Assembly: GCA_965224065.1 (NCBI GenBank) | Contig: CBDCYF010000005.1 | Coordinates: 3,691,087 to 3,755,086, forward strand | Reading direction: 5' to 3' | Length of the DNA stretch: 64,000 nt | Source of the DNA: Candidatus Multivoradales bacterium | Lineage (GTDB): Bacteria; Acidobacteriota; Thermoanaerobaculia; Multivoradales; JAHEKO01 | Shown here: piece by piece, positions 1 to 64,000 of the stretch | How positions within the stretch are numbered: position 1 is the first letter of the stretch | Layout: every line of letters begins with the position of its first letter | Translations under genes and position numbers: made by a program | The notes under the pieces: model-generated | What the model was told of the DNA's origin: nothing | The model's input: only the letters and a program-made list of their open reading frames with translations | Database searches by the model: none

Positions 1-1
1 G

Positions 2-136
2 AAACTCCGGCCCGCCGGCGGTCTGCTCCAGCGAGGCGGCAAAGATGTCTCTTTCTTCCCAAAAACGGAGAATCCCGAGCTCGAGCTCGGGAAAGGGGTA
101 ACCGCTCGGGAAGGTAGGGAAGCGCTTATCGGACAT
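2..136 (-). CDS. ileS: Isoleucyl-tRNA synthetase, N-terminal fragment (runs off window; type 2-like)
   Basis: Manual translation from ATG 136: MSDKRFPTFPSGYPFPELELGILRFWEERDIFAASLEQTAGGPEF, matching the IleRS2 N-terminus that precedes the FYDGPP motif. Confidence 0.8.
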   Translation of the reverse strand, partial: MSDKRFPTFPSGYPFPELELGILRFWEERDIFAASLEQTAGGPEF

Positions 137-191
137 CGCCGTCTCGGGTCTCTCGCTCAGCGGCTCGTCGTTGGGTCGCTCAGGGGGTCGC

Positions 192-1190
192 TCAGGCGGC
201 GGCGTGTTGGACCAGAAATCCCTCGAGCTTGCGGCAGAAGGCGGCCGGCGTCTCGAGATGGGGGAGGTTGCCGCCGTCCTCGAAGATCTCCAGCTCGGCG
301 CCCGGCCGGCGCTGAAGCCAGAGATCGGCGGTCTCCACAGGGGGCGACGTGGCGCCACGGCCCCAACCCAGCCATACCGGCACGTCGACGCGGGCCAGCG
401 CCTCGTCCGAGGTGTGATTGAGATAACCGCTCAGGAAGGCGGCGAGCGCCAGATGCGAGCCGGGCTGGTGGCTCGACTGGTAGTGATGCTCGACCGTTCC
501 GGCGTCGACCCGGTCGGAAGCCACATAGGTCTCGCGGCGAAGATGCCGGGCGATCGAGGCGTGGCTGGTGTACAGATTGAGGGCCGATGCCCCGAGGACG
601 GGAAGGCGCAGCATCCGATGCAACAGCGCGTCCTTGAGATCCGGCTCCTCGCCATGGAGCTCGATACCGTTCGGCACCACCAGCGCGAGGGCGGACACTG
701 CCTCGGGGCGGTCGACGGCCAGGGCCACGGAGTAGGCCGCCGAAAGACCCGCGGCGACGATCGCCGACCGGCGCCGGATGACGTCCTCGGCGAAATCGGA
801 CAGGAGTTGGATGTAGAGGCCCGCGTCGTATTCGATCCTGGGCTTGTCGGACCGGCCCCACCCGATGAGATCGGGCGCGAAAACCTCGAACCGAGAGGCC
901 AGCATCTCGCCTGCGGCCCGCCACTGTTCGCTATCGTGCCCCGGACCCAGGGAATGCAGCAGCAGGACCGGCGGTCCCTGACCGAGCCGCTGAAAAGCCA
1001 CCTCGCCGAACTTCCACGCGTAGCGGTGGCTGCGGCCCCATCCCGGAGCCGTGAGGCGGCGGTTTCGGCGCGCGATCAGGACATTGGCGAGCGCCGGCAC
1101 GCCCACCGCCGCGGCGCCGAGAAGCAGACCCCGCACCAGGCGCTTTCGTCTTCGCCGTGCCTGTTTTTCCTGTTCGCGCCGGGCGGCCAT
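192..1190 (-). CDS. Alpha/beta-fold hydrolase with N-terminal membrane anchor
   Basis: PPVLLLHSLG, APDLIGWGRS, GNLPHLE motifs; nucleophile elbow degenerate (AAGLSA). Confidence 0.8.
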   Translation of the reverse strand: MAARREQEKQARRRRKRLVRGLLLGAAAVGVPALANVLIARRNRRLTAPGWGRSHRYAWKFGEVAFQRLGQGPPVLLLHSLGPGHDSEQWRAAGEMLASRFEVFAPDLIGWGRSDKPRIEYDAGLYIQLLSDFAEDVIRRRSAIVAAGLSAAYSVALAVDRPEAVSALALVVPNGIELHGEEPDLKDALLHRMLRLPVLGASALNLYTSHASIARHLRRETYVASDRVDAGTVEHHYQSSHQPGSHLALAAFLSGYLNHTSDEALARVDVPVWLGWGRGATSPPVETADLWLQRRPGAELEIFEDGGNLPHLETPAAFCRKLEGFLVQHAAA

Positions 1191-1249
1191 GGGCCGCCGA
1201 TCTTACCAGCGGATCCGGGCCGCACGGTCGGGTTGGCGATCCGGCTAGT

Positions 1250-1747
1250 ATGGGGAGCTTGAGCGGACGTGAGCTGCTGATCCTGTGGGTGGGGCGTCAC
1301 CAGCGTCGGGAATGGAGCGAGCTGTGCGGCGAGTACCGCACGCGAATCAGCCGGATGGCTCCGGTCCGGGAACGGTTTGTAAAGCTCAAGTCTGCGGGTG
1401 GGGGCCCGCGCCGGCTCACAGACGAGGCGAGGGCGTTGCAGGCGGCGTTCCCGGATCCCGCCTGGGTCGTGGCCCTGGACCGGCGCGGCCGGGCGCGCTC
1501 TTCCGAAGAGCTCGCGGCCTGGCTGTCGCGTCTTCGCCGGGACTGGCCGCATCCGGTCGTTTTCGCGATCGGCTCCGACCTGGGGCTCGCCCCCGAGCTC
1601 CTCGAAGGCGCCCGCGAGAGGCTCTCGCTGGGCCCGCTGACGCTCCCCCACGAACTGGCCCGTTTGGTCCTTTACGAGCAGCTTTATCGGGCTCTTTGCA
1701 TCGAGGCGGGAATAAAGTACCATCGCCAGCCGTTGGGAGGATGTTAA
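1250..1747 (+). CDS. rlmH: 23S rRNA (pseudouridine1915-N3)-methyltransferase
   Basis: VALDRRG..SSEELA, FAIGSDLG, LSLGPLTLPHELARLVLYEQLYRA..I..G..YH SPOUT signature; start ATG 1250 or TTG 1259. Confidence 0.93.
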   Translation: MGSLSGRELLILWVGRHQRREWSELCGEYRTRISRMAPVRERFVKLKSAGGGPRRLTDEARALQAAFPDPAWVVALDRRGRARSSEELAAWLSRLRRDWPHPVVFAIGSDLGLAPELLEGARERLSLGPLTLPHELARLVLYEQLYRALCIEAGIKYHRQPLGGC

Positions 1748-1784
1748 GGCGTCGGCGGCGCCCGTTGGGAGGAAGGAGAGCGGC

Positions 1785-2174
1785 TTGCCCAGGACCACGC
1801 AGACCAAAAAGCGGACCAAGGCCCAGCTCGAAGCGATCCGCCAGCGGCTGGACCGGCAGCGCAAAGAGATCCTGTCGATGTACGAGCACGATCTGCGGGT
1901 CGGCCAGGGCGCCAGCGATGAGGGCGCGGAGGACCTGGTAGATCGCGCCAACAGCGCCTACAACCGGGAGTTCATGCTCTCTCTCTCCGACAGCGAGCGC
2001 ACCATCCTGCTCGAGATCGAGGACGCCATGGCCCGGCTCGACGACGGTGGCTATGGCGTGTGCAGCCACTGCGAGGAGACGATCGCCGCCAGAAGGTTGC
2101 AAGCGGTTCCGTGGGCGCGTTATTGTGTCGACTGCCAGGAGCTTTCCGAGCAAGGGATGCTCTACGAAAGTTGA
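1785..2174 (+). CDS. TraR/DksA family C4 zinc-finger protein
   Basis: Coiled coil with DLVDRA tip, YGVCSHC..I..RRLQAVPWARYCVDCQ. Confidence 0.9.
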   Translation: MPRTTQTKKRTKAQLEAIRQRLDRQRKEILSMYEHDLRVGQGASDEGAEDLVDRANSAYNREFMLSLSDSERTILLEIEDAMARLDDGGYGVCSHCEETIAARRLQAVPWARYCVDCQELSEQGMLYES

Positions 2175-2193
2175 CTTCGGCAATCGCAGCCAC

Positions 2194-2389
2194 CTAGCAT
2201 CGCCGAGGAGCGGCAACGAGGCAGATGGCTCTACACAGTCTGCAACCCGAAGGGCGACAAGGGGTTACGGCACACCTGCTGCGTTGTTCGTCGTCGACGA
2301 TGACACCGCATCGACTCCTCCTCACGCCTCGCAGGCGTACCGTAAGACCTTGTCGCGCGACCCTCTGGACTTCTACCACGGGCTGCTAG
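2194..2389. repeat. CTAG-bounded structured intergenic element (MITE-like)
   Basis: Ends CTAGCA...TGCTAG; long imperfect internal stem GCGACAAGGGGTTACGG...CCGTAAGACCTTGTCGC; shares CTGCTGCGTT...GCCTYGCA with the element at 35468. Confidence 0.55.
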
Positions 2390-3796
2390 ATGCGGCTCAG
2401 GACGTTCCTAGGAATCCTCGCAGCCCTCGTTGTCGTCGTCGCCGTCGCCTATCTCTCCAATCAAAACACCGCGCTCCTCGCGGAGCGTTTCTCGCTTTCT
2501 GAGACCGCCTCGATACCGGTGTACGCCGCCCTATTGGCGGCGTTTCTCCTCGGCTTTCTTCCCGCGGTCAGCGTCCTGCTGACCAAGACGCTCCAACAGG
2601 AGCTGGCCCAGCGGCGGAAGCGCAAGATCGATCGCGAGGCCAAAAGCCGGGCCGGCAGCTTTCGGCGGGCGGTGGACTTCGAGGCTGATGGCCTGTGGGC
2701 CAAGGCGGCCGCCGAGCTGGAGAGCTGTCTCGCGGACCGGCCCGAGGATTTCTCGACGTTGCTCCGCTACGGGGAGGTACTGCGCCGCCAGGGACGCTTC
2801 GATGAGGCCGTCGAGGTGCACCGGCGCGCGTCAGTGCTCTATCCCCGAAGTGTGGCGGTGCTGTACCAGCTCGCCGCTGACTACGAGGCGAGGGGCGAAG
2901 GCGAGGTCGCCGCCCAGATTCACGACCGCATCCTGCGCGATTTTCCCGGGCAGGGACTCAAGACCTTGAGAGACAGGCGGGACACGGAGCTGGCCGGGGG
3001 CAACTGGCGGGGGGCTGCGCGCCTCCACGAGAAAATCGAAAGCCTGGGCTCGGAAGGCGATCGCGCCGACGGGCACCCGGAGGAAGACGGCGTGCGGCTG
3101 GGGCTGGCGTACCAGCGGGCGGTGGACTGTCTGGAGGGCGATCAACTGGCCGAGGCCCGCCGAAGGCTGGAGGAAGTGCTTGCGATCGAGCCGCGGTTTG
3201 TGCCCGGCCTCATTCTGCGGGGGGAGATCTCCCTGGCTGCGGGCAACGACCAGGAAGCGGTGACGGCGTGGCGCAAGGGGTTCGAGACCACCGGCAGCCC
3301 GGTTTTCCTGTTGCGGATCGAGGACCACTTCATCGATCGGGAGAAGCCACTCGAGGCCATCGAGACACTTCACCGGCTGATCGCCGACAGCGACAACGAC
3401 ACGCTTCCCAAGTTCTCTCTCGGCCGGCTCTACTACCGGTTGGAGATGCACGACGAAGCACTGCGCGTGCTCGAGCCCATGCGCGAGCGGCTCGAGGCAT
3501 CGCCTACCTACCACTACCTGCTGGCCCGGATCCACCAACGGCGGGGTGAAGCGGGACGGGCGGTGGAGTCGTATCAGGCGTGCGTCCAGCACGCCGGCGT
3601 CGCCGCGACCGAGTTTCGTTGCCGTCTTTGCGACACTCGATACGAGGAGTGGCTCGACCGCTGCGATGTCTGTGGCTCTTGGAACGCGGTGGAGCTCGAT
3701 TTCGAGGAGCAGACGCTGTCGGCCGAAGAGCTCGGTCTTCAACAGGCGGCCGTGCGGGCGGTCTACGAGCGCAAGGCCTGGCGCTCCGACGACTGA
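2390..3796 (+). CDS. lapB: LapA-LapB-like LPS assembly protein (2 TM + TPR + rubredoxin-like domain)
   Basis: N-terminal TM-NQN-TM LapA-like unit, TPR array, C-terminal CRLC...CDVCGSW. Confidence 0.75.
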   Translation: MRLRTFLGILAALVVVVAVAYLSNQNTALLAERFSLSETASIPVYAALLAAFLLGFLPAVSVLLTKTLQQELAQRRKRKIDREAKSRAGSFRRAVDFEADGLWAKAAAELESCLADRPEDFSTLLRYGEVLRRQGRFDEAVEVHRRASVLYPRSVAVLYQLAADYEARGEGEVAAQIHDRILRDFPGQGLKTLRDRRDTELAGGNWRGAARLHEKIESLGSEGDRADGHPEEDGVRLGLAYQRAVDCLEGDQLAEARRRLEEVLAIEPRFVPGLILRGEISLAAGNDQEAVTAWRKGFETTGSPVFLLRIEDHFIDREKPLEAIETLHRLIADSDNDTLPKFSLGRLYYRLEMHDEALRVLEPMRERLEASPTYHYLLARIHQRRGEAGRAVESYQACVQHAGVAATEFRCRLCDTRYEEWLDRCDVCGSWNAVELDFEEQTLSAEELGLQQAAVRAVYERKAWRSDD

Positions 3797-3804
3797 GTGA
3801 ATCC

Positions 3805-5271
3805 GTGGGCGTGACGCTCGAAGAGCTGCTGGGCGCGGTCGAGAGCGGCGACACACAACCTCTTTACCTGGTCGCCGGCGACCGGATACTGGCCGAGCCC
3901 GGCGCCGAGCGGCTGGCGGCACGACTGGCCCAAGTGGTCGGCTGCGAGCCCGAGATCCATCGGCGCCCGGCGGATCTCGACGATCTGATGGTCGATCTCA
4001 ACACCTACTCGCTCTTTGGCGGTGGCAAGGTCCTGGTCGCCGTGGAGACGGCGGTGTTTGCCGATCTGTCGGCCGCCGCCAATCTGGTCGACGAAGCCCT
4101 CGAGGTCCTGCCCTTGTCGGCTGGAGACGGCGAGCTGACCGGACCGGAAAAGCGCTCGGCGCTCCGGCTCCTGCAGGCCATCCGCCTGTTCGAGGTCGAT
4201 CCCTACGCCGGTGACCCGACGAGCGTGATGGCCGAGCTGCCCGTCACCGCGTTCCAGGGCGGCACGGCGTACCGTCGCAAGAGTCGCCGCGCGCGGCCAC
4301 GTGGCAAGGCCGAGAAGCTGCGGGGCGAGCTGGTGCCGCTTTTGGCGCGGGCTCGCGAGCAGGGGCTCGAGGGGCGGGCGGACTCCGCGGCCACCTTGCT
4401 GGCGGAGATCGTAAACCGCGGCCTACCCGAGGGGCATCACCTGGTACTGGCCGAGAGCTCGGTGGCCACCGAGCATCCGGTGGTCTCGGCGCTTTCCGAA
4501 AAGGGAGCTCTGGTACGGGTGGGGGAGATCGAGGTCGACCGGCGCAAGGGCTTTGTCGGTCTCGAGACCGCCGGCCGGGAGCTTGGCCGTCAAACCGGGG
4601 TGACGGCCGATGCCGACGCCGTTCGCGAGCTCGCGCGCCGTACACTCAAGCACGCGTCCCGCGGCCGTTCCGCAGAGACCGTGGACCCCGAGAGCGCCGG
4701 CCGGTTCGCCGCCGAATATCGCAAGCTCGCCGCCCTTGCGGGCGATGGCCGGATCACCACCGAGCTGGTCCGCGAGACGATCGAGGACCGTGGCCAGGAA
4801 GATGTCTGGAAAGTCCTGGACGCCATCGGCGCCGGCGATGGGGGCGGAGCGCTGGCGCGGATCGACCGGCTGATGGCGGCATCCGAGGACGAAGTGGCCA
4901 CCCGGCTCTCGCTTTTCGGGCTGGTGGCCGGCTTTTGCCGCCAGCTCTCGGCGCTCGCCGGGATGCTCTCGGCGGGCGCGGCTCCGCCCGGCGAGCGCAA
5001 CTACCACCGGTTCAAGTCACGGATCGCTCCCAAGCTCCAGGCGCCGCTGGAAGATGGACGCGACAACCCGCTGGCCGGTCTCCATCCGTTCCGGCTCCAC
5101 CGGGCCTATCTCGCCGCCTCGGGCCTGTCGGCCGTCGAGATGGCAAAGCTGCCGGCACGGGTCCTCGAGACCGAGGTGCAGATGAAAGGCGACAGCCGCT
5201 CGCCGGACGTGGCGCTGACGGCGCTGGTGGCGCATCTGGCCGGCCTGCGGCAAAACGCCCGGAAAGCCTGA
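3805..5271 (+). CDS. holA: DNA polymerase III delta subunit-like protein
   Basis: PLYLVAGD, LNTYSLFGGGKVLV, EYRKLA..AGDGRIT..LV, VWKVLDAI, LHPFR, ETEVQMKG; start GTG 3805/3811 inferred. Confidence 0.7.
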   Translation: MGVTLEELLGAVESGDTQPLYLVAGDRILAEPGAERLAARLAQVVGCEPEIHRRPADLDDLMVDLNTYSLFGGGKVLVAVETAVFADLSAAANLVDEALEVLPLSAGDGELTGPEKRSALRLLQAIRLFEVDPYAGDPTSVMAELPVTAFQGGTAYRRKSRRARPRGKAEKLRGELVPLLARAREQGLEGRADSAATLLAEIVNRGLPEGHHLVLAESSVATEHPVVSALSEKGALVRVGEIEVDRRKGFVGLETAGRELGRQTGVTADADAVRELARRTLKHASRGRSAETVDPESAGRFAAEYRKLAALAGDGRITTELVRETIEDRGQEDVWKVLDAIGAGDGGGALARIDRLMAASEDEVATRLSLFGLVAGFCRQLSALAGMLSAGAAPPGERNYHRFKSRIAPKLQAPLEDGRDNPLAGLHPFRLHRAYLAASGLSAVEMAKLPARVLETEVQMKGDSRSPDVALTALVAHLAGLRQNARKA

Positions 5272-5292
5272 CCGCGGGTTGAAAAGGTCCGG

Positions 5293-6228
5293 CTAGCGCG
5301 GAAACCCGTAGCGCAACCTCAGGCGGAAGAAGGTCTCCAGCACCCGGTCCCGGTCGTCATTCGAGAGATACTCGCGGCGCCCGTACATCCGCCGATAGAC
5401 CGTCTCGAGGGCCGGGAACTCGCTTCGCAGCCACGGCCAGAACCGGGCTCGCGCGGCCGGTTTCAGAAACAGCGGGCTCGGCACGACGTCAAAGGCGCCG
5501 CCGTCGCGCGCCGCTTCGAAGAGCGGCTCGAGCTCGTCGGGTCCGTCGTTGATCTCCGGCATCACCGGCATACAAAAGACACTCGTGCCGATCCCGGCGG
5601 CGGTCAGCCGGCGCAGGGTGCGAAGCCGGGCCTGCGGGTCGGGCGCCCTTTGCTCGAGGCGCCGCGCCAGCGCCGGATCGAGAGTGGTCAGGGTCAGATG
5701 GACCGTGATCGAGTGCTTGCGGTCGAGCTCGACCAGCAGATCCAGGTCTCGCAGGATGAGGGGAGACTTGGTGGTGATCGAGATCTGGAGGCCTTCGGCG
5801 CCGCGCAGCGTCTCCAGGATCGACCGGGTCACGCCGTAGTGTTTCTCGGCGGGTTGGTACGGGTCGGTCGCGGTGCCGATCGATATCGGCTGGTGGCGCA
5901 GATCGCTCTTGCGCAGCCGGCGCTCGAGCGACTCGGCCGCCCCTTGCTTGACAAAGATCCTGCGCTCGAAGTCCCTCCAATTTCGCAGCTCGAAGAACGA
6001 GTGGGTGTAGCGGGCGTAGCAATACGTACATCCGAACTCGCAGCCGCGATAGGGATTGATCGTCCACGCAAACGGCATCCGTGGGTTGAGACAACGGTTG
6101 AGCACATTGCGAACCGGTAGCTCGTGATACTCCACGCCGCCCAGCGAACGGATCGCGGTCGCATCGGGGTCGGGTCGCCCGAGGGGCTGGAGAACGGGGA
6201 GGAGGGGAAGGGTGGCCTGGTGACTCAT
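5293..6228 (-). CDS. Radical SAM protein, SplB-like (Rv2578c/PA0069 type), putative DNA repair
   Basis: INPYRGCEFGCTYCYAR (CxxxCxxC), GTATDPYQPAE, ITTKSPLILRDLDLL. Confidence 0.88.
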   Translation of the reverse strand: MSHQATLPLLPVLQPLGRPDPDATAIRSLGGVEYHELPVRNVLNRCLNPRMPFAWTINPYRGCEFGCTYCYARYTHSFFELRNWRDFERRIFVKQGAAESLERRLRKSDLRHQPISIGTATDPYQPAEKHYGVTRSILETLRGAEGLQISITTKSPLILRDLDLLVELDRKHSITVHLTLTTLDPALARRLEQRAPDPQARLRTLRRLTAAGIGTSVFCMPVMPEINDGPDELEPLFEAARDGGAFDVVPSPLFLKPAARARFWPWLRSEFPALETVYRRMYGRREYLSNDDRDRVLETFFRLRLRYGFPR

Positions 6229-6266
6229 TTACGCTTTATTTTCACCTATGGGCGTAAAACTGTCAA
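6228..6266 (-). promoter_or_regulatory. Sigma70-type promoter with overlapping inverted repeat
   Basis: Minus strand TTGACA (6266-6261)-N17-GAAAAT (6243-6238); TTTACGC (6228-6234) / GCGTAAA (6252-6258) inverted repeat. Confidence 0.6.
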
Positions 6267-6315
6267 GAGGCCCATGAATCGGGCCTTTTCTGGGCATCGA
6301 AGCTACAATCCGACA

Positions 6316-7140
6316 GTGCCGGAGCTACCGGAAGTCGAGGTCCTGCGGCGCTCGTTAAAACCGCGGCTCCGGGGCCGTCGCATCGAACGGGTCCGGGTGC
6401 GCCAGCCCGCCCTGCGCGAGCCCGTCAGCCCCCAGGGCCTGGGCCGATCGTGTACCGGAAGAACGATCATCGCCCTCGGCCGGCGCGCCAAGTACCTGCT
6501 CATTGGGCTGGAAAGCAACCGGACATTGGTGATTCACCTTGGGATGAGCGGCCGGCTGACGGTCGCGCCTGTCGAGACGGCTCCCGAGCCTCACGAACAC
6601 GTGAGCTTTGCGCTCGACGATGGGCAAAAGCTCAGGTTTCGCGACCCGCGGCGGTTTGGTCTGGTTCTGTCGTTGCCGACCGACCGGCTGCACGCCGATC
6701 GGCATTTCGCGCACCTGGGGGTCGAGCCGCTCGGCGACGGCTTCGACGGCGACGCTCTGGCCCGGGCGGCTGCCGGCCGGAGGGGGCCGGTCAAGAGCTT
6801 TTTGATGAACGCCGGCATCGTGGTCGGCGTCGGCAACATCTACGCTTCCGAGGCCCTCCACCGCGCGCGGATCCACCCCGGCCGGTCGGTCTCTCGCATC
6901 TCGGCGGTCCGTTGGGAGCGGCTGGCGGCCGCGACGCGGGCGGTCCTCGAACGGGCGATCGAGGAGGGTGGAACCACCCTCAACGACTTTACCGACGGCG
7001 ATGGGGAAGCCGGCTACTTCCAGGTCTCGCTGACGGTCTATGGGCGCGAGGGCGAGCCCTGTCCGCGCTGCGGGCGATCCATCCGGCGCTTGGTCCAGAC
7101 CGGCCGGAGCACCTTCTACTGCCCGGGCTGTCAGCGCTAG
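6316..7140 (+). CDS. mutM: Formamidopyrimidine-DNA glycosylase
   Basis: GTG-PELPEVE, RRAKYL, HLGMSG, DPRRFG, GVGNIYASE, C-terminal CPRC..CPGCQ zinc finger. Confidence 0.97.
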   Translation: MPELPEVEVLRRSLKPRLRGRRIERVRVRQPALREPVSPQGLGRSCTGRTIIALGRRAKYLLIGLESNRTLVIHLGMSGRLTVAPVETAPEPHEHVSFALDDGQKLRFRDPRRFGLVLSLPTDRLHADRHFAHLGVEPLGDGFDGDALARAAAGRRGPVKSFLMNAGIVVGVGNIYASEALHRARIHPGRSVSRISAVRWERLAAATRAVLERAIEEGGTTLNDFTDGDGEAGYFQVSLTVYGREGEPCPRCGRSIRRLVQTGRSTFYCPGCQR

Positions 7141-7178
7141 CAAAAGACTACAATGCAGATCGTGGAGACAAGCTTGCC

Positions 7179-7814
7179 GTGAGCCGACCGGTGGCTCTGG
7201 GAGTGGCCGGCGGGACCGGCTCGGGAAAGACCACGGTCGCCCGCGCCATCCTGGACGCCGTCGGTCCCGGCCGCATCGCCTTTCTCGCCCACGACAGTTA
7301 CTACAAGGACGTCGAGTGGCCGAGCGAGGAGGCGTTGCGGCGCCATAACTTCGACCACCCGGACGCGCTCGACAATGATCTGCTGATCGAGCATGTCGAC
7401 GCGCTCAAGGCCGGGGAGCCGGTCGAGGTCCCGGTCTACGATTTTGTCTCCCACCGGCGACGGTCCGAGACCCGGCGGGTCGAGGCGCGTCCGGTGATCC
7501 TGCTCGAAGGCATCCTGCTGTACTCCGAGCCCCGGCTGCGCGACCGGTTGGATTTCAAGATCTACGTCGACACCGACGCCGACGTGCGCTTTATCCGGCG
7601 GCTCGAACGCGACCTCAAAGAGCGGGGCAGGACGATCGACAGCGTCATCGGCCAGTACCTCGGGACCGTGCGGCCGATGCACCTGGAGTTTGTCGAGCCG
7701 TCGAAGCGATGGGCGGACGTGATCGTGCCCGAGGGCGGGGAGAACAAGGTGGCGCTCGAGATGGTGATCGCGCGGGTGGAGCAGTTGCTCGAACTCGACG
7801 GGTTCAAGGTGTAG
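7179..7814 (+). CDS. udk: Uridine kinase
   Basis: GVAGGTGSGKTT P-loop, DSYYKD, NFDHPDA, VRPMHLEFVEPSKRWAD. Confidence 0.95.
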   Translation: MSRPVALGVAGGTGSGKTTVARAILDAVGPGRIAFLAHDSYYKDVEWPSEEALRRHNFDHPDALDNDLLIEHVDALKAGEPVEVPVYDFVSHRRRSETRRVEARPVILLEGILLYSEPRLRDRLDFKIYVDTDADVRFIRRLERDLKERGRTIDSVIGQYLGTVRPMHLEFVEPSKRWADVIVPEGGENKVALEMVIARVEQLLELDGFKV

Positions 7815-7827
7815 GTCCCAGCCGGCC

Positions 7828-7879
7828 GGGCCGAGGCAAGCCCGGCCCCTACTGAAGCGGCCGCCGCCTCTGGCGGCCG
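7828..7879. repeat. Composite REP site: inverted GTAG-type REP abutting a TGAAG-type palindrome
   Basis: 7828-7852 reverse complement GTAGGGGCCGGGCTTGCCTCGGCCC; 7853-7879 TGAAGCGGCCGCCGCCTCTGGCGGCCG; relatives at 42959 and 39075. Confidence 0.7.
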
Positions 7880-7944
7880 TTGGCTTCGCCATCACCCCGT
7901 GTTCGGCCGGCAGGGTCGCCGGCGGCTTCGAGTCTCAGCCTCGA

Positions 7945-9723
7945 TCAGAACGGCCAGAAGACCGGGATGAGCCACGTCGCGAGCAGCCAGAACACGATGG
8001 TCAGCGGTGTTCCGAACTTGACGTAGTCCAGAAAGCGGTAGTTGCCGGGGCCGTACACCATGGCGTTGGTCTGGTAGCCGACAGGGGTCATAAAGCTCGC
8101 CGACGCGCCGTAGGTGATCGCCATCAAAAAGGGCTTGGCGTCGATCCCCAGGTCGGTGGCGGCGCCGATGGCGATCGGCACCAGCAGCACGGCGGTGGCG
8201 TTGTTGGAGAAGATCGAGGTCAAGAGCGTCGTCACCAGATAGAGCAGCGAGAGCAGCGCCCAGGGTCCGTATTGGGTCCCGATCGGCTCGATCCACACGG
8301 CGATGAGATGAGCCAGCCCGGTGTTCTCCATCGCGATCCCCAGCGGCAAGATGGCCGCCAGCAGAAAAATCACCGTCCAGTCGATCGAGCGGTAGGCCTG
8401 TTGGATGGTGACGCCGCGTCCCACGAGGAGCGCCACCACGCCGAGAATCGACGCCTTGAGGATCGGCATGATGCCGAGGGCGGCCAGAAGCACCACCATC
8501 GGGATGACGACGACGCTCACCCACCACCGGGGCGCCAGCCGCAGCCGGACCTCGCGCTCGCCGAGCGCAGCGAAGTCGTCCAGGTCGTAGAGGTTCTCGA
8601 CCCGCGACTTGGGGCCAAAGACCAGCAGGATGTCCCACTGCTTGAGGGGGATCGAGGCCAGCTTGTCGCGGATCAGCTCGCCGGTGCGGTTGAGCGCCAG
8701 CACGAAGGCGCCGAACTGGCGGCGGAAATTGATGTCCTTGAGCGAGCTCCCTACCAACGTCGAGCTGGGCGAAAGCTGGACCTCGGCGAGAATCGTGTCT
8801 TTGTCCGACAGATCCGCGTCGCTGAGCTTGAGGTCGGTCAGCAGGAGGAGGCCCTGCTGTTCCTTGAAGGCCACGATGTCTTCGACCGCGCCGCGCACCA
8901 GCAGGATGTCGTCGGCCTCGATGGGCGTATTGCGGAGCTCGGCGGTGATCTTCTTGCGCCCGCGGATGATCTCGAGCACCGTCATCTGAAAGCGCTCGCT
9001 GATCTGCTCCTCGAGCACGGTGCGGCCGATGAGCCTCGAGTTGGGGGCGACGCGCAGCTCGGTCAGAAACCCGCTGAGGTGGTACTTGCGCGTCAGGCTC
9101 TCGGTGCGGTCGCCGGCCGAGAGAAAGCGCATCGGAACGACCAGGTTGTAGGCCAGGCCGACCACGAAGAAGATCCCGCCGAGAAACATGAACTCGAACA
9201 TCGAGAACTCGCCGATTCCCTGGCGGTCGGCCAGAGAGCTGACCAGCAAGTTGGTCGACGTGCCGAGCAGGGTGCAGGTACCCCCGATGATGGCGGTATA
9301 AGAGAGGGGTAGGAGGATCCTCGACGGGCTGGTCCGGTAGTGGCGGGAGAGGTGGATCGCCACCGGCATAAACACCGCTACGGCCGCGGTGTTGTTGAGA
9401 AACGCCGAGATCACCCCGGTCAGAACCAGGAGAAGAATCGCCGCGTTCCACTGCGAGGCCCCCGTCAGGTGCGAGATGCGGTAGGCCAGCCGGGTGACCA
9501 GACCGCTGTGGATCAGCCCCGCGCTGAGCACGAACATCATCAGCACGGTGATCACCGCCGGGTTGCTGAACCCGGAGATGGCCTCCTCCGGTGACACCAG
9601 GCCGAACAGCAGCAGCAGCCCGAGACAGGTCAGCGCCACCACGTCCATCGGCATCCACTCGAACGCGAAGGCCGCGACGGCGAAGACAATGATTCCGACG
9701 AGGAGGAGGATCTCTAGAGTCAT
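7945..9723 (-). CDS. SLC13/CitMHS-like permease with two TrkA-C domains
   Basis: SGFSNPAV, SAFLNNTA, GGTCTLLGTSTN, SNNATA, FMTPVGYQTN; ATG 9723. Confidence 0.9.
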   Translation of the reverse strand: MTLEILLLVGIIVFAVAAFAFEWMPMDVVALTCLGLLLLFGLVSPEEAISGFSNPAVITVLMMFVLSAGLIHSGLVTRLAYRISHLTGASQWNAAILLLVLTGVISAFLNNTAAVAVFMPVAIHLSRHYRTSPSRILLPLSYTAIIGGTCTLLGTSTNLLVSSLADRQGIGEFSMFEFMFLGGIFFVVGLAYNLVVPMRFLSAGDRTESLTRKYHLSGFLTELRVAPNSRLIGRTVLEEQISERFQMTVLEIIRGRKKITAELRNTPIEADDILLVRGAVEDIVAFKEQQGLLLLTDLKLSDADLSDKDTILAEVQLSPSSTLVGSSLKDINFRRQFGAFVLALNRTGELIRDKLASIPLKQWDILLVFGPKSRVENLYDLDDFAALGEREVRLRLAPRWWVSVVVIPMVVLLAALGIMPILKASILGVVALLVGRGVTIQQAYRSIDWTVIFLLAAILPLGIAMENTGLAHLIAVWIEPIGTQYGPWALLSLLYLVTTLLTSIFSNNATAVLLVPIAIGAATDLGIDAKPFLMAITYGASASFMTPVGYQTNAMVYGPGNYRFLDYVKFGTPLTIVFWLLATWLIPVFWPF

Positions 9724-9870
9724 TTTTGCGTGCTGCCGGCGGAGTCCGGCCTTCGTTTGCGGCGACCGGGGGAGAGTATCAAGTGGGATATAGTTCGGCT
9801 TCTGCCGGCGGGTCCGATCGCCTGATCGCGGCAAACCGCCGGCCCCCAAAAAACCTCGAGGAGTAAAGAG

Positions 9871-10770
9871 ATGTTGCGCGGATTTCGTCGAGCGGCGTGT
9901 GCGGCGCCGTTGTTGTTTCTGGCGGCGTGTGGTCAGGCGCCGTTGCCCGTGGGCAGCCTCGCCGCGACCCCGGCCGAGATCGAGCTGCCGGGCTCCGGTT
10001 TTACGACGGTCTCTCTTGCCTGGGAGATGGGCGAGCCCCTGGCGGGCGCCCAGGGCAAATTGCGGGTCTTTGTCCACCTCCTGGGAGCCGACGGCGAAGT
10101 GTTGCGGACCTTCGACCACGATTTCCCCGGCGAATGGCAAGTGGGCGAGGAGAAAGCGTACGACGTCGTTCTCTTCCAGTCGGCCCTGGGACCGGCCCTC
10201 GAGAACGGTAAATACGCATTGACCGCCGGGCTCTATGACGAGAATCGAAAACGCTGGCCGGTGAGAACCGGTGACGAGACCGCCGGCGAGGAGTCGCGGG
10301 TGGCGACCGTCACCGCGGCCGGGGCGGGACCGGGCTTCCCCGAGTTCTACTTCTCGGAGTCCTGGATGCCAATCGAGGGCGGTACCGACCGGCAGATTCT
10401 CGGTCGCCGTTGGTTGAGCGGCAACGGGGCCTTGCGTTTGGCGCGTATCCGACAACCCGGAACCATTTGGTTACGGATTGGCATCCCCTCCGGCGAGGGG
10501 GAAATGCAGGAGCTGGTGCTCCAGCCCGGCCACGACACGCCGACCGCCGAGATTGGCTCGGAATGCCTCCAAAGCCCGGTCCGGATTGCCGGCTCGGGGA
10601 GCCACACGGCGCGTCTCGAGATCGATCCGGGCGACCCGGCCGGCGAGGAGGAAGCAGAGACTGAGGGGGCCTGCGAGATCCGCTTCACCTCCAACTTCGA
10701 GCTCCTGTCCCGCGACAGCCGGGAGCGGCGCTCGATTGCCCTCGAGACGATCGCCTGGGCGGGACGCTAG
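9871..10770 (+). CDS. Hypothetical lipoprotein
   Basis: Lipobox LAAC; VFVHLLG..TFDH beta-rich domain. Confidence 0.65.
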   Translation: MLRGFRRAACAAPLLFLAACGQAPLPVGSLAATPAEIELPGSGFTTVSLAWEMGEPLAGAQGKLRVFVHLLGADGEVLRTFDHDFPGEWQVGEEKAYDVVLFQSALGPALENGKYALTAGLYDENRKRWPVRTGDETAGEESRVATVTAAGAGPGFPEFYFSESWMPIEGGTDRQILGRRWLSGNGALRLARIRQPGTIWLRIGIPSGEGEMQELVLQPGHDTPTAEIGSECLQSPVRIAGSGSHTARLEIDPGDPAGEEEAETEGACEIRFTSNFELLSRDSRERRSIALETIAWAGR

Positions 10771-10810
10771 CGAACCGTCCTGGGACGGCGGTCGATGGTA
10801 GATTGAGGAC

Positions 10811-11341
10811 GTGAGGAAGCTCTCCGCTCTCGTGGCGAACGCTGCGCTGCTCGCCATTCTCTGGACGGTTTTCGCCGCGCCGGTCCCGGCGCAGCCGGCC
10901 TCGCCGCTCCAGATCGCTTCGATCACCGTGACACCGGCGAAACCGGGTCCCGACACGCTGTGTCAGTTGAAGATCGAGCTCGCCAACTCGGGCGACAAGA
11001 TCGCCTCCCAGCTCGCCTTTGCCGTCCGGCTCAACGGCCAGAATCTCGGGGTCTACGGCAATCAGGTCTTTATGGTTCCGGTGCCGCCGAAGGGCAAGGA
11101 AACGGTCGAGCTTTTCAACTTCTGGACCACCGAGACTTCCCGTTCGATGCCGGCCGACGCCAAGATGAAGGTCGAGGTCGAGCTACTCGAAGCCGAGTGG
11201 ATGAGCATCACCACCGAGCGCGAAGGCGAAGGGGAAGGCGCCCGCGAGGTCGAGACCTGGCGTCCGCTCGGTGCCGTCGAAGCGCTGCCGGTCACCCGGT
11301 CGGTCACCCTCGAGATGACCCGGCCGGCCAAGCGGCAGTAG
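10811..11341 (+). CDS. Hypothetical secreted protein (Ig-like)
   Basis: Signal peptide ending VPA-Q; beta-strand pattern. Confidence 0.65.
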   Translation: MRKLSALVANAALLAILWTVFAAPVPAQPASPLQIASITVTPAKPGPDTLCQLKIELANSGDKIASQLAFAVRLNGQNLGVYGNQVFMVPVPPKGKETVELFNFWTTETSRSMPADAKMKVEVELLEAEWMSITTEREGEGEGAREVETWRPLGAVEALPVTRSVTLEMTRPAKRQ

Positions 11342-11387
11342 CCCACCAGACTCGTCGCCTCCGCTGTTCGGCGGTACGATCTCTGCG

Positions 11388-12077
11388 ATGAAGACACGGC
11401 CCGACGCGATCCTGCGTCCCGAGCAGGCCTGGTATCTGGACCGGATCCTGCCGCCCCGCGACGCGGTGCTGGCCGAGATGGAGAGCCGTGCCGGCGCCGG
11501 AGAAGTGGCGATCTCGGACCCCGAAGTGGGTCGCCTCCTGAGCATCCTGGCGCGGGCGACCAAGGCTCGCCGGATTCTGGAGGTCGGCACCGCGATCGGC
11601 TACGGCACGCTGTGTCTGGCTCGAGGAGCTCCAGAGGCCGAGGTGATCACGATCGACCGCGATCCGGAGCGGCTGGCCGAGGCGAGGGACTACCTGGCCA
11701 AGGCGGGGCTCGGCGAGAGAGTGAAATTTCTGGAAGGCGAGGCGCTCGAGATCCTCCCCGAGCTCTCCGGGCCCTTCGATCTCATCTACCTCGATGGGGA
11801 CAAATCGACCTACCGGCGCTGTCTCGACCTCGGTCTCCAGCTTTTGCCGGTGGGTGGGGTCGTGGCGATCGACAACCTGCTGTGGAAGGGTCACGTGGCG
11901 GACCCGCCTGAAGACGTGGATGCAGACGACGACGAGACGACCGAGACGATCGCCGCGTTCAACGGCTATCTGATGATCCACCCTCAGCTCGAGAGCCTGA
12001 TATTGCCGCTGGGCGACGGTCTGGGTGTCGCAACCAAGACAAGGCCCCTGGTGACCGACCTGGGAGGGCCGTTCTAA
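11388..12077 (+). CDS. Class I SAM-dependent O-methyltransferase
   Basis: ILEVGTAIGYGT, FDLIYLDGDK, DNLLWKG, LPLGDGL. Confidence 0.9.
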   Translation: MKTRPDAILRPEQAWYLDRILPPRDAVLAEMESRAGAGEVAISDPEVGRLLSILARATKARRILEVGTAIGYGTLCLARGAPEAEVITIDRDPERLAEARDYLAKAGLGERVKFLEGEALEILPELSGPFDLIYLDGDKSTYRRCLDLGLQLLPVGGVVAIDNLLWKGHVADPPEDVDADDDETTETIAAFNGYLMIHPQLESLILPLGDGLGVATKTRPLVTDLGGPF

Positions 12078-12124
12078 AAAAGGGACTGTCCCCGTTTCTC
12101 GATTCGGGGACGGTTCCCCTTTTT
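12076..12124. repeat. GGGACTGTCCCC-type palindromic repeat pair, possible terminator
   Basis: AAAAAAGGGACTGTCCCC ... GGGGACGGTTCCCCTTTTT; related copy at 24030-24048. Confidence 0.6.
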
Positions 12125-12210
12125 GGACAGGACGCAGAGCCCGCAGGTACGTATGACCTGTTGACGTTGCATAGCCTCCCGGCTATCCAGACGCTAAACT
12201 TCCCAGCTCG

Positions 12211-12720
12211 ATGCCGATCCGACCCCATTCGCTGTCCCCGCGCGCTCTGCCGGCGATTCTGCTCGCTGCCGCTCTGGTGGGCGCATGCGGCGGGGGCTCG
12301 ACGCCGACCGCCCCGGCGGGCGGCGGCGCCGACGTGGAGCTCGCCACCTTCAAGCTGCTCAACACCTCGCGCATGGAGAGCGCCGGCGCGGCCCCGCTTC
12401 GGTTCAACGACCTGCTGGCCGAAGTGGCTCGCGGCCACAGCCGGGCGATGCGCGACCGGGGGTTTTTCAGCCACACCGATCCATCGGGCGACGGTTTGCG
12501 CGAACGTCTTCGCCGGGCCGGAGTGCAGTTCTCGGCCGCCGCCGAGAATCTGGTGCAGATCAGCAACCGCACCGACCCCGCGACCACCGCGCATCTCGAG
12601 CTGATGGCGAGCCCGGGTCACCGCGCCAACATCCTGGACCGGCGGTTTACCGAGGTCGGCGTGGGAATCGCGCAGCAGGGCGACAGCTACTGGGTCACCC
12701 AGGTTTTTGTAAGCCCCTAG
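12211..12720 (+). CDS. CAP (SCP) domain lipoprotein
   Basis: Lipobox VGAC; ARGHSRAM..FFSH, AENL, MASPGHRANIL, VGVG. Confidence 0.9.
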   Translation: MPIRPHSLSPRALPAILLAAALVGACGGGSTPTAPAGGGADVELATFKLLNTSRMESAGAAPLRFNDLLAEVARGHSRAMRDRGFFSHTDPSGDGLRERLRRAGVQFSAAAENLVQISNRTDPATTAHLELMASPGHRANILDRRFTEVGVGIAQQGDSYWVTQVFVSP

Positions 12721-12900
12721 CCTGAACTTTTCACCAGCGTCCGGCCCGAAGGCCGGAAATGTCTGAATCTACTGCGTTGCGCTCCCGTCGGGCTCCTCGA
12801 CGTAGCTACGGCTACGCCTGCGTCGCCCTCAGTCGCAAGCCTTGTATCTCCAGGCATTTGCGCCCTTCTGACTCGAACGCCGGTGAGAAGTTCAGGCTAG
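12717..12900. mobile_element. MITE-like element, copy 1 (184 bp)
   Basis: 24-bp terminal inverted repeats CTAGCCTGAACTTTTCACCAGCGT / ACGCCGGTGAGAAGTTCAGGCTAG (2 mismatches); homolog at 35468. Confidence 0.75.
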
Positions 12901-12907
12901 GCGGTCT

Positions 12908-14020
12908 TCAGGCCGAGCCCTCGGTCAGACCGAGATCTTCGTAGATCGCCGCGGTCAGCGCGTCGATCCGTTCGAGATGCGCCTGCGGGTCGGGCAGCCC
13001 GTTCAGCAGAATCGCCACGACCAAGTGGTGCTCGGGATCGGCGAAGGCGACCGAGGAGCGGTCGCCGCTGTGGCCATAGGCGCGTGGCGAGGCGTGCGGA
13101 CCGTAGCCGTAGGGCGTCGAGGCAACGCCGTAGTGAGCCGAGTTGGGGATAAACCCGAGACCCCAGTCCATCACGTGACGAAACGTCCGATCCCGGAGCC
13201 CGACACGGTGCCGGGTGGTCATCGCCTCGACGGTTTGGCGGCCGACGAGCGGCGCGCCCCCGGCCAGCAGCCGCTCGTAGAAAAGACCGAGCTCGCGGAT
13301 CGGTCCGCAGCCGTTGCCCCCCGGATGCGGCTCGGTGAGCGCCTTCTCGCGGGCCGGCCGGAGCCGGCGAAAGCCGGCGTCTTCCCCCGCGGCCTGGTAG
13401 AGGGGCGCGATCCGGGCCCGGTACCGGCGAAAGACGTCGGGCGGCATCCCGATCCAAGATCCGGTCATGCCGGCCGGAATCAGGATCTCCTCGCGGATTG
13501 CCTGGGCGAACGGGCTGCCGGTCAGCCGGCTCACGACCTCGCCCAGCACAAACCAGCTCGAGGCCCGGTGATAGCCGGCGCGGCGTCCGGGAACCCACCG
13601 GGGCTCGGGCTTGGCGGCACAGATCCCGGCCAGGATTTCCTCCCAGCCTTTTTCCGGCCATCCGACATCCAGCATGCGGATGCCGCCGGTATGGGTCAGC
13701 AAGTGTCGCAGCGTGATCGCTTCCTTGCCGTGAGTGGCGAACTCCGGGATGTGCCGGACGACGGGGTCGTCCGGATCGAGCCTCCCGCGCTCCCACAGGC
13801 GTCCGATGGCCACCGCCACGATCGGCTTGGTCGAGGACTGCCATACCGTCAGGTGATCGGGGGTCATCTCCTCCCCGGGCCGCGCCTCGCCAAAGGCTCC
13901 ATCGGCCAGCACTTCACCGCTGCGAGAGACATAGACCTGCCCGCCGAGATGGAGCTCGCGGCGACGGCCGGATTCGAGGATCTCGGCGGTCCTGGGGAGG
14001 TTGTGAGAGAGCACGACCAA
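12908..14020 (-). CDS. Serine hydrolase, beta-lactamase-related family
   Basis: SSTK (SxxK), ITLRHLLTHTGG, GYH, YGHSG; exact start uncertain. Confidence 0.88.
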   Translation of the reverse strand: MVVLSHNLPRTAEILESGRRRELHLGGQVYVSRSGEVLADGAFGEARPGEEMTPDHLTVWQSSTKPIVAVAIGRLWERGRLDPDDPVVRHIPEFATHGKEAITLRHLLTHTGGIRMLDVGWPEKGWEEILAGICAAKPEPRWVPGRRAGYHRASSWFVLGEVVSRLTGSPFAQAIREEILIPAGMTGSWIGMPPDVFRRYRARIAPLYQAAGEDAGFRRLRPAREKALTEPHPGGNGCGPIRELGLFYERLLAGGAPLVGRQTVEAMTTRHRVGLRDRTFRHVMDWGLGFIPNSAHYGVASTPYGYGPHASPRAYGHSGDRSSVAFADPEHHLVVAILLNGLPDPQAHLERIDALTAAIYEDLGLTEGSA

Positions 14021-14082
14021 GCGGCGGGGCGGGTTGGGGCGGGAGTCTACAGCAGGCCTCGGACGCGTGGTAGATATTTGGC

Positions 14083-14904
14083 ATGAGCCGCGAGCCCTTT
14101 GTCGCCGCCGTCGTTCAGCTCACCTCGACCTCCGACGAGAAGGCGAACATCAAGGACGCCAGCGAGCTCATCCGCGAAGCCGCTTCGGCCGGAGCCCGCT
14201 TCATCGCCACCCCGGAGAACACCAACTATCTGGGTCCGCACCAAGAAAAAGTCCGGCGGGCCGAGGACCTGGACGGCGCCGTCTGCCGGCTCTTTGCCGA
14301 TCTGGCCCGAGAGACCGGCGCCTATCTGTTACTCGGATCCTTCAACGAGAGGAGTCCGGATCCCGCCCGCTGCTACAACACCTCCGTGCTGTTCGACCCC
14401 TCGGGCAAACACCTGGCGACCTACCGCAAGATCCATCTCTTCGACGTCGACGTCTCCGACGAGGTGAGGTTCACCGAGTCGGCGACCGTGATGCCGGGCG
14501 AGCAGCCGGTCGCCGTCCAAACACCGCTGGGAACCTTCGGGCTGACGATCTGCTACGACCTGCGGTTTCCCGAGCTCTACCGGCGCCTTCTCGAGATGGG
14601 GGCCGAGGCGCTGCTGGTGCCGTCGGCCTTTACCGCGACCACGGGAAAGGACCATTGGCTGCCGCTGCTGCGGGCCCGGGCGATCGAGAACCAGTGCTAT
14701 GTGCTGGCGCCTGCGCAGTGCGGCCACCACGACGACGAAGGTCTGCGCGAAAGCCACGGCCATTCACTGATCCTCGGGCCGTGGGGCGACGTTCTCGCCG
14801 TGGCGGCCGACGGCCCCGGGGTGGTCATGGCCGAGATCGACCCGGCTCGCATCGAGCGCGTGCGGAGCTCGATGCCGGTCCAGAGCCACCGGAAGCTGGG
14901 GTGA
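14083..14904 (+). CDS. Carbon-nitrogen hydrolase (Nit1-like deaminated glutathione amidase)
   Basis: TPEN, YRKIHLFD, ICYDLRFPE (E-K-C triad), RARAIENQ. Confidence 0.9.
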   Translation: MSREPFVAAVVQLTSTSDEKANIKDASELIREAASAGARFIATPENTNYLGPHQEKVRRAEDLDGAVCRLFADLARETGAYLLLGSFNERSPDPARCYNTSVLFDPSGKHLATYRKIHLFDVDVSDEVRFTESATVMPGEQPVAVQTPLGTFGLTICYDLRFPELYRRLLEMGAEALLVPSAFTATTGKDHWLPLLRARAIENQCYVLAPAQCGHHDDEGLRESHGHSLILGPWGDVLAVAADGPGVVMAEIDPARIERVRSSMPVQSHRKLG

Positions 14905-14921
14905 CGGGGTCGCTAGTTAGA

Positions 14922-14965
14922 ATATGACTAGATAGGTCTTAACGATATGACTATAATGGTCATAT
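14922..14965 (+). promoter_or_regulatory. TA operon promoter/operator
   Basis: Palindrome ATATGAC-TATAATG-GTCATAT (14945-14965) enclosing a perfect TATAAT; degenerate second site ATATGACTAGATAGGTCTTA over the -35. Confidence 0.75.
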
Positions 14966-15251
14966 GACGACGGTATCGATATCGGAGTTGAAGGCTCATC
15001 TCTCGCGCTATTTGCGGGAGGTTCGAAGAGGTGGAGAAGTTCAAGTGCTGGACCGAGGTGTGCCGGTAGCTCGGCTGAGTGGCCTGGAAGCGGCCGCTGG
15101 GGACGATGCAGCCCGGCGAAAACGATTGGTGAAGGCGGGCGTCGTCCGGCCGGGGAGCGGCGATGCTTCGAGCCTACTGGCGCGCCCGCTGGTCAAGCTG
15201 CCCGCGAGTCTGCTCGATGTCCTCGACGAAGAGAGGAAGGACAGGGTGTGA
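14964..15251 (+). CDS. Phd/YefM family antitoxin
   Basis: VSISELKAHLSRYLREVRRGGEVQVLDRGVPVARL. Confidence 0.9.
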   Translation: MTTVSISELKAHLSRYLREVRRGGEVQVLDRGVPVARLSGLEAAAGDDAARRKRLVKAGVVRPGSGDASSLLARPLVKLPASLLDVLDEERKDRV

Positions 15252-15673
15252 GGTACTGGGACACGTCCGCCATCGTGCCGCTCGTCGTCAGAGAAGCGAC
15301 GAGTCGCACCGCGCGGGGTTGGTTAGAAGAAGATCCAGCGGTCGTCACCTGGTGCTGGACTTCTGTTGAGCTCGTGAGCGCTGTCGAAAGGCGCTTCCGT
15401 GAGGATCTGATTTCCAGACAGCAGCGTCGAATTTGCTTGGACGCTTTTTCAGAATTGTCGGAGGCGTGGGACGAGGTGACCGACATGATGGCCGTCCGGG
15501 CCCGCTCGCGGTCTTTGCTCGCCCGCCACGCCCTGCGCGCTGCCGACGCCGCTCAGCTCGGTGCCGCGCTTCTGGTCGCCGAAAATGACGCGGCCGCACT
15601 CACGTTCATCTGCCTGGACGAAAGGCTGTCGATAGCTGCGGAACGCGAAGGTCTGCGTGTCTTGACGCAATAA
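15248..15673 (+). CDS. vapC: VapC-type PIN domain toxin
   Basis: YWDTSAIV, VEL, LRAADAAQL, CLDERL..AA..EG; GTGA overlap with antitoxin. Confidence 0.9.
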   Translation: MRYWDTSAIVPLVVREATSRTARGWLEEDPAVVTWCWTSVELVSAVERRFREDLISRQQRRICLDAFSELSEAWDEVTDMMAVRARSRSLLARHALRAADAAQLGAALLVAENDAAALTFICLDERLSIAAEREGLRVLTQ

Positions 15674-15695
15674 CCGGCACGATGTCCTCAAACCC

Positions 15696-18659
15696 GTGAT
15701 CGGTAGCACGCTCTCTCACTACAACATCCTCGCCAAATTGGGCGAAGGCGGTATGGGGGAGGTCTATCTGGCCGAGGACACAAAGCTCGACCGGAAGGTG
15801 GCGCTCAAGGTGCTGCCTGCGGAGTTCGCCGGCGATCCCGAACGGTTGGCGCGTTTCGAGCGAGAAGCGAAGACGGTCGCTGCCCTCAACCACCCCAACA
15901 TCGTCACGATCTATTCGGTCGAGTCCTCGGAGCCGGTACAGGGCCCGGGCTCGAAGGATGAGAGCGATTCGCCCAGCCACTTCCTGACGATGGAGCTGTT
16001 GGAGGGGGAAACGCTCGACCGCCACATCCCGTCCGGTGGGCTGGAGCTCCCGAGGTTGTTCGAGCTTGCAATCCCGATTGCGGACGCGCTGGCCGAAGCG
16101 CACGTTCAGGGGATCACCCATCGGGATTTGAAGCCGACCAACGTGATGGTGAGCGCCAAGGGAGGGGTCAAGATCCTCGATTTTGGTTTGGCCAAGTCGT
16201 CCGAGCAGCACGACGGCTCGGAGGCCACGACCGCGCTGACCCAGGACGGGCTCGTCGTAGGGACGATCCGATACATGTCGCCGGAACAGGCGAGGGGCGA
16301 GCCGGCGGACCACCGCTCGGATGTTTTCTCGCTCGGAGTTCTGTTGTTTGAGATGGCGACCGGCCGGCGTCCGTTTCAGGGCGAGAGCTCGATCGAGCTC
16401 TTGTCATCCGTTTTGAAGGACGATCCACCGGCGGTGACCGAGATCAACTCGGACTTGCCCAATCACCTGGCGCGCGTGATCCGTCGCAGTCTCCAGAAGG
16501 ACCCGGAGTCGAGATATCAAACCGCACTCGAGGTGAGAAACGAGCTCCAGGAGCTGAAGCGCGAGGTCGATTCCGGCGCTTCCAGTCTCATGGATGGCCC
16601 GGCGGCCGGCAAGAAGCCTCGCCTCGGGCCGTCACGCTGGCTCTGGGCGGTGGGGGCCGTGCTGCTCCTCGCGGCTGGCGGGTGGCTCCTGAGAGACGAT
16701 CGTCGGGTCGAGCCCGAGGCTCCGGCCCCGGCGGAGGTCCTCGATGAATTGGAGAGCTTGGTCGAGAATGAGGAGTACCCCGCAGCGTTTGCATTCGCGC
16801 GCGGTTTCGAACCGGACCTCGCGCGCGACTCGAGGACGCTTGCGGCCGTCGAGCGTTCGACCCTTCGGGTAGCGATTCGCACCGATCCGGGGGGGGCGGC
16901 CGTCGTCGTTCGTCCTTACTCGGGCCAGTGGCCATGGGTCGAGTTGGGAAAGACCCCTCTCGAGTCCGTTGTCGTGCCCCGGGGGCCGGTCCGAGTCAGG
17001 ATCGTTCCGCAGGACAGCGAACCTCACGAACGGCTGGTGACTTTTCGTGGGGACGTGGATTGGACTCTGCCGGCGAGTCCACCGACCGGCATGACATGGG
17101 TGGCCGATGGCGAGGCAGCCGCCGACAGCCTGAGCGCGAGCCTGCCGAACGATCCCGTCGCACTGCAGGGTTTTTTTGTCGACCGTTTCGAGGTCAGCAA
17201 CGAGCAGTATCTAGAGTTCGTCAAGGACGGTGGCTACCGCCGGCCGGAGCTTTGGCCGCCGTTCGAACGCAGCGGTGCTAGCGTCTCCTGGCAGGCCGCC
17301 ATGGAAGAGCTCGTCGATACCACCGGCCGACCAGGGCCGGCGGACTGGGAGCTCGGTGCGTTTCCCGACGGGGAAGAAGCGCTGCCGGTGACCGGTGTCT
17401 CCTGGTTCGAGGCGGCCGCCTATGCCGAGTGGGCGGGTAAAGAGCTGCCCACGATCTACCACTGGCTGCGCACCGCCGAGCTTGGTGCTAGCCCTCAGAT
17501 CGTACCGGCGAGCAACTTCGGTTCCGAGCTACTTCCGGTCGGAGACGACCGCGGTCTGGGGGCGTGGGGCACCCGAGATCTGGCCGGCAACGCGATCGAA
17601 TGGTCCCGTTCCGAAACCTCGAATGGGAAGCGGTTACTCCTGGGTGGCTCGTGGAACCAGCCGTCCTACAATTATTTTTCGAGCTACGATGAAAGACCAC
17701 CATGGGAACGGCGTCCTGAGTTCGGCTTTCGCTGCATTCGGGAGACCGACGGGTCGGTGCAAGCTGCGCTACGCCCGATCGAGATCCGGCCCAGGCGTGA
17801 TTTTTTGACCGAAACTCCCGTCGACGATGCGACGTTCGAGATCTACCGTTCGTTCCACGATTTCGAGCGGCGACCGTTGGATCCACGCCCGGAGCCACTG
17901 CCGCCGACACCGGCATCCGAGCACTGGGCCGCGGAGCGTGTGAGCATCGACGCCGGCTATGGCGTAGAGCGCCTCCCGGTAATGCTATTTACGCCGGTGA
18001 GTGCCGACCCGCCCTACCAGACCGCCGTCCTCTTTGGCGGCGCCAACGCATTTAATGCCATCTCGAGTGAACAAGTTAGCGAACTGGTGAGCTTCGATGC
18101 GGTGGATTTTCTGATTCGGGACGGACGGGCTGTGGCGATGCCGATTTTCCTCGGTACGTATGAGCGCCACAACGATCTCGACGGGCGAATCGAGGATCCG
18201 ATCGTCGGCCGAGACCATACGCTGGCGTGGTCGAAAGAGGTGCGTCGAACGGTCGACTACCTGGAGAGCCGTGACGACGTCGACCCGACGCGGATCTTCT
18301 ACGTCGGTAGCAGCATGGGCGCGATCGTGGCGCCGGTCTTTCTCTCTCTCGAGCCTCGTTTTCGCGCCGCTTATCTGCGCCTGGGTGGTCTGCTGGCGTG
18401 GGAGACCAAGCCGGAGGTCGATGCGATCAACTTCGCGCCACGGGTCCGGGTCCCGATCTTGATGATCAACGGCCGGTACGATCGTCTTCTACCGTTGGAA
18501 ACGTCGCAGAAGACCATGCTCCGATGGCTCGGGACACCGGCCGAGGACAAGAAGCTCGTTTTATTCGATATGGGACACGGGTTGCCGCGACCTCGCAGCC
18601 GGTATATGCGCGAGGTTCTCGCCTGGACCGACCAGGTGCTGGGTCCGGTCGAGAACTGA
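15696..18659 (+). CDS. Ser/Thr kinase - TM - FGE/SUMF1-like - alpha/beta hydrolase fusion
   Basis: GEGGMG, VALK, HRDLKPTN, DFGLAK; TM; FFVDRFEVSN, LAGNAIEW, GFRC; GSSMG, GRYD, MGHG. Confidence 0.88.
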   Translation: MIGSTLSHYNILAKLGEGGMGEVYLAEDTKLDRKVALKVLPAEFAGDPERLARFEREAKTVAALNHPNIVTIYSVESSEPVQGPGSKDESDSPSHFLTMELLEGETLDRHIPSGGLELPRLFELAIPIADALAEAHVQGITHRDLKPTNVMVSAKGGVKILDFGLAKSSEQHDGSEATTALTQDGLVVGTIRYMSPEQARGEPADHRSDVFSLGVLLFEMATGRRPFQGESSIELLSSVLKDDPPAVTEINSDLPNHLARVIRRSLQKDPESRYQTALEVRNELQELKREVDSGASSLMDGPAAGKKPRLGPSRWLWAVGAVLLLAAGGWLLRDDRRVEPEAPAPAEVLDELESLVENEEYPAAFAFARGFEPDLARDSRTLAAVERSTLRVAIRTDPGGAAVVVRPYSGQWPWVELGKTPLESVVVPRGPVRVRIVPQDSEPHERLVTFRGDVDWTLPASPPTGMTWVADGEAAADSLSASLPNDPVALQGFFVDRFEVSNEQYLEFVKDGGYRRPELWPPFERSGASVSWQAAMEELVDTTGRPGPADWELGAFPDGEEALPVTGVSWFEAAAYAEWAGKELPTIYHWLRTAELGASPQIVPASNFGSELLPVGDDRGLGAWGTRDLAGNAIEWSRSETSNGKRLLLGGSWNQPSYNYFSSYDERPPWERRPEFGFRCIRETDGSVQAALRPIEIRPRRDFLTETPVDDATFEIYRSFHDFERRPLDPRPEPLPPTPASEHWAAERVSIDAGYGVERLPVMLFTPVSADPPYQTAVLFGGANAFNAISSEQVSELVSFDAVDFLIRDGRAVAMPIFLGTYERHNDLDGRIEDPIVGRDHTLAWSKEVRRTVDYLESRDDVDPTRIFYVGSSMGAIVAPVFLSLEPRFRAAYLRLGGLLAWETKPEVDAINFAPRVRVPILMINGRYDRLLPLETSQKTMLRWLGTPAEDKKLVLFDMGHGLPRPRSRYMREVLAWTDQVLGPVEN

Positions 18660-18663
18660 GGGC

Positions 18664-19218
18664 TCACTCTAGCCGGGCGACCGCCCGCCGCACCAGCCGG
18701 TGAAGGCTCTCTTCTCGGGTGTAGTCGGCGAGACCGTCCACTGCCACCCACTCCACGGCGTGCGACTCCTCGCTTTTTTGGGGCAGCCCGGAGATCGGGG
18801 CGCGGAAGACGTACCGCACGTCGTAGTGGAGGTGCGCGGGCTCGCCGGGGCGCTCCGGGATCGAGTGGATGTGGATGTCGACCGGCTCGTCCGGCGACAG
18901 CCGGCCAAGCGGCTCGATACCACACTCCTCGATCGCCTCACGGCGCGCCGCCGACAGCAGGCTTTTGTCTTCGAGGTCGACGTGGCCGCCGGGCTGAACC
19001 CAGAAACCCAGCTTGACGTGGTGGACGAGCAGAACCCGATCTCCCGCCGGGGAGAGGACACACGCCGAGGCGGTGACGTGACCCGGCTCGTACTGGTCGC
19101 GAGCGAGCGGGTGGGCGGTACCGGCCAGAAGGGCCTGAAAGCGTCCGACGGTCGCCGATTCGTCGGGGAATAGTTCTTGGTAGCGATCGATCTCCCCGCA
19201 AACCGACGCGATGTTCAA
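18664..19218 (-). CDS. NUDIX hydrolase
   Basis: GHVTAS, QPGGHVD..AARREAIEECG Nudix box, HLHYDVRY; TTG start overlapping upstream stop. Confidence 0.88.
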   Translation of the reverse strand: MNIASVCGEIDRYQELFPDESATVGRFQALLAGTAHPLARDQYEPGHVTASACVLSPAGDRVLLVHHVKLGFWVQPGGHVDLEDKSLLSAARREAIEECGIEPLGRLSPDEPVDIHIHSIPERPGEPAHLHYDVRYVFRAPISGLPQKSEESHAVEWVAVDGLADYTREESLHRLVRRAVARLE

Positions 19219-20369
19219 CTCCCCTCCAGCAGATCTGCCAGTGCCTCGACCCCACGCATCGTGACGTCCGGGGGCGCCGCCGTGTAGCAGAGCCGGGCGT
19301 GGGTCGGGTATGGACCAAAGCTCGGGCCCGGAGCCAGAAGCAGGCCGCGGTCGACACACCGGAGCAGAAACGCTTCCAGACCATCCTCACCGAGCGCGTC
19401 GGCCAGATCCAGAAACAGAAAGGTGCTGCCTTCGGGGGGCTCGACACCGAGCCGGTCGGCGGCGCGCTGCCCCGTCTCGCTGTATTGCTCGCGGGCCGAG
19501 GCGATCCAGGCTTCACCCGGACCGTCCATGGCCCGGAGCGCCGCGATCTGAGCCGCCGTCGGCGTCGAGTAGAAGGTGTGGGTCGAGACCTTGCGCACCT
19601 CGGCCATCAGATCGGCCGGCCCCACCGCGTAGCCGCAGCGATTGCCGGCCATGCCGTAGGCCTTGGAGAAGGAGTGGATCGAGATCGTGCTCTCGGGGGC
19701 CAGGGGCCGGGTGTAGACGTGCTCACCGCGAAAGACATAGTCCTCGTAGACGTCGTCCGCCAGGATCCACAGGCTCTTGGAGCGCGCCCAGGCGACCAGC
19801 GCCTCGATCCACTCGCGCGGCATGACCCGTCCGCTGGGGTTGTTGGGTGTGCTCAGGTACAGCGCGACGGTGCGGCTCCCGGCGGCCCGGTCGACGGCTT
19901 CGACCGCGGTCTCGGGCGAGTCCACCACTCCAAAAAAGGGCACGGCAACCGGCTGTGCCCGAAAGGAGGAGACGATGCCGGCGATCAGCGGCCAGAAAGG
20001 GGCGAGCAGCAAGACCTCATCGCCCGGCTCGACGATGGCACCGACCGCTGCGCCGAGGGCTCCGGTGGCGCCGGCGGCCACCAGCACGTTTTCGGAAGTG
20101 GTGGGCGTTCCGGTCCGGTCTTCGGTCCGCCCGACGATGGCGTCGAGCAGGTCCCCACGGCCCTGGACGGGGGCGTAGCGGTGCATTCCGGGGTACTCGG
20201 TGACCGACAGATCTTCCATCCGTGCCCCGTCGGCCGGCTCCATCCAGGTGTCTCCGACATGAAATGGATAGACCTCGCCGTCATAACCGGCCAGGCGGTG
20301 GACGAGGCTCGAGTAGACCGATCCCGACATGCGGGCGATGGTCGGTGCGACCTCGGGGAACTGCGGCAC
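19215..20369 (-). CDS. PLP-dependent aminotransferase class I/II
   Basis: TPNNPSG, DDVYE, SFSKAYGMAGNRCG. Confidence 0.9.
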   Translation of the reverse strand: MPQFPEVAPTIARMSGSVYSSLVHRLAGYDGEVYPFHVGDTWMEPADGARMEDLSVTEYPGMHRYAPVQGRGDLLDAIVGRTEDRTGTPTTSENVLVAAGATGALGAAVGAIVEPGDEVLLLAPFWPLIAGIVSSFRAQPVAVPFFGVVDSPETAVEAVDRAAGSRTVALYLSTPNNPSGRVMPREWIEALVAWARSKSLWILADDVYEDYVFRGEHVYTRPLAPESTISIHSFSKAYGMAGNRCGYAVGPADLMAEVRKVSTHTFYSTPTAAQIAALRAMDGPGEAWIASAREQYSETGQRAADRLGVEPPEGSTFLFLDLADALGEDGLEAFLLRCVDRGLLLAPGPSFGPYPTHARLCYTAAPPDVTMRGVEALADLLEGS

Positions 20370-20378
20370 CGGCTGTTT

Positions 20379-21686
20379 TTATCGCGATGAGGCCGATGCC
20401 TCAACCGGTGGGTGTGGGTCCGGCCCGGTTTCTTCGAGGATCAACCGCGCGCTGCGCTGATAGGTGAGGTAGGACCAGGCCCACTCGAACAGCACCACGA
20501 ATCGGTTGCGGAAACCGATGAGAAAGAAGATGTGGATCGACAGCCAGGCGAGCCAAGCGGGCAGACCGGAGAGCTTCAGCCCTCCAATCTCGGCGACCGC
20601 GGATTTGCGGCCGATCGTCGCCATCGAGCCGCGGTCTTTGTATCGAAAGGGCTGCGGCGCCCGGCCGGCGAGCCTCCGCCGAATGCACGCTGCCGCGTGC
20701 CAGCCCTGCTGCATGGCGGCGGGAGCGACTCCCGGCACCGGGCGGCCGTCCTGCTCGAGGTGGGCGAGATCGCCGACCACAAACGTCCCATCGTGGCCCG
20801 GCACCTCGAGGGTCGGCGTGACCTCGACCCGACCTGCGCGGTCGAGTGGTGCGCCCAGCGAAGCACCGAGCGGCGACGCCGCCACGCCGGCCGCCCAGAC
20901 GACGGTCTGCGTCTCGATTCGCTCGTCCGCCGCGCCGCCGTTGCCTTCGATCGTCACGCCCCGGGAATCGACCGCCTCGACCCGGGCCCCGAGTCGCACT
21001 TCGACGCCCAGGTTTTCGAGCTGCCGCCGCGCCTTGTCCGAGAGGCTCTGGGCGTAGGTCAGCAGCACGCGATCCGCTCCCTCGAGCAGCAGGATCCGCG
21101 CGTCCTTGGGGTCGAATCGTCGAAAATCGCCCGCCATCGTGTGGCGGGCGATCTCGGCCAGGGCGCCGGCCGTCTCCGCCCCCGTCGGACCGGCTCCGAT
21201 CACCGCGAAGGTCAGCCAGGCGGCTCGCTTCGCGGGATCGGACTCCGCCTCGGCCCGCTCGTACGCTAAGAGCACCCGGCGCCGGACCTCGAGCGCGTCT
21301 TCGAGGGTCTTGAGACCCGGTGCGTGCTCCTCCCATTCCGGATGGCCGAAGTACGAGTGACCGACTCCGGTAGCGAGGATCGCGTAGTCGTAGGCCAACC
21401 GGCTGCGGTCGGTCAACCTCATCTCGCGCGCCGCGGGGTCGACTTGAGTAACCTCTTCGAGGAGCACGGTGACGTTTTTCTGGCGCCGCAGGATGCGGCG
21501 GATCGGCTGTGCGATATTGGCCCCGACGAGCCCGGCGGTCGCCACCTGGTAGAGCAGCGGCTGGAACAGGTGGTGGTTGCGCTTGTCGATCAGGGTGATG
21601 CGGACCGGCGCGCGCCGGAGCGCCTTGGCGGCGGCGAGGCCGCCAAACCCTCCTCCGACGATGACCACGTGCGGCGGGTTGGCCAC
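20379..21686 (-). CDS. ndh: Type II NADH:quinone oxidoreductase
   Basis: VIVGGGFGG, FQPLLYQVATA, IGAGPTGAE, WAAGV, YKDRGSMATIGR; GTG 21686. Confidence 0.88.
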   Translation of the reverse strand: MANPPHVVIVGGGFGGLAAAKALRRAPVRITLIDKRNHHLFQPLLYQVATAGLVGANIAQPIRRILRRQKNVTVLLEEVTQVDPAAREMRLTDRSRLAYDYAILATGVGHSYFGHPEWEEHAPGLKTLEDALEVRRRVLLAYERAEAESDPAKRAAWLTFAVIGAGPTGAETAGALAEIARHTMAGDFRRFDPKDARILLLEGADRVLLTYAQSLSDKARRQLENLGVEVRLGARVEAVDSRGVTIEGNGGAADERIETQTVVWAAGVAASPLGASLGAPLDRAGRVEVTPTLEVPGHDGTFVVGDLAHLEQDGRPVPGVAPAAMQQGWHAAACIRRRLAGRAPQPFRYKDRGSMATIGRKSAVAEIGGLKLSGLPAWLAWLSIHIFFLIGFRNRFVVLFEWAWSYLTYQRSARLILEETGPDPHPPVEASASSR

Positions 21687-21723
21687 GCCCGGAGCATATC
21701 GGCCCGGTGATACTCTCCGCGCC

Positions 21724-22971
21724 ATGTCGAAAAAGCCAGCCCGAACCGTGCTGTCCACTGTCGCCGTGTCGACTGCTCTCATCGTCTCTTGTGGCACGCC
21801 GCCGTCTGAAGACGTCGCCGAAGGCGAAGAGGAAGCGGTGATGTCTCGCGGGAATGAGCTCGCCCAGGAAATGCTGATCGTCGACACCCACATCGACGTG
21901 CCCTACCGGTTTCACGACGAGGTCGAAGACATCTCGGCGCGCACCGAGGGCGGGGACTTCGACTATCCGCGGGCGGCGGCCGGTGGGCTGAATGCGGCCT
22001 TTATGTCGATCTATGTTCCTGCCAAATACCAGGACGAAGGCGGCGCCAAGGAGTTCGCCGACGAGCTGATCGACATGGTCGAAGGCTTCGAGTCTCGGTG
22101 GCCGGACAAGTTCGCCGTCGCGCGCTCGAGTGCCGACATCGAGCGACACAAGGGCCAAGGCCTGATCTCGCTGCCGCTGGGGATGGAGAACGGCGCCCCC
22201 ATCGAGGGCGATCTCGACAACCTGCGGCATTTTGCCGAGCGTGGGATTCGCTACATCACCCTGACCCACTCGAAAAACAACCACATCTGCGACTCCTCCT
22301 ACGAGGACGAGAAGAAGTGGGGCGGTCTGAGCCCGTTTGGCCGCGAAGTAGTGGCCGAGATGAACCGTCTGGGAGTCATGGTCGACGTCTCGCACGTCTC
22401 GGACGACGCCTTCTACCAGGTGCTGGAAGTCACCAGTGTGCCGGTGATCGCGTCGCACTCGTCCTGCCGTCACTTCACGCCCGGCTTTGAGCGCAACATG
22501 GGCGACGACATGATCGTCGCGCTGGCGGAGAACGGCGGTGTTCTCCAGATCAACTTCGGATCGGCGTTTCTGACGGAGCAGGCCAACAAGAAGTCAAAAG
22601 AGTCGTGGGCGGCCGCCGACCGCTACCAGGAAGAGAACGGGCTCGAAGACGGCGACCCCAAGATTCGTGAGTTCTTGCTGGAGTACCGCCGGGAGAATCC
22701 CATGCAGCTCGCCGACGTCGGGATCGTCGCGGACCACATCGACCACGTGCGCGATCTGGTCGGGATCGACCACGTCGGTTTGGGGTCGGATTTCGATGGG
22801 GTCGGCCCGACGCTGCCCGAGGGGCTGAAGGACGTCTCCGGGTTCCCGAATCTGGTCGATACGCTGCTCGAGCGAGGCTACAGCGAGGACGACATCGCCA
22901 AGGTCATGGGCGGCAACCTGATGCGGGTCTGGCGGGCCGTGGAGAGCGCGGCGGCGCCGGCGGCGGGCTGA
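21724..22971 (+). CDS. Membrane dipeptidase (M19), probable lipoprotein
   Basis: DTHID, GMENG, TLTH, DVSHVSD, ASHS, GLGSDFDG; lipobox-like IVSC. Confidence 0.92.
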   Translation: MSKKPARTVLSTVAVSTALIVSCGTPPSEDVAEGEEEAVMSRGNELAQEMLIVDTHIDVPYRFHDEVEDISARTEGGDFDYPRAAAGGLNAAFMSIYVPAKYQDEGGAKEFADELIDMVEGFESRWPDKFAVARSSADIERHKGQGLISLPLGMENGAPIEGDLDNLRHFAERGIRYITLTHSKNNHICDSSYEDEKKWGGLSPFGREVVAEMNRLGVMVDVSHVSDDAFYQVLEVTSVPVIASHSSCRHFTPGFERNMGDDMIVALAENGGVLQINFGSAFLTEQANKKSKESWAAADRYQEENGLEDGDPKIREFLLEYRRENPMQLADVGIVADHIDHVRDLVGIDHVGLGSDFDGVGPTLPEGLKDVSGFPNLVDTLLERGYSEDDIAKVMGGNLMRVWRAVESAAAPAAG

Positions 22972-22999
22972 TACGCCGGGGCAGGCTCCCGGAAACTCA

Positions 23000-24055
23000 G
23001 TGCCCGTCAGGCTAAGCGCCGCCGGCGTCGAGATCGTCGAGCTCGAGCACCGGACCGAGGCCGGCGTCACCCGCGCGGCGGTCGTTCCCGCCTGGGGCGC
23101 CAATGTGGTGTCGTTCGGCTACCGTGAGCGCGACTGGGCGGGCTCGGTCTCGGTTCTCGAAGACGTCGGGCTCGAGCGCGTCGCTCACCGCCCGACGAGC
23201 TATGGCCTACCGCTGCTAGCGCCCACGCCCGGACGCGTGGGCTCAAATCAGAGCGGACGATTTTCCTACTGCGGGCGCTCCTGGCGAATCGAGCCGACTC
23301 GCCACGGGCTGGTGCGGCAGGCGGTCTGGAAGATCGAAGATCTCACCGAATCCGACGTTCGCTGCGCCACTTTCATCGAGGTGGCGAGGAGGGGGGAAGC
23401 CGATGGCGGAGAGCGATTTCCCTTTCGGTTCCAGGCCGTTCACGATGTGTCGCTGGGGGAGCGTGTACTTCGCTCCCGGGTCCGGCTCGAGAACCACGGT
23501 GAACAGGTCCAACCGCTCAACGCCGGATGGCATCCCTATCTGCGCCGTCCGCCCGGCCCGTGCCGGGTCCGGATCCCGGCCTCGAGTCTCTGGGTCCTCG
23601 ACGGCGAGACCGAGCCGACGCCGACCGGTGAGATCGAGCCGGCGGATGGCCGCCGGGTTTCGTTCGGGACCGCGAGGGCAATCGCGGAAGAAGAGCACTG
23701 GGACGACGTGTTCACCAATCTCCGGACCGACCACGGCGTTGCGAGCTGCTGGGTCGAGGGCCGGGAGATCGTGCCGCTCCTAGACGGCCGCAAGCACCCG
23801 ATGACAGTGCGCCGCGTCGTCGACGTGCTCGCTGCGCCCTCAGAGGACGGGATGTCCGCAGTGCCACACGTCCAGCTCTACACCCCGCCCGGCCGCGAGG
23901 CGATCTCGATCGAGCCCCTCTCCTCCGTGCCCGACGCGATCAACCTCGCCGAGCGCGGTGTCCCCGGTACCGGCCTGTGCGAAGTGACGCCGGGCGGCTC
24001 CGTCGCGTTCGAGATCTCGCTACGGCTCGAAAAAAGGGGACTGTCCCCGAATTAA
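23000..24055 (+). CDS. Aldose 1-epimerase family protein
   Basis: PLLAPTPGRV, RHGL, GWHPY, WDDVF, QLYTP, ISIEP. Confidence 0.82.
   Translation: MPVRLSAAGVEIVELEHRTEAGVTRAAVVPAWGANVVSFGYRERDWAGSVSVLEDVGLERVAHRPTSYGLPLLAPTPGRVGSNQSGRFSYCGRSWRIEPTRHGLVRQAVWKIEDLTESDVRCATFIEVARRGEADGGERFPFRFQAVHDVSLGERVLRSRVRLENHGEQVQPLNAGWHPYLRRPPGPCRVRIPASSLWVLDGETEPTPTGEIEPADGRRVSFGTARAIAEEEHWDDVFTNLRTDHGVASCWVEGREIVPLLDGRKHPMTVRRVVDVLAAPSEDGMSAVPHVQLYTPPGREAISIEPLSSVPDAINLAERGVPGTGLCEVTPGGSVAFEISLRLEKRGLSPN
24030..24048. repeat. GGGGACTGTCCCC palindromic repeat
   Basis: AAAAAAGGGGACTGTCCCC in the last codons of the epimerase ORF; near-identical to 12076-12093. Confidence 0.55.
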
Positions 24056-24072
24056 GTATCCTGTCACCGTAA

Positions 24073-24810
24073 CTATTCGACGTAGGGGTCGCGCAGGTCG
24101 ACGGGCGGGTGTTTGGCGCGCATCCGCAGGTTGAGCATCTCGACAAAGACCGAGAAGCCCATCGCGAAGTAGATATAGCCCTTGGGGATGTGATGGTCGA
24201 GGCCGTCGGCGACCAGGGCCATGCCGATCAAGAGCAGAAAGGCGAGCGCCAGCATCTTGACGGTCGGATGGTCCTCGACGAAATCGCCGATGGCCCGGGC
24301 GGAGAACATCATAAAGCCGACCGCGATCACCACCGCCAGGACCATGATTGCGAGATCGTCGGCCATTCCCACCGCGGTGATGACGGAGTCGAGCGAGAAG
24401 ATGATGTCGAGCAGACAGATCTGGAGGAGCACGGCTTTGAAGGTCGCTGCCACGGCGGCCGATTTCTCGCCCTCGATTCCCTCGAGCTTGTGGTGGATCT
24501 CGTGAGTCGCCTTGCCGAGGAGAAAGAGGCCGCCACAGATCAGGATGAGGTCGCGTCCCGAGATCTCGTTGCCCCAAAGGGTGAAAAGCGGGGCGGTCAG
24601 CTTGACCACCCAGGCGAGTGACGCCAGCAACGCAATCCGCATCAGCATCGCCAAAGCCAGACCGATGGTGCGGCCTTTCTGCCGCTGTTCGGGCGGCAGC
24701 TTGCCGGTCAGGATCGAGATAAAGATGATGTTGTCGACCCCGAGCACGATCTCGAGGACGGTCAGGGTGAGCAGCGCGATCCACGCTTCGGGGCTCGTAA
24801 TCCAGTCCAT
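24073..24810 (-). CDS. TerC family membrane protein
   Basis: LEIVLGVDNIIFI, DIIFSLDSVITAVG, IPKGYIYFAM. Confidence 0.93.
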   Translation of the reverse strand: MDWITSPEAWIALLTLTVLEIVLGVDNIIFISILTGKLPPEQRQKGRTIGLALAMLMRIALLASLAWVVKLTAPLFTLWGNEISGRDLILICGGLFLLGKATHEIHHKLEGIEGEKSAAVAATFKAVLLQICLLDIIFSLDSVITAVGMADDLAIMVLAVVIAVGFMMFSARAIGDFVEDHPTVKMLALAFLLLIGMALVADGLDHHIPKGYIYFAMGFSVFVEMLNLRMRAKHPPVDLRDPYVE

Positions 24811-25080
24811 AGCGGCTGGACGCTAGCAGAGTGGCTCGCGGCCGAGAGCCGGGAGCTCACCCCAAAAGCCGGTCGACGCCCCTACCCGATCGGCTGGATC
24901 TCGTCCATGCCGCGAGACGGTGACTCCCGATGGAAGGCCTGTCAACCTCCCTGGGAGGCTGGGATGAGAATCCGTAGAACAGGCGGCGGCCCCTGGCCGC
25001 CGGGGACCGGCGCCGGGGATCGGTCGGTGCTCGCCCGCTCTCTTGCCACTGCGGGCGGAACAGGAGTAGGCTGGCTTCCC

Positions 25081-25590
25081 ATGTTTGGCCGGAGGACAAA
25101 GCGCGTTTTCCACATCGTGAGCCTGGCACTTGCCGCCGCCCTGGTGCTTTTTCACCTCCGGCTGCTGTGGACGCGGCTGGCCGATGGTTCGGTGTTCGAT
25201 CCGGTGGTCGCCGCTCGCTGGCTGATGGGCCTGGCTCTGGCCGGGCTCCTGGTCGGGCTCAAGCGGCGCAACGTGTCGGTGTTGCGGGGCCGGCCGGCGC
25301 TGGTTGCCTGGCTACTCGTGATGCTGCTTCACGCCGTTGCACTGGTTCCGGGGGTGGAGGCGTCCCCGGAGGCGGAGCGGACCGCCGAGCTCCTGCTGGT
25401 CTTGCCGGCGGGACTCGCCGCTGCCGCGGTGATTGCGGCGGGCGCGGTGGTGTCGACCGCGGCACGGTGGGCATCCGGGCTCGTCCGGTCCGGTCAAGCC
25501 GTCATGCAGCCCGCGGGATCGGGGAGCGCGGTTCTGCTCGGCGCGCTCGCACCCCGAGCACCGCCCGTCCGGCGTCGATTCGGTACCTAA
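25081..25590 (+). CDS. Multi-TM leader protein with C-terminal RAPP motif (putative arrest peptide)
   Basis: About four hydrophobic segments, His in or near TMs (VFHIV, LFHLR, LLHAV), ends LAPRAPPVRRRFGT; lies upstream of a TonB-dependent receptor. Confidence 0.7.
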   Translation: MFGRRTKRVFHIVSLALAAALVLFHLRLLWTRLADGSVFDPVVAARWLMGLALAGLLVGLKRRNVSVLRGRPALVAWLLVMLLHAVALVPGVEASPEAERTAELLLVLPAGLAAAAVIAAGAVVSTAARWASGLVRSGQAVMQPAGSGSAVLLGALAPRAPPVRRRFGT

Positions 25591-25751
25591 AACCGAGCCA
25601 CGAGAACGGTAGGCCTCACTGGCCATCCGGCTCGCCGGCTTTCTCTGATCCAAGTCGGATACCGATTCAACGTATCGGGCCACGCGCTCGGCTCGGCCCT
25701 GGTGGCCGAGCGTTCCGCCCTCCATGTTTGTGCGATGACAAGGAAAATCCC

Positions 25752-28088
25752 ATGAAGGCTACCTGGAAGATACAGATACTGTTCAAGCTGACTTTGAGCG
25801 TTCTTTTTGTCGTGTCCGCGGCCGCTGCCGCGACCGCTCAGGACGCCGGCGCCGATGAGACGGCCGCCGGCAAGACAGAAGAGGCCAAACCCATGAAACA
25901 GGCGGACCCGGCACGGAGCGAAGAAGGCGACGCGCCGCTCGAGTCGTTTTTCGCCGAGACCACGGTGACCGCCACCGGTACCAGGATGGACACCTTTGAG
26001 GTCTCGACCCCGGTGAGCGTGCTCGACCGGGACAAGCTCGAAGAAAGGACGCCGCTCAACGCGTCGGACCTTCTTCGCACCGAGCCCGGGGTCGACGTCA
26101 ACGGGGTCGGCCCCAACCAATCGCGTCCGGTCATCCGCGGTCAGCGCGGTCTCCGGGTGCTGTTCCTCGAGAACGGTCTGCGGATGAACAACGCGCGCCG
26201 CCAATCGGACTTTGGTGAGACCCCCGGGTTGGTGGAGGTCGAGAGCCTCGAGGCGGTCGAGGTGGTGCGCGGACCGGCGTCGGTCCTCTACGGCTCGGAC
26301 GCCATCGGCGGTGTCCTCAACGTCATCACCCGGGCCCCCTCGTTTGGCGGTGGGCTCACCGGGTCGGCGGGTCTTCGCTTCGGCTCGGCCGGCGACGCCA
26401 CCAAAGTACATGCTTCGGCTTCCGGCGGTTCCGAGAGGATCTCCTGGAACGGGGGCTTCAGCGTGCGTAGCGCCGATGACTATGAGGCGGCCTCCGGCCG
26501 GTTTGGAGACATCGATCTCGCCGACGCCGTGCCGGTGGTCGACACCGGGCTCGACGATGACGACGTCTTTGGCCAGCTCGCCTACCAGGGCTCGGACCGT
26601 CACCAATTCTCCCTGCGGCTCAACCGCTACCGGGCCGATCAGGCCGGTTTTGGCTTCGTCGAGCCCGAGCTTTTGGAGACGATGGACGATTTTCGGATCC
26701 GGATCCTCTATCCGTTTCAGGACTTCGACCGCTATACGTTTGGCTACGTCGGCGCCGGATTCGAGTCGGTCCTTGCCGACACGCTCGAGCTCCAGGCCTA
26801 CTTGCAGAACAACGAGCGCCAGCTCGCCAACGACATCGACGTCTTCGAGCCGGCGCGGTTCCCCGGGGCCCCCGGTACTGCGGTGGCCTCGGACACGCTG
26901 AACTTCACCGATCTCGAGACATTGGGGCTCCGGCTCGAGACGGTCAAGGGCATCGCCGACAAGCACCTGCTGACCTACGGCGCCGAGTATTTCGAGGACG
27001 ACTCCTTCAACACCGACCGGTCCGAGACCACCGTGTCGCTCGTCTTCCCGGGCCCGCCCTTCGAGGTCCCGGTGGCGCATGTGGTGGACACCGTTCCCAA
27101 CTCGCCCAACGCCGTCAATGAGAGCTATGGTGTGTTCGCGCAGGCCGAGATGGCGGTCGCGGAGCGTTTCAAGGTCACCCTCGGCGCGCGCTACCAGAAT
27201 GTGGCTACGGCGGCGCGTGAGACACCCGGCTGGACCACCGCCGGTCTCGATTTCGACGACGACAGCCTGGTGGCGGCCGCCAGCTTTGTCTACCGCGCCA
27301 GCGACAATGTGCGTGTGGTGGGCTCCTACGGCAGCGCGTTCCGCGCGCCGTCGATCGTGGAGCGGCTGTTCAACGGACCGACCCCGGAGGGCATCGGCTT
27401 CCAGGTGCTCAACCCGGACCTGGTGTCGGAGGAGAGTGAGAACTTCGACGTCGGTCTCAAGTACCGGCGCAAGAATGCCCTCTTTGACATCACCTTTTTT
27501 CGCAACGACATCGACAACGGCATCATTCAAAAGTTCTTTTCACCGGCCGAGGTCGCGCGGCTCCCACAGGCGATCCGGGATCAGATCGAGCAATCCGGGG
27601 TCCAGTTTGTCGTCCAGCAGCAGAACATCGATCGGCTGCGTTACGAGGGGGTCGAGCTACGAGTCGACTATGTGACCACCGACGGCTGGTCGTGGGGCGG
27701 CAACTACACTCATCTGGACGATGAGCGTCTGGACGCGCTCAACCCGCCGACCGGCGACTCGTTTGGCGACAAGTTTCTGGCTTACACTCGCTTTGAGCCC
27801 CCGCGAGGGCGCTACTGGGTGGAGTACCGCGTGCGGCACAACGAGAGCGAGAAGGCCAATCTGCAGCTCGGAGACCCGATTCCTCCGGCGGGTGAGATCC
27901 TTCCCGCGTTTACCGTCCACTCGTTGAGCGGAGGTTTGCATTTCGGTGGCGATGCCAAACTGAGCCATCACGTGACTCTCTCCCTCGACAACGCCACCGA
28001 CGAGCTCTACGCGGAGTTCTCGAACGTCACCTTTTTCCGGCCCGAGCCGGAGCGCAACGTCGTCGTGTCGTATCGACTTGGGTACTAG
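25752..28088 (+). CDS. TonB-dependent receptor, heme/hemoglobin-receptor-like
   Basis: Signal peptide, plug (PVIRGQ, VEVVRGPASVLYGSDAIGGVLNVIT), FRAP and NPDL motifs, terminal aromatic residue; AAGGA RBS before ATG 25752. Confidence 0.9.
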   Translation: MKATWKIQILFKLTLSVLFVVSAAAAATAQDAGADETAAGKTEEAKPMKQADPARSEEGDAPLESFFAETTVTATGTRMDTFEVSTPVSVLDRDKLEERTPLNASDLLRTEPGVDVNGVGPNQSRPVIRGQRGLRVLFLENGLRMNNARRQSDFGETPGLVEVESLEAVEVVRGPASVLYGSDAIGGVLNVITRAPSFGGGLTGSAGLRFGSAGDATKVHASASGGSERISWNGGFSVRSADDYEAASGRFGDIDLADAVPVVDTGLDDDDVFGQLAYQGSDRHQFSLRLNRYRADQAGFGFVEPELLETMDDFRIRILYPFQDFDRYTFGYVGAGFESVLADTLELQAYLQNNERQLANDIDVFEPARFPGAPGTAVASDTLNFTDLETLGLRLETVKGIADKHLLTYGAEYFEDDSFNTDRSETTVSLVFPGPPFEVPVAHVVDTVPNSPNAVNESYGVFAQAEMAVAERFKVTLGARYQNVATAARETPGWTTAGLDFDDDSLVAAASFVYRASDNVRVVGSYGSAFRAPSIVERLFNGPTPEGIGFQVLNPDLVSEESENFDVGLKYRRKNALFDITFFRNDIDNGIIQKFFSPAEVARLPQAIRDQIEQSGVQFVVQQQNIDRLRYEGVELRVDYVTTDGWSWGGNYTHLDDERLDALNPPTGDSFGDKFLAYTRFEPPRGRYWVEYRVRHNESEKANLQLGDPIPPAGEILPAFTVHSLSGGLHFGGDAKLSHHVTLSLDNATDELYAEFSNVTFFRPEPERNVVVSYRLGY

Positions 28089-28794
28089 CTCTCATTCCGG
28101 TTCAACGGCGATCCGGGCGGCCGGCCTCGGCAGACGTTTTGGCCGCCACTGGGCGCTGGCTCACGTCGATCTCGAAGTGCCGGCCGGGGCCGCGCTCCTG
28201 GTGGCGGGGGCCAACGGTTCCGGCAAGACCACCTTTCTGAGGCTTGTGGCGGGTCTCCACAAGCCGACCGGCGGCTCGCTCGAGGTCTTTGGCCTCGACA
28301 CCGTGCGCGAACGGTTGCAATGCCGGCGGTGGGTCACGCTCATCTCGCACGCATCGTGTCTCTATGACGGCCTGACTCCGCGCGAGACGCTCCGCGTGTG
28401 GTCCGATCTCGGAGGCCGCCGGGGCGGGGCGCTCGCCGAAGGCGAGCTCGATCGTTTGCTGGAGGAAGCCGATTTGGGCCATCGGGGCGACGCACTGGTG
28501 GGTGGTTTCTCGGCCGGTATGCGCAAGCGTCTGTCTCTGCTGCGGTTGCAGATCGAAAGACCCCGCCTGTTGCTGCTGGACGAGCCCTTTTCCGCCCTCG
28601 ACGTCGAAGGGCGCCGCCTGGTGGAGAGATGGATCCGGCGTTTTCGCGAGCGGGGCGGCACCATCGTCATCGCTTCGCACGATCTCGAGCGCACCGTGCC
28701 CCTATGCGAACGCGCCATCCTGCTCCAACGCGGCCAGGTTGGGTGGGCGGGAAGCGCGGAGGCGGTCATCGAGCGGCGGGAGGGAGTGTCGTGA
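28078..28794 (+). CDS. ccmA: Heme exporter ATP-binding subunit
   Basis: GANGSGKTT, FSAGMRKR, LLLDEPF; precedes ccmB. Confidence 0.88.
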   Translation: MGTSSHSGSTAIRAAGLGRRFGRHWALAHVDLEVPAGAALLVAGANGSGKTTFLRLVAGLHKPTGGSLEVFGLDTVRERLQCRRWVTLISHASCLYDGLTPRETLRVWSDLGGRRGGALAEGELDRLLEEADLGHRGDALVGGFSAGMRKRLSLLRLQIERPRLLLLDEPFSALDVEGRRLVERWIRRFRERGGTIVIASHDLERTVPLCERAILLQRGQVGWAGSAEAVIERREGVS

Positions 28795-29474
28795 GCATCG
28801 TCCGGCAGATCGGGACGGTGATCCGCAAGGACCTGCGGCTCGAGTGGCGCAACCGCTCGCGCGTCCTCTCGGTGCTGCTTTTCGGGGTGGTGACTCTGCT
28901 GCTCTTCTCGTTTGCCGTCGGTCCGGACACCGCCGCCTTGCGCTCCGGCGCCGCGGGTTTTCTGATTCTGGCCCTGCTGTTGTCGTCGACTCTCGGGCTC
29001 TCGGAGAGCTTCCGCCTCGAGCAGGAGGGCGGGGCGCTGGAGGGCCTGCTGTTGGTGCCGATCGAGCCGGCGGCGCTGTTCTATGGCAAGGCGCTGGGGT
29101 CGAGCATCCTGCTCTTTCTGCTGGCGCCGGTCCTGACTCCGATGGCGCTGGTTCTCTATGCCGTCGATCTCGATCCGGAAATGATCCTGCGGCTCCTGGG
29201 CCTTTGGCTGCTGGCGGCCGCTGGGCTGGCGGCGCCCGGGACCCTGTACGCGGCGATGACCAGCCGGCTCAAGAGTCGCGACGTGCTTTTACCCCTTCTC
29301 TTGTTCCCGTTGGTGGTGCCGGTCCTGCTCGCCGGGGTTAAGGCGATGGACCTCGTCCTGACCGGAGACGCGATGTCACAACTGCCCTCTTGGGTGGCGC
29401 TTCTGCTGGTATTCGATCTCGTATACTGGAGTCTCTGTGGCGTGCTCTTCGCCTATGCCGTAGAGGAAGGCTAG
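28791..29474 (+). CDS. ccmB: Heme exporter protein B
   Basis: RKDLRLEWR, FYGK, LLPLLLFPLVVPVL. Confidence 0.9.
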   Translation: MSIVRQIGTVIRKDLRLEWRNRSRVLSVLLFGVVTLLLFSFAVGPDTAALRSGAAGFLILALLLSSTLGLSESFRLEQEGGALEGLLLVPIEPAALFYGKALGSSILLFLLAPVLTPMALVLYAVDLDPEMILRLLGLWLLAAAGLAAPGTLYAAMTSRLKSRDVLLPLLLFPLVVPVLLAGVKAMDLVLTGDAMSQLPSWVALLLVFDLVYWSLCGVLFAYAVEEG

Positions 29475-29526
29475 CCCTCACAGAGCTGCGACGCGAACCG
29501 TTCCCACTCTCGACCAAGGGCTGCTC

Positions 29527-30228
29527 ATGACGCGACCGTTCCCCAAGATACACCTGGTCGGGGCGCTCGGATTGGTCCTCCTGCTGGCCGGGAGCTGGAT
29601 CGGTCTGTTTGTGGCGCCGCCCGAGAAACACATGGGCGACGTCATGCGGATCCTCTACGTTCACGTGCCGAGCGCCTGGATCGCGATGCTCTCTTACACC
29701 CTTGCGTTCGGTTTGGCCATCTGGTCCCTTTGGACCGGCAGCTCGCGAGCCGATGCCTGGATGACCGGGGCTATCGAGACCGGTGTGGTGCTCAACGCGC
29801 TGTTGCTCATCCAGGGCTCGATCTGGGCTCGCGCCACCTGGGGGGTGTGGTGGGACTGGGACGTGCGCCTCACTACATCGCTCATCATGGTGCTGCTCTT
29901 TGCCGGAGTTCTGGCATTGCGGGCGGTGGTGGACGACGCTCAACGCCGGGCGACCTGGTCCGCCGTTGCGACGGTCGTGGCCTTTGTCGATGTGCCGCTG
30001 GTCTATTTTTGCGTTCGCTGGTGGAGGAGCCTGCACCAGGTCCAATCCAGCCCCGACACGCTCGACCCCGCCATGGTCTTGCCGTTGCGGATGAATGCCT
30101 TCGCGGTCCTCTTTCTGGCACTTTGGTGGATCTGGCAGCGGGCCGGACTCGAGCTCGCCCGGCGCAGACGGGAAGACGTCGAGGCGCCCGAGCGCATCCG
30201 TTTCGAAGGGAGCCCCGAACATGCCTGA
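29527..30228 (+). CDS. ccmC: Heme exporter protein C
   Basis: RILYVHVPSAW, GSIWARATWGVWWDWDVRLT (WWD domain), WWRSLHQ. Confidence 0.95.
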   Translation: MTRPFPKIHLVGALGLVLLLAGSWIGLFVAPPEKHMGDVMRILYVHVPSAWIAMLSYTLAFGLAIWSLWTGSSRADAWMTGAIETGVVLNALLLIQGSIWARATWGVWWDWDVRLTTSLIMVLLFAGVLALRAVVDDAQRRATWSAVATVVAFVDVPLVYFCVRWWRSLHQVQSSPDTLDPAMVLPLRMNAFAVLFLALWWIWQRAGLELARRRREDVEAPERIRFEGSPEHA

Positions 30229-30370
30229 AGGAGTGATCGCCGGCGGATGGGGTTATGTGATCGCCGCCTATTCGGTCACCGCCGTGGGGCTCATCGCCTA
30301 TACCTGGAGCCTCCGCGCGCGGCTGCGTCGAGTAAACGAAAGCGACCTGGAGAGCGATGAGCGGAGATAG
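30221..30370 (+). CDS. ccmD: Heme exporter protein D
   Basis: Small single-TM protein WGYVIAAYSVT..RARLRR between ccmC and ccmE. Confidence 0.75.
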   Translation: MPEGVIAGGWGYVIAAYSVTAVGLIAYTWSLRARLRRVNESDLESDERR

Positions 30371-30818
30371 AAGAAGGCGCCGCGTGTTTGCGGTCGTTGC
30401 CGTGCTGGTCGCTCTCGGCGCCATTGCCTATATCGCGGCCGGCGGCATCGGCGACAATCTGGTCTACTACTGGAGCCCCAGCGAGCTCAAGGAGTCCGGG
30501 GACGAAGCGGTCGGCGCCAGCGTACGGCTGGGTGGGCTGGTCGAACCCGGATCGATTCACCGCTCGCCGGATGGCTTGACCCTCGAGTTCGCGGTCACCG
30601 ACGGCACGTCGAGTGTCCAGGTGGCGACCGAGGCGGTGCCGCCGGCGATGTTTCGTGAAGGCATCGGGGTGGTGGTCGAAGGAACGCTGCGCGACGACGG
30701 CACGTTCGAGACGCGCCGGCTGATGGTCAAGCACGACAACCAGTACCAGGCGCCCGGCGAGGGCGAAGAGTACGACGTGGAGAAGCTCGTCGAGACCATG
30801 CAGTTCGAGAGCACATGA
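30357..30818 (+). CDS. ccmE: Heme chaperone CcmE
   Basis: VRLGGLV, PAMFREG..VVVEG, KHDNQY (HxxxY). Confidence 0.95.
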   Translation: MSGDRRRRRVFAVVAVLVALGAIAYIAAGGIGDNLVYYWSPSELKESGDEAVGASVRLGGLVEPGSIHRSPDGLTLEFAVTDGTSSVQVATEAVPPAMFREGIGVVVEGTLRDDGTFETRRLMVKHDNQYQAPGEGEEYDVEKLVETMQFEST

Positions 30819-32821
30819 TCTCCGGCCTCGGCCAGATCCTCGTACTTCTCGCCCTTCTGACCTGCGCCGCCGGCGTTCCGGTGGGGTTTTTCGCCGGCGC
30901 GCGGCGCTCGGCAGAGGGCCTCGCGCTGACGCGCCGCCTGGCCCTCGCGTATGCGGGTTTGATGGCCCTGGCCACCGTGGTGATGGAGTACGCGCTGCTG
31001 ACCCACGACTTCTCGGTCTCCTACGTCGCCCAGGTCGGGTCGCGCGCGACTCCGACTCACATCACCGTCGTCTCGTTGTGGTCGTCGCTCGAGGGCTCGA
31101 TTCTCTTCTGGGGACTGGTGTTGGGAGTGTTTACCGCCGCTGTGGCCTACCTGCAACGGCGCGGGCACGAGGACTATCTGGCCTACACCCTGGCAACGCT
31201 TTTTGCCATCGGCATCTTTTTCACCTATCTGATCTCCGGCCCGGCCAACCCGTTTGCCGCCACCACACCGCCGATTCCCGCCGATGGACCCGGCCCCAAC
31301 CCGTTGCTGCAGAACCACTTGCTGATGATCATCCACCCGCCGATGCTCTACCTCGGCTATGTCGGCATGTCGGTGCCGTTTGCCATGGCCGTGGCGGCCC
31401 TGCTTCGCGGCCGCCTCGGGCCGACCTGGCTACGGCCGCTGCGCAACTGGCTGCTTGTGCCGACCGGGTTTCTGTCGCTCGGCATCATGCTCGGCGGCTG
31501 GTGGTCGTACGAGGTCCTGGGCTGGGGCGGTTACTGGGCCTGGGACCCGGTCGAGAACGCCTCGTTCCTGCCGTGGCTGACCGCGGTGGCAGCGCTTCAC
31601 TCGGCCATCGTCCAGCAGCGCCGCGGCACGCTCAAGGCCTGGACGACGATCCTGGTCATGGTGTCGTTTCTACTCACCATTCTGGGGACGTTCCTGACTC
31701 GCTCCGGGGTGGTCAATTCGGTCCACTCTTTTACCCAGAGCCCGATCGGGCCGCTGTTCTTGGGATTTCTCGCCGTCGCCCTGGTAGCGGTGGTGCTGCT
31801 GCTGGCGTTTCGCATCGACACCCTGGTCTCCGAGCCACACGAGGACGCGGTGGTGTCGCGCGAAGGCGCTTTCCTGCTCAACAACCTGTTGCTCGTGGTT
31901 CTGATGTTCACGGTGCTGATCGGGACATTGTTCCCGATACTCGCCGAGGCGGTGCGCGGGGTGAAGGTCTCGGTGGGGGAGCCGTATTTCAATCGCATGG
32001 CGGTGCCGATCTGTTTTGGCCTGCTGTTGTTGATGGGGCTGGGGCCGGCGCTGCCGTGGGGCCGGCCCGACCGGGGCAGCGTCAAGCGGGCGCTGCTTGC
32101 TCCCTTGCCGGCCGCGGTCGTCGGGGTGGTCGTTGTCTGGGCTCTCGGGGGCCGGCATCCCACGCTGCTCATGACCGGCGGCCTGACCGGTTATGCGCTG
32201 TGGGTGACCCTTGGACAGGCCACCCGGCCGGCGCGTGCGCGGGCGCGCCGCGGCGACAGACTTCCGAGAGCGGTGTCGACCTCCTTCTGGCGGTCACCGC
32301 GGCTCTTGGGCGCTTACACTGTGCATTTGGGTGTGATCGTGACGTTTGTGGCCATCGCGATCTCGTCGAGCTTTCAGACCAGCCGCGAGGCGACCCTGGC
32401 GGCCGGATCCACGCTCGACATCGCGGACTACCGGCTGACGATGAACGGCGTCGGTCGTTTCGAGGAACCCCATCTGACCGCCCAGCGCGCCACCGTCACG
32501 GTGGAGAAGAACGGCAAGGCGCTCGGCGTGCTCGAGCCCGCCCTCAACTTCTATCGCACCCAGCGCGAGCCGATCGGCACACCGGCCGTCCGCACTTCGG
32601 TCACCCATGACCTCTACCTCACGGTGATGAACGTCGGCGGAGATGGAAGGGTCGGGCTGCGCGCCATCGTCACCCCGGCGGTGGTGTGGATCTGGATCGG
32701 GGTTCTCTTGATGGTCGCCGGCACCGGGTTGTGCCTGCTCCGCCCGGTCACCATGGCCGCCGCCTCGAACGTCGCCGACCCGCCGGAGCCGCCGGTCGCA
32801 GCGACGGAGAACGTGGCGTGA
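30815..32821 (+). CDS. ccmF: Heme lyase CcmF
   Basis: EGSILFW, NPLLQN..IHPP, WSYEVLGWGGYWAWDPVENAS, SVHSF. Confidence 0.96.
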   Translation: MISGLGQILVLLALLTCAAGVPVGFFAGARRSAEGLALTRRLALAYAGLMALATVVMEYALLTHDFSVSYVAQVGSRATPTHITVVSLWSSLEGSILFWGLVLGVFTAAVAYLQRRGHEDYLAYTLATLFAIGIFFTYLISGPANPFAATTPPIPADGPGPNPLLQNHLLMIIHPPMLYLGYVGMSVPFAMAVAALLRGRLGPTWLRPLRNWLLVPTGFLSLGIMLGGWWSYEVLGWGGYWAWDPVENASFLPWLTAVAALHSAIVQQRRGTLKAWTTILVMVSFLLTILGTFLTRSGVVNSVHSFTQSPIGPLFLGFLAVALVAVVLLLAFRIDTLVSEPHEDAVVSREGAFLLNNLLLVVLMFTVLIGTLFPILAEAVRGVKVSVGEPYFNRMAVPICFGLLLLMGLGPALPWGRPDRGSVKRALLAPLPAAVVGVVVVWALGGRHPTLLMTGGLTGYALWVTLGQATRPARARARRGDRLPRAVSTSFWRSPRLLGAYTVHLGVIVTFVAIAISSSFQTSREATLAAGSTLDIADYRLTMNGVGRFEEPHLTAQRATVTVEKNGKALGVLEPALNFYRTQREPIGTPAVRTSVTHDLYLTVMNVGGDGRVGLRAIVTPAVVWIWIGVLLMVAGTGLCLLRPVTMAAASNVADPPEPPVAATENVA

Positions 32822-33330
32822 ACCGCAAGGTCCTCGTCGTCGGCAGCCTCTTGACGCTGCCGTTGCTGGCGTTTCTCGCCGTCTCGTTTCGATTCGACCC
32901 GCGGTCGATCGAATCCCCGCTCATCGGCCAGCCGGCGCCCGATTTTGTGCTGACCGATCTCGACGGCAATGTAGTGAGCTCCAAGGATCTGGCAGGCCGG
33001 CCGCTGGTGCTCAACTTCTGGGCCACCTGGTGTGTTCCCTGTATGTACGAGCATCCGGTGTTTGTCGAAGGCGCTCGGCGCTATGCCGGGCGGGTGGAGT
33101 TCGTCGGAGTGGTCTATCAGGACAACGAGCGGGACATTCGCCGCTTTCTGGCCGAACGGGGCTCCTGGGGGCCATCGCTGGTCGATCCCGACACCCGGGT
33201 GGCGATCGCCTATGGTGTCTACGGGGTGCCCGAGACCTTTTTTATCGATCGGGACGGCGTCGTGGTCGAAAAGCTGGCACAGCCGGTGGACGCTGCGACT
33301 CTAGACCGCATCCTCGGGAAGCTCTTGTGA
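32818..33330 (+). CDS. ccmG: Thiol:disulfide oxidoreductase CcmG/DsbE
   Basis: LNFWATWCVPC, YGVYGVPETFFID. Confidence 0.9.
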   Translation: MNRKVLVVGSLLTLPLLAFLAVSFRFDPRSIESPLIGQPAPDFVLTDLDGNVVSSKDLAGRPLVLNFWATWCVPCMYEHPVFVEGARRYAGRVEFVGVVYQDNERDIRRFLAERGSWGPSLVDPDTRVAIAYGVYGVPETFFIDRDGVVVEKLAQPVDAATLDRILGKLL

Positions 33331-33362
33331 GGGGAAGGCTCCAGCGACCGGGAGCGGCTCTT

Positions 33363-33935
33363 ATGACGTCTACACAAGCCGCGCTTGCGGCCGGGATCTT
33401 CACGCTCGCGGTCGGCGCCGTTTTGGCGCAGACCGAGGGCGGAGCGCCCCCGCCGCCCACTGCCGTCGACCCGGAGGCGCTGATCGGCGCGCCGGACGGC
33501 CCTCCCATCACGGGCGAGATCCTCATCGAGCGCACCGAGGAGTTGTCGTCGCGTATGCGCTGTCCGGTCTGCCAGGCGCTTTCGGTCGCCGACTCGCCGT
33601 CGCTGTCGGCGCTCGCGATCAAGGAGGAGGTCCGCGATCTGCTGGCCGCCGGCTATACCGAGAGCCAGGTGATCGACTACTTCGAGCGCGCCTATGGTGA
33701 GTTCATCCGGCTGGCGCCCAAGCCCGTGGGCTTCAATCTGGTCGTGTGGTGGGCGCCGGCGGTGGCTCTCCTAGCGGGCGCGGGGCTGGTGTTTTTGCGC
33801 TTGCGGCGCCGTCCGGCCCTCAGAGAGCCGGTCGCTGCTTCTCCGGCCGGCACGGCGCCGCCGCCTGCAACCGGCGACAACGACCTGTCGGACTATCTGG
33901 AGCGCGTGCGCCGAGAGGTCGGGGGCCGGCCGTGA
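33363..33935 (+). CDS. ccmH: Cytochrome c biogenesis protein CcmH
   Basis: MRCPVCQ..SVADS, YGEFIRLAP. Confidence 0.9.
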   Translation: MTSTQAALAAGIFTLAVGAVLAQTEGGAPPPPTAVDPEALIGAPDGPPITGEILIERTEELSSRMRCPVCQALSVADSPSLSALAIKEEVRDLLAAGYTESQVIDYFERAYGEFIRLAPKPVGFNLVVWWAPAVALLAGAGLVFLRLRRRPALREPVAASPAGTAPPPATGDNDLSDYLERVRREVGGRP

Positions 33936-35364
33936 GCGGGATCTGGCTCCCCGGGCTCCTGGTTCTCGCGGCGGGCCTCGTGGGGGGCATGCTGGCGTTT
34001 CGCCGGCTCTCGCGGCGGGGGGGCGAGGCGGCCGGTCGACCGTCCGAAGGCGATCTCGAGCTCGAGATCGCCGACCTCGAGACGCGGCGAGACGACCTGT
34101 ACCGCCGGCTTCGCGGCGAGACCGGAGAAGCACTGAGCGCCGCCGACCGGGAGAACCTGGAATTGGCCGCGGCCCGCACCCTGCGTGACCTGGAGCTCGC
34201 GGAGAAGCGAGGGGAAAGGCGACGAGCGAGTGAAAAGAGCGGGAAAAAGTCCCAGCGGAAGAACGGCGAGACCGGTAAAAAGGGCGCCCGATCCGTTGCG
34301 TCCGACGCGCCCGCCGGTTGGATGGCCCGCCGCCCGATCCTGGCCGGGTTCCTGTTGGGGGCCGGCATGGTGTCGGTGGTCGGCCTGCTTTTCTACTGGG
34401 CCGTTCGCGACGCCCGGCCCGGACCACCGCCACCCCCAGCTCCGTCGGGGCAGGCGGGGACACCGGGAATCGTCGGTGCGCCGTCCGGCTCGGGGCCGGT
34501 CCATCCGGAAGCCGGTCAGGCGGCGTTGCCACCCGAGGTGCGGGCCGAGCTCGACGCGCTCGACGCGCGGATCGAGGCCGACCCCTCGGATCTTCAGGCG
34601 GTCAAGCAGCGTGCACTCCTGTCGTTGCGCTTCGATCGGTTTGTCGAAGCGTTCCGCGACTCCGAGACGATTCTTGCAGCGCTGCCCGACGACATCGACG
34701 GCACCTATATCCAGGGTGTCGTCCGTCTGGCCATGGGACAGGACGCCGTCGCCCGTGGCTGCTCGAGCGAGTCGTCGAGATGTTCCCCGACCACTTCCAG
34801 GCCCTCACCTGGTTGGGGATCCTGGACTTTCGCACGGGCGATCTGGACGCGGCGGTCGCCTATTGGGAGCGGGGAATCGAGGCCGCCGGGGGCAGTCACC
34901 CCGAGATCGAACGATTGATCGCCGAGGCGCGCCGGGTGGCGAGCCAGTCGCCGGAGTCCCGGCCGCCGGTCCAGGCGGCGGCTCCGGTAGGGGGGCCGGT
35001 AGACGAGAAAAGGACCGGCGTGTCTTCGGAGCCTCCGGCTCCGGTCACCGGTGCCTACTCGGTTCGGGTCGCGCTTGCGGCGGGAGCCGTTCCGCCGCCG
35101 GGCACCGTGCTCTATGTAGCCGTGCGCGACGGCGGGGGCGGGCCCCCGATCGCGGTGCGCCGGATCGACCGGCCGGTATTTCCGCTCGACGTCGTCGTCA
35201 GCCAGACAGATTCGATGATGGGCCAGCCGCTCCCCGAGTCGGCCACCGTCACGGCGAGGCTCGACACTGACGGTAGCGTCGCCACCCGCTCCCCCGGAGA
35301 CCTCGAGGCCGCCGGTCTGGCCGAGATCGGCGGGGCGATCGAGCTGATGCTGGCCGGGAACTGA
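33932..35364 (+). pseudogene. ccmI: CcmI/CycH-like TPR protein, frameshifted near 34757 (real or sequencing error)
   Basis: TM-coiled coil-TM-TPR in one frame; TPR continues in another frame (LLERVVEMFPDH) to a CcmI-type C-terminal domain (PPIAVRRI..FPL..DSMMG..VTARLD.DG). Confidence 0.78.
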
Positions 35365-35467
35365 AGGCTGCCGCCGGGACGAGCCGTGAGCCTGCCGGGA
35401 TGTTGGCCTTCCGGACCGTGCCAACTGAGTCTGAGCTGGTGGCTCTCGAACTTTGGCCCGAGGGGTG

Positions 35468-35649
35468 CTAGCCTAATCTTCTCACCAAGAAACTACTGCG
35501 AAGCCGCAAATGCCTGAATCTGCTGCGTTACGCACCCGTCGGGCTCCTCAGCGTACCGACAGTACGCTTGCGTCGCCCTCGGTCGCAAGCCTTGCATCTT
35601 CGGACATTTGCGGCTTCTCGCGACGATTCCGGTGAGAAGATCAGGCTAG
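35468..35649. mobile_element. MITE-like element, copy 2 (182 bp)
   Basis: TIR CTAGCCTAATCTTCTCACC / GGTGAGAAGATCAGGCTAG (1 mismatch); core CCCGTCGGGCTCCTC..TGCGTCGCCCTC..GTCGCAAGCCTTG shared with copy 1. Confidence 0.75.
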
Positions 35650-38600
35650 CGCCAGTCACCGATCAGCTCGAACGCTGCCCAGTGAAAGGGTGCTCTCGTG
35701 GCTCTGTTGCCTTGAATGAGCTGAATCTGCGCTTCCCTCAGCGACTGGTCCTTGGTTCGGCCGGATTTGAGCTCGGTGTAGAACCGTGTCATGAGCTCCG
35801 TCGTAGAGCGGTCCGATACGCTCCAAAGCGAGGCCAGAACGGACCGTGCGCCCGCATACTGAAAAGCCCGAGCCAAACCGATCAATCCATCTCCGCCGAT
35901 TTCTTTTCCCAGCGCCGTCTGGCAGGCCGACAACGTCACCAGATCGGCATCGATGTTCAGTTTCTCGAAGATCTCCCACGCCTGGAGTAGACCGTTTTCC
36001 CGGCCCTGGCTTGCTCGGTCATCGAGGGCCAGAACCAGTGACGAATTGAGAGGAGCTTCCTCGTCGAGCACGCTATGGCTGGCAAAGTGGAGCATCCTGG
36101 CGTTACGGCCGATGACTGCGACCTGGTCCTCGGTAGCTTTTTCGCCGACAAAAATCTGAGCCTCTGAGCCCCAGAGTTTGGCGATGGCCCGAGCTTCCTC
36201 TCGGCTCTCCGGCAACGGACCGAGGGCGATTCCGCGATCGCCGGATAGAAAACCACGTAGTGCGTCGACCGGGATGCTGGACGAATCAGAGAGCCATTCG
36301 GCGGGCAGCGTCGGGTCCGCAAAGGCCGCGATCTGGATCGGCCACTTCGAACGGGCTTCTCGGCGCGATCGGGAAAGTTCTCCATAGACGGTGGCCGAGA
36401 TCACTCGGTGGAGCGGCTTCCATTCAACCAGATACTCGGTGGCCGGCTGTACCGGGTTCCCCGTGTCCCGGGCCAGAGCGGAAAAAGGCAGCGTGTGCAA
36501 AGGGCCGTCCGAGGAGATCAGGATACGTTCGGCGGACTCGATGGCGTCGGCTACCGGTGCGAGCAACAGTGCGAAAAGCGCCGCGCTCCGGGCTTGGAGC
36601 GCGGGCTCGACGTCCTCGTTGCGTCGGGAGCGCTCGATAAACGAGCGGAAAAGCGAGACTTCCCGCCTCAAGGCTTCTCGGCCGACGTCGATTCGAGTCA
36701 CCGAAAGGCCCAGCCCCGGGATTTCGGTTGGCTGCACGGCAAAGAGAAATGTCTCTTTTTCGGTTACCAGGTATGACAGAAGAAGAGTACCCGGGTCCAA
36801 GGCCCGCCGCGCCCGGCCAAGGTCGAACGGCTCGGGGTACTCCAGCGCAGCAAAACGAGGCGACTGTCGCCGAGCCGTGGTTTTCAGAAATTCGAGTCGG
36901 TTGCGAAGCTCTGTTTGGTGCTCGTGCAGCCGATCCACCTCGCCGGGTGAGCTCGTTGCGTTCAACGTGGCGAGCTGCGCTTGGGCACGGTCGTAGGCCC
37001 TCTCTATGTCCTTTCTTTCCTGCAGAAATTCTTTGGGAACTGCAGAATCGAAATCGAGTTCGCGCTCGGCCAGCAGGTTTAGCAAAGCACGGGCCCGGGA
37101 ACGCTCGACGATGTTGAAGGCATCGACAGGTCGTTCGAGCCCCAGGAGCGTGCTCGCCAATTGGTGGTAGTAGCCGAGATAGGCAGCGGCAAACTCGGCG
37201 CGCACTTCTTGCCGCCCACCCAACCGCTCGGTTTGTGCCTCCAGAGCATCGATGGCTTTCACCATCCAGTCGACCGCTTCACGGCGATCGCCACGGTCCA
37301 GTGCGATCTGGCCGAGTGCGAATAGGGACTCCGCCTCCTCAAATCGGCCTCGCAGGTACCTGCGGCGTATCTCGAGCGCTTGAAGGTGGAGGTCACGAGC
37401 CTCTTGGAGCGCGTCGCGCGACCGGGCCAGATTGCCGAGCTCGTAATAGCTTTCCGCGGTTTGTGGGTTTCCGGGCGTGTGGGCCTCGACGATCTCGATC
37501 GCACGTTTGTGAAGGGTTTCGGCCGTGGCGATCTTCCCTTGCCTGGAGGCGACAACGCCTAGGTTTTGGAGCGTAATGGCCTGGAAGGTAGTTCCCGGGA
37601 CGACCTTGTCTTGGATTGCAAGTGAGCGTTTCAACAAGGCTTCGGCCTCTTCGAGCTCACCTCGCTTGATCGCGAGGTCCGCGAGGTTATTCAGAACAAG
37701 CGCCACAGTCGGGCTTTCCGGACCGAGCTTCTCGTTGATCGCCAAGGCGCGCTTGTACAGCGTTTCCGCTGCCGGCAAATCTCCCCGGTCGCGCAGCACG
37801 ATTCCGAGACTGGTCGAGAGAGAGGCCACATTTCCACTCCCCGGGTGTCGAGCCTCGGCAACCGCTAGGGCCCGGCGGTAGTATTCTTCGGCTTCCACCA
37901 AGTTTCTGGTCGCGCGGGCCAAGGTGCCCAGGTTGCCGAGTGCGGTCTCCATGCCTCGGCTCTTTGGGGCGAGTTTCTCGACAATCGACAAGGCTCTCTC
38001 CGCGCGAGCTTCGGCCTTTTCATATGCCACTTCGCGTATCGCGACAAAGGCAAGATAGTTGAGCGAGTCGACGATCTCCAGGCCCTTCGGGGCCTTTTTT
38101 TCTTGAATCGCCAGCGCTTTTCCTATGAGTCTTTCGGCCTCACGGAACTCGCCGCGCCGAAGCGAGACCTGGCCCAGGGCCCGGAACGACTCGGCTGTGT
38201 TGAGCGATTCGGCGGACAGGCTTTGACGGATGGCGAGAGATCGGGTCAGTATCGTCTCGGCAATATCGAGTTGACCTCGCGCGCGGGCCAGCCTGCCGTG
38301 TGTTTCCAAGGCCATTGCCATCTCGGCTTCTGCCGAGCCGGCCGCTTGCCACATCTCCCCGGCTCGCTCGAACATGGCAGTGGCCTCGTCAAACCTCCTC
38401 CTACTCCTAAGCGCTCGACCTTGGTTGTAGCGGATATAGGCTTCGAGTCCGGCCCTGCCCGCGCCCGCGGCCATACTCGCGGCTTGCAAGAAGAGTTGTT
38501 CTGAGGCCTTCCACTTGGATGCCTTCGCCAACCGGGTCCCGGCCTGTTCGAGCAACCAGCAGGCCAGCTCGGTTTTATCCGATCTGCGGGCATCGAGCGC

Positions 38601-39017
38601 GAGCCGCTGGAGCTCCTCGACGCCTTCGTCAACGGCGCCGCTCTCGATCAAAGCCAGCGTTTCGCCGTAGATGCGGTCGGTTGGATGGTCGAGCATGGGG
38701 CGTGTCCTGATACCCCACAATCCACCGCGCAGCTCCACCACAAGCGGCTCGTCGTCTCGAAGTCCTTCGAAACGAACCCTGCCCCAAGCCGCCTCGAGCC
38801 TCCAAACATCGTAGGGTGATGCGAGAGGACTTGGATCGGCGTGTTCGCCCTCCTCTAGGCCACCGATAACGGTCGAAGACAAAAGCACATCGCCTGGTTT
38901 GAGCCCGGCCTGCTCGGCAACCCTGCCGGCCACGACGGTCTCGACCACCAGCATTGCGTCGCAGGGAGGCGCCAAACCCAGTACCGCCGCAGCGAATGTA
39001 AGCCTCACCCGTCTCAT
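35646..39017 (-). CDS. Secreted TPR-CHAT (caspase-like) protease with N-terminal PDZ-like segment
   Basis: Signal-like N-terminus, AEQAGLKPGDVL, TPR array, LHTLPFSAL, LHFASHS, LSACQT, ASLWSVSD, HWAAF. Confidence 0.88.
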   Translation of the reverse strand: MRRVRLTFAAAVLGLAPPCDAMLVVETVVAGRVAEQAGLKPGDVLLSSTVIGGLEEGEHADPSPLASPYDVWRLEAAWGRVRFEGLRDDEPLVVELRGGLWGIRTRPMLDHPTDRIYGETLALIESGAVDEGVEELQRLALDARRSDKTELACWLLEQAGTRLAKASKWKASEQLFLQAASMAAGAGRAGLEAYIRYNQGRALRSRRRFDEATAMFERAGEMWQAAGSAEAEMAMALETHGRLARARGQLDIAETILTRSLAIRQSLSAESLNTAESFRALGQVSLRRGEFREAERLIGKALAIQEKKAPKGLEIVDSLNYLAFVAIREVAYEKAEARAERALSIVEKLAPKSRGMETALGNLGTLARATRNLVEAEEYYRRALAVAEARHPGSGNVASLSTSLGIVLRDRGDLPAAETLYKRALAINEKLGPESPTVALVLNNLADLAIKRGELEEAEALLKRSLAIQDKVVPGTTFQAITLQNLGVVASRQGKIATAETLHKRAIEIVEAHTPGNPQTAESYYELGNLARSRDALQEARDLHLQALEIRRRYLRGRFEEAESLFALGQIALDRGDRREAVDWMVKAIDALEAQTERLGGRQEVRAEFAAAYLGYYHQLASTLLGLERPVDAFNIVERSRARALLNLLAERELDFDSAVPKEFLQERKDIERAYDRAQAQLATLNATSSPGEVDRLHEHQTELRNRLEFLKTTARRQSPRFAALEYPEPFDLGRARRALDPGTLLLSYLVTEKETFLFAVQPTEIPGLGLSVTRIDVGREALRREVSLFRSFIERSRRNEDVEPALQARSAALFALLLAPVADAIESAERILISSDGPLHTLPFSALARDTGNPVQPATEYLVEWKPLHRVISATVYGELSRSRREARSKWPIQIAAFADPTLPAEWLSDSSSIPVDALRGFLSGDRGIALGPLPESREEARAIAKLWGSEAQIFVGEKATEDQVAVIGRNARMLHFASHSVLDEEAPLNSSLVLALDDRASQGRENGLLQAWEIFEKLNIDADLVTLSACQTALGKEIGGDGLIGLARAFQYAGARSVLASLWSVSDRSTTELMTRFYTELKSGRTKDQSLREAQIQLIQGNRATRAPFHWAAFELIGDWR

Positions 39018-39074
39018 TTGTGCTCATTCTGGCATGGCCGGCGTCGCTTGGATGCGCTGGTGTTGGCGCGGAAC

Positions 39075-39153
39075 TGAAGCGGCCGGCGCCTCTGCCGGCC
39101 GTCCACCCATTGGCCGCCTCGAGCCGCGGCCGGCAGAGGCGCCGGACGCTTCA
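39075..39153. repeat. Inverted doublet of TGAAG-type palindromic REP
   Basis: TGAAGCGGCCGGCGCCTCTGCCGGCCG (39075-39101) and inverted copy (39127-39153), one mismatch. Confidence 0.7.
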
Positions 39154-39168
39154 ACAGACTGGTCGTTG

Positions 39169-39930
39169 CTAGGCTTTCTTGCGCGTATAGACGAACCGGT
39201 CGTCGGTCGAGAGCTTGGGCTGGAACCGGTAGCCTTCAGCGCCGAAGTCCTTCAACCCTTCGGGCTCATCGACACGCTCGGTCACCACAAAGCGCGACAT
39301 CATCCCTCGAGCCTTCTTGGCCAGGAACCCGATGGTCTTGGGCCGGCCGTCGCGGATCTCCTGAAAAACCGCGGTCACCACCGGGGCCGACAGCCGGTCG
39401 AGCCGTGCCGCCTTTGCGTACTCGTTCGAAGCCAGGTTGAGAACGGCGTTGGGGCTCTCGGCGTTGAGGGAGTCGGCGATCCGCTCACCCCAGAAGGTGT
39501 AGAGGTCCTTGCCCCTGGCGGTGTCGAGGCGTGTGCCCATCTCCAGCCGGTAGGGCTGGATGAGGTCGAGCGGCCGCAGTAGACCGTAGAAGCCCGAGAG
39601 AATCCGAAAACGCCGCTGGGCCCAGTTGAGGTCCCGTTTGGAGAAGCTTCCCGCATCGAATCGCTTGTAGACATCGCCCTGGAAGGCCAGCAGACACGGC
39701 TTGGAGTTCTTGGGCGTGAATCGCGGGCTCATGTCCTGAAAACGCTCGTGGTTCAACTCGGCGAGCGGCTGGCTGAGCTTCATCAGTTTTTGGAGGGTCT
39801 TGACGTCGAGCTTCTTGCACCGCTTCAACAGGACCGCGATGTCGTCCTTGAACTGCGGCTGGGTGACGGCGAGGCCGTCCGGAGCCGGTGAAAAATCGAG
39901 CGTCTTGGCGGGGGAGAGTAGGGTCAGCAA
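39169..39930 (-). CDS. yaaA: Peroxide stress protein YaaA (DUF328)
   Basis: LLSPAKTLD, FQGDVY, LSGFYGLLRPLDLIQPYRLEMG, NLASNEY, AKKARG. Confidence 0.95.
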   Translation of the reverse strand: MLTLLSPAKTLDFSPAPDGLAVTQPQFKDDIAVLLKRCKKLDVKTLQKLMKLSQPLAELNHERFQDMSPRFTPKNSKPCLLAFQGDVYKRFDAGSFSKRDLNWAQRRFRILSGFYGLLRPLDLIQPYRLEMGTRLDTARGKDLYTFWGERIADSLNAESPNAVLNLASNEYAKAARLDRLSAPVVTAVFQEIRDGRPKTIGFLAKKARGMMSRFVVTERVDEPEGLKDFGAEGYRFQPKLSTDDRFVYTRKKA

Positions 39931-40057
39931 GGGGGCACTCCTTTCGAAGGGGCGGAGGTTACCAGAGCGCTTCTATCGCTTGACCTCGCCGGTCAGCATG
40001 AACCCGGCCGGTTTCGATTTTGCGGGGACGGCCGCTTCAAGAAGAGCGTCTGTGGCT

Positions 40058-40672
40058 TCAAACGGGTGGCGATTCCGCCCGGTTGCGCCACAGCGCCGGG
40101 TCGACCACCTCCGCCATCTTGGCCACGTCCAGGTCGGCGCCGAGAAACTCTCGGATTTTCCGCGCCTGCTCCTCGGGCTCGGCCAGGAAGTCACGGTAGT
40201 GGAGCTCGGTCCAGTCGAAGTGAGCGCCGCGCTTGAGCTGGTAGCGCGCCCGCCACAAATCGGCCTCGAAGAGCTCGGTCATCCGGCCGTCGTCGGTCGC
40301 CGAGGCCTCGCCGCGCCGGTCGAGCATCTTGGCCTGCGAGGCCAGTACCTCTTCCATGTCGCGGCGGATAAAGAGGACCTGGTAGTTGTTGTCGGCGGGC
40401 AGGTCCTTGAGCAGATGGGAGATCACCTTGATCCCCTTGCCGCGCGCCGCTTTGAGCCAGGACTTGTCTTCCATCCGGCCCAGGTCCTTGACCCGCTCGT
40501 CCTCGAAATAGCCCTTGGGGTTGTCCTCGTCGGCGGTTCGCTCGCCGTCGGTGACCAGCGGCAGACCCCCCGCGGCCAGCATCTTCATCGCCATCGAAGT
40601 GCCCGAGCGGGGGAGCCCGGAGACGGTCACGATGGGGGCTCCATAGCGGAGCCGGCGCCAGAGGGAGGGCAT
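40058..40672 (-). CDS. Sulfotransferase-domain protein
   Basis: VSGLPRSGTS (5'-PSB-like loop), DNPKGYFE, RRDMEEVLASQ (3'-PB-like); ATG 40672. Confidence 0.8.
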   Translation of the reverse strand: MPSLWRRLRYGAPIVTVSGLPRSGTSMAMKMLAAGGLPLVTDGERTADEDNPKGYFEDERVKDLGRMEDKSWLKAARGKGIKVISHLLKDLPADNNYQVLFIRRDMEEVLASQAKMLDRRGEASATDDGRMTELFEADLWRARYQLKRGAHFDWTELHYRDFLAEPEEQARKIREFLGADLDVAKMAEVVDPALWRNRAESPPV

Positions 40673-42923
40673 GTGTTCTCTCGAGAAACGGGATAGACTT
40701 TGGGGTGCCGGGCCAGTGTGCCGCCGGCGTGTAAGTCGACTGAAGATCGTAGGATATCCCACCCTGAAACGCTCCACGCCGGGCCGCCGAAGCGCGTCCC
40801 TTTCCCTGTCTCTCCGTCTGGCCGTAGCCGCCGTTCTACTGGCGGGCACGGCCACGCCGGCCTTGGCCTACGTCGGCCCCGGGGCCGGTTTCGCGCTCGC
40901 CTCGTCCTTCTTCGCGGTCTTTCTGACCGTCCTGATCGCGGTTCTTGTGTTGCTGGTCTGGCCCTTCCGGAAGCTCTACCGGCTGATCCGGCGGGGGCGC
41001 AAGCCAAAGGCGCGGATCAAGCGGTTGATCGTCGTCGGCCTGGACGGCCAGGACCCCCGGTTGACCGACCGTTTTCTCAAAAAGGGCCTGCTGCCCAACT
41101 TCGAGAAGCTCGCCAAAGAGGGCTGCTACCTGCCGATCGCGACGACCTACCCGGCCATCTCGCCGGTGGCCTGGTCGTCTTTTTCGACCGGCACCGAGCC
41201 GGCCAAGCACAATATTTTTGATTTCTTGGCGCGCGACCCGAAGACGTATCTACCGGTGCTGTCGTCCACCGAGATCGGCAAGGTGGAGAAGTCGATCAAG
41301 CTGGGCAAGTTTCGGATTCCGCTCCACAAGCCCGAACTGCGGCTGCTGCGGCGTTCGAAGCCGTTTTGGACGCTCCTTGGCGAGCGTCAGATCTGGTCGA
41401 CGGTGCTGCGTGTCCCGATCACGTTCCCGCCGGACCGGTTCTACGGCGCCGAGCTCTCGGCGATGAGCGTTCCCGATCTGCTCGGAACCCAGGGTACGTT
41501 TTTGCTCTTCACCACCCGGCCGTCGGACGAGAAGTTCAAGGAAGGCGGGATGCGGATCCCGCTCCAGACGGTGAATGGCAACGGAAACGGCCATGCGGTC
41601 TACGGAGCCACCGTCGAGGGGCCGGGCAATGTCTTTGTCGATGGCGAGCCGCCGATGGAGCTTCCGGTCGAGATCGAGCTCGACCGCGCGGCCGGAACGG
41701 CACGGGTCTCGCTCAACGGGGATTCGGTCGATCTCGAGCCGGGGAAGCTCTCCGGCTGGGTGCCTCTCGAGTTTCCGGCCGCTTTTGGAGTCAAGGCGCA
41801 CGGGATCTGCCGGCTGATGATTACCGAGATGGACGAGCACTTCTCGCTCTACATGACGCCCATCAGTCTCGATCCGGGCAACCCGGCGATGCCGGTGTCG
41901 CACCCCGGCTACTACGCGACGTACCTCTCGAAGCTGATCGGCTCGTACTCGACCATGGGGCTGGCCGAAGACACCTGGGCGCTCAACGAGGACGTGGTGG
42001 ACGACGGGACGTTTCTCGAGATGGCCTATGACATCGACGGTGAGCGCCAGGAGATGTTCTTCGGCGCTCTCGAGCGGCTGCGCGAAGGCTCGCTGGTGTG
42101 CGTCTTCGACGGCACCGATCGCATCCAGCACATGTTCTGGCGCTACATGGAAGATGGCCACCCGGCGGCTCGCAACGAGAAAGACCCCGAGCACGCCGAC
42201 GCCATCGAGGAGCTTTACAAACACAACGACACGCTGGTCGGACGGGTGATGGAGAAACTTCGCCCCGGCGACATGATGATGGTGCTCTCGGATCACGGCT
42301 TTACGTCTTTTCGGCGCGGCATCAATCTGAACGCCTGGCTGCACGAGAACGGCTATCTGGCGCTCAAAGAGGGCTGCGACGGCACCAGCGAGTGGCTGCG
42401 CGACGTGGACTGGTCGCGCACGCGCGCCTACGCGCTCGGGCTCACCGGGGTGTTCTTGAACGTAAAGGGCCGCGAAGCCGAGGGGGTCGTCGAGCCCGGC
42501 GAGGAGGTCCAGGCGCTCAAACAGGAGTTGATCGAGAAGATGAGCGGGCTGGTGGACCCGGACCGGGACGAAGTCGGAATCAACGAGCTGTTCGACACCG
42601 CGGCGCTCTACCAGGGCCCCTATCTGACCAACGCGCCGGATTTCATCGTCGGGTACAACCACGGCTACCGCATCTCGTGGGACGGCGCCACCGGGGTGGT
42701 GACGGGACCGGTGTGGGAGGACAACACCAAGGCTTGGAGCGGCGACCACGGTGTCGACCCGAGGATCGTGCCCGGTGTCTTCTTTTGCAATCACAAGCTC
42801 GACCGCGACGACCCGGCGCTCGTCGACATCGCCCCGACCGCGCTCCGGCTCTTTGGCGTCCAGCCGCCGCCTCACATGGACGGACGCCCGCTTTTTGACG
42901 AAGGACGGACTTTCGATGCGTAA
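40671..42923 (+). CDS. Alkaline phosphatase superfamily (nucleotide pyrophosphatase/phosphodiesterase-like) protein A; true start probably about 90 nt downstream
   Basis: Signal ALA-YVGPGAG + TM; GLDG, PAISPVAWSSFSTG, DRIQH, SDHGF, SGDH. Confidence 0.85.
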   Translation: MCSLEKRDRLWGAGPVCRRRVSRLKIVGYPTLKRSTPGRRSASLSLSLRLAVAAVLLAGTATPALAYVGPGAGFALASSFFAVFLTVLIAVLVLLVWPFRKLYRLIRRGRKPKARIKRLIVVGLDGQDPRLTDRFLKKGLLPNFEKLAKEGCYLPIATTYPAISPVAWSSFSTGTEPAKHNIFDFLARDPKTYLPVLSSTEIGKVEKSIKLGKFRIPLHKPELRLLRRSKPFWTLLGERQIWSTVLRVPITFPPDRFYGAELSAMSVPDLLGTQGTFLLFTTRPSDEKFKEGGMRIPLQTVNGNGNGHAVYGATVEGPGNVFVDGEPPMELPVEIELDRAAGTARVSLNGDSVDLEPGKLSGWVPLEFPAAFGVKAHGICRLMITEMDEHFSLYMTPISLDPGNPAMPVSHPGYYATYLSKLIGSYSTMGLAEDTWALNEDVVDDGTFLEMAYDIDGERQEMFFGALERLREGSLVCVFDGTDRIQHMFWRYMEDGHPAARNEKDPEHADAIEELYKHNDTLVGRVMEKLRPGDMMMVLSDHGFTSFRRGINLNAWLHENGYLALKEGCDGTSEWLRDVDWSRTRAYALGLTGVFLNVKGREAEGVVEPGEEVQALKQELIEKMSGLVDPDRDEVGINELFDTAALYQGPYLTNAPDFIVGYNHGYRISWDGATGVVTGPVWEDNTKAWSGDHGVDPRIVPGVFFCNHKLDRDDPALVDIAPTALRLFGVQPPPHMDGRPLFDEGRTFDA

Positions 42924-45072
42924 GTACGGTTTGCTTCGGACCGTCGCCGAGTTCTGTTGTAGGGGCGGGGCTTGCCCCCGCCCGCGGCGGAGCGAAGCGC
43001 GGCATCGAAGTCTGGGCGGGGGCAAGCCCCGCCCCTACCAAAACATTGAAGCGGCCGGACCCGTGCCGGCCGATCGGGCCGGCGACTCTGCCGGCCGCCG
43101 TTGGGGCACTGCCTCTGGCGCTATCGCCACCCTCGCCCTGGCTGCCGTGGTCGCCTGCTCGGGTGGCTCCGGCTCGGGCTACAACGGCCCGCCGGTCATC
43201 GTGCTGGGCTTCGACGGCATGGACTACGGTCTGACGCGCCAGTTGATGGCCGAGGGGCGTATGCCCAATTTCACCCGTCTCGCCGAGCAGGGAAGCTTTG
43301 GCCCGCTCGGCACGGCGGTGCCGCCGCAGAGCCCGGTGGCCTGGTCCAACTTCATCACCGGGCAAGACTCGGGTGGCCACGGCATCTTCGATTTCGTGCA
43401 CCGGGAGCCCGACACCCTGGCGCCTTACTTCTCGACCAGCCGGGCGGAGGACCCCAAGACCCTGAAGATCCTCGCCTGGGAGATCCCGATGGGCGGCGGC
43501 AGTGTGGAGCTCCTTCGCAGGGGCCAGGAGTTCTGGGAGATCCTCGAGCAGAACGGCGTGGAGAGCCACATTTACCGGATGCCCGCCAACTATCCGCCCT
43601 CGGGGACCGCCACCCGCGAGCTCTCGGGGATGGGTACACCGGATCTTCTGGGCTCGGCAGGAACGTTCTCGTTCTACACCTCGGATCTTTTTGTCAGCGA
43701 GGACTCGGTGGATGGGGGCGACATCTATCCGGTGGATCTCTGGGACAACAAGATCGAAGGCGAGCTCTATGCCGGCGCCGGCGGCAGGGCCGACCGGTTT
43801 GCCACCGATTTCTCGGCCTACATCGATCCCGAGACCGGCTGGGTCGAGCTGGTGATCGAGGACAACGGCGAGAAGCGCCTGTTGAAGGTCGGGGAGTGGA
43901 GCGACTGGGTCCCGATCGACTTCAAGCTCTCGGCCGTGACCGAGGTGCGCGGGATGGCCCGTTTTCTGGTCCAGAGCCTCGACCCCGAGTTCGAGCTCTA
44001 TGTCTCGCCGATCAACATCGACCCGATGAAGCCCGAACAGCCGATCTCGACTCCCGACGACTTTGCCGCCGAGCTGGCTCGCGCCACCGGACGCTTCTAC
44101 ACCCAGGGCATGATGGAAGACACCAAGGCGCTCACCGCCGAGGTCTTTTCCTATGAGGAGTTTCTGGCCCAGGCCAAGATCGCCGGCGACGAGATCCTCG
44201 AGCAGTACGAGCATGTGCTGGCCGACTTTGGCGGCGACTTTCTCTTTTACTACTTCGGCAACCTCGACCAGGTCTCGCACATGATGTTTCATACGCTCGA
44301 CCCCGAGCACCCGGCCTACGACCCGGAGGTCGACGGTCCCTACGCCGACTCGGTGCCGTCGATCTACGAAGAGTTCGATGGCATCGTCGGTTATACCCTC
44401 GACAACATGCCCGAGGACGCCCGGTTGATCGTCATGTCCGACCACGGGTTTGCGAGCTGGCGGCGCACGTTTCACTTGAACACCTGGCTGGCCCAAGAGG
44501 GCTATCTCGTGCTCAAGGACCCGGGCCTCGCCAAGAGCAACATCTACTCGAACGTCGACTGGTCCAAGACCCGGGCTTACGGTCTTGGGCTAAACGGCCT
44601 TTACATCAATCTCGCCGGGCGGGAGCCGGACGGCAGCGTGCGGCCGGAGGACTTCAACAAGGTCGCCGACGATTTGGCGCGGGAGCTTCTGGCCGTCGTC
44701 GACCCGGCGACCGGGCAACCGGCGATCACCAAGGTCTACCGCGCCGACCGGACTTACCGGGACTCGGAGTATCTTGCGATCGGACCCGACCTCCAGGTGG
44801 GCTACGCCAAGGGGGTCCGCTGCTCGGGCAGTTCGGCGCTCGGGGACATTCAGACCGAGGTGATTACGGACAACACAGACGGCTGGGGCGGCGACCACTG
44901 CATGGATCACGAAACCGTTCCCGGGATTCTTTTGACCAACGTCGAGCTCGAACGCCCCGCCACCGATCTGCTCGGGCTCTCGGCCACGGTTCTGGCCGAG
45001 TTCGGGATCGACACCGAGGACACCAATACCGCGGGCTCGGGCGGTACCGCTACCGTGGCTTCCGGAGGATAG
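42916..45072 (+). CDS. Alkaline phosphatase superfamily protein B, probable lipoprotein (start ATG 42916 or GTG 43063)
   Basis: Lipobox VVAC-SGG; GFDG, PPQSPVAWSNFITG, DQVSH, SDHGF, GGDH; paralog of protein A. Confidence 0.85.
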   Translation: MRKYGLLRTVAEFCCRGGACPRPRRSEARHRSLGGGKPRPYQNIEAAGPVPADRAGDSAGRRWGTASGAIATLALAAVVACSGGSGSGYNGPPVIVLGFDGMDYGLTRQLMAEGRMPNFTRLAEQGSFGPLGTAVPPQSPVAWSNFITGQDSGGHGIFDFVHREPDTLAPYFSTSRAEDPKTLKILAWEIPMGGGSVELLRRGQEFWEILEQNGVESHIYRMPANYPPSGTATRELSGMGTPDLLGSAGTFSFYTSDLFVSEDSVDGGDIYPVDLWDNKIEGELYAGAGGRADRFATDFSAYIDPETGWVELVIEDNGEKRLLKVGEWSDWVPIDFKLSAVTEVRGMARFLVQSLDPEFELYVSPINIDPMKPEQPISTPDDFAAELARATGRFYTQGMMEDTKALTAEVFSYEEFLAQAKIAGDEILEQYEHVLADFGGDFLFYYFGNLDQVSHMMFHTLDPEHPAYDPEVDGPYADSVPSIYEEFDGIVGYTLDNMPEDARLIVMSDHGFASWRRTFHLNTWLAQEGYLVLKDPGLAKSNIYSNVDWSKTRAYGLGLNGLYINLAGREPDGSVRPEDFNKVADDLARELLAVVDPATGQPAITKVYRADRTYRDSEYLAIGPDLQVGYAKGVRCSGSSALGDIQTEVITDNTDGWGGDHCMDHETVPGILLTNVELERPATDLLGLSATVLAEFGIDTEDTNTAGSGGTATVASGG
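42959..43038. repeat. GTAG-type REP inverted doublet (REPIN-like)
   Basis: GTAGGGGCGGGGCTTGCCCCCGCCC (42959-42983) and perfect inverted copy (43014-43038), 30-bp spacer. Confidence 0.85.
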
Positions 45073-45074
45073 AG

Positions 45075-45269
45075 ATGTTTGGCTACGTCAAAATCAAGCT
45101 CGAAAAGGACCTGGTCTCCAAGATCAAGCGCTATTCCGACATCGCTGGTTACTCCTCGCCGGAGGAGTTCATCACCCATGCGCTCGAGAAGGAGCTGGCC
45201 AAGCTGGCCGACGCCGGGAGCGAGGAGGAGATCAAGAAGAGGTTGCAGGGGCTCGGGTATATCTCATGA
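45075..45269 (+). CDS. 64-aa protein, ribbon-helix-helix-like with C-terminal RLQGLGYI motif
   Basis: VKIKLEKDL..GYSSPEEFITHALEKEL; GGAGG RBS; ends EEIKKRLQGLGYIS. Confidence 0.8.
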   Translation: MFGYVKIKLEKDLVSKIKRYSDIAGYSSPEEFITHALEKELAKLADAGSEEEIKKRLQGLGYIS

Positions 45270-45396
45270 CCGTGCGTCGATCGCACGCCATCTCGACCCG
45301 TCCTCGCTGCCTCGGGCCCTGCGTCGTACACGGCGTACGCCTCGGGCCCTCGTCGCTGCGGGTGGGCCGATCTGGCGCGTGCTTGACGCACGGTCA
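45267..45396. repeat. 130-bp long hairpin element
   Basis: TGACCGTGCGTCGA / TTGACGCACGGTCA termini; apical CGTAC-ACGGC-GTACG like MITE copy 2. Confidence 0.65.
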
Positions 45397-45448
45397 CTCT
45401 GTGGCGACATCAACGATCGATGGATCAACCCTTGCCACCAATGCCCTT

Positions 45449-45473
45449 GTAGGGGCGGGGCTTGCCCCCGCCC
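45449..45473 (+). repeat. GTAG-type REP, single copy
   Basis: Identical 25-mer to 42959-42983. Confidence 0.85.
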
Positions 45474-45498
45474 GTCTTCCCCGGATCCCCGCTAGCCC

Positions 45499-46329
45499 AT
45501 GACCCTTCTCAACACAGCCTTTCGGTCATTCTTCGATCTGCTGCTCAAGCCCTTTGAGGGTTTCTCGCCCTGGGCGGGGCTGTTGTTTGTATCGCTGTTG
45601 TCGGCGGTGGCGGCGCTCCTGGTCTACAAGCGGGTCTCCAACCAGGACGCCATCGAGCGGGTCAAGAACCGTATGCAGGCCTCGCTGTTCGAGATCCGGC
45701 TCTTCAACGACGACCTGCGGGCCATCCTGCGCGCGCAGGCCGGCTTTCTGATGGGCAACCTGCGGTACCTGGCGCTCAACCTGGTGCCTCTTCTCTGGTT
45801 GATCATCCCCTTTGTTTTGGTGTTCGTGCATCTCGAGCCGCGCTATCGCAACCAGGGGCTGGATGTTGGCGCGCCGGCCCTTCTCGAAGTCGAGATGGAC
45901 AAAGGGACGAGTGGCCGGCCCGAGCTGGAGCTCGATCTGCCCGCCGAGCTTCGCGCCGAGTCACCCGCCGTATGGCTCTCGGGAGCTCGCACGATGGCCT
46001 GGCGACTGGCCACCGATCGCCCTGGCGCCTACGAGATCGATCTGCAGTCCGGCGGTGAGGTTCACGACAAGGAGATCCGGTTCAATGGCCGCACCGAGCT
46101 CTTCTCGGCCGAGCGTCCGGCGAAGGGCTTACTCGCCCAACTCGCCCAGCCCGCCGAGAAGCCGATGCCGTCAGACGGCGGCATCGCCGCCATCCGCGTG
46201 AGCTACCCCGAGCGCTCCTGGGGCACGGTGCCGGGTACCGACATCAAGATTGCCTGGTGGTTTTGGTGGCTGGTACTGATGGTGGCCTTCGGGCTGGTGC
46301 TGCGCCGCCCGATGGGCGTGCAGATCTAG
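45499..46329 (+). CDS. Membrane protein, DUF106/EMC3/TMCO1-like architecture
   Basis: Amphipathic helix-TM1-coiled coil (YKRVSNQDAIERVKNRMQ)-TM2 (LVPLLWLIIPFVLVF)-beta domain-TM3 (WWFWWLVLMVAFGLVLRRPMGV). Confidence 0.55.
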   Translation: MTLLNTAFRSFFDLLLKPFEGFSPWAGLLFVSLLSAVAALLVYKRVSNQDAIERVKNRMQASLFEIRLFNDDLRAILRAQAGFLMGNLRYLALNLVPLLWLIIPFVLVFVHLEPRYRNQGLDVGAPALLEVEMDKGTSGRPELELDLPAELRAESPAVWLSGARTMAWRLATDRPGAYEIDLQSGGEVHDKEIRFNGRTELFSAERPAKGLLAQLAQPAEKPMPSDGGIAAIRVSYPERSWGTVPGTDIKIAWWFWWLVLMVAFGLVLRRPMGVQI

Positions 46330-46372
46330 CTTGCATCCTGCACCCGGGAACGCCCCGGTTAAACTCGGGTTA

Positions 46373-46828
46373 GTGAGTTCCTTTGCCTATGGCGGCGCCG
46401 AGGCGTTGGTAGCGCTGCACGAGAAACACCTTCGGGAGTTCCTGGGTGTTTGGCGTGAAGCCGACCGGGTCGGAGTCGACCTGCCCGAGACGTCGGACCC
46501 AAGCTACGCCTCTCGCGAGGCCTTGCTGGCCCATGTATTGGGGTGCGCGGCCCGGTATCTGAGCTGGATCTGCGAGCAATTGGAACTGCCGTCTCCCGGC
46601 CTCGAGGAGTACCCGGATCCAGGGTCCCTTTCCGACCGAGCCGACTGCTATCTCGAGGAGATTTTTGAAGCCTGGGGTGGGTCGCTCCGATCTCTTACCG
46701 AAGAGCGTGCCTACGAGCCCGCACACGTTTCCCGGTGGGGACCGCCGTATTGCGTCGACGCCATGATGGAACACGCGGTCATGCACCCCATCCGGCATAC
46801 CCATCAGCTCAGGGCGCTCCTTGGCTAG
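46373..46828 (+). CDS. DinB/YfiT-like four-helix protein
   Basis: LLAHVLG and EHAVMHPIRHTHQL histidine pattern. Confidence 0.7.
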   Translation: MSSFAYGGAEALVALHEKHLREFLGVWREADRVGVDLPETSDPSYASREALLAHVLGCAARYLSWICEQLELPSPGLEEYPDPGSLSDRADCYLEEIFEAWGGSLRSLTEERAYEPAHVSRWGPPYCVDAMMEHAVMHPIRHTHQLRALLG

Positions 46829-47744
46829 AGCGCTCATCGCTCTCGGAGCAGCGACGGTTCTGTCGTCAGCCGCGATAGCTCAGCCGGTCGACGGACCACC
46901 GCCCGCGCCAAAACCCGAGCAGCGAGCGGCCGTCGAGCGGGCGGAGCGACTGGGCGCGGCGATCTACACAAAAGACCAACTCGCTTGGCGGGCCACGGAT
47001 GCGCTGCTCGAGGAGGTGGACATTACCGGCGATCCTCGGCTCAGGGGTTGGATTACCGTTTTCAATCAAAGCGACTGGCTGGTGAGATTCGTCGGCGAAA
47101 TCGACGGCGATCTCTTTGCGCTCTATGACGTCCCCTTCTCGCAGTGGGAACCGCAATCGGTGAAGGAACTCGATCCCGCTCAGCCGCTCGTAGGAGAGGA
47201 ACTGCGGGCGTTCAACGCGCGTCAGACGGCGATTGAGGCGATGCCGTACCAGTGCACCGCAAAGTACAATTCCGTAGTCCTACAGCAGGACAAGCCCGAG
47301 GACGGCTGGGCCGTTTATCTGCTTGCTGCTTCGACCACGGAGGGCGAGATTCTCGCGGGCGGACACTTTCGAATCGAAGTGTCCGTGAGTGGGGAGGATG
47401 TCCAACGAGTCGAGCCGCTATCGAAAAGCTGTCTCAAGATAAATCCGCAGCAGGAGGTCGGTACGGAAGCGGAAATCGTGCTTGTCTCGCACATCATCTC
47501 CGACACACCCATCGAGACGCATGTGTTTCTGAGCTTGCTACATCGCAAGCCGATCGGGGTCGTGACCCAAGCGGGCCAATGGATGGTCTACGGGGGCCGA
47601 ATCGGGTTCGTTGGCGAGCTTCCGGACGACCCACCCGATCCGGACGCTTGCAGAGAGCTCCTGAGTGATGCGTCGGATGAGATCGCGGATGACGAGGAAA
47701 CGGAGTGTTCTGTGGCTCCCGACTCGCCGCAAAAACCGGACTGA
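46821..47744 (+). CDS. Hypothetical secreted protein
   Basis: Signal peptide AIA-Q; YNSVVL, GGHFR, PLSKSC, PIETHVFLSL. Confidence 0.7.
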   Translation: MARALIALGAATVLSSAAIAQPVDGPPPAPKPEQRAAVERAERLGAAIYTKDQLAWRATDALLEEVDITGDPRLRGWITVFNQSDWLVRFVGEIDGDLFALYDVPFSQWEPQSVKELDPAQPLVGEELRAFNARQTAIEAMPYQCTAKYNSVVLQQDKPEDGWAVYLLAASTTEGEILAGGHFRIEVSVSGEDVQRVEPLSKSCLKINPQQEVGTEAEIVLVSHIISDTPIETHVFLSLLHRKPIGVVTQAGQWMVYGGRIGFVGELPDDPPDPDACRELLSDASDEIADDEETECSVAPDSPQKPD

Positions 47745-47808
47745 CCTAGAACCGAATGGCCTCTCCTGTGCCAAGATAGGCGCGAAAACTGAATCAAGGA
47801 GGACCCCT

Positions 47809-48348
47809 ATGCGCAAGTTTTTTCTTTTTGTTCTCATCTGCACGATGGCCCTCGGCGCCGGTACCGCTGCGCAGGCCGAGGGCGCGGATGCCCAGGCGGT
47901 CTTTGACCAACTGGCCGCACTCGAAGGCACCTGGCACGGCCAGCCCGAAGGTAAGGGCGAAGTGGCGGAGGCGGAAGCCGAGGCCACGGGGATGGTCACC
48001 CACGAGATCAAGGTCTCGGCCAACGGCTCGGTGGTGATGGAGACGATGAACCCGGGGACGGATCACGAGATGATCAACATGTATCACCTGGACGGGGAGG
48101 ACGTGGTTCTCACCCACTACTGTGCGGGCGGCAACCAGCCACGGATGCGTCTCGACCGCGAGGCGAGCACCGCCGAGAAGCTGGTGTTCGATTTCGACGG
48201 CGCTACCAATCTGACGCCGGAGACCGATCACTACATCCGTTCGGCCGAGCTCACCTTGATGGGCGACAAGCTGACGAGCTCCTGGACCGCCTGGGGCGGC
48301 GGTGAGAAGGTCGGGGGGATGACCTTCCATCTCGAGCGCGCGGAGTAG
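47809..48348 (+). CDS. Hypothetical secreted protein (beta-barrel-like)
   Basis: AGGAGG RBS, signal peptide, LEGTWHG, THYCAGGNQPRM. Confidence 0.75.
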   Translation: MRKFFLFVLICTMALGAGTAAQAEGADAQAVFDQLAALEGTWHGQPEGKGEVAEAEAEATGMVTHEIKVSANGSVVMETMNPGTDHEMINMYHLDGEDVVLTHYCAGGNQPRMRLDREASTAEKLVFDFDGATNLTPETDHYIRSAELTLMGDKLTSSWTAWGGGEKVGGMTFHLERAE

Positions 48349-48383
48349 CCGGCAAACCTCTGGATCTCCGCCGACCGCGCACC

Positions 48384-48725
48384 ATGCCAAAGGAGAGCAT
48401 CTATCGCGTCAAATTCCTCCAGCAGGGTGACGTGTACGAGGTCTATGCGAGCGGGGTGTCGCAAGGCGGTCTGCTGGGATTTGTGGAGGTCGAGCAGGTG
48501 CTCTTTGGCGAGCGCTCGCAGCTCGTGGTCGATCCGTCGGAAGAGCGACTCAAAACCGAGTTCGAGGGAGTGGAGCGCTTCTATGTTCCGCTCCACTCGG
48601 TGATCCGCATCGACCAAGTGGATCGGCAGGGAACCCCACGGATCAGCGAGCTGGAGGGGGGCAAGGGCAACGTCGCGGCGTTCCCGATGCCTCTTTACAC
48701 ACCCAAGAGCTCTTCCGACAAATAG
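48384..48725 (+). CDS. DUF1820-like protein
   Basis: YRVKFLQQGDVYEVYA, LLGFVEVE, VVDPSEERLKTEF, PLHSVIRID. Confidence 0.75.
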   Translation: MPKESIYRVKFLQQGDVYEVYASGVSQGGLLGFVEVEQVLFGERSQLVVDPSEERLKTEFEGVERFYVPLHSVIRIDQVDRQGTPRISELEGGKGNVAAFPMPLYTPKSSSDK

Positions 48726-48761
48726 AGACCGAGGCCGTTCGCCGGTGACGACTACGGGCCG

Positions 48762-50255
48762 CTAGGGCTCGTTCGCGGTGCCGTCACTTTGCTCTTGCGC
48801 GATGGCGGCCGCGAGGGTCTCGAAATCCTCCGCCGCGAGGTCCAGCGTGCTGAACCCGTCGCTGACGAAGGCTCGCTCGAGCCCATAGCGGTCGTGTAGG
48901 AACTGAAACACCTGCAGGTCGTTGGCGCTGGGAGCCGCCAGCGCAAGCCATCCACGCTCGGAATTCAGCTCAAAGGTGTGGTTGTGGAAGGTTCCCCACA
49001 GCCGCCAGCCCGCTGCCAGGTCTGTTTCGATCGCCTGGAGAGCGTGGGTCGGTTTGGGCGGGATCGGATCGCCGTCTGCGGCCATATAGACCTTGATCCG
49101 GGCCTCTTCACCTTCTCCTCGCCGCAGGACCAACGTCACGATCTCGGTCGGCTGCTCGAAAAGCGGGAAGCGTGACGCCTGGTAGCCGAGCGTCTGGCTT
49201 TCGAGGCAGCTCATCGGTCGGTGCCGCCCCACCGTTCCGGACTCGATCGCCCGGTTGATCGCCCGCTCGGCCGGGTGCTCGCGCTCGAGCCACGAGAACA
49301 TCCGGCGGTTGGCCTGAATCAAGCCGAGCGGACCGACATCGCCCACGGCCTCGCGAGCTCGGGACCGGTAGTGGATCAGAGCCGGGTGGTCCGCCGGCGC
49401 TGACCCCCACAGGCCGGGGTGGTCCACCAGGGTCCAGACCTGGTGCAGCTCGGGGCCGTCGCGGTGCTGGACCATCGCACCGGCGCGCCGCAGAGCGTTT
49501 GGATCGGCGCATTCGAGGCTTGTGACATCCGGTTTGCCCCGTTCCCCCGGGCGCTCGACGGCGTATTGAATTGTTGGGTCGGGCCACTCGATCACCATGC
49601 CTCGGGCCACACCCTGCGCGACCTTCTCGCCGTAAAGGTAGTCGACCAGGTGCATCGCCACGTCGTAGCTTCGCGCCCCGCCCTGCGATGTCAGCGCCCT
49701 GCCGTCGTGGACAAAACTGACACCCCGCCGCACGTCGAGATGCGGGAACATCTCTTCGTACCGATCGAGATCGCCCGGAAAGGTCGTGCTGGCCACGTCG
49801 TCGAGAAGCTCCGCCGCCGCCAGGACGAACGCGCCGTCGCAGAGCGAAACCAGGTAGTCTGCTTCGGCTCCCACCTCGCGCACCCAAGTCATCATGGCCT
49901 CGTCCTCGAGGTCGCTGTCCATCGAGTGCTCGGCGCTCGGCACGACGAGGACGTCGATCGTCGGCGCGTTCCCGAAGCTGTAGTGGGCGCCGATCTCGAT
50001 GCCCTCGAAGCTCGTCACCGGCTTGCCGTCGGGGGAGACGATAAAGAGTTCCATCCCCGGGTCGGTGTGAAAGACCGTGTGATGAAAGATGTCGTAGGGT
50101 GCGATCAGCTCGCTGTTGTAGACGCCGTCGACGACCAGAAAACCGACCCGCAGTGGAGCCGGCTCACCGGCCGCTAGGGGCACGGGCGCCAGGAACAAGG
50201 GCGTCCAGAGAAATGACGCCAGGAACAAAGCAGGGGCTAGCAGACGGCGCGGCAT
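48762..50255 (-). CDS. Exported DJ-1/PfpI family protein fused to an unknown C-terminal domain
   Basis: Signal peptide; DVLVVPS, VSLCDGAFVLAAAELLD, LTSQG; C-terminal FHNH...PSAND. Confidence 0.8.
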   Translation of the reverse strand: MPRRLLAPALFLASFLWTPLFLAPVPLAAGEPAPLRVGFLVVDGVYNSELIAPYDIFHHTVFHTDPGMELFIVSPDGKPVTSFEGIEIGAHYSFGNAPTIDVLVVPSAEHSMDSDLEDEAMMTWVREVGAEADYLVSLCDGAFVLAAAELLDDVASTTFPGDLDRYEEMFPHLDVRRGVSFVHDGRALTSQGGARSYDVAMHLVDYLYGEKVAQGVARGMVIEWPDPTIQYAVERPGERGKPDVTSLECADPNALRRAGAMVQHRDGPELHQVWTLVDHPGLWGSAPADHPALIHYRSRAREAVGDVGPLGLIQANRRMFSWLEREHPAERAINRAIESGTVGRHRPMSCLESQTLGYQASRFPLFEQPTEIVTLVLRRGEGEEARIKVYMAADGDPIPPKPTHALQAIETDLAAGWRLWGTFHNHTFELNSERGWLALAAPSANDLQVFQFLHDRYGLERAFVSDGFSTLDLAAEDFETLAAAIAQEQSDGTANEP

Positions 50256-50410
50256 GAGAGGACCCTACAATAGCGTTCGGCTTTCAAGAGTAGACTGTGC
50301 GCGGCGCTGTCCGGCCGGCTGGGGTGGCAAGAGACCTGCAGGTAACCGGCCTCGCGAACAAGTCGTCAAGGCTGCACCCGACAACTAAAAAACGAGCAGG
50401 AGAACGGGCA

Positions 50411-52165
50411 ATGAGATCGACCAGCGGAAAGCCACGGCATTGGGTTCTGCCCATCGTGGCGGCGCTTGCCGGTTCGCCGCTCCTCGCGCAGACCCCCCAA
50501 GCGGACGAGAGCCCGTCTATTTTTGTGGATCGGGTGGACGTCAATGTGGTCAATATCGAGGTCTTTGTCTTCGACAAGGCGGGCAATCGGGTGACCGGGC
50601 TGACCAAAGACGATTTCGAGATCTTGGAAGACGGGCAGCCGGTGGAGATCACCAATTTCTTCACCGTCGCGCGGCGGCAACGGCTCGAGCGCAGTCTCGA
50701 GAAGGCCCGGTTGCCCGAGGAATCGACGCCGAGCGATGAGATCCAGCTACTGCCCGCCGATCGGCAGCTCAACCTGGTGGTTTACATCGACCACTTCAAC
50801 CTTCGGCCGTCCAGTCGAAATCGTGTGCTCGACGATCTGGCCGGTTTTCTCGAAGATCGCACCCGGATTGGCGACAACGTCATGCTGGTTGGCGCCTTTC
50901 GCGGCGCCGAGGTGGTGATGCCGTTTACCCGCGACTGGAGGACCGTGGCCGTGGCACTTCGCAAGATGAGGAAGATGGCGACTCACCGCCAGGATGACGA
51001 GGCCGAGATTCGCCGCGCCATCATGTTGATGCGGTTGGCGGCCGCCGAGGGATCAGCAAACAACGCATACAACCACGTGCGCAGTTATGTACAGTCGAGT
51101 CGCAGCGACCTGAGGCGGTCGGTTGTGACCCTGCGGGATACGGTGCGCTCGCTCGCGGGCTTACCGGGTCGCAAGGCGCTGCTCTATGTCAGCGAGGGTC
51201 TGCCCCAAAGGCCGGGTGAAGAGCTCTACGAGCAACTGCAACAGATCTTTGGCAGCCAAGCCCTACGAGGGGCCAACCGGCCCGGCGCGGTGATCGACCC
51301 GTCGATCGAGGCACTGCGCGAAGATCAGACGCGCCTTTTCAACAACGTCGTCCGCGAAGCCAACGCTCACCAGGTCACGTTCTACACCGTGGATGCCAGT
51401 GGCCCGGGAATGACCAGTCTTTCGGCGTCGATCTGGACGGGGGCGGTCGCAGGCCCGCGAACCGTATTCGACGCGCTGCGGAAACAGAATCTCCAGCAGC
51501 CGTTGATCGAGATGGCCGAGGCCACCGGGGGCTCTTCGATCCTGAACAGCTTCAACTTCGACGAAGTGTTGCACCGGCTGGCTGGCGACTTTGACGGTTT
51601 CTACTCGCTGGGCTACAGCCCCGCGGTTGGTGGCGACGGCACCTATCGAGAGATCAAGGTAAGAGTGAAATCGCCGGGATTCGAGGTGAGACATCGGTCG
51701 GGCTACGTCTCTAAGGCCCCGGCCGAGACGATCGCCGACCGCACACTGTCGTCGTTGTTGTTCGGCCTGGAGAAAAATCCCCTGGAAGTCGAGATCGACT
51801 TTGGCGACTGGAAGAAGACGGGCCGGAACAAATTCGATCTTCCGGTTCTGGTACGGGTGCCTTTCCGCCGGGTGACGCTGTTGCCGGGAAACGGCACTCA
51901 CGAAGGCCGGCTCAAGATCTATATGGCGGTCAAGGACGAGGAGGGCGCGATCTCGGACATCCACCAAGAGAGCTACCCGCTCGAGGTTCCAGCGGCCCGC
52001 CTGGACGAAGCCCTCGGCAAAGAAGTGGGCTATATGGTGACGCTCCAAGTAAGGGGCGGTTTGCCCAAGGTCGCCGTCGGGGTCTGGGACGAGCTCTCGG
52101 GAGTGGACTCGTTTGTCCACAAGCAGACGCGCGTCGGCCGCAAAAAGGGTCAGCCGCTGCGGTAA
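50411..52165 (+). CDS. VWA-related Acidobacteria-type domain protein
   Basis: VDVNVVNIEVFVFDKAGNRVTGLTKDDFEILEDG, LPGRKALLYVSEG, YSLGY, VRHRSGY. Confidence 0.85.
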   Translation: MRSTSGKPRHWVLPIVAALAGSPLLAQTPQADESPSIFVDRVDVNVVNIEVFVFDKAGNRVTGLTKDDFEILEDGQPVEITNFFTVARRQRLERSLEKARLPEESTPSDEIQLLPADRQLNLVVYIDHFNLRPSSRNRVLDDLAGFLEDRTRIGDNVMLVGAFRGAEVVMPFTRDWRTVAVALRKMRKMATHRQDDEAEIRRAIMLMRLAAAEGSANNAYNHVRSYVQSSRSDLRRSVVTLRDTVRSLAGLPGRKALLYVSEGLPQRPGEELYEQLQQIFGSQALRGANRPGAVIDPSIEALREDQTRLFNNVVREANAHQVTFYTVDASGPGMTSLSASIWTGAVAGPRTVFDALRKQNLQQPLIEMAEATGGSSILNSFNFDEVLHRLAGDFDGFYSLGYSPAVGGDGTYREIKVRVKSPGFEVRHRSGYVSKAPAETIADRTLSSLLFGLEKNPLEVEIDFGDWKKTGRNKFDLPVLVRVPFRRVTLLPGNGTHEGRLKIYMAVKDEEGAISDIHQESYPLEVPAARLDEALGKEVGYMVTLQVRGGLPKVAVGVWDELSGVDSFVHKQTRVGRKKGQPLR

Positions 52166-53202
52166 AGCACCTCGCCCTTGATCCCTGGTACGGTGATTTT
52201 GAGGGTGGCGGCGGACGCGTCCGATACGTCGACACTGACGATGTAGTAGCCGCCCAGGGCGCGGGCCAGTCTCTTGGTCTCCCTTAGAGAAAAGCGATTG
52301 GTCTTGCCGTAGGTGCCGCCGGTGCGGTCGGCCATGACACGCAGACCGACCTCGAGGTCGTGATAGTCAGCGTCGGTGATGTCCAGGACAAAGACCGAGG
52401 TGTTGGCCCGGTTGAGCGCTCGCTCGGCGCGTAGAAACCGGCCTTTGAGCGCTGATTGTCTCGAGCCCAGGCCCCAGCCGAGCAAGATGATCTCCTTCTC
52501 ACCCGGAAACCGGCCGAGTACCTCTGCGGTCTGGATGAGCGCATCTTCCGGGGTCGCGCTGCGCCGAGCCCGCCGGAGGTCCCAGTACTCGGCCAGCGAG
52601 AACGTGTCGGACGACACACTTGCCGGCCTGTCGTAGCGTACGGCTTTCTCGACGGCATTGAGGATCCGATTCCGTTCGGAAGTGAAGTCTTGAAACAGCT
52701 TGAGATGCGAATCGAAGGCCACGACCGCCGCCAGATCGGCCGGGTCGAGCGCGTCGAGCAGGATCTCGATGAGCGGGAGCATCTTGAGATGCCCCTTTAT
52801 CCTGACCGGATGCAGACCGGCTTGAACCCAAAAGGTCACCAGTCGGTGACCCGGACCGCGGAGGGTTGACGGCCCGCGTCCGGCAGGGTCGATCAATTCC
52901 TCGTTCTGAGTCGAGAGCGCCGGCGGAGCGGTAGAGCCGGACGACACCCAGTCCACCGCCACGATCGGAAGTCGCAGTTTGCCGGCACGGGCCTCAAAAT
53001 CTTCCGCGCTGAGACCCCGTATCGGCTCGCCTCGCCTGTCGATCACTCGCACCACGATCTGTTGCAGCCGAACATCGACTTGCGCGTGAAAGCGCTCGGT
53101 GGAGTCGCCGACCTGCGGGGCCGGATCGGCCTGTGGCCACGCTGCCGCCGGGTCGAGGACCGCAATCGAGGCAGCCGCGACAAGAGCGATCAAGCGTCCC
53201 AC
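52150..53202 (-). CDS. VWA-related Acidobacteria-type protein (short form)
   Basis: VRVIDRRGEPIRGLSAEDF, FQDFTS, PGEKEIIL, ADRTGG. Confidence 0.75.
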   Translation of the reverse strand: MGRLIALVAAASIAVLDPAAAWPQADPAPQVGDSTERFHAQVDVRLQQIVVRVIDRRGEPIRGLSAEDFEARAGKLRLPIVAVDWVSSGSTAPPALSTQNEELIDPAGRGPSTLRGPGHRLVTFWVQAGLHPVRIKGHLKMLPLIEILLDALDPADLAAVVAFDSHLKLFQDFTSERNRILNAVEKAVRYDRPASVSSDTFSLAEYWDLRRARRSATPEDALIQTAEVLGRFPGEKEIILLGWGLGSRQSALKGRFLRAERALNRANTSVFVLDITDADYHDLEVGLRVMADRTGGTYGKTNRFSLRETKRLARALGGYYIVSVDVSDASAATLKITVPGIKGEVLYRSG

Positions 53203-53268
53203 TAGATTTCTCCGAACGCGGCTCTACTCGGTCGGTCGGTTCTCATCCGGCTCGGTCCGTCGGCTCGG

Positions 53269-54495
53269 TTAGGCCCCCGGATCGGAGCCACCCGAGACAT
53301 TGTTTGTGAAAAGCAGTCGCTCCAGCTTCGAGACGCGCTCGTTTGGCGAGTCGGACCGGCTCGCTTTCTTGTACCAGCGGCGGGCGTCTTCGATCGCACC
53401 AACTTCCAGAGCCAAAATACCCAGGGCGGCCTGCGCGTCGGTGCGGTCGGTCGAGAGCTTGAGGGCACGCCGGTAGTAGCTCTTGGCCTCCTCGGTCTGC
53501 CCGAGCTCGAGACTTTGGTCGCCCAGCGCCAGGTAGGCGAACGGATTGCGATTGCCTCGCCGGTCGATTACCGAAAAGAGCTCGAGCGCAGTGTCGGCGT
53601 TGCCCCTCGACTTGTGGAGCGAGGCCAGGTTGCGATAGGCGGGGAAAAACCCGTCGTCGACTTCGATAGCGCGCAGATAATCGCGCTCGGCACCGACGGT
53701 GTCGCCGTTGCGTCGCCGCGCGACACCCAGGTTGACTCTAGTACTGGCGAGATAAGGGTCGATTTTGACGCCGGTCTCCAGCCATTCAATGGCCTCGGCA
53801 TGGCGCCCCCGCTGGATCAGCTCAGCACCGCGATTGGAGTGGAACAGGGCCAGAGCCGTGGCGTCGGAGATGGGAGTAACGGTCTTGTAGTCCACTTCCG
53901 GTCCCACGTTGAACTGGAGCACCCGTCGGTCGGTGCCGATGCCAAAACCGACAGTGATGTGGCCAGAGACGACGACCACGTCGCCCTGTCGGCGGAACCG
54001 GCGAATGCGGTCGATGCTCAAATACCGCGCGTCGACTCCTATCTCGCGCGCCATGGCGAGAAACAGGTGCGAAAAGGAGAGACAGTTGAACTTGCGGCTG
54101 GCAAAGACCTCTGCTGCCGTGCCCGTGTGTCCGGCCTCGTACTCCAGCCCGAGCTCTTTCTTGTCCTCGAGATACTGCAGCAATCGGTAAGCGTCGTATG
54201 GTGACCGGCTTCGTCGGGGAAACCGCTCAGCCAGCCATCGCCGCATTTCCGGAGTCAAACGATCCGGGTAGGTGATGTCCGCTGGGTCGAGGCCCCGTGC
54301 CTTGACAAGGGCCTCGAGGCTGCTCTGGTGCAACACGGCGGGATGGGCCGAGCAGCCGGCAAGGGTCAACAGAAAAAGCGACAGCGAGCCGAGCTGTGAA
54401 AGTCGCCTGAGGGGCTCATTGGCTTGTCCGAGAGCTCGCATACGAGGCGTGTTCCTTCGATTCTGTTTACGCAACCATGCCATTCGAGTTCTCAA
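53269..54495 (-). CDS. Transglutaminase-like + TPR protein, probable lipoprotein (start uncertain)
   Basis: LAGC lipobox; FNCLSFSHLFLAMAR and GHI; C-terminal TPRs. Confidence 0.75.
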   Translation of the reverse strand: MRTRMAWLRKQNRRNTPRMRALGQANEPLRRLSQLGSLSLFLLTLAGCSAHPAVLHQSSLEALVKARGLDPADITYPDRLTPEMRRWLAERFPRRSRSPYDAYRLLQYLEDKKELGLEYEAGHTGTAAEVFASRKFNCLSFSHLFLAMAREIGVDARYLSIDRIRRFRRQGDVVVVSGHITVGFGIGTDRRVLQFNVGPEVDYKTVTPISDATALALFHSNRGAELIQRGRHAEAIEWLETGVKIDPYLASTRVNLGVARRRNGDTVGAERDYLRAIEVDDGFFPAYRNLASLHKSRGNADTALELFSVIDRRGNRNPFAYLALGDQSLELGQTEEAKSYYRRALKLSTDRTDAQAALGILALEVGAIEDARRWYKKASRSDSPNERVSKLERLLFTNNVSGGSDPGA

Positions 54496-54558
54496 GCACT
54501 GTACTCCCTGCCCGATGGACTCTCCGATCCAGAAGATTCAGCCTTAGCAGGAAGAGGC

Positions 54559-56730
54559 TCACGGCGCCGGCTGGTTTCCGGTGACCCGGGCCAGAAGAGA
54601 CTCGGCAAGTGCGGCTTCTTGCGGCTCCAATTCTTCCCGGTAGCGTTCCAGTGCGGTGCGGAGATTGCCCAGCGCCGAGGCGGCGTTTCCGGACGTGAGC
54701 TGAACCACGGCTAGTGCGATGAAGTGCTTCCCTGCCGGCTCGATGGCCAGACCGCGCTCGAACAACTCGGCGGCGCGGCTCAAATTTCCGCTCACGCTGT
54801 GAACGGCCGCTGCCTTGAAGAGTTGCTCGGGATTGCGAGCCAGATCCCCGGTCGCGTCCAGGCGGTCATAGATGGCTAACGCTTTCAGGTGCTCGCCTTG
54901 CTTTGCGCTGATCTCGGCAATCTTGATCTCGAGGGGAACGCTGCGCGGCTCTTGGGCGAGGGCTCTTTCGAAGTACTCGACGGCGTGGTCGAGTTCACCG
55001 CGGCTCTCGGCGATCATGCCGAGTAGGCTCAAGGCGTGGGAAAGACGCGGGTCTCGTTCGAGGATCTTGCGGGCCTCGCGCTCGGCGTCGTCGAGACGTC
55101 CGATCAGGTGCAGATAGGAGGCCAGCTTTATCCGGATCGTGCTGAGCGGCAGCTTTTCGATGCCTTGCTCGAGGGCCGAGATCGCACCTCTTTGGTCTCC
55201 GAGCTGAGAGCGGATCTCGAAGTCGATCTCGTAGAAATCGATCACCTCGACGTCTTCGAACTCCCGCCGTACTTCAGCCAGCAGGGCCTGGGCTTGTTCG
55301 AGCTGCCCGGTTCTAGCCAAGTCGCGGACATTTCGCGCCTTCATCTCGATCTGGATGCCCCGTTTCGGGTCGATCATCCGGTCGGTAGCGCCACCACCTG
55401 ACAAATAGCCCAGCGCTTCCAGCTGCCGCCGGTCTTCGGCGTTGAGCTCGCGCTCGGCGTCGGGTACCTCGCCAACACTCAGTAGCAGGTTTCGGAGCTG
55501 GCGGTCGAGTGCCCGCGTCCGGTCGCGGTGGTCGGAGGCCAAATCCTGCAGCTCACCGGGGTCCCGTTCGAGGTCGTAGAGCTCCGGTTGCGGCAGCCGA
55601 ATGTACTTGTAGCCGTCTGAGATCACGCCGGCGCGCGGCGCCCAGTTCTTCTCGTGCATACCGGCCTGGCTTTCGAAGTAGAGAGCGGGTTCGACCGACC
55701 CCGGAGGAAAACCCGTGGGTGCCGGGCCCACCGCCCGAGGGAGTAGGGGCTCGAGGCTCCGGCCTTGGAGCCCGGCCGGAGCAGACAGGGCAAAGAGCTC
55801 GGAGATCGTCGGGGTGAAATCCACCAGACCAACTCGAGTGTCCACCACTGACTCCACCGCCAGCCGTCCCGGTGCGACCACCAGGAACGGTACGCGCAGC
55901 GTCTCGTCATACGTCAAAAGCCCGTGTCCGTGCTCGACGTGTTCGCCAAAGGCCTCACCGTGGTCGGCGGTGACCACCACCACGGTGTTCTCCGTGACAC
56001 CGTGGCCGTCTAGCGCTTCGAGCACATGGCCGACCTCTCGGTCGACATACGCAATCTCGCCATCGTAGAGGTTGTCGGCGAACTTCAGGTCGAAGGGTGG
56101 GGGCGGTTCATATGGTTGATGTGCGTCGTAAAAGTGCAGCCAGGCAAAAAAAGGCCGGTCTTCCTGCCGGGCGAGCCAGTCCGAGAAGCGTCGCGACACC
56201 TCTTCGGCAGGCGTCTCACTGTGGAAACGAAACAGGGTGTCCTCGGTGGCGAGCGAGTCATCATAAGTGTCAAACCCCTGCGCCAGCCCAAACTTCTCAA
56301 GCAGCACGTAGGCCGAGACAAAGGCGCCGGTGGAGTAGCCGTTGGCCTTGAACAACTCGGCCAGAGTGACCTCTTCCTCGCGCAAAAAGTGCATGCCGTT
56401 GATGCGTACGCCGATGGCGAACGGGTAAAGCCCAGTGAAGAGAGTCGAGTGGCTGGGAAGGGTCAGGGGAACAGGCGAATAGGCGTTTTCGAATCGGACC
56501 CCCCGCTTGGCCAGGCGATCCAGGTTCGGGGTCGTGCCCCGTGGGTAGCCGTACGCCCCAAGCCGGTCCGCCCGTACGGTATCGAGCGTGATGACCAACA
56601 GGTTGCTTCCGGCGAGGTCAAGTGCCTCGGCGTTTTTCGATTGCTGGGAGCTCGAGCCACAGCCGGCGACGCTCCAGGCGAAGGCCGTCACCAGAACCGC
56701 GACCCGGGAGGTCGAAGAGATCGGCCGCAT
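54559..56730 (-). CDS. Sulfatase-like hydrolase + TPR lipoprotein
   Basis: ITLDTVRAD, PLTLPSHSTLFTG, HFYDAH, ADHGE, ELYDL, QLEALGY, TPRs; lipobox VAGC. Confidence 0.88.
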   Translation of the reverse strand: MRPISSTSRVAVLVTAFAWSVAGCGSSSQQSKNAEALDLAGSNLLVITLDTVRADRLGAYGYPRGTTPNLDRLAKRGVRFENAYSPVPLTLPSHSTLFTGLYPFAIGVRINGMHFLREEEVTLAELFKANGYSTGAFVSAYVLLEKFGLAQGFDTYDDSLATEDTLFRFHSETPAEEVSRRFSDWLARQEDRPFFAWLHFYDAHQPYEPPPPFDLKFADNLYDGEIAYVDREVGHVLEALDGHGVTENTVVVVTADHGEAFGEHVEHGHGLLTYDETLRVPFLVVAPGRLAVESVVDTRVGLVDFTPTISELFALSAPAGLQGRSLEPLLPRAVGPAPTGFPPGSVEPALYFESQAGMHEKNWAPRAGVISDGYKYIRLPQPELYDLERDPGELQDLASDHRDRTRALDRQLRNLLLSVGEVPDAERELNAEDRRQLEALGYLSGGGATDRMIDPKRGIQIEMKARNVRDLARTGQLEQAQALLAEVRREFEDVEVIDFYEIDFEIRSQLGDQRGAISALEQGIEKLPLSTIRIKLASYLHLIGRLDDAEREARKILERDPRLSHALSLLGMIAESRGELDHAVEYFERALAQEPRSVPLEIKIAEISAKQGEHLKALAIYDRLDATGDLARNPEQLFKAAAVHSVSGNLSRAAELFERGLAIEPAGKHFIALAVVQLTSGNAASALGNLRTALERYREELEPQEAALAESLLARVTGNQPAP

Positions 56731-56779
56731 GATCTCTATAGTCTTCGTCGCGGGGTCATCCGGACCTCTGGCACGGTTG

Positions 56780-58507
56780 CTAGGCGCCGACCCGCACGGT
56801 CTGGCGGATAAAGGCACTGTCGCCCGCGAAGTCGTCGTACACCCCGACGGCGACGCCCTGGATCCCTCGACGCATCAACAGCTCGACTTCGTAGATGAAA
56901 TCCTGGGTCTTGGCGCGGTCCAGATCGGCCGCCGGGACGAGAATTGGGACCGAGGCTTGGTGTAGAGGCGAGATGCGGCCTTCGTCGTCGATCACGCCGA
57001 GCGATAGCCGGACCGCTCCCCGGTGGCTGCCTTCTTGGGGGATCAGCGTCACTCGGCCGAGCGGAATTCTGACCTCGACGGGCAACAGATAGTTGCCCTT
57101 GGTCGAAGGTTTTTCGGCGGCGAACTGGAGCCGGACACCGAGCGAGTTTCGCTCGGTGCCGTGGATCAACGCCGCCAGCGTCCCTTCATTGACCCGATTT
57201 TCAGGAGATTTGTCTCGGTAGCCGGCGCGGTGGCGCACTGCGACCCCCGGTCGCTTTACCCTGACCTCGATCTTGTAGTAGCGGCCGGCGGTGGCGTGGC
57301 TGGGCGCGTAGCCGAGTGAATAGTAGTTGCTGAAATCTTTGGAGATCGCATCAAAGGCGCCGTTGAAGTTGTTGGTGTTGACGGCGGAGAGTCCACCGGT
57401 GGCGTCGGCCATCAACAGCAAAGGCTCCTCGCGGTTGGCGTCGTGCATCACGTCCGCCTCGATGATCGAAGTGTCGCGGTGGCCATACTCCGCCGAGAGT
57501 GAGGAGTGGCTTGTCAACCCGGCAGCTTCGATGGTGTAGAAGCTGACCCGGTTGGCGTTGGCGCGCGCGGTAAGTTCGTTGAATTGACGCTTAGCGCGGT
57601 AGTTGAACGATGCCAGATGACTGGTGTTCTGGTCTTGGAACTTTTCGTCGATCAAAAAGAAAAGATCTTCGCCGGCTGTCAGGGGCAAGCCGTCGCTCAG
57701 ATAGAGCAGCGCCTTACGTCCCGGCAATCCGGCGAGAGAGGACACCATCTCCTTGAGCGAGTTGATAGTCATCAACATGTCGTTGTAGATCGATTTGGCG
57801 TAGAAATCCACGTGGCCGGCGGCCTCGAAGGAATCGCGCGACTGGTCAAGGCGCCGGATCACCTCACGACGCTCCGACTGTTGTTGCGGCGCAAAGGCGC
57901 TGAGCTTCCGCAACTCCTCCATCTCCTCCAAAATCTCTTGCTTGTTGGCAGTAAACGGTCGGCGAACGTGGAGCGAGCGCTCGAAAGTGACCAGCATCAC
58001 CTGGTCTTCTTCGCTTAGTTCGTTTAGCAAGAAGCGCCGCGAGTAATCGATCACCTTGTTGCGGCTAAACGGCCGCAGAAAAAGGTTGTCGAAGTAGACG
58101 ACCACATAGAGGCGCTGGTCATCCGGAATGCCGATCGGAGACAGCGGAGCGGGCGCGGCCTGTGGTGGCAACGATTCTATGGGCGCGCCTTCCTGGGGTC
58201 TGCCACCGACAACGGAGTAAAAGTTCGATATCTTGACCGGCTTGCCGTCCTCGAAGAGCTCGAAATCTCCGCGGGTCAGGTCGGTCACTCGGTTGCCCTG
58301 TTTGTCGGTGACATAGACGTCGACGTTGACGACGTTGACATCAATCGACTCAAAAAAGAGGTCTTCAGGGGGTTCCGATGGGGACGGAAGAGGCGCCTCC
58401 TGCCCTCGCCCCGGCGCTGCAAGACCGGAGATGCCCGCCACCACGGCTACGCCGGCGAGAAAAGCGCGCTGGGACCCAGGCAGGGGAAAAAGGCGAGTAA
58501 GGGGCAT
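56780..58507 (-). CDS. VWA-related Acidobacteria-type domain protein
   Basis: IDVNVVNVDVYVTDKQGNRV, LPGRKALLYLSDG, YYSLGY, VRHRAGY; paralog of 50411. Confidence 0.85.
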   Translation of the reverse strand: MPLTRLFPLPGSQRAFLAGVAVVAGISGLAAPGRGQEAPLPSPSEPPEDLFFESIDVNVVNVDVYVTDKQGNRVTDLTRGDFELFEDGKPVKISNFYSVVGGRPQEGAPIESLPPQAAPAPLSPIGIPDDQRLYVVVYFDNLFLRPFSRNKVIDYSRRFLLNELSEEDQVMLVTFERSLHVRRPFTANKQEILEEMEELRKLSAFAPQQQSERREVIRRLDQSRDSFEAAGHVDFYAKSIYNDMLMTINSLKEMVSSLAGLPGRKALLYLSDGLPLTAGEDLFFLIDEKFQDQNTSHLASFNYRAKRQFNELTARANANRVSFYTIEAAGLTSHSSLSAEYGHRDTSIIEADVMHDANREEPLLLMADATGGLSAVNTNNFNGAFDAISKDFSNYYSLGYAPSHATAGRYYKIEVRVKRPGVAVRHRAGYRDKSPENRVNEGTLAALIHGTERNSLGVRLQFAAEKPSTKGNYLLPVEVRIPLGRVTLIPQEGSHRGAVRLSLGVIDDEGRISPLHQASVPILVPAADLDRAKTQDFIYEVELLMRRGIQGVAVGVYDDFAGDSAFIRQTVRVGA

Positions 58508-58609
58508 GGCGACCGACGTTCGTGCCCTTGTGTCAGGCAGTTCTAGAATACTACGGCCCCAGCCGATGCGACTTCGGTTGGTGACAGGTGCAAGAAAGCG
58601 CTCAGAAGA

Positions 58610-60346
58610 ATGCCATTTTCTGGTCCAGGACCTCGGTTGTTTGTGCTTGGGGCCGCGTTGGCGCTGCTGAGGACTGGCCCGAACGAGCGGAGTGCGGAGA
58701 CGGCGCCCAATCAGCACGGACCGGTCTACGCTGAGCTGGAAGAGTCGGGAATCGATTTCGTGCACTCCAACGGGGCCAGTGGAGATTTTCTCCTTCCCGA
58801 GATCACCTGTGCCGGTGTCGCGCTTCTGGATTACGATCGAGATGGAGACCTCGACGTATACCTGCTGCAGGGCGAGTCGCTGACCCCAAGCGCAGCCGCC
58901 GGTGAATACGAATCGGTTGGAGGCGACAGGCTCTATCGCAACGATATGACCTACGGAGCCGTCGATTCCGATCGAGCCTGGTTTGTCGACGTCACCGAGA
59001 CGAGCGGGCTCCCAACAACGTCAAACGGTTTTGGGTGCGCCGTGGCGGTTGGGGATTTTGACCGCGACGGGTGGCAGGATCTCTACGTCGGAGGCGTGGG
59101 GTCGAACCACCTCTGGCGTAACCGGGGGGACGGCACGTTTGAAGATCGAACAGCCACCAGCGGTACCGACGACGAACGGTGGACCACGACCGCGGTTTGG
59201 CTCGACTACGACGGCGACAGTCTGCTCGATCTTTATGTAGGCAACTATCTACAGTTCGATCTCGAGTCGCAAAAGGTGTGTCTGAGCCGAACCGGCGTAC
59301 GTGACTATTGCAATCCCGACGCCTATGTCGGTGTGGCGGATCGGCTGCTACGCAATCGTGGTGACGGCACGTTCGAGGACGTTTCGGTCGTCGCGGGGTT
59401 CGCCCGGGTGGAGAGCAAGTCGCTGGGAGCCGTGGTGGAAGATTTCGACCGTGACGGTCTGGACGATCTGTACGTCGCCAACGACGGCGTGGCGAATCAA
59501 CTGTGGATGCAGAGTCGAGAAGGGGGCTTCTACGACCAGGCGCTTCTCGCGGGCTGCGCCGTCAACCGCGACGGCAAAGCGGAGGCCAGCATGGGGGTGA
59601 TGGCCGAGGACTTCGATGGAGATGCCGATATAGACCTTTTTATGACTCATCTGTCTGGTGAGACCAACACTTTTTTCCAAAATGACGGCAACGGCGGCTT
59701 TAGCGATCGCACAATCGCGAGCGGGCTGGGCCCGGCAAGCTACCGTTTTACGAGTTGGGGAGTTGTGCCGACCGATTTCGACCACGACGGAGACCTCGAT
59801 CTGGCGATCGCCAACGGAGCGGTGAGGGTGATCGACCAGTTGGTCGAGCGAGGAGACCCATACCCATTTCATCAGCCCAATCAGCTTTTTCAGAACCTGG
59901 GCGGCGGCCGATTTTCAGACGTAACCGATAGCGCCGGTCCACCGTTCGCGCTATCGGAGGTCAGCCGGGGTTTGGCGATAGGCGACGTCGACAACGACGG
60001 AGACGAGGATCTGGTTCTGGCCAACAACAACGGCCGCGCCCGCGTGTTCCTCAATCGGTATCCGTCGCCGGGGGGCTGGTTGGGTGCTAGGCTGATCGGC
60101 ACCGAGGGTGGCGACCGCCCGGGGGCCCGCATAACACTCGAGACCGCTCGGCGAAAGATCGTCCGACGGGCTAGGACCGACGGCGGTTTTGGCGGCGCTC
60201 ACGACCCGAGGGTGGTTCTGGGTTTGGGGCCGGCCCACACCTCGAACGATCGAGCTTATTTGTCGGTATTGTGGAGACACGGCCAGGAGCAACGGCTTCA
60301 CAAGCCCCGGGCCGCACGGTACTTGACCCTGGGGGATCCGAGATAA
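58610..60346 (+). CDS. CRTAC1-like FG-GAP repeat + ASPIC/UnbV protein
   Basis: Repeated DxDxDGxxDL motifs, NRGDGTFED, SRGLAIGDVDNDGDEDL, C-terminal ASPIC-like region. Confidence 0.88.
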   Translation: MPFSGPGPRLFVLGAALALLRTGPNERSAETAPNQHGPVYAELEESGIDFVHSNGASGDFLLPEITCAGVALLDYDRDGDLDVYLLQGESLTPSAAAGEYESVGGDRLYRNDMTYGAVDSDRAWFVDVTETSGLPTTSNGFGCAVAVGDFDRDGWQDLYVGGVGSNHLWRNRGDGTFEDRTATSGTDDERWTTTAVWLDYDGDSLLDLYVGNYLQFDLESQKVCLSRTGVRDYCNPDAYVGVADRLLRNRGDGTFEDVSVVAGFARVESKSLGAVVEDFDRDGLDDLYVANDGVANQLWMQSREGGFYDQALLAGCAVNRDGKAEASMGVMAEDFDGDADIDLFMTHLSGETNTFFQNDGNGGFSDRTIASGLGPASYRFTSWGVVPTDFDHDGDLDLAIANGAVRVIDQLVERGDPYPFHQPNQLFQNLGGGRFSDVTDSAGPPFALSEVSRGLAIGDVDNDGDEDLVLANNNGRARVFLNRYPSPGGWLGARLIGTEGGDRPGARITLETARRKIVRRARTDGGFGGAHDPRVVLGLGPAHTSNDRAYLSVLWRHGQEQRLHKPRAARYLTLGDPR

Positions 60347-60348
60347 AG

Positions 60349-62367
60349 ATGTATCTTTGGCTTCGCAGCTCGGTGCCGTGGCTCCTTGTCGGCGCGTTTG
60401 TTTTTGGCATGTTTGGCGTCTCCACCGCGGTATGGCCGTCCGTGCCGACGGCGCAGAACGCGGAAAGCACCGGCCTCGACGGAGAGCTGGAGATTCCACG
60501 GCCCGACTTGAGCGCCATGCAGCCGGCTTCGCGGCGCAAGGTCGAAGCGGTGCAGCAGTCGATCGAGAAGCTGCTGGCGGCCGGGGACAGCGAGCCGGGT
60601 GAGCTAGCCGGCGCCTTTGGTTTTTTGGGTCAACTGTTGCACGCTTTCGAGAAGCTCGACGCCGCCGCGTCGAGCTACGAGACCGCTCGCCGGCTGGATC
60701 CCACGGACATCCGCTGGTCCTACTACCTGGGATTGATCGGACGCGTCCGGGGAGACTACCGGAAGGCGATTGACGACTTTCGGACCGCTCGGTCGCTGGC
60801 GCCGGACGACACAGCCACGGTGCTTCGGTTGGCCGACGCGCTGGTCGAGCTGGGAAGACTCGAGGAAGCACGGATTCACTTCGAGCGGCTCGAACGCACG
60901 GGAAAAGTCCGCGGCGGCGAGTTGGCGGCGACGCTCTTTGGCTTGGGCAGAATTGCCGATCTGGAAGGCGATCCCGCGACCGCCGCGCGGTTTTTCGAGC
61001 GGGTCATCGAGCTCCAACCGGAGGCCGGCGTCGCCCAATACGCTCTCGGGCAGGCGTACCGTAGTCTTGGCGAGATCGACAAGGCTCGGCAGCACCTGGC
61101 CCTCGGGAGCGAGCGACCGGTCGGGTTTTCCGACTCGCATGTCGGCGTGCTGAGTTCTATCGCCGCAGGGGCAGCACTTGGTGTTGCCGCGGATCTTGCA
61201 ATTGCGGAGGACTTTTCGGCCGACGATTTTCTGGGCTTTGTTCTGTCGCAACTGGGCTCGGTTCCGGGCGCCTCCGAGCAGATGAAGAACATGCTTGCCG
61301 AGTTGGACAAGTCAGGTGCTGCAACCACTCTCCAGCGCGCCCGGCTCGAGTACGCGATCGGAGGACTTCTTGTACAGCAGGCCCACGACCAAGAGGCGAT
61401 GGAGCACTTCCGCCGGGCCGTCGCGGGCGATCCGGATCTGCTGGATGCGCGAATCAAGCTGGGCAACGTCCTCGCCAGAACCGGCCGTATGGCCGAGGCG
61501 CTCGAGGTCTTCGGCCAAGCGCTGGCCGTTGCGCCCGACAACCCGTCACTTTTGACCAAACGCGCAACGGCGCTGGTCAACTTGGACCGGATCCAGGAAG
61601 CCCAGCGCGACCTCGAGCGTGGTGTCGAGATCGACTCGGACAACAACGAGGGGTGGCGACTGCTCTCGGCGGTTCGCGAACGCGCCGGCGACTTGGAAGG
61701 TGGCGTCGCCGCCATGCAGAGCGCGATTGACTCGACGGACGATCCGCAGCTCAAAATGAGCCAGTTTGTCGAGCTGGGGAATCTTTACTATCGCTTGCGG
61801 CGTTACGAGAGCGCGGCGCGGTCCCACCTCAGGGCGCTTCGCATAGATCAAACTTTTGTGCCGGCGCTCGATCGGTTGGCGTCGCTCCTCGGGCAGCTAA
61901 AGGAGCTCGATCGGTCGGCCGATGTCTATGCGCGGTGGATCGCGGTAGAGCCGGACAACCCGGCGCCACGGGTCGGTGAGGCAACGGCGCTGATTCTGGC
62001 CGGTCGGTTTGCCGAGGCCCGCGATCGGCTGGAGGCGGGACTCGAAGTGCTGCCGGGGAACCTCGACCTGATGGACATTCTCGCCCGGCACCTAGCCGCC
62101 TGTCCCGACCCGGCGGTCCGCGACGGCCGGCGGGCGGTCGAGTTGGCTGTTCCCGTATACCAGGAGGTCCCAACCGCAGAAAGCGTCGAAACCCTGGCCA
62201 TGGCTCTCGCCGAGGCCGGCGACTTCGAGGAGGCGGTCGCCTGGCAAAAGAGCCTGCTGGCGAACGCCGGCGCGGACGCCAAGGTGGAAGTTCGGGCGAC
62301 TTGGAGGGCGAACCTCGCGCGCTATGAGAGCGGCGTGTCGTGCTGCGCTCGAGCCGGCGAAAACTAG
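60349..62367 (+). CDS. Exported TPR protein
   Basis: Signal-like N-terminus, many TPRs, C-terminal LAACPD..RDGRRAVELA..ETLAMALA. Confidence 0.8.
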   Translation: MYLWLRSSVPWLLVGAFVFGMFGVSTAVWPSVPTAQNAESTGLDGELEIPRPDLSAMQPASRRKVEAVQQSIEKLLAAGDSEPGELAGAFGFLGQLLHAFEKLDAAASSYETARRLDPTDIRWSYYLGLIGRVRGDYRKAIDDFRTARSLAPDDTATVLRLADALVELGRLEEARIHFERLERTGKVRGGELAATLFGLGRIADLEGDPATAARFFERVIELQPEAGVAQYALGQAYRSLGEIDKARQHLALGSERPVGFSDSHVGVLSSIAAGAALGVAADLAIAEDFSADDFLGFVLSQLGSVPGASEQMKNMLAELDKSGAATTLQRARLEYAIGGLLVQQAHDQEAMEHFRRAVAGDPDLLDARIKLGNVLARTGRMAEALEVFGQALAVAPDNPSLLTKRATALVNLDRIQEAQRDLERGVEIDSDNNEGWRLLSAVRERAGDLEGGVAAMQSAIDSTDDPQLKMSQFVELGNLYYRLRRYESAARSHLRALRIDQTFVPALDRLASLLGQLKELDRSADVYARWIAVEPDNPAPRVGEATALILAGRFAEARDRLEAGLEVLPGNLDLMDILARHLAACPDPAVRDGRRAVELAVPVYQEVPTAESVETLAMALAEAGDFEEAVAWQKSLLANAGADAKVEVRATWRANLARYESGVSCCARAGEN

Positions 62368-62379
62368 CTCGTGTGATCG

Positions 62380-63999
62380 TTAGGGGCCCCCGAGTGCCGC
62401 TGTCAGGATCTCCTGAGGGCCGTCCGCGGACCAGGGAAGCCGTCGTTTGAGGGTTTCGAGCTTGACGCGGAAGTCGGCGGCCAGCTCAGGCTCGGCCGTG
62501 TGTTCGGCTTCGGCGACCAGTCGCGTCTGCATCTCGATCGCGCGGTCGAAGTCGCCGGTCGCCGCCAGGGCGAGAGCCAGCGTCTCTCGGCTGCGTAAAT
62601 CGCCGCGTGCTTCCACCAGACGCCGAGCCACTTCGGCTGCGATGCGCCCGTCCCGCACGCGCTCGATCGGGCAGGTTGCCAATAGGCGCGCCTGGATGTG
62701 CGCCAGACGGGCATCGAGCGAGAAGATCCGAAGTGCTTCATTCAGGCGCACACGGCTTTCCCCGTAGCGTTCGAGCAGGATCAGGCTGGTGATTTCCCCG
62801 TGGCGGGCAGCGGCGTGGCGCGGGTCGAGATCGATGGCAGCGCGAAACGCGGCCACCGCTTCGTCGAGACGCCCCAGTTGGGCCAGCACCGCTCCACGAC
62901 GGTGGTGGATATCCGGCACCTGGGAGTCGATCGCGAGAGCCTCGGTGTAGGCGGCCAGAGCTTCTTCAAAGCGGCCGCTGCGGACCGCCCGGTTGCCACG
63001 TTCGGCGGCGGTGCGGACCCTGACGGCGATGTCGGCGCCATCTGCCACCCGGGCGCGCTCGGCTTTGGCCCGGCGCCTCTCCCCGAGGTGATCGAGCGCC
63101 TCGGCGTAACGCGAGCGGATCTGAGCATTGTCGGGCTCCAGCTCGAGGGCGCGCTCAAAGTCTGCGAAGGCGTCTTCGCCGCGGCCCAGGTTGACCAACG
63201 CGGTGGCGCGCCGCAGCAAGATGGCGGCAGCGAGCTCCGGCTCGCTTTCGATCAGCCGGTCGAAGTACGGCAGCGCCTCGCCAAAGCGGCTTTGGCGGGC
63301 AAGCGCATTGGCCAGCTTCATCTGTACTCCGGGCTGGTCTTCGACCAGTTCGAGCGACAACGAGAAGTGTCGAATAGCGGCGTCATCTCTTCCGTTGAGG
63401 GCCTCGAGACCGCCGAGGATGCGATGCAGCTCGGCTCGTTCGACGACGTCTTTTTTCTCCACGCCGGTACTGGCCCGTTCCAGACCGGCTCGGAGGCTCA
63501 CCAGCGCCCCTTCCAGATCGCCGAGCTTTTCTAACGCGTAGGCTCGCCCCTTGTATCCGATGAAATTCTGCGGATCTTTTTCGAGCACCTTTTTGTAGGC
63601 TGCGGCGGCGACTTCGTAGTTCCGGTCGTCGAGCGCCTCGGTTGCCTGAACCATGTACAACTGTACGGATTCGCCGAGTAGGGCGAGGGGGCTGATCAGA
63701 GGATCGGGGATCGGGACAACGGCATCCCCGCTCAGCTCGAGCTGATGCCGCGCGTCATCCAGGCGGCCGAGATCACGGTACGCCTGCGCCAGCGCGTAGT
63801 GAAGGCTGCTGGCGCTGGGGGCGAGTTCCAAGGCGCGGTGGAAGTACCCGAGGGCTTGTTCGTTTTGGCCCTCCGCCGCCGCGATCTTGCCGAGACCTTC
63901 GTGGGCCGCCGGCGCGCCGGGATCGACTCCGATGGCTGTTTCGAAGCGGGCCTTAGCGTCTTCGGTACGCCCCAGCTCGAAAAACGAGCGTCCAAGCCG
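62380..63999 (-). CDS. TPR protein (5' end outside window), paralog of 60349
   Basis: Frame stays open to the window edge (RLGRSFFELGRTEDAK...); LATCP..RDGRIAAEVA..ETLALALA. Confidence 0.8.
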   Translation of the reverse strand, partial: RLGRSFFELGRTEDAKARFETAIGVDPGAPAAHEGLGKIAAAEGQNEQALGYFHRALELAPSASSLHYALAQAYRDLGRLDDARHQLELSGDAVVPIPDPLISPLALLGESVQLYMVQATEALDDRNYEVAAAAYKKVLEKDPQNFIGYKGRAYALEKLGDLEGALVSLRAGLERASTGVEKKDVVERAELHRILGGLEALNGRDDAAIRHFSLSLELVEDQPGVQMKLANALARQSRFGEALPYFDRLIESEPELAAAILLRRATALVNLGRGEDAFADFERALELEPDNAQIRSRYAEALDHLGERRRAKAERARVADGADIAVRVRTAAERGNRAVRSGRFEEALAAYTEALAIDSQVPDIHHRRGAVLAQLGRLDEAVAAFRAAIDLDPRHAAARHGEITSLILLERYGESRVRLNEALRIFSLDARLAHIQARLLATCPIERVRDGRIAAEVARRLVEARGDLRSRETLALALAATGDFDRAIEMQTRLVAEAEHTAEPELAADFRVKLETLKRRLPWSADGPQEILTAALGGP

Positions 64000-64000
64000 T

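What the first reader, a model, noticed from the sequence alone, without database searches (positions are those of the whole stretch)
25081..35364. RAPP arrest-peptide membrane leader ahead of a heme-type TonB receptor coupled to the ccm operon
Seen: a 169-aa multi-TM ORF with three His in or near TM segments ends PRAPP (RAPP codons 25555-25566), 161 nt before a TonB-dependent receptor whose stop overlaps the predicted ccmA start; ccmA-I follow tightly. Known: RAPP/RAGP are ribosome-stalling motifs (ApdA, ApdP, SecM), and Bordetella CruR (DUF2946, CxxC + RAPP) controls a downstream TonB transporter in response to copper. Inference: this leader has no Cys at all, so it may be a new sensor class in which heme binding to membrane His residues, or insertion force, tunes stalling and links heme import to cytochrome c maturation.
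Basis: partly seen in the sequence, partly recalled or inferred. Interest (0 to 1): 0.85.

Follow-up and report, generated by a model that had tools for sequence, protein, structure and literature searches.

The report
Arrest-motif membrane leader on heme operons
A small four-helix membrane protein with two invariant histidines and a ribosome-stalling type R-x-P-P tail sits in front of an outer-membrane receptor and the cytochrome c maturation genes here, and its relatives sit in front of heme-synthesis genes, which points to a possible heme-sensing gene switch of a kind not yet described.

Summary
ORF 25081-25590 (169 aa, no Cys) carries RAPP at codons 25555-25566. Seven more codons follow, so it does not "end" in PRAPP. 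It lies 161 nt before a TonB-dependent receptor whose stop overlaps ccmA, and ccmB-I follow.

The ORF is a real gene of an unannotated Acidobacteriota family (628 representative clusters). Its features are four TM helices, invariant H25, W47, W77 and H84 (H11 is not conserved), and a variable tail of fixed length. R-[P/A/G]-P-P ends 144 of 149 representatives and never occurs elsewhere in them.

In 70 loci examined, the leader is the first gene before one of two things:
- a TonB receptor module (46 loci);
- a hemA / hemX-hemA heme-biosynthesis operon (23 loci).

One locus was cut off. ccm follows in only 3 of 23 relatives with enough sequence.

Best reading: a RAPP-class translation-arrest leader, analogous to CruR, whose membrane bis-His domain senses heme. 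Stalling, heme binding and the termination mechanism are inferred, not shown. No paper found in four searches links such leaders to heme. I rate it a new variant of a known kind, of high interest.

The parts
24811..25080 (.). Divergent intergenic region between TerC (minus strand) and the leader. The presumed promoter and 5' UTR of the leader operon lie here.
   Evidence: No sigma-70-like promoter and no Rfam family were found. The TerC-leader arrangement is kept in 5 relatives: L021, L022, L027, L036 and L043.
25081..25590 (+). Leader gene: a 169-aa inner-membrane protein with four TM helices, N-in/C-in.
   Evidence: Homologues in 37 of 61 related genomes. The profile finds 628 representative clusters. 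Positive-inside pattern. AF2 gives four long helices, pLDDT 73. No Pfam or NCBIfam family.
25153..25155 (+). His25 codon, in TM1 near its periplasmic end.
   Evidence: Invariant in 31/31 and 149/150.
25330..25332 (+). His84 codon, in TM3 near its periplasmic end.
   Evidence: Invariant in 31/31 and 150/150.
25381..25455 (+). TM4 (about residues 101-125, with conserved Pro109). This is the helix that has just left the ribosome when Pro161 is in the P-site.
   Evidence: Hydropathy by segment. The spacing from column 109 to the motif Arg has median 52 and IQR 51-54, n=130. It is 49-53 in distant loci.
25456..25554 (+). Variable, Arg/Lys-rich cytoplasmic linker (residues 126-158).
   Evidence: The sequence is not conserved but the length is. 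Net charge +4.5.
25555..25566 (+). R159-A-P-P162, the putative arrest motif. The stall is expected with Pro161 in the P-site and Pro162 in the A-site.
   Evidence: Motif counts (RPPP 103, RAPP 34, RGPP 6, RQPP 1 of 149). The stall register comes from published toeprints of RAPP peptides (PMC12992588, sections 7 and 14).
25591..25751 (+). 161-nt intergenic region. It may hold the Rho-dependent termination or pause zone. An AAGGAA Shine-Dalgarno sequence precedes the receptor ATG.
   Evidence: Intergenic lengths are 28-206 nt in 32 loci. There is a C>G excess around the leader stop. No intrinsic terminator was found. The fold z-score is -1.69.
25752..28088 (+). TonB-dependent receptor, 778 aa with a signal peptide.
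   Evidence: Plug and barrel domains. The best NCBIfam model is TIGR01785 TonB-hemin, at 218 bits against a cut-off of 316.85. Orthologues at 46-80% identity follow the leader in 30 of 31 relatives.
28078..28794 (+). ccmA. Its TTG start overlaps the receptor stop by 11 nt.
28791..30228 (+). ccmB (28791-29474) and ccmC (29527-30228).
30221..30818 (+). ccmD (30221-30370, weak match) and ccmE (30357-30818).
   Evidence: This is the only CcmE match in the genome.
30815..33935 (+). ccmF (30815-32821), ccmG/DsbE (32830-33330) and ccmH (33351-33935).
   Evidence: PF01578 matches only ccmC and ccmF in the whole genome.
33932..35364 (+). ccmI/cycH-like gene, read in two frames as assembled. The frame switches near 34757.
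   Evidence: TPR and Ig_CycH domains in the second frame. Frame analysis. The relative L036 is contiguous in one frame. The start coordinate is approximate.

Best explanation
The ORF at 25081-25590 encodes a member of an unannotated family, seen so far in Acidobacteriota, of regulatory leader proteins of the RAPP translation-arrest class.

Proposed mechanism:
1. The nascent protein inserts TM1-TM3 into the inner membrane. This places two invariant histidines (H25, H84) near the periplasmic face.
2. When the ribosome reaches R159-A-P-P162, peptide-bond formation to the last proline stalls. At that point TM4 has just left the exit tunnel.
3. While the ribosome is stalled near the end of the ORF, transcription and translation of the downstream operon go on. 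The stalled ribosome most likely keeps Rho off the C-rich 3' end of the leader mRNA, as proposed for Bordetella CruR.
4. Heme bound by the bis-His site lets TM4 pack against TM1-TM3. This pulls on the nascent chain and releases the stall.
5. The ribosome terminates and the downstream genes are shut off.

In this genome the controlled operon would be the TonB-dependent receptor plus ccmABCDEFGH(I). In other lineages it is a receptor plus a 7-TM protein, or hemA(X)CDB.

Shown here: the family, the motif, the fixed spacing, the invariant residues and the two kinds of downstream operon.
Inferred: stalling, heme as the ligand, the sign of regulation, and Rho.
For: (1) It is a real gene.
- Homologues in 37 of 61 related genomes.
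- 628 representative clusters at E<=1e-3, and 559 at E<=1e-10.

(2) The motif.
- R-x-P-P lies in the last 25 residues of 144 of 149 representatives. The x residue is only P (103), A (34), G (6) or Q (1).
- There are 0 such motifs elsewhere in 23,231 residues.
- It is present in 65 of 70 loci.
- Published mutagenesis shows the Arg is irreplaceable. Only Gly is fully permissive at x; Pro retains arrest partially (near wild type for ApdP in B. subtilis), as do Ser and Asp. An RxPP screen gave x = G, A, S or P (PMC12992588 section 7).

(3) Fixed spacing.
- TM4 Pro109 to the motif Arg has median 52 and IQR 51-54, n=130, although the linker sequence is not conserved.
- The spacing is 49-53 in other classes.

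(4) Sensor domain.
- H25 149/150, H84 150/150, W47 149/150, W77 147/150.
- The positive-inside pattern puts both His near the periplasmic ends of TM1 and TM3.

(5) Context. The leader is the first gene in all 69 loci with readable context.
- 46 precede a TonB receptor or 7-TM module.
- 23 precede hemA, or a HemX-like gene followed by hemA.
- Two genomes (G357, G385) carry one leader of each kind.
- Two receptor groups only about 26% identical to each other both match the heme/hemoglobin receptor models best.
- Negative feedback by heme gives the same sign for uptake and for synthesis.

(6) Likeness to CruR.
- Long intergenic gaps of 28-206 nt, here 161 nt against 162 bp in cruR-bfrG.
- A C>G excess from -100 to +30 nt around the leader stop: mean 0.12-0.17, against 0.08 and 0.015 at control stops.
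- Rho is present.
Against: - No experiment or RNA data exist for this locus; no RNA run was listed.
- RPPP, the commonest form, was only partly arrest-competent in ApdA and in E. coli ApdP. As a polyproline it may be relieved by EF-P (recalled).
- The C>G excess is only about twice that at receptor stops. It is partly forced by the Pro, Arg and Ala codons.
- The predicted unmasking of the Shine-Dalgarno sequence by a stalled ribosome is weak: mean +0.06, with 11 of 31 loci up and 2 down.
- The receptor scores below the curated heme-receptor cut-offs. It has no His between its FRAP and NPDL boxes and no invariant plug His.
- Two His alone do not prove heme. The AF2 model is moderate (pTM 0.40), has no fold match, and I could not read its coordinates.
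- If heme shuts the operon off, the only ccm genes of this genome would also go off, unless an internal promoter exists.
- A strongly conserved 170-aa domain could also have a function as a mature protein.
- The loci come from related genomes and are not independent.
Confidence: 0.55

Rival explanations
1. It is an arrest leader, but the ligand is a metal ion (iron, copper or another) bound by the two histidines, as in the copper-related RAPP leaders. It would then control a metal-uptake receptor.
For: - RAPP/RGPP small ORFs are enriched upstream of TonB receptors and metal-homeostasis genes. A four-TM Streptomyces arrest peptide has a predicted His/Met copper site (PMC12992588 sections 13 and 14).
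- CruR is copper-responsive.
- The substrate of this receptor is not established.
Against: - 23 of 69 loci head hemA or hemX-hemA operons.
- Only two conserved candidate ligand residues (H25, H84) were found, and none is Cys or Met: 53 of 149 members have no Cys.
- 0 of 31 members match DUF2946 or any other Pfam family more than once.
- The receptor scores 49 bits on the TonB-copper model against 218 on TonB-hemin.
- Iron control usually moves heme uptake and heme synthesis in opposite directions (recalled). One leader type implies one direction.
Confidence: 0.12
2. It is an arrest leader that reads only mechanical force from membrane insertion (Sec/YidC capacity or proton-motive force), with no small ligand. 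It would be a monitoring substrate like SecM, MifM or ApdA.
For: - The spacing between TM4 and the motif is fixed.
- There are TM segments upstream of the motif.
- Known RAPP peptides of this kind exist.
Against: - None of the 69 readable contexts matched a sec or yidC gene. They matched TonB receptor or hem genes, the only queries used.
- Invariant His and Trp inside the helices are not needed for an insertion sensor.
Confidence: 0.08
3. It is simply a mature membrane protein that handles heme, such as a small b-type cytochrome, a chaperone or a receptor accessory. Its C-terminal R-x-P-P would be a structural or docking motif with no regulatory role.
For: - The 125-residue membrane domain is strongly conserved.
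- Its size is well above that of classical leader peptides.
- It is co-located with heme genes.
Against: - The x residue is limited to P, A and G (RQPP once), residues reported as permissive or partly permissive for arrest.
- The motif sits 1-14 residues from the stop and never elsewhere.
- The linker length is fixed although its sequence is free.
- It is always the first gene and is followed by a long gap.
- A mature function and a regulatory function could coexist.
Confidence: 0.15
4. It is a chance ORF in G+C-rich DNA with a chance RAPP.
For: Many overlapping spurious ORFs occur in this window.
Against: - Conservation at protein level across classes of the phylum.
- 559 clusters at E<=1e-10.
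- Invariant residues and conserved synteny.
Confidence: 0.01

Closest known systems
CruR (Bp2923, DUF2946) of Bordetella pertussis
   Same: - First gene of an operon with a TonB-dependent transporter.
- C-terminal RAPP.
- A conserved ligand-binding motif at a fixed distance from RAPP.
- A long structured intergenic region (162 bp there, 161 nt here).
- A C>G-rich region near the 3' end.
- The published model is ligand-relieved arrest leading to Rho termination (PMC9426467: abstract, sections 10 and 11).
   Different: - CruR is a secreted protein with a signal peptide, a DUF2946 domain and a CXXC copper site.
- This family has four TM helices, two His, often no Cys, and no DUF2946 match (0 of 31).
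- Its partners are heme-type receptors and hem operons, not copper genes.
- RPPP is its commonest motif.
ApdA / ApdP / ApcA and other Sec/YidC-linked RAPP arrest peptides
   Same: - An R-A/G-P-P core near the C-terminus.
- An N-terminal localisation signal or TM segment.
- A position upstream of the regulated gene (PMC12992588 section 7; PMC10987492 passages).
   Different: - Those peptides monitor the protein export machinery and precede secDF or yidC.
- This family precedes receptor and heme genes.
- It has a conserved multi-helix domain with invariant His.
[quoted passage not shown]
   Same: - Four predicted TM segments and a C-terminal RAPP/RGPP.
- Conserved His or Cys proposed as ligand sites.
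- Arrest was shown in vitro for these proteins (PMC12992588 section 14).
   Different: - They come from a different phylum.
- Their downstream genes are a metal-related gene, a thioredoxin-domain protein and ECF sigma factors.
TonB-dependent heme/hemoglobin receptors (TIGR01785/TIGR01786; ShuA, PhuR, HemR)
   Same: - Plug plus 22-strand barrel.
- These are the best-scoring subfamily models over the full length.
- Plug-level similarity to PhuR and ShuA chains.
- FRAP and NPDL boxes are present.
   Different: - Scores are below the curated cut-offs.
- There is no His between the boxes and no invariant plug His among 25 orthologues.

Membership tests
RAPP-class translation arrest peptides | An R-[A/G]-P-P core (or a partly permissive x) close to the C-terminus | tested here: met
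   RAPP at residues 159-162 of 169. The family has RPPP 103, RAPP 34, RGPP 6 and RQPP 1 of 149. The permissive set is taken from PMC12992588 section 7.
RAPP-class translation arrest peptides | An N-terminal signal sequence or TM segment(s) | tested here: met
   Four hydrophobic segments with a positive-inside pattern. AF2 gives four long helices.
RAPP-class translation arrest peptides | Encoded upstream of, and on the same strand as, the regulated gene | tested here: met
   All 69 loci with readable context.
RAPP-class translation arrest peptides | Ribosome stalling at the motif, abolished by Arg-to-Ala | not testable with these tools
   This needs in vitro translation, toeprinting or a reporter assay.
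CruR / DUF2946 | DUF2946 domain | tested here: not met
   0 of 31 members match it at E<=1. No Pfam hit for P0001.
CruR / DUF2946 | Invariant CXXC motif | tested here: not met
   P0001 has no Cys. 53 of 149 representatives have none.
CruR / DUF2946 | C-terminal RAPP and a downstream TonB transporter | tested here: met
TonB-dependent heme/hemoglobin receptor (TIGR01785) | Score at or above the curated cut-off | tested here: not met
   218.4 bits against 316.85. Distant receptors score 154-169 bits.
TonB-dependent heme/hemoglobin receptor (TIGR01785) | A conserved His between the FRAP and NPNL boxes, and a plug His (this feature is recalled from the literature, not taken from a call) | tested here: not met
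   There is no His in residues 534-562. The only invariant His among 25 orthologues is H739.
System I cytochrome c maturation (Ccm) | ccmA, B, C, D, E, F, G and H present in one cluster | tested here: met
   The ccmD match is weak. The ccmI-like gene is frame-split.
Sec/YidC monitoring substrates | The downstream gene encodes a Sec or YidC component | tested here: not met
   The downstream genes are TonB receptor, 7-TM or hem genes.
Known small heme-binding membrane families (HemJ/UPF0093, cytochrome b561-type) | A match to the family profile | tested here: not met
   No such Pfam hit in 31 members at E<=1. No PDB fold match at E<=0.001.

The most novel reading that the evidence does not exclude
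This would be the first heme-sensing nascent-chain switch. A membrane-embedded bis-His domain would read heme at the periplasmic face of the inner membrane while the protein is still being made. It would convert heme binding into release of an R-x-P-P ribosome stall. One reusable module would then tune outer-membrane heme import, heme biosynthesis (hemA) and, in this lineage, cytochrome c maturation. All three raise the heme supply on the periplasmic side.
Probability: 0.4. Interest if true: 0.9.

Novelty: new variant of a known kind. Interest (0 to 1): 0.8.

Why it matters
- Known ligand-responsive bacterial arrest peptides sense amino acids, antibiotics, export capacity or copper. None is known to sense heme. 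How bacteria outside the model groups feed back on hemA and on heme uptake is poorly understood.
- This family gives a sharply defined and testable candidate: two histidines, one arginine, one fixed spacer and two kinds of target operon.
- It sits in Acidobacteriota, a dominant soil phylum with few described regulatory mechanisms.
- It extends the CruR principle from a soluble Cys site to a membrane His site.
- It shows that RPPP, not only RAPP and RGPP, can be the preferred natural core. Surveys keyed on RAPP/RGPP would therefore miss about two thirds of this family.

Tried and rejected
- Rfam scan of 24000-28200: no riboswitch or known RNA. The only match was a chance snoRNA at E 0.66.
- Promoter and terminator scan of 24700-25900: nothing in the intergenic region.
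- Fold of 25540-25770: z-score -1.69, unremarkable.
- Test for a SecM-type unmasking of the Shine-Dalgarno sequence in 31 loci: mean gain in accessibility 0.06, inconclusive.
- Foldseek of the leader model against the PDB: no match at E<=0.001.
- ESM Atlas for the leader: only unnamed Acidobacteriota clusters.
- Word-indexed homologue searches: only 'hypothetical protein' names.
- PDB sequence search with the receptor: mainly plug-domain matches (CirA, PhuR, ShuA, BtuB), not decisive for the substrate.
- Structure and fold search of the 7-TM neighbour protein: a confident 7-helix bundle, but only generic GPCR-like matches at E>=0.011. It has no Pfam or NCBIfam family.
- Sequencing-run search: no RNA holder was listed.
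- Complex prediction was not used, because no protein-protein binding is claimed.
- Clustering of flanking ORFs was muddied by shadow ORFs and showed no further universal neighbour.
- Of the 36 context loci fetched for relatives, 5 gave no leader hit by tblastn at 1e-5 (L039, L041, L044, L055, L056). I left them out of the leader counts. L041 and L044 still contributed to the 7-TM gene count.
- Literature: four searches and a term search inside PMC12992588 (heme, hemA, glutamyl-tRNA, cytochrome and porphyrin all 0) found no report linking RAPP leaders to heme. Supplementary files, including the gene-group tables of PMC12992588, were closed and may list members of this family.
Full report
OBSERVATION. 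It runs from ATG 25081 to the stop at 25588-25590 and encodes 169 aa. It has His at residues 11, 25 and 84 and no Cys. R159-A-P-P162 occupies codons 25555-25566 (cga gca ccg ccc). Seven residues (VRRRFGT) follow, so the protein does not literally end in PRAPP.

A 161-nt gap (25591-25751) separates it from a 778-aa TonB-dependent receptor at 25752-28088, which has a signal peptide and Plug and barrel domains. The only standard start for ccmA is TTG 28078, 11 nt before the end of the receptor's TAG. Pfam/NCBIfam identify ccmB, C, E, F, G(DsbE) and H. ccmD at 30221-30370 matches weakly. The ccmI/cycH-like gene is split between two frames near 34757, whereas the relative L036 reads it in one frame.

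IS THE LEADER A REAL GENE? Yes.
- A six-frame search finds it in 37 of 61 related genomes, including 29 of 36 in the same family.
- A profile built from 31 aligned sequences (A1) finds 628 representative clusters at E<=1e-3 and 559 at E<=1e-10 among 1.84 billion proteins.
- No Pfam or NCBIfam model matches.
- Every named database homologue is called 'hypothetical protein'.
- The ESM Atlas returns only unnamed, mostly Acidobacteriota clusters.

In an even sample of 301 genomes of the phylum, the profile hits 14. These fall in the window's own order and in four families of other classes. The distribution is therefore patchy.

ANATOMY.
- Across 150 representatives (none more than 50% identical to another), H25 is kept in 149, H84 in 150, W47 in 149 and W77 in 147. 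Position 11 is mostly Arg.
- Charge counts follow the positive-inside rule. The N-terminus is +4.0, loop 2 is +3.9 and the tail is +4.5. Loops 1 and 3 are slightly acidic.
- This gives four TM helices with both ends in the cytoplasm. H25 and H84 each lie five to six residues from the periplasmic end of TM1 and TM3.
- AF2 gives four long helices at moderate confidence: pLDDT 73, pTM 0.40. There is no PDB fold match.

After TM4 comes a basic tail whose sequence is free but whose length is fixed. From the conserved TM4 proline (column 109) to the motif Arg the median is 52 residues, IQR 51-54, n=130. The spacing is 49-53 in distant hem-linked and receptor-linked members.

The tail ends in R-x-P-P in 144 of 149 representatives: RPPP 103, RAPP 34, RGPP 6 and RQPP 1. 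The motif lies 1-14 residues before the stop. Of the five exceptions, two have LPPP and three look truncated. R[AGP]PP never occurs in the other 23,231 residues of these proteins. The control A[AGP]PP occurs 4 times in the tails and 5 times elsewhere.

WHY THE MOTIF POINTS TO ARREST. These points come from PMC12992588 (I read the outline and sections 7, 8, 13 and 14):
- In ApcA, ApdA and ApdP the Arg is irreplaceable.
- Ala can be replaced by Gly with equal or better arrest. Pro, Ser and Asp retain arrest only partly; for ApdP in B. subtilis the Pro variant was close to wild type.
- A random screen recovered RxPP with x = G, A, S or P.
- The stall places the third residue in the P-site and the fourth in the A-site.

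The natural spectrum of x in this family is P, A and G, apart from one RQPP. All three residues were reported as fully or partly permissive. The same paper reports that small RAPP/RGPP proteins are enriched upstream of TonB-dependent receptors, that almost all of those have a signal sequence, and that CruR arrests in vitro. The class 'RAPP ORF before a TonB receptor' is therefore already in print. A four-helix bis-His form is not mentioned in the text I could read. The words heme, hemA and cytochrome do not occur in its main text. Its supplements were closed.

CONTEXT. I examined 70 loci.

(a) The window.

(b) 31 loci from relatives of the same order. 36 were fetched, and 5 with no tblastn leader hit were set aside.
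- In 30 of the 31 an orthologous receptor (46-80% identity) follows on the same strand. The 31st contig ends too early.
- In about 20 of them, a 7-TM protein of about 245 aa lies between the leader and the receptor.
- ccmA-H follow the receptor in only 3 of the 23 loci that have at least 3.7 kb beyond it: L027, L036 and L043.

(c) 9 loci from other classes.
- All 9 keep R-x-P-P.
- 6 precede a receptor only about 26% identical to the window's. In 4 of these the 7-TM gene comes after the receptor.
- 3 have no receptor. They precede hemA, hemC, hemD and hemB, or a Cytochrom_C_asm (HemX-like) gene (Pfam).

(d) 17 further loci from one of those families, where 18 of 19 genomes have the leader.
- 14 precede hemA, which starts 86-191 nt after the leader stop.
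- 3 precede a receptor.

(e) 12 further loci from two other families.
- 4 precede a HemX-like gene followed by hemA.
- 2 precede hemA directly.
- 1 precedes the 7-TM gene.
- 4 precede the distant receptor type.
- 1 is cut off by the contig end.

Totals: 46 receptor or 7-TM contexts, 23 heme-biosynthesis contexts, 1 unknown, and no other kind. R-x-P-P is present in 65 of the 70. Two genomes (G357, G385) have two paralogues, one of each context. These genomes are related to one another, so the counts are not independent events.

WHICH LIGAND? Heme is the best common denominator of the three kinds of downstream gene.
- Both receptor groups, although only about 26% identical to each other, score best on the heme/hemoglobin receptor models. 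The window's scores 218 bits, and the distant ones 154-169 bits. The next-best models score 122 bits for the window's receptor and 76-79 bits for the distant ones.
- All of these scores are below the curated cut-offs (317 and 324).
- The receptor lacks a His between its FRAP (residue 530) and NPDL boxes.
- Among 25 orthologues there is no invariant Cys or Met and only one invariant His, H739.

'Heme-type' is therefore a lead, not a classification.

Two axial His in a helix bundle, with conserved Arg (R32, R71) and Trp nearby, fits a heme b site. This is inference. A metal site would normally need more ligands, and none is conserved. Under iron control, heme uptake and heme synthesis usually move in opposite directions (recalled knowledge). 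One leader type before both operons implies the same direction, which is what end-product feedback by heme gives.

HOW THE STALL COULD ACT ON THE OPERON.
- The gaps after the leader are long: 28-206 nt, mostly 110-160, and 161 nt here. The downstream genes have their own Shine-Dalgarno sequences.
- There is no intrinsic terminator and no known RNA family.
- The computed unmasking of the Shine-Dalgarno sequence by a stalled ribosome is weak.
- A C>G excess spans about -100 to +30 nt around the leader stop in all 31 loci of the own order. It is also seen in 21 of 22 hem-linked and 13 of 13 distant receptor-linked loci. The means are 0.12-0.17, against 0.079 at receptor stops and 0.015 at 7-TM gene stops. 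Part of this excess comes from the Pro, Arg and Ala codons.
- Rho is present.

This matches the CruR model (PMC9426467: abstract, sections 10 and 11). In that model a ribosome stalled at RAPP shields a C>G rut region. Ligand-induced folding relieves the stall, and Rho then terminates in a 162-bp intergenic region. That paper also reports that the spacing between the ligand motif and RAPP matters.

I therefore favour a CruR-like route, at about 60% given that arrest occurs. When Pro161 is in the P-site, residues 126-161 fill the tunnel and TM4 has just emerged. This is the position at which helix insertion or packing can pull on the chain (recalled from force-profile studies). The fixed spacer is what such a mechanism predicts.

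A DIFFICULTY. In this genome the only CcmE and the only CcmC/CcmF-type genes lie behind this receptor, and ccmA overlaps the receptor's stop. If heme shuts the operon off, cytochrome c maturation would go off too, unless a promoter lies inside the receptor gene.

One coherent reading is that the sensor reports heme at the periplasmic face. Import, synthesis and Ccm-mediated export all raise that pool, so all three would be switched on when it is low. This is speculation.

VERDICT.
- The motif, two of the three His, and the receptor linkage are conserved.
- The heme idea is independently reinforced by the hem-operon contexts.
- The ccm coupling is specific to this lineage.
- Stalling, heme binding and control of the downstream genes remain untested.

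My confidence estimates:
- real conserved gene with a selected C-terminal R-x-P-P: about 0.97;
- it acts as a translation-arrest regulatory leader: about 0.75;
- the ligand is heme or a close tetrapyrrole: about 0.5;
- the full model as stated: 0.55.

I class it as a new variant of a known kind: a RAPP-class, CruR-like leader with a new membrane bis-His sensor domain, a likely new ligand and a new target, hemA.

Noticed in passing
L021:3147-3887 (+) and 23 other loci; not in the window: A 7-TM protein of about 245 aa belongs to the module. It has no Pfam or NCBIfam family, and its AF2 model is confident (pLDDT 88.5, pTM 0.83). It lies between the leader and the receptor in most relatives, and after the receptor in distant classes. 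It was not found in the window's own genome with this query.
   Followed up: partly
L023, L026, L031, L034, L037, L044, L045, L051, L053, L054: In 10 of the 24 loci that have the 7-TM gene, its frame runs into the receptor gene without a stop. This gives ORFs of about 1000 aa that keep an internal signal-peptide-like segment. It may be a fusion cleaved by signal peptidase.
   Followed up: partly
window 33932-35364, switch near 34757: The ccmI/cycH-like gene is read in two frames as assembled. The relative L036 has both parts in one frame. This is a true frameshift or an assembly error.
   Followed up: partly
window 28078-33935: This cluster holds the only CcmE and the only CcmC/CcmF-type (PF01578) matches in a genome that is 99% complete. 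No System II gene was found with these models.
   Followed up: yes
L099 and L102 (G357); L103 and L109 (G385): Two genomes carry two leader paralogues each. One precedes hemA or hemX-hemA. The other precedes a TonB receptor or the 7-TM gene.
   Followed up: partly
L078, L103, L104, L105, L107: In one family a Cytochrom_C_asm (HemX/CcsA-like) membrane protein sits between the leader and hemA. L078 also has an 825-aa ORF with ALAD at its C-terminal end.
   Followed up: no
window 24073-24810 (-): A TerC-family gene lies divergently upstream of the leader. This arrangement is kept in 5 relatives. No manganese-riboswitch-type Rfam match was found in the shared intergenic region.
   Followed up: partly
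window 35646-39017 (-) and 15696-18659 (+): A 1123-aa TPR and CHAT-domain protein lies just after the ccm cluster on the other strand. Upstream there is a 987-aa Ser/Thr kinase fused to an FGE-sulfatase-like domain.
   Followed up: no

What the first reader, a model, noticed from the sequence alone, without database searches (positions are those of the whole stretch)
40058..46329. Candidate trans-membrane sulfate/phospho-transfer system: sulfotransferase + two opposed AlkP paralogs + microprotein + insertase-like protein
Seen: a divergent sulfotransferase and four co-oriented genes. AlkP-A has a signal peptide, YVGPGAG, a TM and a basic stop-transfer (catalytic domain predicted cytoplasmic); AlkP-B has a lipobox (predicted periplasmic). 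Both keep the metal ligands and a Ser at the nucleophile position (SPVAWS). Known: AlkP-superfamily enzymes form covalent Ser/Thr intermediates and include transferases such as LtaS and EptA; PAPS is cytoplasmic. Inference: a relay that moves sulfate or phosphoryl groups across the inner membrane to modify envelope substrates. I know of no description of this gene set.
Basis: inference. Interest (0 to 1): 0.82.

Follow-up and report, generated by a model that had tools for sequence, protein, structure and literature searches.

The report
Conserved enzyme cluster with archaeal-type insertase
Many soil and sediment bacteria share a five-gene cluster of unknown function: two related phosphodiesterase-like enzymes predicted to face opposite sides of the inner membrane, a sulfotransferase, a tiny CopG-like protein, and a membrane-protein insertase homolog of a type the papers I read describe only in archaea and eukaryotes.

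Summary
Window 40058-46329 encodes:
- a PAPS-type sulfotransferase, divergent from the other four genes;
- AlkP-A (PF01663), with a signal peptide, AxA, YVGPGAG, a TM helix and a basic stretch;
- AlkP-B (PF01663), a lipoprotein;
- a 64-aa CopG/RHH-like protein;
- a 276-aa membrane protein.

The same order recurs widely. All 55 related loci with enough downstream flank carry the microprotein and the membrane protein, and 46 of 55 carry AlkP-B. These loci come from Acidobacteriota, Gemmatimonadota, Planctomycetota, Methylomirabilota, Spirochaetia and Dadabacteria MAGs. In 251 genomes of the phylum, AlkP-A and the membrane protein co-occur in 70 of the 77 genomes that hold either.

The "insertase-like" protein is a true homolog of archaeal Ylp1/Mj0480 (DUF106, EMC3/TMCO1-like; profile E 2.3e-11). 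It has an Ig-like periplasmic insert, and the genome also has a normal YidC.

Charge rules place the AlkP-A catalytic domain in the cytoplasm and AlkP-B outside. Both keep the two-metal ligands and a Ser/Thr nucleophile, and the AlkP-A model has an NPP-like fold.

The proposed sulfate/phosphoryl relay across the membrane is untested. Its obligatory form is weakened because AlkP-B and the sulfotransferase are often missing.

My best reading is a dedicated insertase or membrane partner for AlkP-A's unusual N-out anchor. The chemistry is unknown. My literature searches found no description of the cluster.

The parts
40058..40672 (-). PAPS-type sulfotransferase, 204 aa. It is divergent from AlkP-A, and the two start codons overlap or abut.
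   Evidence: PF13469 E 4e-11, 44 bits, cut-off 27. Homologs 48-69% identical lie divergently within 1.5 kb of AlkP-A in 50 of 69 loci with enough upstream flank. The N-terminal SGLPRSGTSM loop is visibly conserved in the homolog N-termini printed.
40716..42923 (+). AlkP-A, an NPP-type (PF01663) enzyme of 735 aa from the GTG at 40716 (750 aa if the ATG at 40671 is used). The catalytic domain is predicted to be cytoplasmic.
   Evidence: PF01663 102 bits. AlphaFold model pLDDT 92.1. Best PDB fold matches are Xanthomonas NPP (E 2.8e-12, TM 0.62-0.63 normalised to the target), ENPP1/3/6/7 and PhnA. Homologs are 66-86% identical in the top 120 of 7895 hits.
40869..40889 (+). Codons for the YVGPGAG heptapeptide, which follows the AxA site and precedes the TM helix. 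It is the most conserved stretch of AlkP-A.
   Evidence: 6 of 7 columns are invariant in 34 A-type sequences. Mean majority-residue fraction is 0.95, against 0.75-0.78 for the catalytic core. It is the only occurrence of the back-translated motif in the 4.1-Mb genome.
40890..41024 (+). TM helix of 26 apolar residues, followed by a strongly basic stop-transfer stretch.
   Evidence: Spacing is exactly 26 residues in 117 homologs. Median net charge of the next 20 residues is +9, minimum +4. The model shows a helix at residues 16-54.
41160..41162 (+). Codon of the predicted nucleophile Ser (Ser164 of the 750-aa ORF) in SPVAWS.
   Evidence: The column holds Ser in 30 and Thr in 4 of 34 A-type sequences, and Ser in 23 of 23 B-type sequences. 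The flanking P, W, H and D residues are invariant.
42959..43038 (.). Inverted pair of a 25-nt REP-like GC-rich palindromic element, lying between AlkP-A and AlkP-B.
   Evidence: Exact copies at 42959-42983(+) and 43014-43038(-). None is expected by chance in 100 shuffles.
43063..45072 (+). AlkP-B, the exported paralog of AlkP-A (669 aa from the GTG at 43063). It is a lipoprotein with lipobox VVAC; the Cys codon is at 43156-43158.
   Evidence: PF01663 122 bits; translation. It is 32% identical to AlkP-A in alignment A3. Most orthologs in other loci show a lipobox or a signal-peptidase-I type signal, and one shows a twin-arginine-like signal. It is present in 46 of 55 loci.
45075..45269 (+). Microprotein of 64 aa: a CopG/ribbon-helix-helix-like domain, an acidic linker and an invariant C-terminal LxGLGY(I/M/L)(S/E). 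It starts 2 nt after the AlkP-B stop.
   Evidence: Alignment of 35 sequences with mean column identity 71%. RHH_1 reaches 21.1 bits (cut-off 20.5) for one homolog and is sub-threshold in four others of the 9 scanned, with no hit for the window copy. The Atlas's automatic name is 'putative CopG family transcriptional regulator'. It is present in 55 of 55 loci and is single copy in the genome.
45449..45473 (+). Third exact copy of the REP-like element, in the gap between the microprotein and the membrane protein.
45499..46329 (+). 276-aa membrane protein: a bacterial homolog of the archaeal-type YidC (Ylp1/DUF106/EMC3-TMCO1-like) with an Ig-like periplasmic domain inserted between TM2 and TM3.
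   Evidence: The family profile (36 sequences) hits PDB 5c8j, Mj0480, at E 2.3e-11 over profile positions 10-122, with a weak second stretch on the last TM. PF01956 is matched by 8 of 36 family members at E<=1; one is above the cut-off, 30.5 bits against 27.1. Model pLDDT 94.6. The Ig-like part matches filamin-type domains only weakly. JGI names many homologs 'DUF106 family'.

Best explanation
This is a real, widely conserved but uncharacterised membrane-associated module.

Shown or well supported:
1. AlkP-A is an NPP-fold, two-metal, Ser/Thr-nucleophile enzyme. It is held at the inner membrane by an N-terminal 'procoat-like' hairpin: a signal peptide, an AxA site, an almost invariant Y[IV]GPGAG heptapeptide, one TM helix and a strongly basic stretch. 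By the positive-inside rule its catalytic domain is cytoplasmic.
2. AlkP-B is its exported paralog, either a lipoprotein or a secreted protein.
3. The 276-aa protein is an extra Oxa1-superfamily member of the three-TM archaeal type (Ylp1/DUF106). It has a periplasmic Ig-like insert and exists beside a canonical YidC.
4. The 64-aa protein is CopG/RHH-like with an invariant C-terminal tail.
5. A PAPS-type sulfotransferase is genetically coupled to these genes.

Inferred mechanism: the Ylp1-like protein is the dedicated insertase, and probably the lasting membrane partner, of AlkP-A's N-out anchor. It places the short Y[IV]GPGAG end on the periplasmic side and the enzyme on the cytoplasmic face. 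The two paralogs then cleave or transfer phosphodiester-type (possibly sulfo-ester) head groups on membrane-proximal substrates on their respective sides, and the sulfotransferase makes or modifies the cytoplasmic substrate. The microprotein regulates the operon or acts as an adaptor for the enzyme. The chemical substrate is unknown.
For: Conservation of the gene set:
- All 55 loci with at least 4.5 kb downstream of AlkP-A have both the microprotein and the membrane protein, and 46 of 55 have AlkP-B (these loci are the best 80 of 565 confirmed).
- Gaps are tight: median 13 nt from AlkP-B to the microprotein and 16 nt from the microprotein to the membrane protein.

Phyletic coupling in 251 genomes of the phylum:
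- The membrane protein is in 74 genomes and the AlkP-A ortholog in 73. 70 genomes have both, 7 have one only and 174 have neither.
- Six of the 7 discordant genomes are 75-83% complete. The seventh, G112, has a truncated AlkP-A next to the other genes.
- In 63 of the 70 genomes with both, the two genes lie within about 5 kb on one contig (my comparison of the tables).

Homology of the membrane protein:
- Profile hit to Mj0480 at E 2.3e-11, the only membrane protein among the 4 PDB hits.
- PF01956 is matched by 8 of 36 members, one of them above the cut-off.
- The model and charges give an N-out, cytoplasmic hairpin (net +3.7), periplasmic Ig domain (net -5.0), C-in layout.
- A canonical YidC exists elsewhere in the genome.

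One client, one partner:
- The anchor motif occurs once in the genome.
- It is the most conserved part of AlkP-A, which argues against a passive anchor.

Enzyme class: NPP-like fold and conserved ligands and nucleophile.

Sulfotransferase link:
- It is found in 51 of 77 genomes that have the system, against 10 of 174 without it.
- It is divergent upstream of AlkP-A in 50 of 69 loci.
- By the coordinates it lies directly downstream of the membrane protein on the same strand in 11 genomes. Two of these, G136 and G112, were checked by tblastn.
- ATP-sulfurylase-like ORFs occur in 13 of 80 loci and CysQ-like ORFs in 9 of 80 (named by eye, not scanned against a family library).
Against: - No experiment or structure shows that the membrane protein inserts or binds AlkP-A.
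- The window's own copy does not reach PF01956 at all.
- I did not test whether a hydrophilic groove is kept.
- In 7 of 70 genomes the best AlkP-A match is on another contig. In one of them (G187) the gene next to the microprotein and membrane protein is an exported B-type paralog. Adjacency of AlkP-A is therefore not universal.
- A cleavable signal peptide suggests that the ordinary Sec/YidC route could insert the hairpin without a special factor.
- The role of the periplasmic Ig domain is unexplained.
- The sulfotransferase was not found in 26 of 77 system-positive genomes and lies away from the cluster in about 21 of 51.
- No conserved operator-like word was found in the divergent intergenic region, which gives no support to a repressor role for the microprotein.
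Confidence: 0.45

Rival explanations
1. Independent hydrolases that are merely co-regulated. In this reading AlkP-A and AlkP-B are ordinary phosphodiesterases, for example for phosphorus scavenging or lipid head-group turnover. The CopG-like protein is their repressor. The Ylp1-like protein is a general accessory insertase with many clients, and the sulfotransferase belongs to the same regulon only.
For: The genome carries many AlkP-superfamily genes: 37 PF01663-type matches, plus a sulfatase-TPR gene at 54559-56817. Distant loci hold further PF01663 and PF00884 genes beside the cluster. The microprotein looks like a CopG-type regulator. AlkP-B and the sulfotransferase are dispensable in part of the loci.
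Against: A general insertase would not be expected to track one enzyme so closely: 70 of 77 genomes have both, and 63 of those 70 have them adjacent. The anchor heptapeptide is more conserved than the catalytic core and unique in the genome. The microprotein stays 52-84% identical across phyla, and no conserved operator word was found. This is unusual for a repressor whose operator is free to drift.
Confidence: 0.2
2. Vectorial pathway, which is the first reader's idea in its most workable form. A head group (sulfated or phosphodiester-linked) is attached to a lipid carrier at the cytoplasmic face by the sulfotransferase and AlkP-A. The lipid is moved across by the Ylp1-like protein acting as a scramblase or flippase. 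The head group is then transferred to an envelope acceptor by periplasmic AlkP-B.
For: Paralogous enzymes are predicted on opposite faces. An Oxa1-family protein sits between them in the operon. [quoted passage not shown] Coupling to the sulfotransferase and to PAPS-metabolism-like genes is seen. Membrane-anchored PF00884 (sulfatase-family) proteins lie beside the cluster in loci L077 and L078; their resemblance to LtaS/EptA-type transferases is my recollection, not a test.
Against: AlkP-B is absent from 9 of 55 loci that keep AlkP-A, the microprotein and the membrane protein. The sulfotransferase was not found in 26 of 77 genomes. There is no conserved lipid-carrier or glycosyltransferase gene in the set. 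No transferase activity is known for this PF01663 clade. A covalent Ser intermediate cannot itself cross the membrane.
Confidence: 0.12
3. The microprotein is itself the substrate. Its invariant Tyr residues (in AGYSS or in the C-terminal GLGY) are sulfated by the sulfotransferase or modified by AlkP-A, and the modified protein acts as a signal or is handed to the membrane protein.
For: Tyr26 and Tyr62 and the whole C-terminal tail are invariant. The microprotein gene is always directly upstream of the membrane protein gene. Sulfated Tyr peptides made by a bacterial sulfotransferase are known (RaxST/RaxX; recalled, not checked here).
Against: The microprotein is kept in all loci and genomes that lack the sulfotransferase. 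It has no leader or export signal, and its N-terminal two thirds look like a folded RHH domain.
Confidence: 0.05

Closest known systems
Archaeal YidC-like protein Ylp1 / Mj0480 (DUF106, PF01956; the same branch as eukaryotic EMC3, TMCO1 and Get1)
   Same: Sequence-profile homology at E 2.3e-11 over the N-terminal helix, TM1, the cytoplasmic helical hairpin and TM2, with a weak match on the last TM. It has the same three-TM layout, N-out and C-in.
   Different: It is found in bacteria, beside a canonical YidC. The passages I read describe DUF106 proteins as archaeal and eukaryotic (PMC5868721, PMC8887752, bioRxiv 10.1101/2020.12.20.422553). It carries a periplasmic Ig-like domain of roughly 130 residues between TM2 and TM3. 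It is tied to one enzyme gene. Insertase activity is not shown.
Nucleotide pyrophosphatase/phosphodiesterases (Xanthomonas NPP, ENPP1/3/6/7) and phosphonoacetate hydrolase PhnA
   Same: PF01663. The best fold matches have TM about 0.6 normalised to the target. The Asp/His metal ligands and the Ser/Thr nucleophile are conserved.
   Different: Only 10-13% identity to these structures. There is a beta-rich insert of about 200 residues in the core. No PDB entry is found by phmmer, and only weak partial hits are found by profile. AlkP-A is predicted to be cytoplasmic and membrane-anchored, whereas the NPPs I recall are extracytoplasmic (recalled).
YidC-dependent hairpin clients and substrate-dedicated Oxa1-family members, such as M13 procoat with YidC and Cox18 with Cox2 (recalled from general knowledge, not checked here)
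   Same: The layout is a signal peptide, a short translocated loop, a TM helix and a basic cytoplasmic side. The idea of a specialised Oxa1-family paralog for one client also applies.
   Different: Here the client is a 680-residue cytoplasmic enzyme and the translocated part is about 7 residues. The partner is of the archaeal three-TM type. No functional test exists.
LtaS / EptA / OpgB-type AlkP-superfamily transferases
   Same: The same superfamily and a covalent Ser/Thr intermediate chemistry (recalled). Membrane-anchored PF00884 proteins do lie next to the cluster in two distant loci.
   Different: AlkP-A and AlkP-B are PF01663, not PF00884, with one TM helix or none instead of a multi-TM N-domain. 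They are not members of that group.
CopG/Arc/MetJ ribbon-helix-helix regulators and RHH antitoxins with C-terminal partner-binding tails
   Same: Weak RHH_1 matches and the Atlas's automatic name. The size fits, and so does a G-x-S turn (that this is an RHH feature is recalled).
   Different: The window copy itself has no Pfam hit. It is very strongly conserved across phyla and has an invariant C-terminal LxGLGY tail. No operator was found.

Membership tests
Oxa1 superfamily, DUF106/Ylp1/EMC3-TMCO1 branch (PF01956) | Significant sequence similarity to a structurally characterised member | tested here: met
   The profile of 36 family members hits Mj0480 (5c8j) at E 2.3e-11, 46.9 bits, aligning profile positions 10-122 to residues 11-127.
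Oxa1 superfamily, DUF106/Ylp1/EMC3-TMCO1 branch (PF01956) | Pfam model above its gathering score | tested here: inconclusive
   The window copy has no hit, and there is no PF01956 match in the whole genome at E<=10. 8 of 36 relatives match at E<=1. In a re-scan of 10 relatives (9 from that set plus L083), 5 matched at E<=0.1; one (L073) scored 30.5 bits against a cut-off of 27.1 and the other four 13.5-18.7 bits.
Oxa1 superfamily, DUF106/Ylp1/EMC3-TMCO1 branch (PF01956) | Three-TM core with a cytoplasmic helical hairpin between TM1 and TM2, N-terminus outside | tested here: met
   The AlphaFold model (pLDDT 94.6) has helices at 24-46, 49-68, 73-116 and 253-268. Net charge is +3.7 for the loop, -5.0 for the Ig domain and +1.6 for the C-tail over 36 sequences. 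This is a prediction only.
Oxa1 superfamily, DUF106/Ylp1/EMC3-TMCO1 branch (PF01956) | Hydrophilic groove, and insertase activity towards a client | not tested
Activity needs experiments.
AlkP superfamily, NPP-type (PF01663) | Family model above its cut-off, and an NPP-like fold | tested here: met
   102 and 122 bits against a cut-off of 23. Foldseek's top hits for the AlkP-A model are NPP, ENPP and PhnA, best E 2.8e-12. AlkP-B was not modelled.
AlkP superfamily, NPP-type (PF01663) | Two-metal ligands (Asp, Asp/His pairs, His) and a Ser/Thr nucleophile | tested here: met
   All of these columns are invariant or nearly so in 57 sequences. The nucleophile column holds Ser or Thr only. I assigned the ligand roles by position in the family motifs, not from a solved complex.
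AlkP superfamily, NPP-type (PF01663) | Phosphodiesterase or pyrophosphatase activity | not testable with these tools
   No characterised close relative exists: no PDB hit by phmmer, and NCBIfam gives only a far sub-threshold PhnA hit.
LtaS/EptA-type phospho-head-group transferases | PF00884 catalytic domain outside the membrane, behind a multi-TM N-terminal domain | tested here: not met
   AlkP-A and AlkP-B match PF01663 only. AlkP-A has one TM helix after the signal peptide and AlkP-B has none.
PAPS-dependent sulfotransferases (PF13469/PF00685) | Family model above its cut-off, and a P-loop-like phosphosulfate-binding motif near the N-terminus | tested here: met
   PF13469 scores 44 bits against 27, while PF00685 scores 18.8 against 22, below its cut-off. 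The SGLPRSGTSM loop is conserved in the homolog N-termini printed. Its role as the PAPS loop is recalled, not tested. There is no informative PDB hit.
Ribbon-helix-helix (CopG, PF01402) | Family model above its cut-off | tested here: inconclusive
   The window copy has no hit. One of 9 copies scanned scores 21.1 bits against 20.5, and four others are sub-threshold. The Atlas's nearest clusters are automatically named CopG family regulators.
Bacterial lipoproteins (AlkP-B) | Signal peptide ending in a lipobox with an invariant Cys | tested here: met
   The window copy has a basic n-region, a hydrophobic stretch and VVAC. Most orthologs have a lipobox, and some have a signal-peptidase-I type or twin-arginine-like signal instead. 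Judged by eye; no SignalP was available.
Known anti-phage defence systems | Any PADLOC model | tested here: not met
   0 families for all five proteins.

The most novel reading that the evidence does not exclude
The cluster encodes a trans-membrane head-group pathway. A bacterial archaeal-type YidC homolog works not (only) as an insertase. Instead it is the membrane-crossing element, a scramblase or conduit, that links a cytoplasmic NPP-like enzyme to its periplasmic paralog. This would deliver a sulfated or phosphodiester-linked group, made with PAPS, to a so far unknown envelope lipid or polymer in Acidobacteriota, Gemmatimonadota, Planctomycetota and others.
Probability: 0.12. Interest if true: 0.88.

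Novelty: new variant of a known kind. Interest (0 to 1): 0.66.

Why it matters
There are three reasons.

1. It puts an archaeal-type (three-TM, DUF106/Ylp1) Oxa1-superfamily protein into many bacteria, next to an obvious single candidate client. How Oxa1-family insertases choose clients is an open question. A one-insertase, one-client pair that can be moved into E. coli would make the question directly testable.

2. The module is common: about 30% of sampled genomes of this phylum, thousands of metagenomic homologs, and several other phyla. It is tied to a PAPS sulfotransferase. This points to an unknown piece of sulfate- or phosphodiester-linked membrane or envelope chemistry in abundant, mostly uncultured soil and sediment bacteria.

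3. The Y[IV]GPGAG heptapeptide, conserved more strongly than the active-site core and predicted to be the only part of a large cytoplasmic enzyme that reaches the periplasm, is an unexplained feature worth an experiment of its own.

Tried and rejected
- **Curated families:** NCBIfam gave no usable family for any of the five proteins, and PADLOC gave none.
- **PDB by sequence:** AlkP-A gave nothing by phmmer and only weak partial hits by profile. The sulfotransferase gave nothing useful.
- **Fold search of the membrane protein:** Foldseek found only weak Ig-like matches to the insert and none to the helical core. The library pdb_via_wide was not on the machine.
- **Complex prediction:** AlkP-A residues 16-673, the membrane protein and the microprotein as partner gave the verdict 'no answer'. 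I use it neither for nor against binding.
- **Expression:** no RNA holder was listed for the stretch.
- **Promoters and terminators:** the scan found no promoter-like site, and the terminator-like sites are mostly inside genes. It was not informative.
- **Operator search:** the most frequent 7-10-mers in 56 intergenic or N-terminal regions between the sulfotransferase and AlkP-A were GC-rich words, which I read as Ala/Gly codons. There was no candidate operator.
- **Apparent fusions rejected:**
  - P0003 (1292 aa) is AlkP-A residues up to about 583, then an unmatched stretch, then a complete AlkP-B with its own signal. I read it as a frameshifted gene call.
  - The L070 'microprotein plus membrane protein' ORF loses similarity after the tail, so I read it as a frameshift.
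  - The long proteins that end in the microprotein probably reflect open upstream frames in GC-rich DNA, as seen. I did not check them one by one.
- **Literature:** 'COG3379' gave one unrelated paper, seen in the listing only. Searches combining DUF106, sulfotransferase, alkaline phosphatase, Acidobacteria, Ylp1, Mj0480, 'bacterial DUF106' and COG1422 found no paper on this cluster. I read passages only of PMC5868721, PMC8887752 and bioRxiv 10.1101/2020.12.20.422553. Supplements were not opened. Their homolog lists, for example S2 Data of PMC8887752, might contain bacterial DUF106 sequences.
- **Unpublished genome:** the counts include G049. It is positive for all three genes, so removing it lowers each positive count and the total by one. 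G049 is also one of the 11 genomes with the sulfotransferase directly downstream of the membrane protein.

Full report
**What is in the window**

ORF listing and family scans confirm the five genes.

- The sulfotransferase (40058-40672, minus strand) matches PF13469 at 44 bits against a cut-off of 27. Its start codon abuts the AlkP-A ORF.
- AlkP-A (40671 or 40716 to 42923) matches PF01663 at 102 bits, and AlkP-B at 122 bits.
- In-frame start codons leave only the ATG at 40671 or the GTG at 40716 for AlkP-A.
- For AlkP-B the GTG at 43063, just after a repeat element, gives a 32-residue signal ending in the lipobox VVAC.
- The 64-codon ORF (45075-45269) starts two bases after the AlkP-B stop.
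- The 276-codon ORF (45499-46329) follows. Neither of these two small ORFs has a Pfam or NCBIfam hit on its own.
- Three exact copies of a 25-nt GC-rich palindromic element lie in the two long intergenic gaps. This explains why the gaps are longer here than elsewhere.

**The gene set is conserved**

- AlkP-A has 7895 database relatives at E<=0.001 among the 8000 candidates scored. The best 120 are 66-100% identical, with source names from Thermoanaerobaculia, Acidobacteriota and Gemmatimonadota.
- A scan of one genome per species found 565 encoding stretches. The best 80 were fetched with up to 10 kb of flank.
- tblastn with the window's proteins shows the same order in these loci: sulfotransferase (divergent), AlkP-A, usually AlkP-B, microprotein, membrane protein.
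- All 55 loci with at least 4.5 kb downstream of AlkP-A have both the microprotein and the membrane protein, and 46 of 55 have AlkP-B.
- Of 69 loci with at least 1.5 kb upstream, 50 have the divergent sulfotransferase within 1.5 kb and 56 have it somewhere in the locus.
- By their record titles the loci include MAGs labelled Vicinamibacteria, Holophagae, Gemmatimonadota, Methylomirabilota, Planctomycetota/Phycisphaera, Spirochaetia, Dadabacteria and Eiseniibacteriota. MAG labels may be imprecise.
- Gene spacing is operon-like, with medians of 13 and 16 nt.

**Phyletic pattern**

In 251 genomes sampled from the window's phylum:

- The membrane protein is found in 74 genomes and an AlkP-A ortholog (E<=1e-150) in 73.
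- By my comparison of the two tables, 70 genomes have both, 4 have only the membrane protein, 3 have only AlkP-A and 174 have neither.
- Six of the seven discordant genomes are 75-83% complete. The seventh, G112, has a truncated AlkP-A (only residues about 54-284 match) directly upstream of AlkP-B, the microprotein, the membrane protein and the sulfotransferase.
- In 63 of the 70 genomes with both, the two genes lie within about 5 kb on one contig.
- In the other 7 the best AlkP-A match is on another contig. In one of these (G187) the gene beside the microprotein and membrane protein is a B-type paralog with a twin-arginine-like signal.
- The sulfotransferase (E<=1e-25) is in 61 genomes: 51 of the 77 with the system and 10 of the 174 without.
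- It lies near the cluster in about 30 of those 51. In 11 genomes it sits directly after the membrane protein gene on the same strand. I confirmed this order by tblastn for G136 and G112.
- Two different gene orders that keep the sulfotransferase with the cluster argue for a functional link. Its absence from a third of the carriers argues that it is not essential to the core.
- All these counts include the unpublished genome G049.

**The membrane protein is a Ylp1/DUF106 homolog**

- A 36-sequence alignment gave an AlphaFold model with pLDDT 94.6. The model has an N-terminal amphipathic helix, TM1, a helical hairpin, TM2, a beta-sandwich of about 130 residues and a last TM helix.
- Foldseek matched only the beta-sandwich, weakly, to filamin-type Ig domains.
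- The alignment profile finds Mj0480 (PDB 5c8j), the archaeal YidC-like protein, at E 2.3e-11. The match runs over the N-terminal helix, TM1, the hairpin and TM2, with a weak second match on the last TM. The other three PDB hits are filamin domains matching the insert.
- PF01956 (EMC3_TMCO1) is matched by 8 of the 36 members, and one is above Pfam's cut-off. The window's own copy does not match.
- JGI already labels many homologs 'DUF106 family', so the homology is within reach of automatic annotation.
- Charges fit the Ylp1 topology: loop +3.7, Ig domain -5.0, C-tail +1.6.
- The genome also has a canonical YidC.
- The passages I read describe DUF106 proteins as archaeal and eukaryotic (PMC5868721; PMC8887752) and treat the three-TM form as 'archaeal YidC' (bioRxiv 10.1101/2020.12.20.422553).

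**The two enzymes**

- A 57-sequence alignment of A- and B-type proteins gave an AlkP-A model with pLDDT 92.1. It has a long N-terminal helix, an AlkP-type core and a beta-rich insert of about 200 residues.
- The best PDB fold matches are Xanthomonas NPP, ENPP1/3/6/7, PhnA and SPAP, at 10-13% identity.
- The Asp and His columns that correspond to the two-metal site are invariant. The nucleophile column holds Ser (30) or Thr (4) in 34 A-type sequences and Ser in all 23 B-type sequences.
- No solved or curated close relative exists, so the substrate cannot be read from homology.

**Topology**

- Of 120 AlkP-A homologs, 117 have Y[VI]GPGAG. All 108 with enough upstream sequence have small residues at -3/-1, and 107 have a hydrophobic stretch before it. 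Exactly 26 residues follow before the first Lys/Arg, and the next 20 residues carry a median net charge of +9, minimum +4.
- Whether or not the signal peptide is cleaved, the positive-inside rule puts the catalytic domain in the cytoplasm and only the heptapeptide outside.
- The heptapeptide is the most conserved part of the protein: 6 of 7 columns are invariant, with a majority-residue fraction of 0.95 against 0.75-0.78 for the core. It occurs only once in the genome.
- AlkP-B orthologs mostly carry lipoprotein or secretory signals.
No SignalP or TMHMM was available, and nothing has been measured.

**The microprotein**

- Thirty-five copies are 52-84% identical to the window's. An AGY-S turn and the C-terminal LxGLGY are invariant.
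- RHH_1 is matched weakly, with one copy above the cut-off. The Atlas's nearest clusters are automatically named CopG-family regulators.
- A profile search of 1.84 billion representatives finds 303 clusters at E<=1e-10. Nearly all are 60-70 residues long or have the match at the very C-terminus.
- The gene is single copy here.

**Neighbours elsewhere**

- Clustering all ORFs of the 80 loci shows no further universally conserved neighbour.
- ATP-sulfurylase-like ORFs occur in 13 loci, sulfatase-like ORFs in 13 and CysQ-like ORFs in 9. These three names are my reading of the sequences, not family scans.
- One distant locus (L072) has an APS-kinase-like ORF inside the cluster, and another (L075) has an ATP-sulfurylase-like ORF about 6 kb away (by eye).
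- Distant loci also carry extra PF01663 proteins and membrane-anchored PF00884 proteins.

**Interpretation**

- The strongest and most specific couplings are between AlkP-A (with its odd, highly conserved N-out anchor), the microprotein and the Ylp1-like protein.
- Insertion of N-out helices with short translocated tails, and of procoat-type hairpins, is the classical job of Oxa1-family proteins (recalled knowledge).
- A dedicated insertase or lasting membrane partner for AlkP-A is therefore the most economical reading (confidence 0.45).
- It does not explain the Ig-like domain, the invariance of the heptapeptide or the role of the microprotein, and it has no experimental support.
It is weakened by the frequent absence of AlkP-B and of the sulfotransferase.
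- Independent, co-regulated hydrolases (0.20) fit the abundance of AlkP-type genes but not the tight one-to-one coupling.
- The microprotein as a sulfation substrate (0.05) does not fit its presence where the sulfotransferase is missing.

**Novelty**

- Each part belongs to a known family, and database annotation already hints at DUF106.
- The combination, the bacterial archaeal-type YidC with a single candidate client, the anchor motif and the link to sulfation are not described in any paper that my four relevant searches found.
- I rate it a new variant of known kinds (a dedicated Oxa1-family partner plus NPP-type enzymes). The function is unknown, and there is a modest chance of something more unusual.

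Noticed in passing
window 42959-42983(+), 43014-43038(-), 45449-45473(+); 7828-7852(-) with 3 mismatches: A 25-nt GC-rich palindromic (REP-like) element occurs three times exactly, all inside the intergenic gaps of this cluster, and once as a diverged copy elsewhere in the window. None is expected by chance. Its copy number in the genome and its effect on transcription were not examined.
   Followed up: partly
window 54559-56817(-): A 752-aa protein has a Sulfatase (PF00884) domain followed by TPR repeats. ORFs that look like sulfatases by eye, about 690 aa long, also lie in the flanks of 13 of the 80 related loci. They were not compared with this protein, and a possible link to the cluster was not examined.
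   Followed up: no
window 39169-39930(-): A YaaA (peroxide stress protein) homolog lies directly beyond the sulfotransferase: PF03883 E 2.6e-83, and NF002542 above its cut-off. It was not found next to the cluster in the 80 related loci.
   Followed up: partly
window 46331-46828(+): A 165-aa ORF starts 2 nt after the stop of the membrane protein gene. It has only a weak, sub-threshold DinB hit (16.5 bits against 23) and no counterpart in the related loci.
   Followed up: partly
window 35646-39017(-): A very large ORF of 1123 aa appears TPR-rich by eye. It was not scanned against any family library.
   Followed up: no
L081 (G112:C1:2345000-2357000), about 4500-7460: In this complete genome AlkP-A is represented only by its first ~230 matching residues (53% identity). 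AlkP-B, the microprotein, the membrane protein and the sulfotransferase look intact. This may be a decaying or rearranged copy.
   Followed up: partly
L083 (G187:C9:70000-82000), 3308-6288: In this lineage the enzyme next to the microprotein and membrane protein is a B-type paralog with a twin-arginine-like signal (KRREF). The microprotein is much more diverged (39% identical) but keeps the C-terminal GLGYIS. The best AlkP-A match lies on another contig.
   Followed up: partly
L070 12299-13312; protein P0003: Two apparent fusions look like frameshifted gene calls rather than natural fusions: microprotein with membrane protein in L070, and AlkP-A with AlkP-B in P0003.
   Followed up: partly
window 48762-50255(-); L014 8162-8737: A 497-aa DJ-1/PfpI-domain protein is encoded here. 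A 67%-identical stretch lies just beyond the sulfotransferase in one related locus, L014.
   Followed up: no
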